32,000 nucleotides of DNA, from positions 3,270,001 through 3,302,000 of the forward strand of contig OY969938.1 in the NCBI GenBank assembly GCA_963704755.1, written 5' to 3'. Below are positions 1 through 32,000 of this stretch, piece after piece. The position numbers and the translations under genes were made by a program. The notes under the pieces were generated by a model. That model ran no database searches, was not told the DNA's origin, and saw only the letters and a program-made list of their open reading frames with translations. The stretch is from an uncultured Chloroflexia bacterium. Its GTDB lineage: Bacteria > Chloroflexota > Anaerolineae > Anaerolineales > Anaerolineaceae. Within the stretch, counting starts at the first letter, position 1; every line of letters starts with the position of its first letter.

Positions 1-69
1 ATATCCAAGGTCTGATACAGCCTGCACCAACTGCGGGTGCAGGTCTAATTGGGTGAAATCCGAAATCAT
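1..69 (-). CDS. DEAD/DEAH-box RNA helicase, first 23 codons only (gene runs off the window start)
   Basis: A minus-strand ATG at 67-69 is preceded by GGAG (ttgaggagttttaATG). The translation MISDFTQLDLHPQLVQAVSDLGY resembles the N-terminal segment leading into the Q-motif of DEAD-box helicases (F..L.L...L..A....GY). It is too short to appear in the ORF track. Confidence 0.5.
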   Translation of the reverse strand, partial: MISDFTQLDLHPQLVQAVSDLGY

Positions 70-220
70 TAAAACTCCTCAAACAAAATAAATGTAGCGC
101 CTATCCCTGCCATTTAAGGTTGTGGATAGACAGGATGGGCGTTTTGATGATTTCAGAAGAACCCAGGAAGGCCGCTTGACGGGAACCTGTCATTCCTCGC
201 GGAACGGCAGGGGAGAGCCA

Positions 221-250
221 ATAAAAAAGCCCGACACAAAATCGTCGGGC
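221..250 (-). terminator. Rho-independent terminator candidate downstream of the 1514-aa gene
   Basis: A 7-bp stem gcccgac (229-235) / gtcgggc (244-250) is preceded on the plus strand by aaaaaa. On the minus strand this gives a hairpin followed by TTTTTTAT. It lies about 180 nt downstream of the stop at 431. Confidence 0.45.
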
Positions 251-430
251 AATCATCCGAAAGCACCAAAACAATTTCCTGACACGAAGGCCCGGTAGAG
301 CCAAACGAGTTAGTATATCATACTTTTGCGCAGATGATTTTTAATGAATCGGGCTCAATTGGAATCGCCGGGGTGAGGGCCCATATACCCAATTTCTAAC
401 AGGGCAGGGTGTTGAAAAACACCCTCTAAT

Positions 431-3400
431 CTATCGGTTCGGCATGACCACCAAGGGAAGGAACACTTTTATGGGGTCACGAATGCCGGTGAAGTTTACG
501 TTTTGCAGGCCTTGATCGCTGATCGTTATTGCTTGCGTTGCCGGAGTGAACGTGTAACCTGCGAAAACTGGTGTGATGGTATATTGCCCGGCCAGCAGGC
601 CGGAAAACAGGTAATTTCCATTTGCATCACTGGTCGCCGTTATCCCGGGCGCGATGGTCAGCAGCACCCCGGCCAGGGGTGTGGCGCCATCCATTATTTT
701 CCCGCTGACGTTATAGCGGACCAGTTCCCCTGAAAAATCGACGTTTTGCAGATTCTGATTGCTGATCGTGACCGCGCGGGATTCAGGAGTGAACGTATAG
801 CCGGCTTTCAGCAGTGTGATGGTGTAATCCCCTGGAACCAGGCTGGCGAACAGGTAATTCCCATCTGCATCGCTGGTTGCGGTGACGTCCGGAGCGATGG
901 TCAGCAGTACCCCGGCCAGGGGGGTGGTTCCATTCGTTATTTTCCCACTGATGTCGTAACAGACCAGTGCCCCTGAAAAATCAACGTTTTGTAGATTTTG
1001 ATCACTGAGGGTGATCGAGCGAGATGACGGGGTGAACGTATATCCGGCTTTGGCCGGTGTGATGCTGTAGTCTCCCGGCAGCAGGCTGGAGAACAGGTAA
1101 TTCCCATTCACATCGCTGGTCGCTGTGATATCGGGCGCGATGGCCAGCGACACCCCGGCCAGGGGGGTGGTTCCATCGGTTATTTTTCCACTAACGTTGT
1201 AACGGATCATTGCGCCGCTGAAATTGATGTTTTGCAGGTTTTGATCGCTGATGGTGACCGAACGAGATAGTGGAGTGAATATAAAGCCTGTTTTTGCAGG
1301 TGTAATGCTGTAATCTCCGGGAAGCAGGCCGGAGAAATGGTAATTTCCATCCCCATCGCTGGTCGCCGTGACATCCGGCGTGATGGTCAGCAATACTCCG
1401 GCCAGGGGCGTGGTTCCATCGGTTATTTTCCCGCTGATGGAATACCGGATCAGCGCTCCTGAAAAATTGATGTTTTGCAGATTTTGCGTGCTGATGGTGA
1501 GCGACCGAGATAGCGGGGTGAACGCATAGCCGGCTTTGGCAGGAGTAAGGGTGTAATTTCCAGGAAGCAGGCCGGTGAAACAGTAGTTCCCGCTGGCGTC
1601 GGTTGTGGCCGTAATGTCCGGGGCGATGGTCAGCAACACCCCGGATAGAGGCGTGGCGCCATCCATAACCTTCCCGCTGATATCATATTTTGTTAGTTCG
1701 GCCGAAAAATCGACGGTGTCTATGTCCTGGTGGCTGACGGTTACCCCTTGAGTGGGCGGGCTGAACGTATAGCCGGTCAACTGTGGCGTGATGGTGTAGC
1801 TCCCTTGAGTGAGGTTGGAAAACAGGTAATCGCCATTCTCATCGCTGGTCGCGGTAATTTCTGGCGCAATGCTCAGGGTTACTCCAGGCAAAGGTGCGGA
1901 CCCCTCCATTATTTTTCCGCCAACTTCATGGTATTCGCTGGGCTCCCCCGAGAAGGTGATGCCTTGCAGGTCCTGGTTGGTCAGGTTTGCCGCCAGCGAA
2001 GCCTGGCTGAAATAATACTCGTTTTTAGACACGCTCAAAGTGTAGGTATCCGGAGGCAAACCGGCCAGTGTGAACACTCCGTCCGCGCCGGTGGTGACGC
2101 TTTGGCCCGTTTGGGTCGATACCACGACGCCCGCCAGCGGCGCAGCCCCGTCCATGACCTTTCCGCTGATCGTGTAATAGCAGTCTCCCTGGATATTCTG
2201 GTTTCCCATATCCCCGGTCACGTGGACGGCGTTCTGGAGGGAATTGAAGGTGCACTTGCCCTGGCTGGAAACGAAATTGTAGTCACCGGGGGTCACTTTT
2301 TGGAGGGCAAAATTACCCTGGCTGTCGCTGGTTGCCTTCCAGATGTAGTGTTCGACCTGGATCTGCCCGTTGGGGACGCCGTACCCTTTCTGGTTGACCA
2401 GCTTGCCGCTGACGGTGTAGCCCTGCTGGGGCTGGTCGAAGAAATATACTAGCACCCGCCCGCGGTTTAGATCGCCGACGTACAAAGTGCCGTAGCGGTC
2501 AAAATAGGTGGTAAAGCCCATCGAGAAATAGTCATTCAACGCTCCGGTTGGGGTCTGGTTGGTCAACGGGCTGTCGTAGATGAGCGCGAAGCGGCTGCCC
2601 AGGTAGCCGTTGTAGCCCAGATACATCTTGCCGTCCTTATCGAAGGCGGGTTCCCACGGGCCGCAGTCGGGGGTGGTGCAGGTGGCCCTGGTAAAACTTC
2701 CGCCGGTGCCATACACTCGATTGGCGGAGACGGAATAAATCACATGGTTAGGCTGGTCCGGGAAATTGGACACGTCGTATTCCAGCAAGCGGCGGTTGCC
2801 GCGGGCCTCCAGCGAATGGTCGGCCACATACAGGTTACCATCGTTGTCGATCGAGATGTGCCCGGGATAACACAGCGTACGAGCAGTGGGAGCGCTCAGC
2901 CCCTGGTTGCACTGGTTCGAAGAGATATCCGGCTGGCCGATAACCACGTCCACGGTGGGGTTGGTCAGGGGATCCCGCACCCGTAGTATGCGGCTGTTCT
3001 CCGAATCGCTGATCCACAGGTATTTGCCATCTTTGGTAGCTGCGATATCCCCTGTTTCCAGTTTGGCGCCCCACATGGTTGCATCTTCGATGCTGTTTGT
3101 ACTGTAATTGTAAAAGGATTGGACGAACGAGTTGGTCGAATCGCTATCGGTTTCTTCCTCGTCGGTGGAAGCTGTGAGGATAAAATTTGTGGTCTCTCCG
3201 CTAAGGACATTCAACGGGTTGCCGATATATTGAAATGGTTTGTCGCCGCTCGTGAGTGGCAAATTGAAAACCTCGATGTCGTCTCCCTGGGTGGCGTACA
3301 TATGAAATTGCCCGTCGGCGTCGAGTTTGTTGTAATTGGGGGAGGTGTGGGTGTTGAAATTCGGAGCGCCGACGTAACCATCCGCGGGAAGACCGTCGCT

Positions 3401-4975
3401 CAGGTCAGCCGGAGCACGGTTCCAAAACAGGATCCGGCCCATGTCAGACACGATCAACTGCCCCGATTCGGTGACGATTCCTCGCGGCGAGATCATGGCG
3501 TTTGGCGAAGTATGGTTGAATTCGTGCATGGTATATGGCTTGAATATCTGATGGTCGGCTGAGTGAGCTTTGCCCACCGTGGGAGTAGGAAAAGGCGCCG
3601 GGAACCGCCAGACATCCTGCCAGCTATTCATTGTGTAAACAAACAAGTTGCCGTCGGAGTCGATGCCCAACGAGCCCATTGAGTCACACATGTTCCACGA
3701 ATCAATGCTGGTTTTTGTGCCTGGAAAATAGAAGCGTGGACCGTCCCCGGTGTAACTGCCACCACACTTCTTGGTGTAGTTGGGCACATCTTTGAAGAGG
3801 ACCCGGTCGACCACGCCTTCCGGGTTGAAGCGCAGCAGTTGGAAGTTGCTGCGGTCGTTAACCCAGATATTGCCATCCAGGTCAAACTCGATGCCGACCG
3901 GTTCGTGCAAATCCAGGTCCTCGCCTAGCTGGCGGGTAGCACTCATGCCTGAGGCCAGCGGTGGATCGAAGATGAGGATGCGGCCATTGAGTGAGTCCGC
4001 TACATATACGCTGCCGGCTGAATCGACTCGGACCGCAGCCGGTGCCCACATATGATCGAGGGTTGAACCACGTTGCCCCGAAGTAAAGTTTGGCTGCCCG
4101 AGGACAAGATCGGCGTCGTGGCCGGCACGCCCGGTGGCGGGGTCATAGGTAAAACGCAAAACGCGGTTATTCTGGTTGTCGGTAATCCACAAATTGTTCT
4201 CTGCATCGAGTCCCACACCACCCACAAAACCTTCATTATAAATACTGCGCAGACACAGGCTGCTTTGGTCCGAATGGGATAACCCCCGGCCTTCGTTACA
4301 CGCGTTTCCGCTAAAGTCCTCCTGGCCCCACACATCGTCGGCAATCGTATCGGTTGTAAAGGGGCTGTAATAAAGTAAAACACGGTTGTTATCCCAGTCC
4401 GGCACGTACAGGTTGCCCGCGGAATCCAGGGCCATATTGGCGCCTGAGCCGCCTTCCAGCGGGCTGACCTGCTGTTCCCATAGACCGCACAGGGTGCTGG
4501 CGCTGGCCGGGGCGCGGTTGGGATAATCCTGGAAGTTGCTGTCACCATTACACCCGGAACTGCTGAAATCCGGCTGGCCGATGACCAGGTCGGCGCCGCG
4601 CCCATCCTGGATGGCGCAGGCCGATGCGGGGCAATCCGAGTCGGCCGTACATTCGGCGCCCTGGTTGGTCCCGGCGCTGCAAACTCCCAGATGGTCCATG
4701 CCTAAAACGCGGCTGTTAGCGCCGTCATAGACGTACAGGCGGTTGGGGCTCACGCTGCGGTCCACAATCACGCCGCCGCCGTTGAAGACCCGCGCCGCGG
4801 TCACTTCGTTGGGAGCCAGCCCGGTGAAGTCCGGTTTGCCCAGGACCACATCCGCCCAGCCGTCACCGATTACCCCGCGCGGCGGGCCGGACGTGTCCGC
4901 GCTGGTAGGCCGGGTAATGGCGAGAATGACAAGAAAGACCGGAATCGCTGCAACGATGAGCAGGCGCTTTATCAT
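431..4975 (-). CDS. giant secreted protein with NHL-type beta-propeller repeats and eight C-terminal CarboxypepD_reg-like modules
   Basis: This is a 1514-aa ORF with an N-terminal signal peptide (MIKRLLIVAAIPVFLVILAITRPTSA). NHL-like blade motifs recur through residues ~30-850 (NNRVLLYY, NNRVLRF, NGRILIF, SRILRV, RGRVLVY). Eight ~81-aa modules follow, of the form SGK[IV]xDGxxPLxGVxLxIxPD..T.DxxGNY.F..L.PGxY...P. A G-rich RBS (aggggga) lies upstream of the ATG at 4975. Confidence 0.85.
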   Translation of the reverse strand: MIKRLLIVAAIPVFLVILAITRPTSADTSGPPRGVIGDGWADVVLGKPDFTGLAPNEVTAARVFNGGGVIVDRSVSPNRLYVYDGANSRVLGMDHLGVCSAGTNQGAECTADSDCPASACAIQDGRGADLVIGQPDFSSSGCNGDSNFQDYPNRAPASASTLCGLWEQQVSPLEGGSGANMALDSAGNLYVPDWDNNRVLLYYSPFTTDTIADDVWGQEDFSGNACNEGRGLSHSDQSSLCLRSIYNEGFVGGVGLDAENNLWITDNQNNRVLRFTYDPATGRAGHDADLVLGQPNFTSGQRGSTLDHMWAPAAVRVDSAGSVYVADSLNGRILIFDPPLASGMSATRQLGEDLDLHEPVGIEFDLDGNIWVNDRSNFQLLRFNPEGVVDRVLFKDVPNYTKKCGGSYTGDGPRFYFPGTKTSIDSWNMCDSMGSLGIDSDGNLFVYTMNSWQDVWRFPAPFPTPTVGKAHSADHQIFKPYTMHEFNHTSPNAMISPRGIVTESGQLIVSDMGRILFWNRAPADLSDGLPADGYVGAPNFNTHTSPNYNKLDADGQFHMYATQGDDIEVFNLPLTSGDKPFQYIGNPLNVLSGETTNFILTASTDEEETDSDSTNSFVQSFYNYSTNSIEDATMWGAKLETGDIAATKDGKYLWISDSENSRILRVRDPLTNPTVDVVIGQPDISSNQCNQGLSAPTARTLCYPGHISIDNDGNLYVADHSLEARGNRRLLEYDVSNFPDQPNHVIYSVSANRVYGTGGSFTRATCTTPDCGPWEPAFDKDGKMYLGYNGYLGSRFALIYDSPLTNQTPTGALNDYFSMGFTTYFDRYGTLYVGDLNRGRVLVYFFDQPQQGYTVSGKLVNQKGYGVPNGQIQVEHYIWKATSDSQGNFALQKVTPGDYNFVSSQGKCTFNSLQNAVHVTGDMGNQNIQGDCYYTISGKVMDGAAPLAGVVVSTQTGQSVTTGADGVFTLAGLPPDTYTLSVSKNEYYFSQASLAANLTNQDLQGITFSGEPSEYHEVGGKIMEGSAPLPGVTLSIAPEITATSDENGDYLFSNLTQGSYTITPQLTGYTFSPPTQGVTVSHQDIDTVDFSAELTKYDISGKVMDGATPLSGVLLTIAPDITATTDASGNYCFTGLLPGNYTLTPAKAGYAFTPLSRSLTISTQNLQNINFSGALIRYSISGKITDGTTPLAGVLLTITPDVTATSDGDGNYHFSGLLPGDYSITPAKTGFIFTPLSRSVTISDQNLQNINFSGAMIRYNVSGKITDGTTPLAGVSLAIAPDITATSDVNGNYLFSSLLPGDYSITPAKAGYTFTPSSRSITLSDQNLQNVDFSGALVCYDISGKITNGTTPLAGVLLTIAPDVTATSDADGNYLFASLVPGDYTITLLKAGYTFTPESRAVTISNQNLQNVDFSGELVRYNVSGKIMDGATPLAGVLLTIAPGITATSDANGNYLFSGLLAGQYTITPVFAGYTFTPATQAITISDQGLQNVNFTGIRDPIKVFLPLVVMPNR
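498..1955. repeat. intragenic tandem repeat, six copies of a 243-bp unit
   Basis: The motif a[ct]gttttg[ct]ag..t[ct]tga.. recurs at 498, 741, 984, 1227 and 1470, with a diverged copy at 1713. The period is exactly 243 bp (81 codons). More diverged units continue to about 2420. Confidence 0.85.
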
Positions 4976-5086
4976 TTAATTTCCCCCTGTGATGCAGGCT
5001 GATGATTGCGCGAGAAATATGAAATTCGTTTATATTTGGAAAGTTAAATCAAGCGAATTAATTAACGTCCGTTCGGGATAAGGGTT

Positions 5087-5143
5087 TTTGAGTGTGTTTT
5101 TATTCGTGGCGGTGCAACCGCCACGAATAAAAACACACTCAAA
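5087..5143. repeat. long palindromic element P1 with a GCA triloop centre, nested in a ~125-bp imperfect palindrome
   Basis: The sequence is tttgagtgtgtttttattcgtggcggt-gca-accgccacgaataaaaacacactcaaa, with perfect 27-nt arms. Outer inverted repeats are tcgggataa (5073-5081) / ttatcccga (5159-5167) and aattaacgt / acgttaatt. Confidence 0.8.
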
Positions 5144-5281
5144 TTACTTCTCTTTTCTTTTATCCCGAATTCACGTTAATTATACGGTTGCTCGACGGGA
5201 TGTATTTATCATAATTTTCTTTGAAATTTATGCGGTTCAGGCCCACGTTAAGAAAACCCCGAAATTCAATAGGGTTTATTT

Positions 5282-5369
5282 GTAGGGCGGAGCCATAACG
5301 GCACGTTTTCAAAATAGTTTCTCCTCTTCTCTTTCTTTTCTCTGTGAACTCTGTATGCTCTATGGTTTT
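5282..5369 (+). repeat. truncated copy of the modular intergenic repeat (partial B arm plus A heptamer module)
   Basis: gtagggcggagccataacggcacgtt matches the left arm of the B hairpin seen at 16961, 17341, 20578 and other sites. It is followed by tttctcctcttctctttcttttctctgtgaactctgtatgctctatggtttt, which matches the A module. Confidence 0.7.
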
Positions 5370-5461
5370 CTTTTTTGACAATTTGCAAGTAGCTTTTTGG
5401 TTTTTTCCTTCTTGAGGATAATTCAATTCCCTATCAATAAAAATATTCTAATATTGATGTA

Positions 5462-5491
5462 TTGACATTAGTGTGTGATATACAGTATAAT
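5462..5491 (+). promoter_or_regulatory. sigma70-type promoter of the padR operon
   Basis: TTGACA (5462-5467), an 18-nt spacer and TATAAT (5486-5491) lie ~20 nt upstream of the ATG at 5512. The palindromic ATGTattgACAT overlaps the -35 box and could be a PadR operator. Confidence 0.5.
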
Positions 5492-5511
5492 ATTGTCCAG
5501 AGGTAAACCTT

Positions 5512-5868
5512 ATGCCTGAAGCTAATGAAACTTTAGAGGGATTAACCCAGGAGCTGCGGCGCGGAACGATCATCCTGGCGGTGCTGAGCCTGTTGTTCGA
5601 GCCGCAGTACGGCTACTCGCTGGTCTCCGTGCTGGAGGAAAAAGGTGTCGAGATCGACCCGGGTACGCTCTACCCGCTGCTGCGCCGCCTGGAAAAGCAG
5701 GAACTGCTGGAAAGCCAGTGGGATACCAACGAAACGCGGCCGCGCAAGTACTACATCTTGAGCCCGGCCGGAAAAGAAACGTACCGGCTGCTGTGCACCG
5801 AATGGAAACGGATCGAGAACAGCCTGGACGATTTGATCGGAGGAAACGATGGAAATGGATCTAATTGA
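5512..5868 (+). CDS. padR: PadR family transcriptional regulator
   Basis: This 118-aa product carries the typical PadR winged-helix signature (GYSL...L......I..GTLYPLLRRLEKQELLESQW.....RPRKYYILSPAGKE). Confidence 0.9.
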   Translation: MPEANETLEGLTQELRRGTIILAVLSLLFEPQYGYSLVSVLEEKGVEIDPGTLYPLLRRLEKQELLESQWDTNETRPRKYYILSPAGKETYRLLCTEWKRIENSLDDLIGGNDGNGSN

Positions 5869-6889
5869 TCGCTACACCTACGCGGTGACCCAAAACCTGC
5901 CGGAAAAGCAACGCGCAGATATCGAGAAAGAGCTTAAAAGCCTGATCGAGGATATGTTGGAAGACCGCCTTCAGGGCCGCGAGGCAACCCGTAAGGATGT
6001 GGAAGCGGTACTGATCGAGCTGGGCGCGCCGTCCAGGCTGGCTGATAAATACCGCGGGTCGAAGCGCTTCCTGATCGGGCCGGACATCTTCCCAACCTAT
6101 TTATCCATTCTCAAAATTGTGTTCGCGGCCCTTGGCATCGCCATGTTGGTGCTGTTCGTGGTCCAGACCGTGCAAACGCCACCGCAGGCGCTGGATCATT
6201 TCATCGGTGCGCTGGGGACGCTCTTCTCCGCTTACATCCAGACCTTCGCCTGGGTTACGGTCATCTTCGCGATTTTTGAGTACACCGGGGCGATGAAAGG
6301 CAAAATCGACGAGGTGGATGACTGGAAGCCCTCCGATCTGCCACCCCTGCCGGATGCTGAACGCAGGATCGGCCGGGCCGACCCGATCGCCGGCATCGTC
6401 TTCACCATCCTGTTTGTTGCTCTGGTCAGCTACGCGCTCAATCTGTTCGGTGTGTGGACTTCGGTAGGTGGCCAGCCCTTGACGGTCATCCCGGTCTTCA
6501 ATGAAGAAGTGTTCCGCAGCTTCCTGCCCTTCATCTGGGCCACTGCAGCGATCAGTATCTTCACCGAATCGTTGAAATTGATCATTGGAAAATGGACCCT
6601 GCCGTTGATGGCCCTGGATTTCTTTTCGCACGTGGCCGGTTTTGCAGTGGCAATATGGATGTTCGCCGATCGGGCGATCTGGAATCCCGGCTTTATGCAG
6701 CAGATCAGTCAGGCCCGGCTGGCCCCGGCCGGAAGTGAAGCCTACAACGGCCTCAACACCATCTGGCAAACGACCACGCATAATTTTGTCCTCTTCGTCG
6801 TGCTGGTCCTCGGGATCCACGTGATTTCTACGGGAGTCAAATTTATCCGGCTGTGGATCAGTCACCGCGGGGTGGCAGCCGTCGCTTGA
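5849..6889 (+). CDS. PadR-associated integral membrane protein (DUF1700/HAAS-like N-terminus with multiple TM helices)
   Basis: The start overlaps the padR stop by 20 nt, with a GGAGGA RBS. The N-terminal soluble segment IDRYTYAVTQNLPEKQRADIEKELKSLIEDML is typical of partners encoded next to PadR genes. About six hydrophobic helices follow. Confidence 0.7.
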   Translation: MEMDLIDRYTYAVTQNLPEKQRADIEKELKSLIEDMLEDRLQGREATRKDVEAVLIELGAPSRLADKYRGSKRFLIGPDIFPTYLSILKIVFAALGIAMLVLFVVQTVQTPPQALDHFIGALGTLFSAYIQTFAWVTVIFAIFEYTGAMKGKIDEVDDWKPSDLPPLPDAERRIGRADPIAGIVFTILFVALVSYALNLFGVWTSVGGQPLTVIPVFNEEVFRSFLPFIWATAAISIFTESLKLIIGKWTLPLMALDFFSHVAGFAVAIWMFADRAIWNPGFMQQISQARLAPAGSEAYNGLNTIWQTTTHNFVLFVVLVLGIHVISTGVKFIRLWISHRGVAAVA

Positions 6890-6968
6890 GCGAAATAAAA
6901 CGGGGATTAAGCTCTTCCCTCCAAATCGGTTTTTGATTTGGAGGGAAGCAGAAAAATGGGGCAAGGCG

Positions 6969-7010
6969 CCGGTTTAGCCAGTCGATAGGCTGGCCAAACC
7001 GGCACTTTTT
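6969..7010 (+). terminator. Rho-independent terminator candidate for the padR operon
   Basis: The stem ccggtttagccag (6969-6981) / ctggccaaaccgg (6990-7002) has one mismatch and is followed by cacTTTTT. A second perfect 13-bp hairpin (6914-6926 / 6936-6948) lies just upstream. Confidence 0.5.
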
Positions 7011-7086
7011 GCCACTTCCTGGCGCCGGCATATTTTAACTTGCACGGCCTAAGCCATCACTTTTCTAAGCCACGCCTCCACCAGGG

Positions 7087-7148
7087 GCTAGCCGCTAACA
7101 GCTAAATGCTAAAAGCTACCAGCTAACCGCTAAAAGCTACCAGCTAAC
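7087..7148. repeat. three tandem 21-bp AGCTAA-rich units
   Basis: gctaaaagctaccagctaac occurs at 7108-7127 and 7129-7148. A diverged unit gctagccgctaacagctaaat precedes them at 7087-7107. Confidence 0.6.
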
Positions 7149-7345
7149 AACCCATGCCTCATCAACCATTTTCTACTCTCGATTCTCTTTTTCCCCAACT
7201 AGCCCCTGCACAACTGACCGCCGGGATATATAATTAACTCAGGACTCAGCTCCTAAATTCCCTTATCCATACAATTCAATCACAAAACAGGTCCGGTTTT
7301 TTTGGGGGAGGTGGGTTATGGCCCGATTTCGGATTGTTTTAAGCC

Positions 7346-7579
7346 TTGCCCTGGCGGCTGTATTTACTCCTGGCTGCTGCGACCGTCGTGGCCGGCTACC
7401 TCCGCGCTATCCGCATGGCCCGGGTCCGGTTGGATTGCCTGGGCAGCCGGGGGATCGCGACTTCCTGCGGCCCGGTCGATTATGCCTGCGTGGCGGCTGG
7501 CTGCCCGCTGCCGGGCAAGCTGCGCGGCTTTGTGCGCCTCTTCGGCCCCCATTTCACCTGGATCGCGCTCCTCTCCTGA
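7346..7579 (+). CDS. hypothetical small membrane / Cys-containing protein (start and frame uncertain)
   Basis: This frame has strongly GC-biased third codon positions. It encodes a TM-like segment (WRLYLLLAAATVVAGYL) followed by four Cys residues. The only good RBS (GGAGG) serves the ATG at 7318, which is in a different frame. Confidence 0.3.
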   Translation: MPWRLYLLLAAATVVAGYLRAIRMARVRLDCLGSRGIATSCGPVDYACVAAGCPLPGKLRGFVRLFGPHFTWIALLS

Positions 7580-7648
7580 AAGGAGCCCTTTTTTGGAGAA
7601 GTCGCCAATCATTCTCTGAATAATTCGGATTTGATAAGGAAAAGGATC

Positions 7649-8170
7649 ATGACAACTATTTTTCAAAAGCAGCACGGGATGAATATCATTGGCCAGGGCG
7701 GCAAAATCATCCTGTTTATGCTGCCGTCCTTGATCGCCGCTATCCTGGTTCAGGTATATTTGCCGCAAGTCGCCGCGCTGCCCGGCTTCCTGGCTTTTCT
7801 GCAACCGCTGGGTTATGTCTTGCTCCTGCTCGGGTTGGCCTTGTGGGGAACGGCCATGGTCCAGTTGCTGACCGGCTTTCCCCAGGGCAAACTGATCACC
7901 ACCGGCGCGTACGGCATCGTGCGCAACCCGATCTATTCCAGCGTGACGTTTTTCATCCTGCCCGGCACTACCCTGTTGACGTTGACCTGGGTCTACCTGG
8001 TAGCTTCGGTTTTCCTCTACGCCGGGGTAATGATCTTCATCCGCGCAGAGGAAAAGCAGCTTCGGGAGGTGTTTGGCAAAGAATACAAAGCTTACCTGGC
8101 CCGGGTAGACCGGCTGATCCCGCTAAAAAAGCCCTCCGCCCGATCCACACCCTTAAAAAGCACACTTTGA
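7649..8170 (+). CDS. isoprenylcysteine carboxyl methyltransferase (ICMT) / phospholipid methyltransferase family membrane protein
   Basis: The product is polytopic and hydrophobic. It carries the family motif TTGAYGIVRNPIYSSVTFFILPG and the C-terminal motif EEKQLREVFGKEYKAYLARV. I prefer the ATG at 7649, which is preceded by aaggaaaagga, over the TTG at 7631. Confidence 0.8.
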   Translation: MTTIFQKQHGMNIIGQGGKIILFMLPSLIAAILVQVYLPQVAALPGFLAFLQPLGYVLLLLGLALWGTAMVQLLTGFPQGKLITTGAYGIVRNPIYSSVTFFILPGTTLLTLTWVYLVASVFLYAGVMIFIRAEEKQLREVFGKEYKAYLARVDRLIPLKKPSARSTPLKSTL

Positions 8171-8176
8171 ATGGAT

Positions 8177-8929
8177 CTACGCCGCCATTTTCTCCCGGGA
8201 CATAATGACCATGCGCACACCCAGGGGGAAGATTTTTTCCGCAAATCCGCTATCGACCGCTTGCAGGACGGGATCCAGGTTTTCGACCACCGACCCGCCT
8301 AACAGATCGATGCCGTAATCGAAAAGCACCGGGCTGAGTAAGGTGCTGGGTCCCAGCATGATCACGTACGCCTGGGGGGAACAAAGCTTCAACAGTCCTT
8401 CCAGGGTGCCGTTGATCAGGGTCATGCCGGTGATGGCGACCACGTCGGCCTGCGGGATCACTTCGGGCGCCGCATCGGCAGGGTAGTCCCCGGGCTGGGG
8501 ATTCAATTCGAGCACATCCAATCGGCCGACCTGTTGGCGCAGGACCGGGACGGCGGGGAAATGCCCGATCATGGCTACCCGTTTGCCGGCGCCGCGCTGG
8601 ACGATGACCTGCTCGGCATTACGATCCACCCAACATTCCGGCCGGCGGGGCATCAATGCATTCATGGTCGCTACGCCCACGCTGGCGAGCAGCAAATCGG
8701 GTTGGGCGGCCATACTGCATAGTGCGCGAGCAGGGCGGGCCTGTAAGGTCCCGGCCAATCCGGCCGGCACTTGCCGGGCGGGTATCTCGAATCGAGCCGG
8801 GTTGGATGCCATCCCGCAGCTTAAGTGACCGTCCACCTGGGCCACAACTGCGTTCCAATGTTCCCCCAAATGAATATCTCTAATCGTCCCCTCGGGCAGG
8901 TTATCGATCACTTCTTGCAAGATTGTCAT
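8177..8929 (-). CDS. DUF364/DUF4213 (putative heavy-metal chelation, Rossmann-like) domain protein
   Basis: The translation from MTILQEVIDNLPEG...HLGEHWNAVV...VAMIGHFP...DVVAITGMTLINGTLEGLL resembles the DUF364 family. The upstream part of the ORF (to 9112) starts at a TTG inside a TATAAT box and looks like 5' leader. Confidence 0.7.
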   Translation of the reverse strand: MTILQEVIDNLPEGTIRDIHLGEHWNAVVAQVDGHLSCGMASNPARFEIPARQVPAGLAGTLQARPARALCSMAAQPDLLLASVGVATMNALMPRRPECWVDRNAEQVIVQRGAGKRVAMIGHFPAVPVLRQQVGRLDVLELNPQPGDYPADAAPEVIPQADVVAITGMTLINGTLEGLLKLCSPQAYVIMLGPSTLLSPVLFDYGIDLLGGSVVENLDPVLQAVDSGFAEKIFPLGVRMVIMSREKMAA

Positions 8930-9119
8930 ATAGATAAATTGTCCTTGTAAAATGCTCCCCAATCCAAGCCGGTGATCGATCCTATTGGAGGACCGCTTAT
9001 TTTGCCAGCGCAAATATAAATAAGGCAGTGTACCCAGCGACCCGGATAAGAGCAGAGTTGAACGCATGACCTGGCGCCCTGCGCTCATTGATCGGCCGCT
9101 GTGATTATACAATTAATTG

Positions 9120-9233
9120 CCCATTTTCTCAGGCTAGTTCGGAAAAGAGGGGTGTTTTTATTGTTTTTCGCGTGCGAAGCACGCGAAAAACAATAAAAAC
9201 ACCCCTCTTTTTTTGCAGCAGCCGAGTAGTTGC
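9120..9233. repeat. palindromic element P2 (core 9143-9211, centre GCGAAGC)
   Basis: The core is aaaagaggggtgtttttattgtttttcgcgtgc-gaa-gcacgcgaaaaacaataaaaacacccctctttt, with perfect 33-nt arms. The right flank ccgagtagttgc is shared with elements P3-P5. Confidence 0.8.
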
Positions 9234-9246
9234 GGATGGATTTAAA

Positions 9247-9576
9247 TTATTCGGCGAACATCTCTAATAAAATCGCCACAACATCACCCTGGGTAGTTTT
9301 ATCGATTCCTCCAAGCTTTTTTACCAGGCGGATCTTATCCACAGTGCGGATTTGATCCAGGACGATTTGCCCGGCTTTCCCTTCAAACTGGCAATTCACA
9401 CGGGTTGGGTAGTTTCGTCCTCTGGCCGTCATCGGGGCTACGATAACCGTTGCGATGTAATTGTTCATCTCATCTGGCGAGATGATAAGGCAGGGACGCG
9501 TTTTTTGGATCTCGCTTCCAATCGTGGGGTCCAGGTTGATAAGATAGACTTCGAACCGTTTGACTACCATGTCCAT
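9247..9576 (-). CDS. mazF: type II toxin, PemK/MazF family endoribonuclease
   Basis: The translation RFEVYLINLDPTIGSEIQKTRPCLIISPDEMN...VAPMT is the classic MazF/PemK N-terminus. The start overlaps the upstream antitoxin stop. The ATG at 9570 is an alternative start. Confidence 0.9.
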   Translation of the reverse strand: MDMVVKRFEVYLINLDPTIGSEIQKTRPCLIISPDEMNNYIATVIVAPMTARGRNYPTRVNCQFEGKAGQIVLDQIRTVDKIRLVKKLGGIDKTTQGDVVAILLEMFAE

Positions 9577-9824
9577 TCTTCCTCATCCCATTGAGTGGAA
9601 GCGGGCCCATCCAGTAAGTGGTCGTCACCCTGCCCTGCCATTCCGGCAAAGCGGTCGCCCCAACCCTGGCGTGGAAGGTGCGCTGCCTGGATGATGAGTT
9701 TATTTCCTTCGACTTTCATCTCGACCTCATCAATCAGCCCGGCCTGTTCCAAAATGGTATGAGGAATACGAATTCCGCGGGAATTACCGATTTTTACAAT
9801 TTTTGAACGGATGGTCATGTCCAT
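9564..9824 (-). CDS. mazE: AbrB/MazE/SpoVT family antitoxin
   Basis: IVKIGNSRGIRIPHTILEQAGL is the swapped-hairpin (SpoVT/AbrB) motif. The 86-aa product is encoded immediately upstream of mazF and overlaps it. Confidence 0.85.
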   Translation of the reverse strand: MDMTIRSKIVKIGNSRGIRIPHTILEQAGLIDEVEMKVEGNKLIIQAAHLPRQGWGDRFAGMAGQGDDHLLDGPASTQWDEEEWTW

Positions 9825-9845
9825 TGATTACCTCTTTGTGCATAT

Positions 9846-9874
9846 ATTGTATTTACGCGGAGGCTGTTCGTCAA
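9846..9874 (-). promoter_or_regulatory. mazEF promoter candidate
   Basis: On the minus strand, TTGACG (9869-9874), a 17-nt spacer and TACAAT (9846-9851) lie ~20 nt upstream of the ATG at 9824. Confidence 0.5.
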
Positions 9875-9926
9875 GTTTGAGCTTTAAGTTTCCTGTTTGC
9901 TGATCGGGGGAAGTATAAGAAAAATT

Positions 9927-10038
9927 GTAACTGCTCAACCTAACAGGGAAGGGCCCCGAATTTGAGGTGTTTGCGGGGGCGAAGCCCTCGCAAACACCTC
10001 AAATTCGGGGATTTTTTAACAGGAGCCTGAGTAGTTAC
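9927..10038. repeat. palindromic MITE/REP-like element P3 (core 9954-10010, centre GCGAAGC)
   Basis: The ends gtaactgctca (9927-9937) / tgagtagttac (10028-10038) are inverted repeats. The core is ccccgaatttgaggtgtttgcgggggc-gaa-gccctcgcaaacacctcaaattcgggg, with one mismatch. Confidence 0.8.
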
Positions 10039-10053
10039 GAAAAATTCAAAAAA

Positions 10054-10088
10054 AGAGGCTCTCCTAAAACAACTTTGGGACAGCCTCT
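10054..10088 (-). terminator. Rho-independent terminator candidate for the CPBP gene; hairpin with a conserved loop
   Basis: The stem agaggct / agcctct has the loop ctcctaaaacaactttgggac. The plus-strand A-run at 10046-10054 gives a T-run after the hairpin on the minus strand. A sister copy lies at 25652-25683. Confidence 0.5.
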
Positions 10089-10154
10089 TGGATGTTAATC
10101 CTCAAGCTATGTGCACTTGCGGTAGATACGGCCTGGTTCCGGCTAGAGATGGAA

Positions 10155-11084
10155 TCAATGGATGGGCTGCGGTTCGATTTCCCCTAACATCACGGGCGGC
10201 TCCTGGCTGGGCTGGTAGCCAAGCTGGCCACGGGTCAGGATAACGATCACCAGGGCCGGAATCCCAAAACCGATGAGGGCAGCCAGGTTCAGGCTGGTGG
10301 TGTCCAAGGCCAGGAAGAGCGGAACCAAAACAACCTGGGGAGTATTGACACTGGCATGCGCCAGAATCGAGATAAAGAGGCTGCCCTGGTTATGGTTAAA
10401 AATCCAGGTCAAGAGGATGGAGAGCGCCAATACCAGCAGCAGAAAAATGGGGAAGTTCGTCAGGAACGTAGCCCATCCGGTGCCAGGGCCACCCCCTTGT
10501 GCCGGGGTCAGGAAGTGCGGCAAATGCCAACAGGTCCATAAAACCCCCAGGAGCAAGGTGCCCCGCAAGGCGCCATAACGCGATTGCAAGCGCGGCAAAG
10601 CAAAGCCCCGCCAACCGATTTCTTCCCCCAGCGGGCCGCCGCCGAAGAAGACGGCGATAAAAGTGAAGGGATAACTCACCAGCAAGACAGGCTGAAGCCC
10701 CTGAAAGCTGGCCAGCGCGCCAGGGATGACGCAGATCCCAATCAGGATCAATGCCGGGATGCCCAGCAGGACGAACAGATACCACTGCCAGCTTGCACGC
10801 ACTTGCCTCAACCGATTCCGCAAGTGAAGCAGACCGGCCTTGCCCTCGGTGAGATTGGTCATGATGATGGCCGCTAAAGTTGGCCCGACAAAGGGGTTAA
10901 GAACGAAGGCGATCGTGTAATCCCCTTTGATGAGGCCCCAAACAGAGAGAATATAGGGGATCAAAATGATCCAGGAAAAAGCGTACGACATGAAAAAGAA
11001 AGAGAACAGCGGATGCTGGCGCATCACCTGTTGCAGCCTTCTTGCAGAAGATGCTGGCTGGCTGGATTCCTGTAAATTATTCAC
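10155..11084 (-). CDS. CPBP family intramembrane glutamic endopeptidase (CAAX protease-like)
   Basis: The product is polytopic. It has the CPBP motif 1 (GPLGEEIGWRGFALPRL) and downstream conserved His residues (WTCWHLPH, LAHASVN). The GTG start at 11084 is uncertain. Confidence 0.8.
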   Translation of the reverse strand: MNNLQESSQPASSARRLQQVMRQHPLFSFFFMSYAFSWIILIPYILSVWGLIKGDYTIAFVLNPFVGPTLAAIIMTNLTEGKAGLLHLRNRLRQVRASWQWYLFVLLGIPALILIGICVIPGALASFQGLQPVLLVSYPFTFIAVFFGGGPLGEEIGWRGFALPRLQSRYGALRGTLLLGVLWTCWHLPHFLTPAQGGGPGTGWATFLTNFPIFLLLVLALSILLTWIFNHNQGSLFISILAHASVNTPQVVLVPLFLALDTTSLNLAALIGFGIPALVIVILTRGQLGYQPSQEPPVMLGEIEPQPIH

Positions 11085-11496
11085 GAAATAATACCCTTCT
11101 GTGCCTGAGGATCAGTTTTTGTAGGCGCATTTTTATTTCCCCGCGCGTCAAACGAGCCAAAATTGCCCAAATTAAGTTATGGCGAGCCTGGGCAAAGCCC
11201 GCGGTCAGGTAATACGCGAATTGAGAAAAATGCTATTAAATCGTGCTGCTCTCCACCCGTCTATTGCACGCTATGATGGCCGTTTTTTCGCGATCGCGAG
11301 ATTCCTTTATTTCACTTTTTGCTTCATTGCATCCAGGACCGGCAGGACCGGTTTTGCGAAAACTGTGACCCTGGCATATTCTATTATATATGAAAGTCAT
11401 CGATTTGCCCCCCAGGGAATATCCCCGAAGCGGATGAATATTATAAATGTCTGTAACTGCCCAGCCTTCGTAGCGTAGGCGTCACCATTTTTTTTT

Positions 11497-11606
11497 GTGG
11501 CTGCTCAAGCAAGTTCAGAAGGGGAGGGTGTTTTTATTATTTTTGCACGCGAAGCGTGCAAAAATAATAAAAACACCTGGTTTAATTGCGACGGCTGAGG
11601 AGTTAC
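11497..11606. repeat. palindromic element P4 (core 11527-11577, centre GCGAAGC)
   Basis: The core is ggtgtttttattatttttgcacgc-gaa-gcgtgcaaaaataataaaaacacc. The ends are gtggctgctca / ctgaggagttac. Confidence 0.8.
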
Positions 11607-11728
11607 AAAAGGGCCGGCCCAATTGAGAAACTGGCGCTGCTGGTAAGTCACCGTCTGCCACAGCCCGCGTGTGCGCTCGAGGCGCCGGCCGGGCAGGGCG
11701 ATATCCTGGCTGCGGGCAAACAGAGGAG

Positions 11729-12376
11729 TCACAAGGTGGAGGAATCTTTCAGAAACGCCAGGGTCCGGTCCCAGGCCAGCACCGAAGCCGCCGGGTTGTA
11801 CGCGTCGGTTCGGTCGGGCTCGAAGAACCAGTGCCCCGTACCGGGGTAAGTATGGAAGGCCACCGGGCGGCCGGCGCGCTTTAACGATTCTTCCAGGCGG
11901 GCCACCTCGGCCGGTGATTCGAAAGGATCCGTTTCGGCAAAGTGCCCCAGGTAGGCGGCCTTTGATTTGCTGTAGTCGCCCGCCCCGCTGCCGTAAAAAA
12001 TGACCACCTTACGGATGAAGTCGGGATTGGCGGCGGCCAGGTCGAGGGCGAAATAGGCGCCCAGCGAGAACCCCATTACGGCCAGGCCGGCGCCGGCCAG
12101 TTCGTTGAGATACATTGCCGCTTCGGCGGCTTCGGTCCTGGCCTGGGATACGTTTTGGCGGAGCCTGTTGCTCAAGGCTTCTGCGGCAGGGATGGTGTCG
12201 GCGACTTTACCGTGATAGAGGTCGGGGGCAAAGGCCACGAAGCCGTTATCGGCCAGCCGCGTACAGAGGGCCTGGATGGTGTCATTCAACCCCCACCAGG
12301 CATGCAGAACCACTACCCCGGGTCCCGTACCGGTAGGTGGGGTAGCCAGAAAACCTTGTGGTTGCGTATGTGCCAT
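11729..12376 (-). CDS. dienelactone hydrolase family protein
   Basis: This 215-aa product has VVVLHAWWGLN, the nucleophile elbow GFSLGA, and C-terminal HTYPGTGHWF. A strong RBS (AAGGAG) lies 5 nt upstream of the ATG at 12376. Confidence 0.85.
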   Translation of the reverse strand: MAHTQPQGFLATPPTGTGPGVVVLHAWWGLNDTIQALCTRLADNGFVAFAPDLYHGKVADTIPAAEALSNRLRQNVSQARTEAAEAAMYLNELAGAGLAVMGFSLGAYFALDLAAANPDFIRKVVIFYGSGAGDYSKSKAAYLGHFAETDPFESPAEVARLEESLKRAGRPVAFHTYPGTGHWFFEPDRTDAYNPAASVLAWDRTLAFLKDSSTL

Positions 12377-12494
12377 GCGAACTCCTTATGATGATCAAAG
12401 TGTGAGGGAAAGAACGGGCGGTGCGACCAAAAGCGGGCGCATCGCTTTTGGGATGGCCTGGGAATTGGAATGAAAATCCCATAGACGTATGTAA

Positions 12495-12522
12495 ATTATA
12501 CAATTGCTCCAATGATTGTCTA
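12495..12522 (-). promoter_or_regulatory. promoter candidate for the dienelactone hydrolase gene (AATTGTATAATTT motif)
   Basis: On the minus strand, TAGACA (12517-12522), a 16-nt spacer and TATAAT (12495-12500) lie ~120 nt upstream of the ATG at 12376. Confidence 0.35.
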
Positions 12523-12732
12523 ATTTTTGAGGGCCTGGGTTTTTATTGACCACCCGAAAACACAGGCTGGTGATTTCTCCGCCGGCGGCCAGGCCGGTTC
12601 GCTAGAGCTGAATACCCATTCGATTTCTGGCCGGCGCATAGCGTAATCATGTTTTTGGTGGGTTCCGTGAACCGCTGCGCCGAATCGGTGATTTTCTTTA
12701 TTCGATCTTGGGTACAATTCATTTAAATACAC

Positions 12733-12839
12733 AACTGCTCCGGCTGACCTGGAGGAACCCTGAATTTCGGGTGTTTATGGGAGCGGCGTCCTCGCAAACA
12801 CCTTGAATTCGGGAACATTTTTCAGGGTACTGAGCAGTT
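12733..12839. repeat. degenerate palindromic element P5
   Basis: The ends aactgctc (12733-12740) / gagcagtt (12832-12839) are inverted. The core ccctgaatttcgggtgtttatggg...ctcgcaaacaccttgaattcggg is clearly related to P3 but is imperfect. Confidence 0.7.
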
Positions 12840-12865
12840 CCTTAACTAAAAAAACTGGTTACCCC

Positions 12866-13597
12866 ATGCCCTTTTTAAATTCAATCCGCACGATTGGCAA
12901 TATTGAAGATGAACGCAAATATCCATTTAACATTCCGGTGTTTTCAAGCGGGATCAATCTTGATTTCACCGCGAATGTCACCTTCTTTGTGGGCGAAAAT
13001 GGATCGGGAAAATCGACGCTGCTGGAGGCAATCGCGGAAAATTGCGGGTTCAATCCCTCGGGCGGGAACCGCAACCACACTTATCCATTTCGCAAAACCG
13101 AATCCGACCTGGGCTCGCTGCTGCGATTTTCGTGGTTCCCCAGGGTGACGGATGGCTTCTTTATGCGGGCGGAGAGTTTCTTCAACTTTGCCAGCTATAT
13201 CGATGACATGGCCAGCGATGATCCGGGGCTGTATGGCGCCTATGGCGGCAAGTCTTTGCATGGCCAATCGCATGGTGAGGCGTTCCTGGCGCTCTTCGAA
13301 AACCGGTTCAGGAAAGGCATCTACATATTAGACGAGCCAGAGGCGGCCTTATCCCCCAAAAGACAATTATCTCTGCTGGTGATTATCCATGAACTCGAGA
13401 AATCCGGCAACGCCCAGTTCATCATCGCCACCCATTCGCCGATCCTCCTCAGTTATCCCGGGGCGCTGATCTACAGTTTCGATCAAAATCCCATCACGCC
13501 GGTCGAGTATAAGGACACCGAACATTATCAAATCACCCACGAGTTTTTGGCGAACCCCGAGCTCTTTTATCGACACCTGTTCGCGGAGGATGAATAG
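12866..13597 (+). CDS. stand-alone ABC-type / AAA family ATPase (COG3910-like)
   Basis: It has Walker A FFVGENGSGKSTLLEAIA (nt ~12992-13018), Walker B IYILDEPEAALSP and an H-loop IIATHSPILL. I prefer the ATG at 12866 because the TTG at 12803 lies inside repeat P5. Confidence 0.8.
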   Translation: MPFLNSIRTIGNIEDERKYPFNIPVFSSGINLDFTANVTFFVGENGSGKSTLLEAIAENCGFNPSGGNRNHTYPFRKTESDLGSLLRFSWFPRVTDGFFMRAESFFNFASYIDDMASDDPGLYGAYGGKSLHGQSHGEAFLALFENRFRKGIYILDEPEAALSPKRQLSLLVIIHELEKSGNAQFIIATHSPILLSYPGALIYSFDQNPITPVEYKDTEHYQITHEFLANPELFYRHLFAEDE

Positions 13598-13615
13598 TTT
13601 CGTCAGGCCGGCGGG

Positions 13616-14074
13616 TTATTGAATGGTTTCCACCCGGAATACCGGATAGTTGGGAGCGATTTCCTCGAATTCCGAGGTCGGCGCATCTTTGTGAACGGGG
13701 ATGTGCGGGCGCGCCCCCGGCGCAATTTGCAGATAAGCCTTCAGGATCGGCGCTCTTGCGCGGATATCCACCTCTTCCAGGCGGACCTGCTCGCTGACCC
13801 CATGGACAAGTTTTGCCCGTCCATGGGCTGCCCTGACGTTGCGCACCCAGTTCGCCTCCGCGCCCAACATGGATACCAGGTAGCGCTCTCCGTTCATCTG
13901 GACCATCGCCAGCGGGAAGCTGACCAGTTTTCCGGATTTTCTGCCCGCCACCTCCAGGGTGACGAAACCGGCGGGGAGTATCCCCAACGAATGGAGGGCG
14001 GCCCAGCCCCGGTTGAGGATTTTGGCCAGGGTGTGCGGGCGTCCCCCTCGGTATAGCCAGCGTTTCAATGCCAT
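13616..14074 (-). CDS. deazaflavin (F420)-dependent nitroreductase (DDN) / PNPOx-like family protein
   Basis: This 152-aa product contains TLEVAGRKSGKLVSFPLAMVQMNGERYLVSMLGAEANWVRNVRA, typical of the DDN / split beta-barrel family. Confidence 0.75.
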   Translation of the reverse strand: MALKRWLYRGGRPHTLAKILNRGWAALHSLGILPAGFVTLEVAGRKSGKLVSFPLAMVQMNGERYLVSMLGAEANWVRNVRAAHGRAKLVHGVSEQVRLEEVDIRARAPILKAYLQIAPGARPHIPVHKDAPTSEFEEIAPNYPVFRVETIQ

Positions 14075-14460
14075 GATAAATCTCCAAAGACCTGTTTTAT
14101 GATCTATGCTGCGATCATAACTGATCTACGATAAATTTCCAGGTAAGTTCCAAAATGGCGGTCATGTTTTGGAGCTCGTTGGAGACGCAGGTGAGGAGCG
14201 CCTATGATTTCGCCTCCCGGCTGGACGGGGACGTGCAGGTTCTGGCCGTGGGCGGATTGGTGGAGGGGGAGGAGGTTCGTGGAAGGGCAGATAAAATACT
14301 CTTGAGTATATTAGATGCGATCAAAATTGTGCCTCTCCTACTTTTAACTGCCATATCGAGCAGGTAAACGATTTGGTGGTAGAAAATTAAATCTTAATTG
14401 GGCTGAAAAGAGAATATTGGAATCAGTTCAGCACTCAAGAATGCGAGAAAATTATACAAG

Positions 14461-16563
14461 CTATACATCTATAGATTGCAAATATTTTATCAATTTTTCG
14501 GAAGTCATTCCTTTACGCAAGTCAATGTAAGAAACACCAAGATGTTCGCTAATTTTATCTGGTTGGAGAAAATACATTACCCCTGATAACGTGATAATTT
14601 GATCGTCAATTAATTTTTGTAATATAGCAGAACCTGTTTGGTTTTTCAATATTCTCACATGCTCAATTTTGTCTTTAAATCTTGCCATTTTACCTTTGCT
14701 ATGTGAACGAAATTCCATTAGTATCCGCTTTAGTCGAAAATACTTCTCAGTAATTTTAAGATCAGGTGGAAGGCTCTCAATTTTAATTGCATATTTTATT
14801 GCTGGATATGATAAAACATTTAAATTATCAGAAATTAACAATAAATTTACCTCATTCAAAATAATGCTTTCTAGATGAGATTCAATAATTGGGGCTTGAA
14901 GCAATACATCCAAAGTGGTGTTTTTTTTCCAATCAGTCGTTTTTGAGTGGCGAAGTATTAAGGAGTTGGCGTTTAATTTTATATTTTTGGCTGAAATTTC
15001 AACAGGGGTGGTGAACTCTAATTCTTGACTTCCCGAAAAAATGACATTGCATGGCAAAAATATATTAGTGTTAGACAATCGATCTCCCAAATTTATTGTA
15101 ATGTTATTCTCTAAAGTAGATGTAAAGCTAAAAGTTTTTGTTACATTACGTTCAGGCCCAATTAAGATCTCAATTTCGATTAAAAAAGGGACCGGCAATA
15201 TTTCGTCTGAGTCTAAACCGTCGACATTTATTTCTACGGAAGTGGTTGGGGAGGTAAATTCAAGAGCAGAGCTGATAATAATGTGCAAATAATCTGCAGG
15301 TAAATAATTGTTATGCGCGAAATAATTTAGAAAATAAATCAAATGATAGCTATATTTATTGGATTGCAAATATTCTAAAACAAGTTGTTTGCTTTCAGGT
15401 CTGCACGATGTCATTAATTTGGCAATAGCTACTGCCTCAAAAACAACATTGCGAAAACCTCTTCCAGAGATAAACGGATGCTCTGGCAACCATGACTTTA
15501 GAGCTTCTTCATATTTTTCATTAATATGTTGCTCTTCTATGATTTGCAGATTTATGGTTTTATTTAATAAGTAAGCAATAAGGCGAATGCATTGTTCTTC
15601 TTCGCCGAATGCATTCGTATATATTTGGTCTTGCAATTGATTTGACATGTCTGAAACCAAATTACTTAGTATATTAACTTTTACTTTTTGGTCCTTTTCT
15701 CGTTGGAGTATGTAATCTGATATTCTAACTAGCAAGTCAATTTCAACATCATGTCCATCGGGGTTTTTGATTTGATTTAACAGTTTGTAGTAATTTCTTT
15801 CTTCGAACAACAGAGTAACAATAGCATCCAAAACAGGAGGATAACCAATAAAAGATAAAAAGTCGTTGTTCTCCTTTCCAACAAACGCATTACCAAGCAT
15901 TTGTAATATGTAGTTTCTTACTTCTTTGTATTGTGCAAGATCTTTGCTTTTATCAATATTTACGTATTGGTCAATATACCTTTCTGCACTGGCAATATCA
16001 AAAGGAAGGATAGATATTAATCCAGTGCTTATACCTTTTTCCATAAAATAAAGCCAACAATCTTCAAGAGTCTTTGTACGCCCTAGCAAAACAAAACTTG
16101 TACCTACTGACAAATTTCCACACAACTGGCATATGTTATCTAAAAATGCCTCGAAAGCCTTTTCTTTTGTCTTAGAACGTCCTTCGTCAATTCCATCGAT
16201 GATCATTCCATAAGTGCTATTTTCAAGCCCAAGGAATATTTGACTTAAATCTTCAGTTTTAAATGATGTAGTAATAATGCCAGTAAGGGTGTTATCACCA
16301 ACAGGCTTATGTTTGCTCAGATCTAATATAGGTAAACCAGTTTGATTTGATAATACTTGCGCCAAAGCTGTTTTTCCAGTAGCGCCAACTGCTGAAACTA
16401 ATATAACTCTTGGTTTTTCTTCATCGAAAATAACTTTAGATAGACTTGGTTCTATGTATGGTTTTTCCCATGGTTGTGCAATATACAAAGATTCAGTTGC
16501 CAATCGGAGCTTAAAAGGCATTTTTTTTGCTGAAAATATCGATTTCAATCCATAAAAATTCAT
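14461..16563 (-). CDS. STAND (NACHT-like) P-loop NTPase, 700 aa, no recognisable effector or repeat domain
   Basis: It has Walker A AVGATGKT (residues 58-65, nt 16369-16392) and Walker B GMIIDGIDEG (nt 16183-16206), the hhhhDGhDE form typical of NACHT/STAND proteins. FVLLGRTK follows and has a sensor-1-like Arg. A GGAG RBS (caggagaaagaaATG) precedes the start. Sampled lines of the gene are roughly 30% GC, against ~60% in the flanks. Confidence 0.8.
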   Translation of the reverse strand: MNFYGLKSIFSAKKMPFKLRLATESLYIAQPWEKPYIEPSLSKVIFDEEKPRVILVSAVGATGKTALAQVLSNQTGLPILDLSKHKPVGDNTLTGIITTSFKTEDLSQIFLGLENSTYGMIIDGIDEGRSKTKEKAFEAFLDNICQLCGNLSVGTSFVLLGRTKTLEDCWLYFMEKGISTGLISILPFDIASAERYIDQYVNIDKSKDLAQYKEVRNYILQMLGNAFVGKENNDFLSFIGYPPVLDAIVTLLFEERNYYKLLNQIKNPDGHDVEIDLLVRISDYILQREKDQKVKVNILSNLVSDMSNQLQDQIYTNAFGEEEQCIRLIAYLLNKTINLQIIEEQHINEKYEEALKSWLPEHPFISGRGFRNVVFEAVAIAKLMTSCRPESKQLVLEYLQSNKYSYHLIYFLNYFAHNNYLPADYLHIIISSALEFTSPTTSVEINVDGLDSDEILPVPFLIEIEILIGPERNVTKTFSFTSTLENNITINLGDRLSNTNIFLPCNVIFSGSQELEFTTPVEISAKNIKLNANSLILRHSKTTDWKKNTTLDVLLQAPIIESHLESIILNEVNLLLISDNLNVLSYPAIKYAIKIESLPPDLKITEKYFRLKRILMEFRSHSKGKMARFKDKIEHVRILKNQTGSAILQKLIDDQIITLSGVMYFLQPDKISEHLGVSYIDLRKGMTSEKLIKYLQSIDV

Positions 16564-16723
16564 TTCTTTCTCCTGTGAATTAAAGTTGTAATTTAACGAA
16601 CAATAAGTTGTATCGTTAATGTAGCTGTTATGAAAATTAAATAGGGTTTGATCTAGATTTATCTGTGCTATTGCGGAAAAGTCGGTAATAAGAAAAACAA
16701 CGTCCCCCTTTCTCCCAATTAAA

Positions 16724-16752
16724 ATTATACAATTTTCTTACAGGTTTTTCAA
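16724..16752 (-). promoter_or_regulatory. promoter candidate of the STAND NTPase gene (AATTGTATAATTT motif)
   Basis: On the minus strand, TTGAAA (16747-16752), a 17-nt spacer and TATAAT (16724-16729) lie ~160 nt upstream of the ATG at 16563. Confidence 0.45.
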
Positions 16753-16824
16753 CTTCGTTTTATCCTGACGCATAGCCAAATAGCATGATCCTCACAACCC
16801 AAAACAATAACTTTATAAAATCAG

Positions 16825-17606
16825 CTTGAAGAGCGGCCTCGGTCTGGAGACCGGGCCGATCCACTTTGGGCCATCGTTCTTTTAAACATCAATTTCTCTT
16901 TTTCTTTTCTTTCTTTTCTCCGTGTCCTCCGTGCCTCTGTGGTTTTTATTTCTGAATTTTTAAAGGGCGGCGCTGTAACGGTGCGTTCCGGGCATGCCAG
17001 GGTAGGCCAGTTGCCTGGTGTTCAACCATGCTCGGGATGTCAGCCCTAAAACGCACCCTACGACAGCGCTCTTCTAAAAATTCTTCTCTGCGCTCCACAC
17101 GCCCTGGCGGGCGGTGCCATGGTCCGCGTATCAGCGGTGAAACATTTAGCGCCGTAGGGTGGGTGCAGGGCTCATAAACAACGCTGGCGAACAAAAAGCA
17201 GATGTCCCAACCCGGGGATTGCCCGTAACCCACCGTTATATCCGGATGGTAGGTTACGGGCAAGGTTTCGTAGGTCTTGTCGGTATGTAGGTAGCCGGCG
17301 TTATGAATCGGCCCTGCACCCACCCTACATTTCTGAATTTTAAAGGGCGGCGCTGTAACGGTGCGTTCCGGGCACGCCAGGGTAGGCCAACGGTATGGTT
17401 ATTCAACCATGCACGGGATGTCAGCCCTAAAACGCACCCTACGCCGGTGCATTTTTTTATAAAATCTTCTCTGCGCTCTCCGCGCCTCTGCGGTGAATTT
17501 TCCTGGCCAGCCAATAAGAGCGGCCTCGGCCGACAGAAAGGGGGGAGAGACCGGGCCGATCACTCCTTTTTATTCTCTTCTCCGTGACCTCCGTGCCTCC
17601 GTGGTT
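16825..17606 (+). repeat. composite modular repeat array (C-A-B-A'-X-B-A'-C-A)
   Basis: C hairpins (gagcggcctcgg...gaccgggccgatc) lie at 16825-16860 and 17514-17560. B long hairpins lie at 16961-17063 and 17341-17444. The CTCCGTG and CTCTGCG heptamer modules are also present, with the nested inverted-repeat element X at 17153-17327. Confidence 0.8.
17153..17327. repeat. MITE-like element with perfect 18-bp terminal inverted repeats
   Basis: The terminal repeats are GTAGGGTGGGTGCAGGGC (17153-17170) and GCCCTGCACCCACCCTAC (17310-17327). An internal 14-bp hairpin is gcccgtaacccacc / ggtaggttacgggc. The repeat begins with the same cGTAGGGTG as the reverse complement of the B-hairpin arm. Confidence 0.75.
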
Positions 17607-17668
17607 AAACCTCTTATCTGGTTGTAAAATTAAGCCGTAACAAAATCCACCCTGTAAGGAGCCCGGTA

Positions 17669-18340
17669 ATGCCTATTCCGGATAGCTGGCTTTCCGCGCT
17701 GGAAAGCGAAACGACCCAACCCTATTACCAGCAGCTCTATCGCTTTGTGGGCGAGGAGCGCCGCAAGTATAAGGTCTATCCGCCGGGACAGGACGTGTTC
17801 AACGCGCTGCGCTACACGCCCTTCGAGCGCGTGCGCGTCGTCATCATTGGCCAGGACCCTTACCACGACGAAAACCAGGCCCAGGGACTGGCCTTTTCCG
17901 TACGCCCAGGGGTGGTGGTGCCGCCTTCACTGGTGAATATCTTCAAGGAATTGCAGGCCGACGTCCATTTCCGCATCCCTAACAACGGCTGCCTGGTCCC
18001 CTGGGCCGAGCAAGGGGTGCTGCTGCTCAATGCCGTGCTGACCGTGCGCGCTCACCAGGCCAATTCGCACCAGGGCAAAGGCTGGGAGCAGTTCACCGAC
18101 GCGGTGCTGCGGGCGGTCAACGCGCGGGGGGACAAGGTGGTTTTTCTGCTGTGGGGCAGCTATGCCCAACGCAAAGCCGAGTGGATCGACACCAACCGCC
18201 ACACGGTGCTGAAAGCGCCGCACCCGTCGCCGCTCTCCGCTACCCGCGGATTCTTCGGCTGCCGGCATTTCTCCAAAACCAACGCCGCGCTTCAGTCGGC
18301 CGGCCTGGCGCCGATCGACTGGCAGCTCCCGGATTTGTAA
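17669..18340 (+). CDS. ung: uracil-DNA glycosylase (family 1)
   Basis: The motifs GQDPYH, the water-activating loop, HPSPLS and the overall length of 223 aa match family-1 UDG. An AAGGAG RBS lies 7 nt upstream. Confidence 0.95.
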   Translation: MPIPDSWLSALESETTQPYYQQLYRFVGEERRKYKVYPPGQDVFNALRYTPFERVRVVIIGQDPYHDENQAQGLAFSVRPGVVVPPSLVNIFKELQADVHFRIPNNGCLVPWAEQGVLLLNAVLTVRAHQANSHQGKGWEQFTDAVLRAVNARGDKVVFLLWGSYAQRKAEWIDTNRHTVLKAPHPSPLSATRGFFGCRHFSKTNAALQSAGLAPIDWQLPDL

Positions 18341-18344
18341 AGAA

Positions 18345-18372
18345 AAAGGTGCGGCCAAACGGCCGCACCTTT
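18345..18372. terminator. bidirectional terminator hairpin between ung and the DHFR-family gene
   Basis: The 12-bp stem aaaggtgcggcc / ggccgcaccttt has the loop aaac. An A-run upstream and a short T-run downstream flank it, and it sits between convergent genes. Confidence 0.5.
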
Positions 18373-18375
18373 GGA

Positions 18376-18955
18376 TTACCCGCGCCGGTAGCGCATATAC
18401 ACCACGCCGGACGGCAGAGGCGTAGCCTCCACCAATTTCAAGTCGAGGCGTTTCCCGGGTGGGAACAAGCGCTTGCCGCTGCCCAGCACCAGGGGATACA
18501 CGTGTAGCGCGTACTCATCCACCAGGTCGTTCTGGGCCAGGGTCTGGTTCAACACGCTGCTGCCATCGACGAGGATGTTCTTGCCGGGCTGCTCTTTGAG
18601 CCGGCGAATCGATTCGGCGACATTGTCGCGGATGATGGTGGAGTTGCGCCAGGCCGAGGCGGATTGCAGCGTGGTGGACACAACGTACTTGGGCACGTTG
18701 TTCATCGCATCGCCGAACGAGTTCGCCCACCATTGGTTCGAAGGCGTTGCCGTGGATTTGCCACGTTTTCCGGCCCAGCAAGAGGGTATCGGCTGTGGAC
18801 ATAGCCTGAAAGAAGTGCGCGCCAATATCGTCGTGCCAATAGGGCCAGGTCCAGCCGCCGTGGGTAAAGCCCCCATCGGTATCTTCTTCCGCGCCGCCCG
18901 GCGCCTGGATCACGCCGTCCAGAGTGATGAATTCAGCGACGATCAGTTCTCTCAT
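18376..18955 (-). pseudogene. dihydrofolate reductase family (RibD C-terminal domain) gene split by a frameshift
   Basis: The N-terminal half (MRELIVAEFITLDGVIQAPGG...LLLGRKTWQIHGNAFEP) is in the frame of ORF 18515..18967. The C-terminal half (WANSFGDAMNNVPKYVVSTTL...ILVDGSSVLNQTLAQNDLVDEYALHVYPLVLGSGKRLF) is in the frame of ORF 18376..18876. The switch point is at about 18725-18740. A GGAGGA RBS precedes the ATG at 18955. Confidence 0.7.
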
Positions 18956-19074
18956 ATTTTCCTCCATTTACCGATTAAGTTGAGAATAGCTGCCGCTGGG
19001 ATCTATTGTAGCATAAGGGGTTATGACTTTCCTCAAGGCCGCATCCGGTCAGGCCAGCTCGGGCGAGGGAAAGT

Positions 19075-19503
19075 TTAACCGGGGTTTAGGGAGATTTTTC
19101 TGTCCGCCACCTGGGATACGATCTGGATGGGATTGCCGTCCGGGTCCATAACCCAGGCCGAACGCAACGTGGATAGGAAATCGTGAGGCGGGCTGAGGCT
19201 GGGGATGCCTTTGGCGATCAGGTCCGCATAGGCTGCATCCACGTTCTCCGTCCAAACCACCAGCTCGGCTCGTGGGGATCCGGCATCATGGCCGAGCGGT
19301 AGGCCGTGCATGGCCTGGGCGGACTTTTTGGAGGCCAGACCCAGGGTGAGTGAACCCAACCGGACCTCTACGTGGTCCGGTTTACCGTGTTGGTGGGTAC
19401 GGAAGGTTTCGACGAAACCAAAATGGTCGGTGTAAAAACGCACTGCTTTTTCAACGTCTTCGACGTAGTAGTTGATGGCCGGGTCGGTGTATTGGATGGG
19501 CAT
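19075..19503 (-). CDS. VOC (glyoxalase/bleomycin-resistance/dioxygenase) family protein
   Basis: This 142-aa product has the N-terminal INYYVEDVEKAVRFYTDHFGF motif typical of the VOC fold. Confidence 0.8.
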   Translation of the reverse strand: MPIQYTDPAINYYVEDVEKAVRFYTDHFGFVETFRTHQHGKPDHVEVRLGSLTLGLASKKSAQAMHGLPLGHDAGSPRAELVVWTENVDAAYADLIAKGIPSLSPPHDFLSTLRSAWVMDPDGNPIQIVSQVADRKISLNPG

Positions 19504-19666
19504 GGGGGTGATTCCATTAGGTATCAGTATTATCTTTTCTCTGCGATTATTCTGGTCATTATAAATTGAAGATCTAAAATCGTGCGGTCCGATTTTGACC
19601 GCACCTTACATGCTTTGGGAATCGTCTTTCAAGAAATCAAGAAATAAAAATATTTTAGAAACACCG

Positions 19667-20044
19667 TTACCCATTTAATTCTTTTATCACATTACCGAAA
19701 AATATACCCGCGATTTTTGCAAAAATTTCTATGGTTTGAGGTAAGTTTTTCTTTTCAACCTCCTGTTTTGTATTTTCCCAAACGCTTTCATTTCGAATTA
19801 ATTCCAGGTAGTCATAACCAGAGCTGGTAAGGTTTCCAATTTGAAATTCTAGAATGGTATTATCTCCATATATTGGCTTATATTCGGTAATTAAACCCTG
19901 TTGAAAAAGCAAACCACAGTGTTCGGCAATTATCGGTAGACCATACCCTTCAATGAAAAGACCAAACAGTAAGCCATCTCCTGGCTTATATTTCTCTTCT
20001 ATCTCGAAGAGAATTTTTCGAATCAGAACCATGTCTCGCTTCAT
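19667..20044 (-). CDS. DUF2513-like small protein (probable winged-helix fold)
   Basis: This 125-aa product starts MKRDMVLIRKILFEIEE, as I remember DUF2513 family members doing. An AGGAG RBS lies 9 nt upstream. The gene is AT-rich relative to its flanks. Confidence 0.65.
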   Translation of the reverse strand: MKRDMVLIRKILFEIEEKYKPGDGLLFGLFIEGYGLPIIAEHCGLLFQQGLITEYKPIYGDNTILEFQIGNLTSSGYDYLELIRNESVWENTKQEVEKKNLPQTIEIFAKIAGIFFGNVIKELNG

Positions 20045-20269
20045 TGCGATATACTCCTAAAAAATCTTTTATGCCGATCTTTTAATAATCTCCATTTCAA
20101 ACGAATACCATGAAAAGAAAATAAGGTGCGGTCCGGTTTTTGCAGCACCATTTTGCAGTGGATAGCCGGAAGACCCTGTCGAAATCCCCCTGGTTACAAT
20201 TACATTATACATATTTCTCTTTAAATTATTACAGTCGCTTCCCTATTGCCCTACCAATTTTGACAGATC

Positions 20270-21316
20270 AAACCAGCGTTGAAGAGCGGCCACGGCCGAG
20301 GGTTGCGAGGGGCCGGGCCGATCTGCTTTTAACAAATATTCTTTCCTGTTCTAAACTCTTTTATCTTCGTTTTTCTCAGTGAACTCCATGCTTCCGTGGT
20401 TTCCTTTTCTTTCTCCGCGCTCTCTGCGTCTCTGCGGTGAAATAAAAAACCGGCGTTGAAGAGCGGCCTCGGCCGAGGGTTGCGAGGGACCGGGCCGATC
20501 TGCTTTTTATTAATATTCTTTCCTGTTCAAAACTCCTTATTCTTCGTTTTTCTCCGTGCCTCCGTGGTTTGATTCGTAAAGGCGGCGCCATAACGGTGCG
20601 TTCCGGGCACGCCAGGGTAGGCTGGTGGGCAGGTGGTCCGCCTGCGCCAGGGACGTCAGCTCTAAAACGCACCCTACGACGGCTTTAAAATATTAATTTC
20701 TCTTCTTCTCTTTCTTTTCTCCGTGAACTCTGTGTGCTCCGTGGTTTGATTCGTAAAGGCGGCGCCATAATGGTGCGTTCCGGGGACGCCAGGGTAGGCT
20801 GGTGGGCTGGTGGTCCGCCGGCCCCAGGGACGTCAGCCCTAAAACGCACCCTACGACGGCTTTAAAATATTAATTTCTCTTCTTCTCCTTCTTTTCTCCG
20901 TGAACTCTGTGTGCTCCGTGGTTTGATTCGTAAAGGCGGCGCCATAACGGTGCGTTCCGGGCACGCCAGGGTAGGCTAGTGGGCAGGTGGTTCGCCGGCG
21001 CCAGGGACGTCGGCCCTAAAACGCACCCTACGACGGCTTTAAATATTAATTTCTCTTCTTCACTTTCTCTTCTCCGTGAACTCTGTGTGCTCCGTGGTTT
21101 GATTCGTAAAGGCGGCGCCATAACGGTGCGTTCCGGGCACGCCAGGGTGGGCTAGTGGGCAGGTGGTTCGCCGGCGCCAGGGACGTCAGCCCTCAAACGC
21201 ACCCTACGACGGCTTTAAAATATTAATTTCTCTTCTTCTCTTTCTTTTCTCCGTGAACTCCGTGCCTCCGTGGTTTAAATCTTCTTCCCTCCGCGCCCTC
21301 TGCGCCTCTGCGGTGT
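20270..21316 (+). repeat. tandem modular repeat array: two C-type units, then four B-type units spaced 176-177 bp apart
   Basis: The anchor gattcgtaaaggcggcgcc recurs at 20571, 20748, 20925 and 21101. C-type units start at 20270 and 20449. Each unit ends with the CTCCGTG-CTCTGTG-CTCCGTG module. The array closes with CTCCGCG-CTCTGCG-CTCTGCG at 21289-21312. Confidence 0.9.
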
Positions 21317-21465
21317 AATACTAGCCAATGGTCCAGTCAGACCCTATATAAGTGCGTGCGGAAGACAATCAATATCGGTTTATATATTGCAAATAGGATA
21401 AACAATGGCTAAAATGAAATCCAAGGTGGATTTGCAAACCGAAAATCCAGAAAAAGTGAAAAGGA

Positions 21466-22590
21466 ATGCCCGTTGATTCTGATCTAGACGATCTTCAAGA
21501 GTCGCCATCCTTTGAAATCACTGTTTCGCGCGGATTAGCCGGTTGGTTGGCTGCCCAGAAAGTCAGCCTGGCGTTCACCATCCCGGCCCAAAAAGTTTTT
21601 TTTCTTGGCATTAAACCTGATGGCAGTCTTTCGGTTTTCGAGCGGACGATGCAGCGTTGTATGGGTATCGCTGCGGTCGGCTCGAAAACTTTGTATTTAA
21701 GCACGCGTTACCAGATCTGGCGCATGGAGTGCCCTTTGGGCCCCGGCCAGCTTGCCGAGGGGGGATATGATCGCCAGTATATTCCCCGCCTGGCTTACAC
21801 CACCGGGCTGCTAAACACCCACGATGTGACCGTGGATGCACAGGGGCGGGTGCTTTTTGTCGCTACCCGTTTTGGCTGCCTGGCCAGCGTCAGCGAACAA
21901 TACAATTTTGTGCCGCTGTGGTCCCCGCCGTTTCTTTCCGGCCTGGCGTCTGGGGATCGCTGCCACCTGAACGGCATCGCCCTGGTGGATGGCCTGCCGG
22001 CTTATGCCAGCAGTGTCAGCCAGGACGATACCCTGGAGGGCTGGCGCGACCATCGCCGCGCCGGCGGCACGATCACGGATGTGCACACCAACCAGATCGT
22101 CCTGACGGGCTTATCCATGCCGCACTCGCCGCGCTGGTATCGCGACCGGCTGTGGCTGACCAATTCCGGCACCGGCCAATTTGGCTGGGTGAACCTGGAA
22201 CGCGGCGCTTTCGAGCCGGTGACCTTCGCGCCCGGGTTTTTACGCGGCCTGAGCTTCGTGGGCGACTATGCCATCGTCGGATCGTCGAAGCCGCGCTATG
22301 GCAACGTGTATTCGGGCCTGGCCCTGGATGATGAATTGGAACGGCGCAATCAAAAGGCTCATCTGGGCTTTTTTATCGTCAATCTACAGACCGGCCAGGT
22401 GGAGCACTGGTTTTTTATCGAAAGCGACGCCATGCGCGAGCTTTACGATATTGTCGCGCTCCCCGGCATCCGCCAGCCCATGGCCCTGGGCTTTATGACC
22501 GATGAAATTCTGCGCAGTATTTGGTTCGACCCGCCCTCCTTCGCTAAATCCGATTCCAAAGCAGCGGGCTATGTTCAAATGAAAGAATAG
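21466..22590 (+). CDS. TIGR03032 family protein (paralogue 1)
   Basis: This 374-aa product carries motifs I associate with TIGR03032/DUF4915: VSLAFT, YQIWR, NTHD, CHLNGIAL, MPHSPRWY.DRLWLTNSGTGQFG and FLRGLSF.GDYAIVGSS. Confidence 0.75.
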   Translation: MPVDSDLDDLQESPSFEITVSRGLAGWLAAQKVSLAFTIPAQKVFFLGIKPDGSLSVFERTMQRCMGIAAVGSKTLYLSTRYQIWRMECPLGPGQLAEGGYDRQYIPRLAYTTGLLNTHDVTVDAQGRVLFVATRFGCLASVSEQYNFVPLWSPPFLSGLASGDRCHLNGIALVDGLPAYASSVSQDDTLEGWRDHRRAGGTITDVHTNQIVLTGLSMPHSPRWYRDRLWLTNSGTGQFGWVNLERGAFEPVTFAPGFLRGLSFVGDYAIVGSSKPRYGNVYSGLALDDELERRNQKAHLGFFIVNLQTGQVEHWFFIESDAMRELYDIVALPGIRQPMALGFMTDEILRSIWFDPPSFAKSDSKAAGYVQMKE

Positions 22591-22597
22591 CGTCCGT

Positions 22598-23701
22598 ATG
22601 TCTACAAAAGCGCAAAACCTGGCTGCGATCGATTTGTACGAACTGGTCGAATTGCTGGACTACCAGGTCGAATGTTCCCCCCATTTCGCGGAGTGGATGG
22701 CCGAGCAGCAGGTCAGCCTGGGGTTTACCAGTAAGCTCGAAAACAGCTTGTTCCTGGTGGGCCTCAAGCCCGATGGGCAGTTAGCCGTCTCGGAGCACAC
22801 CTTCGAGCACGGAATGGGCCTGGTGGCTCCCAGTTCACAAAGCCTTTACCTGGTCACCCAGTACCAGATCTGGCGCCTCGAAAATGCCCTGCCGCCCGGC
22901 CGGTTGACGGATGATGGCTGCGACCGCTTTTACGTTCCGCAAATGGGCTACACTACCGGGCAAGTCAATATCCACGACCTGGCGGTGGGGGAGGATGGCC
23001 AGATTTACTTTGCCTGCACGGCCTTTAGCTGCCTGGCCACCACCAGCCCCAGGCTCAACTTTGTCCCGCTGTGGCAGCCGCCCTTCCTGAACAGTTTTAC
23101 AGCCGAAGATGTCTGCCACCTCAACGGACTGGCCCTGCGCCAGGGCCGCCCGGCGTACATGACCTGTTTTGCCCAAACCACCACCAGCGAGGGCTGGCGC
23201 GATCGGCGCCTGGATGGCGGCGCCGTTTTCGACCTGGAGGCAAACCAGGCCATTTTGACGGGCCTTTGCATGCCCCATTCGCCGCGCTGGTACCAGGACC
23301 GTTTGTGGCTGACCAATTCCGGGGCCGGCCAATTCGGCTATGTGGACCTATCGCACGGGCGTTTCGAGCCGGTTGTGGAAGCCCCAGGCTATTTACGCGG
23401 GCTGGCTTTTTACGGTGATTACGCTGTGGTCGGCTCTTCGCAAGCCAGGAGCAGCGACCTTTTTAGCGGTCTGCCTTTACTCGACAGGCTGCAAATGAAC
23501 CAGGCCCAACCCCATCGTGGGTTGTACGTGGTTCATTTGCCCTCTGGCCAGATCAAACATTGGCTGAGTTTTGAAGTGAGTAAAGGAGAAATATATGATG
23601 TCGTGATCCTGCCCGGCGTACGCCGGCCCAAGGCCACCGGCCAGCACACCCTGGATATCCAAAAATGGGTGACGGTTGCCCCGATGGCCTCGCTTTACTG
23701 A
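22598..23701 (+). CDS. TIGR03032 family protein (paralogue 2)
   Basis: This 367-aa product is collinear with the upstream gene and shares the same motif set (VSLGFT, YQIWRLEN, CHLNGLAL, MPHSPRWYQDRLWLTNSGAGQFG, YLRGLAFYGDYAVVGSS). The intergenic gap is 7 nt. Confidence 0.75.
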   Translation: MSTKAQNLAAIDLYELVELLDYQVECSPHFAEWMAEQQVSLGFTSKLENSLFLVGLKPDGQLAVSEHTFEHGMGLVAPSSQSLYLVTQYQIWRLENALPPGRLTDDGCDRFYVPQMGYTTGQVNIHDLAVGEDGQIYFACTAFSCLATTSPRLNFVPLWQPPFLNSFTAEDVCHLNGLALRQGRPAYMTCFAQTTTSEGWRDRRLDGGAVFDLEANQAILTGLCMPHSPRWYQDRLWLTNSGAGQFGYVDLSHGRFEPVVEAPGYLRGLAFYGDYAVVGSSQARSSDLFSGLPLLDRLQMNQAQPHRGLYVVHLPSGQIKHWLSFEVSKGEIYDVVILPGVRRPKATGQHTLDIQKWVTVAPMASLY

Positions 23702-23743
23702 ACAGGTAGTTTTAATGGAAGAAGCGTGTTCTATGGAGGTCCA

Positions 23744-25486
23744 ATGATTCCAAATTTCAAGCAAATGCAGATAAGATTGGGAAAGTCATTGGCTACAATC
23801 CATTTATCCACACCGGCGAACCCATTACGGTGGATTGTCGTGCCCGCTTATGGCGCAGGGTTGGATGAAGCCATTCGACAAGCGGGTCAGTCATTTTATA
23901 ACGCCCAACTCGGGGTCCTAGCCCTCCAGTTGGATGATCTGCGTGGCCCGGCCGCAGCGCAGCGGCTGCAGGCGGCCATGCATTGGCTGCGCAAACAGCC
24001 CGAGGCCCAGGGTCTGCCGGTGAGTTATTTCGGGGTGGACGTGGGCACGGCGGTGGCGCTGCAGGCCGTCAGCGGGGCAAACGACGTCGCCGCGGTGTTG
24101 TCCTGGAACGGCCGCCCGGAGCTGGCCTGGAAATACTTGCAGGCAGTTGAAACGCCGGTTTTGCTGATGGTGGATGAGCAGCAAAACTGGCTGCGTTACT
24201 GGGCCAACCAGGCGGTCAATGCGTATTTGGGCCCCACCTGCCGGTTGGAGAAAGTAGCCGGGGCGGATGAGATGGCCAATTTGGCCCTGGAGTGGATGAG
24301 CCAAAAAAGGCGGCGCATTTTAGCGGCTCAAAGCCCCCTGCTTTCGCACAAGCTTGCGACAGGGGTTGCGGCCCTTGCGCTGTGCGCCTCCCTGGCGACC
24401 ACGACATTGGCCAGTGCTATGCCGCAAACAACCACGCCGGTGACCAGCGCATCTTCGCCATTGGCATCCCTGGATCCTTTCTCGGATGGGGTTGCATTGG
24501 GAGCGGGAAGTATCGCCGGAGATGAGAGTGTCAACGTCTCCTACGCCAAGAAGAGCCCCAAGAATAAGCCTTCTTCGGGCGAGACCAAGTTGAAGGCTAC
24601 CGATGTGGCCGGAGATGGGGTCAAGCCGAACGCCACGGGGTCGATCTCATTGGTCGATAGCAGCCATTTTAAGTGGTTCGCCGATACCAATATCACATTC
24701 AGTACGTCCTCTTCGGCCAGCGGCGCCGTCAGCGAAGGGTCTTTCACCGCCCCGGTGAACGCGAGCACGATCAGCGGTGGTGCGACAGCTTCAACCTTGA
24801 ACGATGCCTTCGACGGCTACAATACCCTGATGATCAACGGTACACTTCCGGTAGCAACCGGAGGGTCTGACATCATCTATAACAAAAACGGCCCGGCTTC
24901 CCTGGAATGTTCGGATCGCCAGATTGTTTTCCCGGTACAGGTGGTAGATTTTCTGAGTGTACAGCGTAAGTTTTATGTCCCAACCGACGACAATTTTGCC
25001 CGTTGGGCGGATATCTATACCAATACCGGTACCGATCCAATCACCATCACCACGGGAGTGGGGAGTAACCTGGGCTCGGATTCGAATACGATCATTCTCA
25101 ACACATCGAGTGGTGACACCACCGCCGATCTTTCTGATCGATGGGTCACCAGTATGCAGAATTTTACGGGTACAACCTCCAGCGATCCACGCCTGGCGCA
25201 TGTCATTCAAGGCGAATCGCCGCGAGTTGGGGTAAGTGTGATCAACTTTGTGAACGGCGATGATAACCCTTATTGGGGCTACGAACTGACCATCCAGCCC
25301 GGCTCGATGGCGGTGATATTGAACTTCGCCGCTGCCCTGCCGAACAAGGCGTCGGCCGCAGCGAAGGCGGAATACCTCGCGGGTTTCCCCGCGCCGGCCA
25401 AGACATGCCTGACGAGCCAGGAACTGGCGGCGGTAGTCAACTTCAATGCGGAAACGAAGCTCTATTTCCCTTGGATATCAAAGTAG
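23744..25486 (+). CDS. membrane-anchored protein: degenerate alpha/beta (dienelactone-hydrolase-like) N-domain, one TM helix, and a ~350-aa extracytoplasmic domain of unknown family
   Basis: I prefer the ATG at 23744, which has a GGAGG RBS. The N-domain has GLPVSYFGVDVGTAVAL...WNGRPELA...PVLLMV. The TM segment is LATGVAALALCASLATTTLASA. A Ser/Thr-rich linker precedes a C-domain containing LNDAFDGYNTLMING. Confidence 0.7.
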   Translation: MIPNFKQMQIRLGKSLATIHLSTPANPLRWIVVPAYGAGLDEAIRQAGQSFYNAQLGVLALQLDDLRGPAAAQRLQAAMHWLRKQPEAQGLPVSYFGVDVGTAVALQAVSGANDVAAVLSWNGRPELAWKYLQAVETPVLLMVDEQQNWLRYWANQAVNAYLGPTCRLEKVAGADEMANLALEWMSQKRRRILAAQSPLLSHKLATGVAALALCASLATTTLASAMPQTTTPVTSASSPLASLDPFSDGVALGAGSIAGDESVNVSYAKKSPKNKPSSGETKLKATDVAGDGVKPNATGSISLVDSSHFKWFADTNITFSTSSSASGAVSEGSFTAPVNASTISGGATASTLNDAFDGYNTLMINGTLPVATGGSDIIYNKNGPASLECSDRQIVFPVQVVDFLSVQRKFYVPTDDNFARWADIYTNTGTDPITITTGVGSNLGSDSNTIILNTSSGDTTADLSDRWVTSMQNFTGTTSSDPRLAHVIQGESPRVGVSVINFVNGDDNPYWGYELTIQPGSMAVILNFAAALPNKASAAAKAEYLAGFPAPAKTCLTSQELAAVVNFNAETKLYFPWISK

Positions 25487-25502
25487 GTCTAAACTCTCCA
25501 GG

Positions 25503-25532
25503 AGGCAGGGCGATTGCAGCCTGCCTGCTTTT
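25503..25532 (+). terminator. Rho-independent terminator of the TIGR03032 operon
   Basis: The stem aggcagg (25503-25509) / cctgcct (25520-25526) is followed by gcTTTT. It lies 17 nt after the stop at 25486. Confidence 0.55.
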
Positions 25533-25558
25533 CGAGGGCAATTCCCCAAAGAATGGTT

Positions 25559-25601
25559 TTTTGAGTGTTATTGGAGGCGTAGCCCCCAATAACACTCAAA
25601 A
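25559..25601. repeat. palindromic element P6 (centre GCGTAGC)
   Basis: The sequence is ttttgagtgttattggaggc-gta-gcccccaataacactcaaaa, with one mismatch. Its arms are related to those of P1 (tttgagtgtg...). Confidence 0.75.
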
Positions 25602-25651
25602 TTATCTCTCTGTTGGGACTAAATTGGTATGATGCGATTGCCCTGATCCAG

Positions 25652-25683
25652 GAGGCTGTCTCAAAACAACTTTGGACAGCCTC
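25652..25683. repeat. hairpin with a conserved loop, sister of the one at 10054-10088
   Basis: The 9-bp stem gaggctgtc / gacagcctc has the loop tcaaaacaactttg. The copy at 10054-10088 has the same stem and loop sequence. Confidence 0.6.
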
Positions 25684-25766
25684 AATTCGCACATGTTTGG
25701 TAACTGCAAATTCCTTTTCGGACAACTTCCGGACCGAGAAGGCCTTTTTTCCTTGCCCGCGATGGG

Positions 25767-26189
25767 TTATCCGATTGGCTCAAACATCATGATGGGGATG
25801 TGGCGATCGGTCATTTTTTGATATTCCAAATAAGGCGGGTTGCGTTGGGTGGCGAATTCCCACAGGCGCTCATATTCCTCGCCCTGGGCTTCGTAGGCAG
25901 TCACAGGCAGGACTTTGCCTTTGACCTCCAGCCTGGCGTGCGGGTCTTTTTTGAGGTTGAGGTACCAATCCGCCTGCCGATCTTTTCCCCAATTCGAGGC
26001 CACGATCAAATAGCCGTTTTCGTAATTAAAATAGGCAATCGGGATGGCGCGGTCTTCGCCCGACTTGCGCCCGATGGTGTGCAGGATGAGGATGGTCTGC
26101 GTGCCCAGCTTGCTGCCCAGCCGCCCGCGGGTGAGTTTGAGAATAAAGGTATTGAACGACATAAACCATTTAATGAGCCTGTCTTTCAT
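25767..26189 (-). CDS. deazaflavin (F420)-dependent nitroreductase (DDN) family protein
   Basis: This 140-aa product contains LILHTIGRKSGEDRAIPIAYFNYENGYLIVASNWGKDRQADWYLNLKKDPHARLEV, the DDN family core. Confidence 0.8.
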   Translation of the reverse strand: MKDRLIKWFMSFNTFILKLTRGRLGSKLGTQTILILHTIGRKSGEDRAIPIAYFNYENGYLIVASNWGKDRQADWYLNLKKDPHARLEVKGKVLPVTAYEAQGEEYERLWEFATQRNPPYLEYQKMTDRHIPIMMFEPIG

Positions 26190-26475
26190 TGGACCGTCTT
26201 TTCCTTTTAATACCGAGTAAATCTATAGCCGGGTTGTCGAAGACCCTGCCGGTGTCTTTTTCGTAAAAACAATCACTATTATCAGTCTTTATTGTTAATT
26301 TTGCATTGGCAAAATGCAGCGCTTTCGGAAAATCTCTTAAAACCGGGTGGCCTGGTGCCATGTGTAGTACTTCATGCAACAAGACGGTGCGACCAAGGTC
26401 AGGGCATAGCATACCTTCCGTGGTCTTCTTCTCAGGGTGTCCTGAGCCTGTTATGCAATATAGGATATGTCCATA

Positions 26476-26770
26476 AAGGCAGCCTCGCCGGACTGGGCCG
26501 AACGAGGTGCCAAACTTTTCTCCGTGGCCTCTGTGCCTCCGTGGTTTTATTTGTAAAGGCGGCGCCGTAACGGTGCGTTCCGGGCACGCCTGAGACAGCA
26601 AAACGTGGTGATGATTCGCCAAAGCCCTGGATATCGGCCCTAAAACGCACCCTACGCCGGCGTTCTTTCTAAATATTTTTTCTTCTTCTTTTTTTCTTTT
26701 CTCTGTGAACTCTGTGCGCTCTGTGATTTTCTTTCCTTTCTCCGCGTGCTCTGCGCCTCTGCGGTGAAAC
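26476..26770 (+). repeat. modular repeat unit (C-like hairpin, A, B, A, A')
   Basis: The B hairpin lies at 26556-26658 and has a unique apex (tgagacagcaaaacgtggtgatgattcgccaaagc). The heptamer modules are ttctccgtggcctctgtgcctccgtggtt, ctctgtgaactctgtgcgctctgtg and ctccgcgtgctctgcgcctctgcggtg. Confidence 0.8.
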
Positions 26771-27069
26771 AACAGGTAGGGCGTACATTTATTATAATAA
26801 CGATCTACATTGTCTTGAAAGTGCTATAATCGTCAAAACTACCTAATCCGTTTTTGTAATTATGCTTTTCATTGTCGTTTGAGTTGACTCAATGTGCCGG
26901 CGGCGATTTAAAGCTTACAGGTTTGTTCAGGGGTCCATCCCAACTGCACCCGACATAATTCGATGTCGCGGTGCTTTTCGCCTACCCATGGAGAGCCGGC
27001 ACAGCAGACGTGGAAGGCCTGGGTGAAACAGGTGGTTTCGAATCATTATGGTTAGCAAGGAGGATCACT

Positions 27070-27834
27070 ATGGGAAAAACAATATTTGAAAAAGTCACCG
27101 CTGTTCGCCGGAGCGCAAGCGCTGCTCCCGGCCGGCAGACGGGAGTTCGATTCAGCCCGGCTCGACCGGTACTACTGGTTTCTGTGGCTATCGTCATGCT
27201 GCTTGCCGCCTGCTCTCCGGCGGCTACGTCCACGCCACAGCCGAGCGCCACGTCCGAACCGACGGCTACCGTGATGCCAACCGTCATACCCACCGCCATG
27301 CCCAGCACAGATACACCGGCGGCTACCCCTGACCAGTCCGGCACCACGATGGATATGACTGTGCAGTCCGTACCTACTTCAATCGACCCCTGCCAATTGA
27401 TCCCCAGCGCGGAAGCATCTTCTCTCGCCGGCGCTTCGTTCGGAGATGGTACGGAAAGCACGCTGTCTGGCGGAGGAAGAATGTGTACCTATGGCTCTCA
27501 GACCACGAGTATTTTTACCGTCGAGGTGGTACAGGCGGCGGATGTAAATGCGGCCGAAGCAGCCCAGGCCCAATTCGTCTCGGACCTCAATAGCAACATG
27601 CAGCAGATCTCCAGCGAAGGGATCACCGTCACCCAAATCCCGGACTTTGCGGATGGCGGGATCACCGGGAGCGTCAACCTCAACGCCGGAGGAGTATCGA
27701 TTGGCGGCAGCGCTTTCGGCTTCCGCAAAGGGACGATCTTCGTCGGGTTTAGCAGCGTGATTATGGGCAGCCCGGCGCTCAGTACCGACGTGATGCAAAA
27801 CGAAGCGACCACAGTTCTAGGACGGCTTCCGTGA
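27070..27834 (+). CDS. putative lipoprotein (DUF3558-like?)
   Basis: The ATG at 27070 has a GGAGG RBS. The signal peptide carries a lipobox (LLAAC at ...IVMLLAACSP). A Pro/Thr/Ser-rich linker and a ~170-aa globular domain with two Cys residues follow. Confidence 0.65.
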   Translation: MGKTIFEKVTAVRRSASAAPGRQTGVRFSPARPVLLVSVAIVMLLAACSPAATSTPQPSATSEPTATVMPTVIPTAMPSTDTPAATPDQSGTTMDMTVQSVPTSIDPCQLIPSAEASSLAGASFGDGTESTLSGGGRMCTYGSQTTSIFTVEVVQAADVNAAEAAQAQFVSDLNSNMQQISSEGITVTQIPDFADGGITGSVNLNAGGVSIGGSAFGFRKGTIFVGFSSVIMGSPALSTDVMQNEATTVLGRLP

Positions 27835-27859
27835 AAATTGAGTTTTGATCGGCATAAAA

Positions 27860-27897
27860 ACAGCGCGGCCCAAACTGAGCCGCGCTGTTTTTTTTTC
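27860..27897. terminator. bidirectional Rho-independent terminator
   Basis: The 10-bp stem acagcgcggc / gccgcgctgt is flanked by AAAAA upstream and TTTTTTTTT downstream. It sits between the convergent lipoprotein and SDR genes. Confidence 0.75.
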
Positions 27898-27912
27898 TGG
27901 TCAAATTTCTCT

Positions 27913-28800
27913 CTATGCCCCGGCGTGACTTTGCTCGATGTCGGCGACCAGGGTTGGGCCGACCGGCTCCCAACCCAACCAGCGGCGGGTGAGTGCGTTC
28001 GATGTGGGGTTGTCCACCGTGATCGCCATCGAGAGGAAGCCGAAGTGGGCGGCCGCTTCTTCGGGAGCGATACGGACCACCGGCACCTGCCAGCGCCGGC
28101 CGATGGCCTCGGCGATTTCGCGAACCGGTATGCCCTCCTCCCCGGCGCCATGCAGCCGCGAACCGGCCGGGGCCGATTCGAGCGCCAGCCGGAACAGGTG
28201 GGCCGCATCCAGCCGGTGGATAGCCGGCCAGCGATTCAGGCCATCGCCGACGTAGGCCGATACGCCTTTTTGGCGGGCAATGTTGGCCAACACGCTGCCA
28301 AAGCCCTGGCGGTTTTCATCGTGCACACAAGGCGCCAGCCTCACGATCGAGGAGCGTATCCCGCGTTCGGCCAGCGCGACCGTGGCGGTTTGCGAGGCCG
28401 TTCGTGGGGCTGCGCCGGCTTCGCGATCTTCTTCGGTCGCCGGGCGTCCCAAAGACGTGACCGCTAACGTCCCACCGGTGACCGCGAACGGCTTATTGGA
28501 GCCGGCCAGAGCATCTCCGATGGTTTCGATGGCGCGCAGATCGACGGCGGACGCTTCGGCGTAGTCGCTGAAATCGTGATTGAAGGCCAGGTGAATGACC
28601 CCGTCCGCGGCGACGGCAGCGCTGTGCAGGCTTTCGAGATCTTCGAGCGTGCCGCGTTGTACGGCTGCGCCGGCAGCCGTCAGGGCGGCTGCGGATTTAT
28701 CCGAGCGAGCCAGGCCGGTGACCTGGTGCCCGGCCTCGAGAAGTTCGTGGACCACTGCGGATCCGATGAATCCGGTTGCACCGGTAACAAATACTTTCAT
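27913..28800 (-). CDS. NAD(P)-binding SDR / NmrA-like family oxidoreductase
   Basis: The N-terminus is MKVFVTGATGFIGSAVVHELLEAGHQVTGLARS (Rossmann motif TGxxGxxG). I prefer the ATG at 28800, which has a GGAGGA RBS, over the longer ORF to 28875. Confidence 0.85.
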   Translation of the reverse strand: MKVFVTGATGFIGSAVVHELLEAGHQVTGLARSDKSAAALTAAGAAVQRGTLEDLESLHSAAVAADGVIHLAFNHDFSDYAEASAVDLRAIETIGDALAGSNKPFAVTGGTLAVTSLGRPATEEDREAGAAPRTASQTATVALAERGIRSSIVRLAPCVHDENRQGFGSVLANIARQKGVSAYVGDGLNRWPAIHRLDAAHLFRLALESAPAGSRLHGAGEEGIPVREIAEAIGRRWQVPVVRIAPEEAAAHFGFLSMAITVDNPTSNALTRRWLGWEPVGPTLVADIEQSHAGA

Positions 28801-29012
28801 GGTTATTTCCTCCAAATACTTAATTGATGGTTCCGATTGTGGGGGGGTGGCGGGCGAAGCCCGCCACCCCCCCACATATATTTGATAATGCCGCTTATTG
28901 CATTTCTCGCAAGTGTATAATTAAGGTCATCTTTGTACCAGAGCAGCGTTTATCCTGGGACCGGCACTCCCAGTTTCCGTTTTTGCGAGGAAGTAGAGCA
29001 GGTTAGAAGGAT

Positions 29013-29897
29013 ATGGACCCAGTGGAATTAGACCGCCATCACGAATTGGCCGATTTCTTGCGTAACCGCCGCGCGCGTTTGTCGCCGGAACAGGTAGGGC
29101 TGCCCAGGGGGACGCGCAGGCGCACACCCGGCTTGCGGCGCGGCGAGGTGGCCCAACTGGCCGGGGTAAGCCCGGAGTGGTATACCTGGCTGGAGCAGGG
29201 GCGGGACATCAACGTCTCGGTGCAATTACTGGAAAGCCTGGCGCGGGCGCTGCAATTGGACGCGAGCGAACGCGACCATTTGTTTTTACTGGCCCTCAAA
29301 CAGCCGCCGCCGGTCGAGACCTACGCAGCGCCCACCATCGGCCCGGCATTGCAGCAGTTCATCGACCAGCTTCTGATGCCGGCCGTTATAATCGACGCGC
29401 GCATGAACGTGATGGCCTGGAATGCAGCCCACAGCGTCGTCTTTGGTGACTATGACCTGTCTTCCGAGCGCAGCCGCAACCTGATGTGGCGATCGTTTGC
29501 GTTCCCCTCGGGGTATAAAGGCGAGCAGTGGGAGGGGCTGTTACGCGCCTACGTGGCCCAATTTCGCGCAGAGTACGGCCGTTTTATCAACGACCCGTGG
29601 TGGACCGGCCTGATCGCCGAATTGAACCAGGTCAGCCCGAAGTTCCGCGAACTGTGGGCCCGCCACGATGTGTTCAATGTCTCCGAAGGGCATAAGACCA
29701 TACACAACTCACTGGTCGGTGAGTTGGTTTTCGATTTTCTCTTCTTCCAGGCGGGCGATTCTTCCGATCTGCGGGTTATGGTGCACACACCCCGGAACGG
29801 TTCTGGGACCGCCGAAAAAGTCAGGCGGCTGCTGGACCTCAAAGGCCAAGCGTACGGGCCGGTAGGCGAATTGTCTGCCTCGGCTCAACGTGAGTGA
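29013..29897 (+). CDS. MmyB-like helix-turn-helix (XRE family) transcriptional regulator
   Basis: LADFLRNRRARLSPEQVGLP...RRTPGLRRGEVAQLAGVSPEWYTWLEQGRDINVS..LLESLARALQL...ERDHLF is the signature N-terminus of MmyB-like regulators. The gene is divergent from an SDR gene, as is common for this family. Confidence 0.85.
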   Translation: MDPVELDRHHELADFLRNRRARLSPEQVGLPRGTRRRTPGLRRGEVAQLAGVSPEWYTWLEQGRDINVSVQLLESLARALQLDASERDHLFLLALKQPPPVETYAAPTIGPALQQFIDQLLMPAVIIDARMNVMAWNAAHSVVFGDYDLSSERSRNLMWRSFAFPSGYKGEQWEGLLRAYVAQFRAEYGRFINDPWWTGLIAELNQVSPKFRELWARHDVFNVSEGHKTIHNSLVGELVFDFLFFQAGDSSDLRVMVHTPRNGSGTAEKVRRLLDLKGQAYGPVGELSASAQRE

Positions 29898-29924
29898 GGC
29901 CGGCCGCAGGCTACAGTTGGTTTT

Positions 29925-30722
29925 TTATGTAAGTGCGTTCGCATCGGCCTTGTAGCCGGCTGCCTTCAACTCACGCACCAGCTCGAATTTCCAATTGTCG
30001 CGATTGTCGAAGGGCACGAACAACACGTCCGAGAAATTCAAGGGTGTCTCGAATTTATCCGCTTCTTTATGAATGACGACGACCCGGTTCTTGCCCAGTT
30101 TTCCGAGAAAGAAACCGAGTTCAAAAACTACATTCTGCTTTGTGCGATAGCGGGCCGTGGCGGGGTCTTCGCCGACCTTGTAGGCAAGATCGTCGGGGGA
30201 GAGTAAGATCACAGCAAACGAGGATTTTTCCCTGTAATCCATGAGTTTCTCAATTACGGCCCGGCCATTGTTGGGCTGCTCGTGCAGAATCAGCGGCTTG
30301 AGCCCCAATTTTTCCAGCGTTTGGGCGATGGACTGCTTCATCGCCTCATCGTAGCCATGCACCACGAAAATAGACTGTTGAATGAGCTGGTCGGTGCGAT
30401 CCAAGACCACCTGTTCGCCTTCGGTAATTACGCCGCCGAACAGGGTCAGGTCTTCGATCATGGTCTTGATCAGGTTCTGTAACTCGAATTTACCGCTGTT
30501 CCAGGCCGGCCGTTCATCTTCTTCGGTCATCCCGGAAAACCAGACCACCGGTGAAAACCGGATATCGGCAAGTTCCTTGAGATAATTGCTGTTATCCCCG
30601 AAGATTCTCCTGGTGAGCATTTCGGTCCGGCGCCGGCAGGTATCCAGCTTGTCTTCGGCTTTGAATTCCAGCGCATCGATTTCTGTACGAAGGTCTTCCA
30701 GTAGTTCAAGTTCCTTGCTCAT
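29925..30722 (-). CDS. TIR-like nucleotide-binding protein (COG4271 / CAP12-Pycsar effector TIR family) with a ~115-aa N-terminal helical domain
   Basis: The C-terminal domain is IFVVHGYDEAMKQSIAQTLEKLGLKPLILHEQPNNGRAVIEKL....FAVILLSPDD...RTKQNVVFELGFFLGKLGKNRVVVI. I prefer the ATG at 30722, which has a GGAGG RBS. Confidence 0.8.
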   Translation of the reverse strand: MSKELELLEDLRTEIDALEFKAEDKLDTCRRRTEMLTRRIFGDNSNYLKELADIRFSPVVWFSGMTEEDERPAWNSGKFELQNLIKTMIEDLTLFGGVITEGEQVVLDRTDQLIQQSIFVVHGYDEAMKQSIAQTLEKLGLKPLILHEQPNNGRAVIEKLMDYREKSSFAVILLSPDDLAYKVGEDPATARYRTKQNVVFELGFFLGKLGKNRVVVIHKEADKFETPLNFSDVLFVPFDNRDNWKFELVRELKAAGYKADANALT

Positions 30723-31146
30723 TTCGCCTCCAGAGGTAAACATTTTCCCCGCGCAAATGTTTGGAAAATCCGCCTAAAGGTTTATGTTACTGAGAACTGG
30801 GTGGACGGCAAAATGCTTGAGATTGGTCAGAACGCCAATGCAAGAAAATACTCAAGACGGTAACGAAACCCATCCGATCAGTTTGTTGAATGCGGTTAAT
30901 AAGAGATGGCAAGGTGTGGCCAGGTCTGCGATTTTGCGTCCCCGGGCAACGCGAGCGGAATTGGCCACACCATTTTTGTACAAATCGAAGGGCTATTTAA
31001 AAGCCCCTTTTCTATACAAATTATACAATTTATTTCCCGAATTAATCCAAACGATTTCCTTACTGCTAAATCACCGCCCGCTGCGAACAACCGGAAAGGA
31101 CACCAGGCCACACCATCTTTTTGTGCCAGTGCACCAGTGAGGACCG

Positions 31147-31632
31147 TTATTCTACTCCGCGGCTTTGATTTGCACCCAATTCCAGGAGCAATTCTGCTAT
31201 TTCTCGACCGCGCGCGTTGGCAAAACCCATGGATTCGCCGATAATTATGAAGCCACATTTTTCCAGCACACGCCGTGAACCAGGGTTGTCTTTTGCCACT
31301 CGTGCGTAAATCGGACGAGTTTTATTGTCGTGGGCTAGAAATTCTGTCAGTGCCCAGGTGGCAATACCCTTGCCCCAAAATTCCCTGCCAAGCCAATAAG
31401 TAACTTCCGGCCTGCCTTCATCTTCGTAACTTGAGACACTCCCGGCAGTTTTTCCATTAAAAATGACGGTCCGGATAATATTATTTTCGTCGGCCAGAAT
31501 CCGGTGCCAGTGGGCCATAAAGGCCTCCCGTTCGTTGGGGTCCCGGGCAGTGAAAGCTGCCATGGTATTTGCTTCCGGATCGAGCTGCTGCTCAAAGAAG
31601 ATCGGCAGATCATCGGCAGCAACAGCGCGCAA
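31147..31632 (-). CDS. GNAT family N-acetyltransferase
   Basis: WLGREFWGKGIATWALTEFLAH....IYARVAKDNPGSRRVLEKCGF is the acetyl-CoA binding motif A region. The start is a TTG and is uncertain. Confidence 0.8.
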   Translation of the reverse strand: MRAVAADDLPIFFEQQLDPEANTMAAFTARDPNEREAFMAHWHRILADENNIIRTVIFNGKTAGSVSSYEDEGRPEVTYWLGREFWGKGIATWALTEFLAHDNKTRPIYARVAKDNPGSRRVLEKCGFIIIGESMGFANARGREIAELLLELGANQSRGVE

Positions 31633-31667
31633 GAGAAGCTCGTTTGGCTTGCGATATTCTTCCGGCG

Positions 31668-32000
31668 TTAATCCCTCCTTGAATACCAGTCCAGCACGCG
31701 CAAAGCGCGCAGGGTGTTCCAGCGGCTCGGGCGGCCTGTGCCTTCATCGATCTCGACCGGCATCACCCCGGAATACTGGGTCTCGAGCGGCCAGCAGCCG
31801 TCGGCGTCGCGTTTGGCGGCGAGCAGTTCGATGGCATCGGCCAGGCGTTCGTCGGGCGTGACGCCGGCGCGGCGCAGGTACTCGAGCCCGCGCAGCACAT
31901 CATAGTGCCACCAGGTGGGGAAGGCGAAGGAGGTCCAGACGCTGCCGTCCTTGCGGTCCCTTTCGATCACCGCGCCGGTCGATCGCCGGTGGAAGAGGCG
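31668..32000 (-). CDS. C-terminal part of a conserved protein, possibly prenyltransferase/squalene-cyclase-repeat-like (gene continues beyond window end)
   Basis: The reading frame stays open to position 32000. The translation ...FAFPTWWHYDVLRGLEYLRRAG...AIELLAAKRDADGCWPLE resembles an alpha/alpha-toroid repeat. The product call is weak. Confidence 0.45.
   Translation of the reverse strand, partial: RLFHRRSTGAVIERDRKDGSVWTSFAFPTWWHYDVLRGLEYLRRAGVTPDERLADAIELLAAKRDADGCWPLETQYSGVMPVEIDEGTGRPSRWNTLRALRVLDWYSRRD

What the first reader, a model, noticed from the sequence alone, without database searches (positions are those of the whole stretch)
14291..16800. AT-rich 2.5-kb island carrying an orphan 700-aa STAND/NACHT-like NTPase: candidate single-gene defence system
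GC content drops abruptly from about 60% to about 30% (hand count of sample lines) between ~14291 and ~16800. The island holds exactly one gene, at 14461-16563 on the minus strand. Its product has a P-loop (AVGATGKT), a NACHT-style Walker B (MIIDGIDEG) and a following FVLLGR strand. This core is typical of STAND signalling NTPases such as the Avs, bNACHT and AVAST families. Only ~50 residues precede the P-loop, so there is no N-terminal nuclease, TIR, protease or SIR2 effector. I can see no TPR, WD40 or LRR periodicity in the ~530-residue C-terminal region. The last ~90 residues might be a winged helix, but that is a guess. An identical 12-mer, AAAATTATACAA, lies at 14448-14459 (abutting the stop codon) and at 16721-16732 (in the promoter region). 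The gene is therefore bracketed by direct repeats. A GC-rich ORF fragment is cut off at the left boundary. There is no integrase or transposase in the window. A foreign-composition, single-gene STAND cassette of unknown architecture is the profile of an uncharacterised antiviral sensor or effector.
Basis: partly seen in the sequence, partly recalled or inferred. Interest (0 to 1): 0.8.

Follow-up and report, generated by a model that had tools for sequence, protein, structure and literature searches.

The report
Foreign stand-alone NACHT-like NTPase gene
A 2.5-kb AT-rich insert in a GC-rich (probably Anaerolineae) chromosome carries one intact gene for an unnamed but widespread NLR/NACHT-like ATPase that moves between phyla and often sits beside restriction systems, so it is a credible but untested candidate for a new single-gene antiviral sensor.

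Summary
GC falls from about 0.58 to about 0.32 at 14291, and foreign DNA ends near 16828. One intact 700-aa gene (14461-16563, minus strand; GC3 0.27 against 0.63-0.80 in neighbours) lies inside, with a near-consensus promoter and a Shine-Dalgarno site. The protein matches no Pfam, NCBIfam or PADLOC model. It is not an orphan: it belongs to a family of over 1,100 clusters at 50% identity, about 700 aa and conserved end to end. The AlphaFold model (pLDDT 84.5) matches NLRC4, NLRP3 and Avs4 best. The Walker B motif DGIDE fits the NACHT signature D[GAS]hDE in 115 of 117 members. After the NACHT-like module come a variable all-beta domain with no structural match and a conserved winged-helix-like C-terminus. 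There is no N-terminal effector. The gene is poorer in GC than its flanks in 36 of 37 loci across many phyla, and no partner gene is conserved. In two phyla it lies between hsdS and hsdR. It also occurs in a prophage-like contig and on plasmids. The 12-mer "direct repeat" is best read as promoter -10 sequence, not an insertion scar. Verdict: a horizontally acquired STAND NTPase and a plausible, unproven defence gene; a new variant of a known kind.

The parts
14291..16828 (.). AT-rich foreign island (GC about 0.32 against about 0.58 in the flanks)
   Evidence: The left change point is 14291. The right end is set by the start of a host dispersed repeat at 16829.
14461..16563 (-). 700-aa NACHT-like STAND NTPase gene (stop codon included). 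It is intact and keeps every family-invariant residue.
   Evidence: GC3 is 0.27.
16369..16386 (-). Walker A / P-loop codons, G60-T65 (GATGKT). G63 and K64 are invariant in 117/117 sequences.
16183..16209 (-). Walker B codons, residues 119-127 (GMIIDGIDE). This is the NACHT-type D[GAS]hDE signature.
   Evidence: One search gives the frequencies: D 115/117, A/G/S 117/117, D 117/117, E 117/117. The signature definition comes from the paper read.
15964..16416 (-). Nucleotide-binding alpha/beta domain, residues about 50-200. It includes the sensor-1-like R162 (invariant).
   Evidence: Model secondary structure, Foldseek and conservation.
15259..15963 (-). Helical region, residues 201-435, read as the HD1/WHD/HD2-like part of the NOD. 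It carries the invariant motifs FIGYPPVLD (238-246) and EHPF (361-364).
   Evidence: The assignment of H362 as the WHD nucleotide-sensing histidine is an inference.
14770..15258 (-). All-beta domain, residues 436-598. It is the most variable part of the protein and has no match in PDB or BFVD. Proposed sensor.
14464..14769 (-). Conserved C-terminal winged-helix-like domain, residues 599-700, with the FRSHS[KR]G motif and conserved K632 and Y664. Proposed output or nucleic-acid-binding module.
   Evidence: H-S-H-H-S-S topology. Only weak Foldseek hits, all to winged-helix proteins. Conservation.
16724..16752 (-). Sigma-70-type promoter match: TTGAAA, 17-nt spacer, TATAAT (11 of 12). The -10 lies inside the right copy of the 12-mer.
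16570..16574 (-). Shine-Dalgarno AGGAG, 6 nt upstream of the ATG
   Evidence: Read directly from the sequence.
14448..14459 (+). Left copy of the 12-mer AAAATTATACAA (TTGTATAATTTT on the minus strand), next to the stop codon
16721..16732 (+). Right copy of the 12-mer. It contains the promoter -10.
16829..17610 (.). Host GC-rich dispersed repeat copies that abut the island. They are not part of the insert.
   Evidence: The same repeat family occurs at 5306-5373, 20261-21320 and 26500-26770.

Best explanation
The island is a recently acquired single-gene cassette. It encodes a stand-alone NACHT-type STAND NTPase from a large, unnamed, horizontally mobile family.

Most likely function: an intracellular sensor-switch acting in conflicts with phages or other mobile elements.

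Proposed mechanism:
- The N-terminal 435 residues form a nucleotide-binding oligomerisation module (P-loop K64; Walker B D123/D126/E127; R162; invariant H362 in a WHD-like segment). In the resting state this module is presumably held ADP-bound.
- The variable beta domain (436-598) recognises an invader-derived cue.
- Binding allows nucleotide exchange and oligomerisation.
- Oligomerisation clusters the conserved C-terminal winged-helix-like domain (599-700; FRSHS[KR]G, K632, Y664). That domain acts as the output, most plausibly by binding nucleic acid or recruiting a host factor. No nuclease, TIR, SIR2 or protease effector is present.

Shown by tool results: foreign composition, an intact gene with expression signals, the family's size and spread, the STAND/NACHT-like fold and motifs, the domain layout and conservation pattern, and the genomic contexts.

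Inferred only: the defence role, the sensor and effector assignments, the role of H362, and oligomerisation.
For: Foreignness:
- GC 0.33 against 0.55 and GC3 0.27 against 0.63-0.80.
- Family genes are poorer in GC than their flanks in 36 of 37 loci from Planctomycetota, Acidobacteriota, Chloroflexota, Pseudomonadota, Desulfobacterota, Bdellovibrionota and Bacteroidota.
- The closest relatives of this genome (Ung 89-91% identical) have no such gene next to ung.

Functional gene:
- The ORF is intact and every family-invariant residue is retained.
- There is an 11/12 promoter match and an AGGAG site.

STAND/NACHT nature:
- Model pLDDT is 84.5.
- Foldseek best hits: NLRC4 3.7e-7, NLRP3 3e-6, NLRP7, and Avs4 1e-5, followed by ORC, RdrA and MalT.
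- D[GAS]hDE is present in 115/117 sequences (definition read).
- Of 68 distant members, 31 hit NPHP3_N, 19 hit nSTAND3 and 5 hit NACHT at E<=0.05.

Sensor and output split:
- The beta domain is the most variable region (entropy 3.06). The C-terminal 100 residues are second only to the NBD in conservation (2.27 against 2.09).

Defence-type context:
- The order hsdM-hsdS-[gene]-hsdR occurs in L017 (Planctomycetota) and L018 (Desulfomicrobium). Their HsdR proteins are 72% identical.
- Type I R-M genes lie within 4 kb in L021 and L008. That makes 4 of 26 loci; the binomial P is 6e-4 against the 0.0153 background quoted in PMC13581612.
- A ParE toxin-antitoxin pair lies directly upstream in L033.
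- The IMG/VR contig L118 has a large terminase 5 kb away.
- On the Alistipes plasmid the gene sits beside TnpB, KilA-N and an Abi gene.
- On the Acidithiobacillus ferrooxidans plasmid a distant homologue lies at the end of a WYL-regulated multiubiquitin-E1 operon.
- No conserved partner gene was found, which is consistent with a single-gene system.
Against: - No phenotype data exist.
- The window's immediate neighbours are housekeeping genes (DDN-like, ung). Most homologue loci show metabolic or miscellaneous neighbours.
- The enrichment estimate rests on a hand count of R-M genes, not on a DefenseFinder run, and the 26 loci are few.
- No PADLOC model is matched, even weakly, by the window protein.
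- No recognisable effector is present, so how it would kill or protect is unknown.
- The winged-helix assignment rests on topology and non-significant Foldseek hits (E>=0.19).
- TM-scores to NLRs are low (0.2-0.36). This is expected for multi-domain models but is not proof.
- No homologue was found in 50,697 phage genomes. That fits neither a phage-borne nor an anti-defence role strongly.
Confidence: 0.55

Rival explanations
1. It belongs to a STAND or defence family that has already been catalogued or named. Candidates are the effector-less bNACHT01-like clade 14 (NACHT plus a short C-terminal SNaCT domain) and one of the 589 STAND clades in Lee et al. 2026. In that case the function is as proposed above, but nothing is new.
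For: - bNACHT01 is a single gene with no fused effector and a short, non-repeat C-terminal extension.
- The 2026 census drew on NCBI nr, which holds members of this family (one search lists NCBI/nr entries).
- D[GAS]hDE is present.
Against: - PADLOC v2 gives no hit for the window protein. Distant members give only marginal hits, to PDC-S01 and mad8 (E>=1e-3).
- The Pfam NACHT model does not detect the window protein.
- In bNACHT01 the lysine is K115, so about 100 residues precede its P-loop, against 56 here.
- In clade 14 the whole C-terminal domain diversifies rapidly. Here the last 100 residues are highly conserved.
- The supplementary tables of the census are not available, so this could not be checked.
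Confidence: 0.25
2. It is a signal-transducing transcription factor of the MalT, AfsR or GutR type. A STAND NTPase would control a C-terminal DNA-binding winged helix, with no role in immunity.
For: - The C-terminal winged-helix-like domain carries conserved basic residues.
- MalT is among the Foldseek hits (8bob, E 3.8e-4).
- STAND regulators are a known class.
Against: - No conserved neighbouring gene or operon was found across 27 loci.
- The gene has lower GC than its host nearly everywhere and a patchy distribution across many phyla.
- It is inserted inside type I R-M operons and in a prophage-like contig.
- It has no LuxR/GerE or BTAD domain and no TPR sensor.
Confidence: 0.1
3. It serves a mobile element rather than the host. 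It could be an ORC/Cdc6-like initiator or loader, a partition or addiction function, or a superinfection-exclusion gene of a plasmid or prophage. The window copy would then be a stranded remnant.
For: - ORC subunits are among the Foldseek hits (E 7e-5 to 4e-4), and ORC/Cdc6 proteins also end in a winged helix.
- Copies occur on three plasmids and in one viral contig.
- The composition is foreign.
Against: - NLR hits outrank ORC hits, and the Walker B motif is NACHT-type.
- Most copies are solitary in chromosomes with no integrase, replication or partition genes nearby.
- There are no hits in 50,697 phage genomes.
- The window copy is intact and has its own promoter.
Confidence: 0.1

Closest known systems
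bNACHT01-like bacterial NACHT proteins (clade 14 of Kibby et al., bioRxiv 10.1101/2022.07.19.500537)
   Same: - Single-gene system.
- NACHT-type Walker B (D[GAS]hDE).
- No fused enzymatic effector.
- A short C-terminal region without repeats in place of TPR or LRR.
- The Walker A lysine is required for defence in bNACHT01.
   Different: - No sequence-level link was found; the window protein hits neither PADLOC nor Pfam NACHT.
- The N-terminal lead-in is shorter (56 residues against about 110).
- The C-terminus here is a variable beta domain followed by a highly conserved winged-helix-like domain. It is not a uniformly fast-evolving SNaCT domain.
- Homology to SNaCT could not be tested.
Avs/AVAST antiviral STAND NTPases (Avs1-24)
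   Same: - STAND NOD core; Avs4 (8dgf) is a Foldseek hit at E 1e-5.
- Single gene, horizontally mobile, with a sensor placed C-terminal to the NOD.
   Different: - Avs proteins carry N-terminal effectors (nuclease, protease, SIR2, TIR and others) and large, mostly TPR-like sensors of at least 400 aa.
- This protein has no N-terminal effector, is only 700 aa long, and has a beta domain of about 160 aa plus a winged helix.
- No PADLOC Avs model matches.
Animal NLR NACHT modules (NLRC4, NLRP3, NLRP7)
   Same: - Best structural matches (E 4e-7 to 1e-5) over 430-790 aligned columns.
- The same Walker A and D[GAS]hDE motifs.
- A conserved histidine in the region corresponding to the WHD (inferred).
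   Different: - 8-14% sequence identity and TM-scores of only 0.2-0.36.
- No CARD or PYD domain and no LRR.
MalT/AfsR-type STAND transcription regulators
   Same: A STAND NTPase combined with a DNA-binding-type domain in one polypeptide.
   Different: - Those use LuxR/GerE or OmpR/BTAD domains and TPR sensors, and they sit next to the operons they regulate.
- This family has no conserved neighbour and behaves as a mobile gene.
PrrC in the E. coli prr locus (from general knowledge, not tested here)
   Same: The position is the same: an NTPase-containing gene inserted between hsdS and hsdR of a type I R-M operon, as in L017 and L018.
   Different: - PrrC is an ABC-type ATPase fused to an anticodon nuclease and is unrelated in fold.
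- The window copy is not next to any R-M system.

Membership tests
STAND NTPase superfamily | P-loop Walker A GxxxxGK[ST] | tested here: met
   G60-A-T-G-K64-T65. G63 and K64 are present in 117/117 family sequences.
STAND NTPase superfamily | Walker B hhhhD followed by acidic residues, and a conserved sensor-1-type Arg on the next core strand | tested here: met
   MIIDGIDE: D123 in 115/117, D126 and E127 in 117/117. FVLLGR: R162 in 117/117. Calling R162 the sensor-1 residue is by analogy.
STAND NTPase superfamily | The NBD is followed by a helical domain and a winged-helix domain (NBD-HD1-WHD) | tested here: inconclusive
   Foldseek ranks STAND proteins first. NLRP3 NACHT-only structures align over 434-469 columns. 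TM-scores are 0.2-0.36, and I could not inspect coordinates to delimit the WHD. The model has a small hairpin at 365-370 just after the invariant EHPF motif.
NACHT clade | D[GAS]hDE signature in Walker B (Koonin and Aravind 2000; quoted in the paper read) | tested here: met
   DGIDE in the window protein. Family frequencies: D 115/117; A76/G40/S1; L/I/V/F/A; D 117/117; E 117/117.
NACHT clade | Match to Pfam NACHT (PF05729) at its gathering score | tested here: not met
   The window protein has no NACHT hit at E<=1. Among 68 distant members, 5 hit NACHT, 31 hit NPHP3_N and 19 hit nSTAND3 at E<=0.05, with best E about 1e-5.
bNACHT01-like clade 14 | Single gene, no fused effector, short non-repeat C-terminal extension | tested here: met
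   No conserved neighbour. 56 residues precede the P-loop. No repeats appear in the model.
bNACHT01-like clade 14 | Homologous SNaCT C-terminal domain that evolves faster than the NACHT module | tested here: inconclusive
   The beta domain is more variable than the NBD, but the last 100 residues are highly conserved. No SNaCT sequence or model was available for comparison.
Avs/AVAST | N-terminal effector domain (nuclease, protease, SIR2, TIR and similar) | tested here: not met
   About 56 residues precede the P-loop, and there is no Pfam or PADLOC hit. The 800-aa relatives have a 110-150-aa N-terminal extension that also lacks any Pfam match.
Avs/AVAST | Large repeat-type (TPR-like) C-terminal sensor, and a match to Avs profile models | tested here: not met
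   The C-terminal region is a beta domain plus a winged helix, 265 aa in all. No PADLOC model hits at E<=1.
STAND transcription regulators (MalT/AfsR type) | A recognised DNA-binding output domain and a conserved adjacent target operon | tested here: not met
   There is no GerE, LuxR or BTAD hit and only a weakly supported winged helix. No neighbour family recurs in more than 3 of 27 loci.
Transposon or integrative element with target-site duplication | A mobility gene (transposase or integrase), with direct repeats at the compositional boundaries | tested here: not met
   The island holds one gene. AT-rich DNA runs beyond both copies of the 12-mer. A 12-mer repeat somewhere in the island arises in 51% of simulations. 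The right copy is the promoter -10.

The most novel reading that the evidence does not exclude
This is a previously unrecognised, widespread family of compact, effector-less NLR-like immune receptors: more than 1,000 clusters at 50% identity, found in at least seven phyla. A new all-beta domain would sense infection. Oligomerisation would then use a conserved C-terminal winged-helix domain as the output, for example by clamping or sequestering nucleic acid. That logic differs from the nuclease, TIR, SIR2 and protease effectors of the known Avs and bNACHT systems.
Probability: 0.3. Interest if true: 0.7.

Novelty: new variant of a known kind. Interest (0 to 1): 0.55.

Why it matters
If the family is antiviral, it adds a compact STAND architecture of 700 aa with no enzymatic effector. 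The sensor and output domains have no counterpart in solved structures. That would help answer how effector-less NACHT proteins such as bNACHT01 execute defence. The family is abundant in uncultured soil, sediment and sludge phyla, which are poorly represented in defence catalogues. It is also small enough for direct genetic and structural work. If it is not antiviral, it is still a large, highly conserved, mobile protein family without any annotation.

Tried and rejected
- Profile searches of the window protein against Pfam, NCBIfam and PADLOC gave nothing significant.
- HMM profiles of the family (A1, A4) against PDB sequences gave only a P-loop match to a kinase.
- Foldseek with the isolated C-terminal model found nothing significant in PDB or BFVD. 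The beta domain remains unassigned.
- I looked for the insertion site in relatives. Ung relatives at 83-92% identity share no synteny upstream of ung. Exact-protein look-ups found only the same strain. No empty site could be recovered, so the boundaries rest on composition alone.
- I tested the 70-aa boundary ORF as a possible truncated gene. It has no homologue other than itself.
- I tested the 12-mer as a target-site duplication and rejected it as the preferred reading.
- All-against-all BLAST of the flanking ORFs found no conserved partner gene.
- A literature search by accession or locus tag of family members found no paper.
- The supplementary tables of the 2026 STAND census are not held.
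- Rfam finds no RNA family anywhere in the window.
Full report
OBSERVATION. The compositional island is real and sharp. In 300-nt windows GC is 0.29-0.37 between about 14300 and 16850, against 0.55-0.64 on both sides. A two-segment likelihood scan puts the left change point at exactly 14291 (0.60 to 0.31) and the right one at 16965. The stretch 16829-17610 consists of copies of a host-genome dispersed repeat that starts with an AT-rich segment. The same repeat family occurs at 5306-5373, 20261-21320 and 26500-26770. Foreign DNA therefore most likely ends at about 16800-16828.

The island holds one long ORF, 14461-16563 on the minus strand, 700 aa. Its GC3 is 0.27, against 0.63-0.80 for six neighbouring genes. 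All quoted motifs are present at the stated residues: SAVGATGKT, MIIDGIDEG and FVLLGR.

The gene has the best sigma-70-type promoter match of the region: TTGAAA, a 17-nt spacer, then TATAAT, 11 of 12 positions, at 16752-16724 on the minus strand. An AGGAG site lies 6 nt before the ATG (sequence).

THE 12-MER. AAAATTATACAA is exact at 14448-14459 and 16721-16732. On the coding strand it reads TTGTATAATTTT, and the right copy is the -10 box of the promoter above. One-mismatch copies lie in other intergenic regions of the window: 12492, 12516 (minus strand) and 31017. In 1,000 first-order Markov simulations of the island, 51% contain some 12-mer direct repeat. A bracketing pair arises in about 1%, but that test is post hoc. 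AT-rich DNA continues 157 nt to the left and about 100 nt to the right of the two copies, so they do not mark the insert's ends. I read them as two -10-like promoter elements rather than a target-site duplication. I cannot exclude that they are a remnant of an insertion event.

The 70-aa ORF across the left boundary (14155-14367) matches only itself among 5.8 billion proteins. Nothing shows that a host gene was truncated.

HOST AND SOURCE. That self-match comes from a 4.87-Mb NCBI/ENA contig. A 3.1-kb Logan contig from run ERR11571143 shows the same gene order. The closest named relatives of the window's Ung are Anaerolineaceae (86-87% identity) and Leptolinea (83%), so the host is probably an Anaerolineae member (Chloroflexota).

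The nearest relatives on long contigs (Ung 91% and 89% identical) carry unrelated genes upstream of ung and no homologue of the 700-aa gene there. Nine metagenomic relatives share only ung, and in some the downstream RibD_C gene as well. The gene is therefore strain- or lineage-specific at this position. The locus is too rearranged to recover an empty site.

THE PROTEIN FAMILY. The window protein hits no Pfam, NCBIfam or PADLOC model. It is not an orphan. A word-indexed search found 396 homologues, the best 120 of them full-length at 45-69% identity, and none carries a Pfam domain or a name. An exhaustive HMMER scan of 1.84 billion cluster representatives found 1,121 hits at E<=1e-3 and 276 at E<=1e-30. 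Most are 690-740 aa and align end to end down to 28% identity. A minority are about 790-830 aa, with a conserved N-terminal extension of 110-150 aa that also lacks any Pfam match.

In GTDB species genomes the family occurs in MAGs of Planctomycetota, Acidobacteriota, Chloroflexota, Beta- and Gammaproteobacteria, Desulfobacterota and Bdellovibrionota. It also occurs on three plasmids, from Alistipes, Acidithiobacillus and Acidiphilium. It was not found in 50,697 phage genomes.

STRUCTURE AND MOTIFS. AlphaFold2 with a 51-sequence alignment gave mean pLDDT 84.5 and pTM 0.71. The layout is:
- an alpha/beta P-loop domain, residues about 40-200;
- an all-helical region, 201-435, with a small hairpin at 365-370;
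- an all-beta domain, 440-598;
- a small C-terminal domain, 599-700, with helix-strand-helix-helix-hairpin topology followed by three short helices.

Foldseek against the PDB ranks NLRC4 (E 3.7e-7), NLRP3, NLRP7 and Avs4 (1.2e-5) first. ORC subunits, RdrA, MalT and the archaeal STAND-like ATPase PAB2304 follow. Generic AAA+ proteins score worse and align only over about 230 columns. TM-scores are low (0.2-0.36), as is common for multi-domain comparisons.

The Walker B motif DGIDE fits the NACHT-defining signature D[GAS]hDE, as quoted in the bNACHT paper. Across 117 diverse members the positions are D 115; A76/G40/S1; aliphatic; D 117; E 117. G63, K64, R162, Y241, P243, L245, R288, Q324, H362, P363 and F375 are also invariant. 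By analogy with the WHD histidine of NLRC4 and Apaf-1, I infer that H362 of the invariant EHPF motif senses the bound nucleotide. This was not tested.

Scanning 68 distant members one by one against Pfam gave sub-threshold but consistent hits: NPHP3_N in 31, nSTAND3 in 19, NACHT in 5 and nSTAND1 in 1, with best E about 1e-5. Together these results support a NACHT-like STAND NOD. By profile criteria the family lies outside the current Pfam NACHT model.

C-TERMINAL HALF. A separate model of residues 436-700 (pLDDT 80.9) has no significant match in PDB or BFVD. The weak PDB hits (E 0.19-1) are almost all winged-helix proteins: Stn1 WH, IclR, CRP/PrfA, TubR and Sso10a. They align to the last 70-120 residues. 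The beta domain matches nothing.

The conservation profile is informative. In the 117-sequence alignment the NBD is most conserved (mean column entropy 2.09). The C-terminal 100 residues come next (2.27), with an FRSHS[KR]G motif, K632 and Y664. The beta domain is the most variable (3.06, the same as the N-terminal 49 residues). A variable middle domain followed by a conserved terminal domain is what a sensor followed by an output module would look like. That assignment is an inference.

GENOMIC CONTEXT OF THE FAMILY. The gene is poorer in GC than its flanks in 36 of 37 loci examined. Differences range from -0.001 to -0.27, and L032 is the one exception. The window's closest relatives (68-69% identity) are themselves about 36% GC in contigs of about 45% GC, one of them from a Pseudobdellovibrionaceae MAG. 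This fits recent acquisition from an AT-rich donor.

All-against-all BLAST of 401 flanking ORFs from 27 loci found no neighbour family present in more than three loci. The gene therefore travels alone. The recurrent neighbours are type I restriction-modification genes:
- In L017 (Planctomycetota) and L018 (Desulfomicrobium) the order is hsdM-hsdS-[gene]-hsdR, on one strand with gaps of 0-100 nt. The two HsdR proteins are 72% identical, so the whole cassette moves between phyla.
- In L021 and L008, HsdM or HsdS lie within 4 kb.

Other nearby genes:
- Within 3.6 kb of 26 loci (148 ORFs): four UvrD-like helicases, two HipA, two SLFN_AlbA_2/HATPase_c_4 proteins, two N6/N4 methylases and four transposases. 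The rest span 119 Pfam families, mostly metabolic.
- L033 has a ParE toxin-antitoxin pair directly upstream and a PDDEXK_5 gene.
- The single IMG/VR hit, L118, has a large-terminase gene 5 kb upstream.
- On the Alistipes plasmid the gene lies between a TnpB/transposase pair and KilA-N, ORF6N and Abi genes.
- On an Acidithiobacillus ferrooxidans plasmid a 24.5%-identical homologue overlaps the end of a WYL-regulated multiubiquitin-ThiF(E1) operon.

Four of 26 loci have type I R-M genes within 4 kb. Against the 0.0153 background quoted by Lee et al. this gives a binomial P of about 6e-4. This is a rough hand count, not a DefenseFinder analysis.

In the window itself the immediate neighbours are ordinary: a DDN/F420H2-like gene and ung. 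A DUF2513 gene in another AT-rich patch lies 3 kb away and a CAP12/Pycsar-type TIR protein 13 kb away.

INTERPRETATION. The best-supported reading is a recently acquired, expressed, stand-alone NACHT-type STAND NTPase from a large mobile family whose contexts lean towards defence and mobile elements.

The proposed mechanism is a nucleotide-gated switch. The variable beta domain senses a cue, the NOD oligomerises, and the conserved winged-helix-like C-terminus delivers the output. Only the anatomy, the conservation and the contexts are shown. The defence role, the domain roles and oligomerisation are inferred. I put about 0.55 on the defence-sensor reading and about 0.85 on the STAND/NACHT-like assignment.

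Rivals:
- It belongs to a clade already catalogued, either bNACHT01-like clade 14 or one of the 589 clades of the 2026 census. I could not test this, because the comparison sequences and supplementary tables were not available.
- It is a MalT-like regulator. Against this: there is no conserved target operon, and the gene behaves as a mobile gene.
- It is an ORC/Cdc6-like or maintenance function of a mobile element. Against this: NLR hits rank first, the Walker B is NACHT-type, and most copies are solitary in chromosomes.

COMPARISON WITH KNOWN SYSTEMS. It works most like the effector-less bNACHT01 class: a single gene, a NACHT core and a short C-terminal region without repeats. It differs in its shorter N-terminus and in a C-terminus whose last domain is highly conserved rather than diversifying. 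It fails two defining features of Avs/AVAST, the N-terminal effector and the large repeat sensor, and matches none of PADLOC's Avs models. It fails the Pfam NACHT threshold but meets the D[GAS]hDE signature.

The position between hsdS and hsdR recalls PrrC in the E. coli prr locus. That comparison comes from general knowledge, is an analogy of position only, and does not apply to the window copy.

NOVELTY AND SCORE. The kind of system, a bacterial NLR-like STAND NTPase, is well known and has been heavily surveyed. This family is unnamed, undetected by Pfam, NCBIfam and PADLOC v2, and has a C-terminal architecture with no structural precedent. I rate it a new variant of a known kind, with interest 0.55. 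It is a good and tractable candidate, but the evidence for function is circumstantial, and it may already be listed in the 2026 STAND census.

Noticed in passing
window 20560-21276; also 16829-17610, 20261-20558, 26500-26770, 5306-5373: A dispersed and tandem GC-rich repeat family with a unit of about 177 nt. There are 4.1 tandem copies at 95% identity at 20560-21276. It contains the motifs CTCCGTGCCTCCGTGGTT and GGCGGCGCCATAACGGTGCGTTCCGGGCACGCC. Copies lie next to each of the AT-rich patches (5001-5500, the 14291-16828 island and 19500-20100). Rfam has no match. It could be a MITE/REP-like element or a recombination hotspot for foreign DNA.
   Followed up: partly
window 19667-20044 (-): A second foreign-looking gene: a 125-aa DUF2513 protein (Pfam E 9e-20) in an AT-rich patch, with GC3 0.32 against about 0.7 in its neighbours.
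   Followed up: partly
window 29925-30743 (-): A 272-aa protein with a CAP12/Pycsar-effector-type TIR domain (PF10137, E 7e-29). It is a possible defence effector 13 kb from the island. A TTGTATAATTTG -10-like motif lies upstream at 31017-31028.
   Followed up: no
window 12803-13597 (+): A small (264 aa) AAA_21/AAA_15 ABC-type ATPase two genes from the island. It matches only the ATPase portions of the PADLOC PtuA, AriA, GajA and mad3 models (E down to 7e-18), and no partner nuclease gene is visible. GC3 is 0.63, slightly below its neighbours.
   Followed up: partly
window 12492-12503 (+), 12516-12527 (-), 31017-31028 (+): One-mismatch copies of the island's 12-mer (TTGTATAATTT on the transcribed strand) lie in intergenic regions upstream of genes. 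This suggests a recurrent -10-type promoter element in this genome.
   Followed up: partly
L037 (CP084174.1, A. ferrooxidans plasmid) 6810-11007: A distant family member (24.5% identity) overlaps by 7 nt the last gene of a multiubiquitin-domain / ThiF-E1 / hypothetical operon with a divergent WYL regulator. This may be a functional link between a subfamily of these NTPases and bacterial ubiquitin-like conjugation systems.
   Followed up: no
P0172, P0182, P0184, P0185, P0186, P0190, P0197, P0199, P0235, P0246, P0258 (N-terminal 110-150 residues): About 800-aa family members share a conserved N-terminal extension (a ...G.LEW..TS.P..F... then W/Y-DE.G... pattern) with no Pfam match. It could be an adaptor or effector domain that the window protein lacks.
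   Followed up: partly
L017 6534-15046 and L018 2678-9245: hsdM-hsdS-[NACHT-like gene]-hsdR cassettes in a Planctomycetota MAG and a Desulfomicrobium MAG have HsdR proteins 72% identical. The type I R-M operon and the embedded gene therefore transfer between phyla as one unit.
   Followed up: partly
window 21466-23701 (+): Two tandem paralogous DUF4915 genes (374 and 367 aa, each Pfam E about 1e-114), immediately after the 177-nt repeat array.
   Followed up: no
window 9929-10017 and 12733-12821; 9143-9211: An 89-nt hairpin-containing repeat occurs twice (74% identity) in intergenic DNA. A perfect 33-nt inverted repeat (a terminator-like hairpin) lies at 9143-9211.
   Followed up: no
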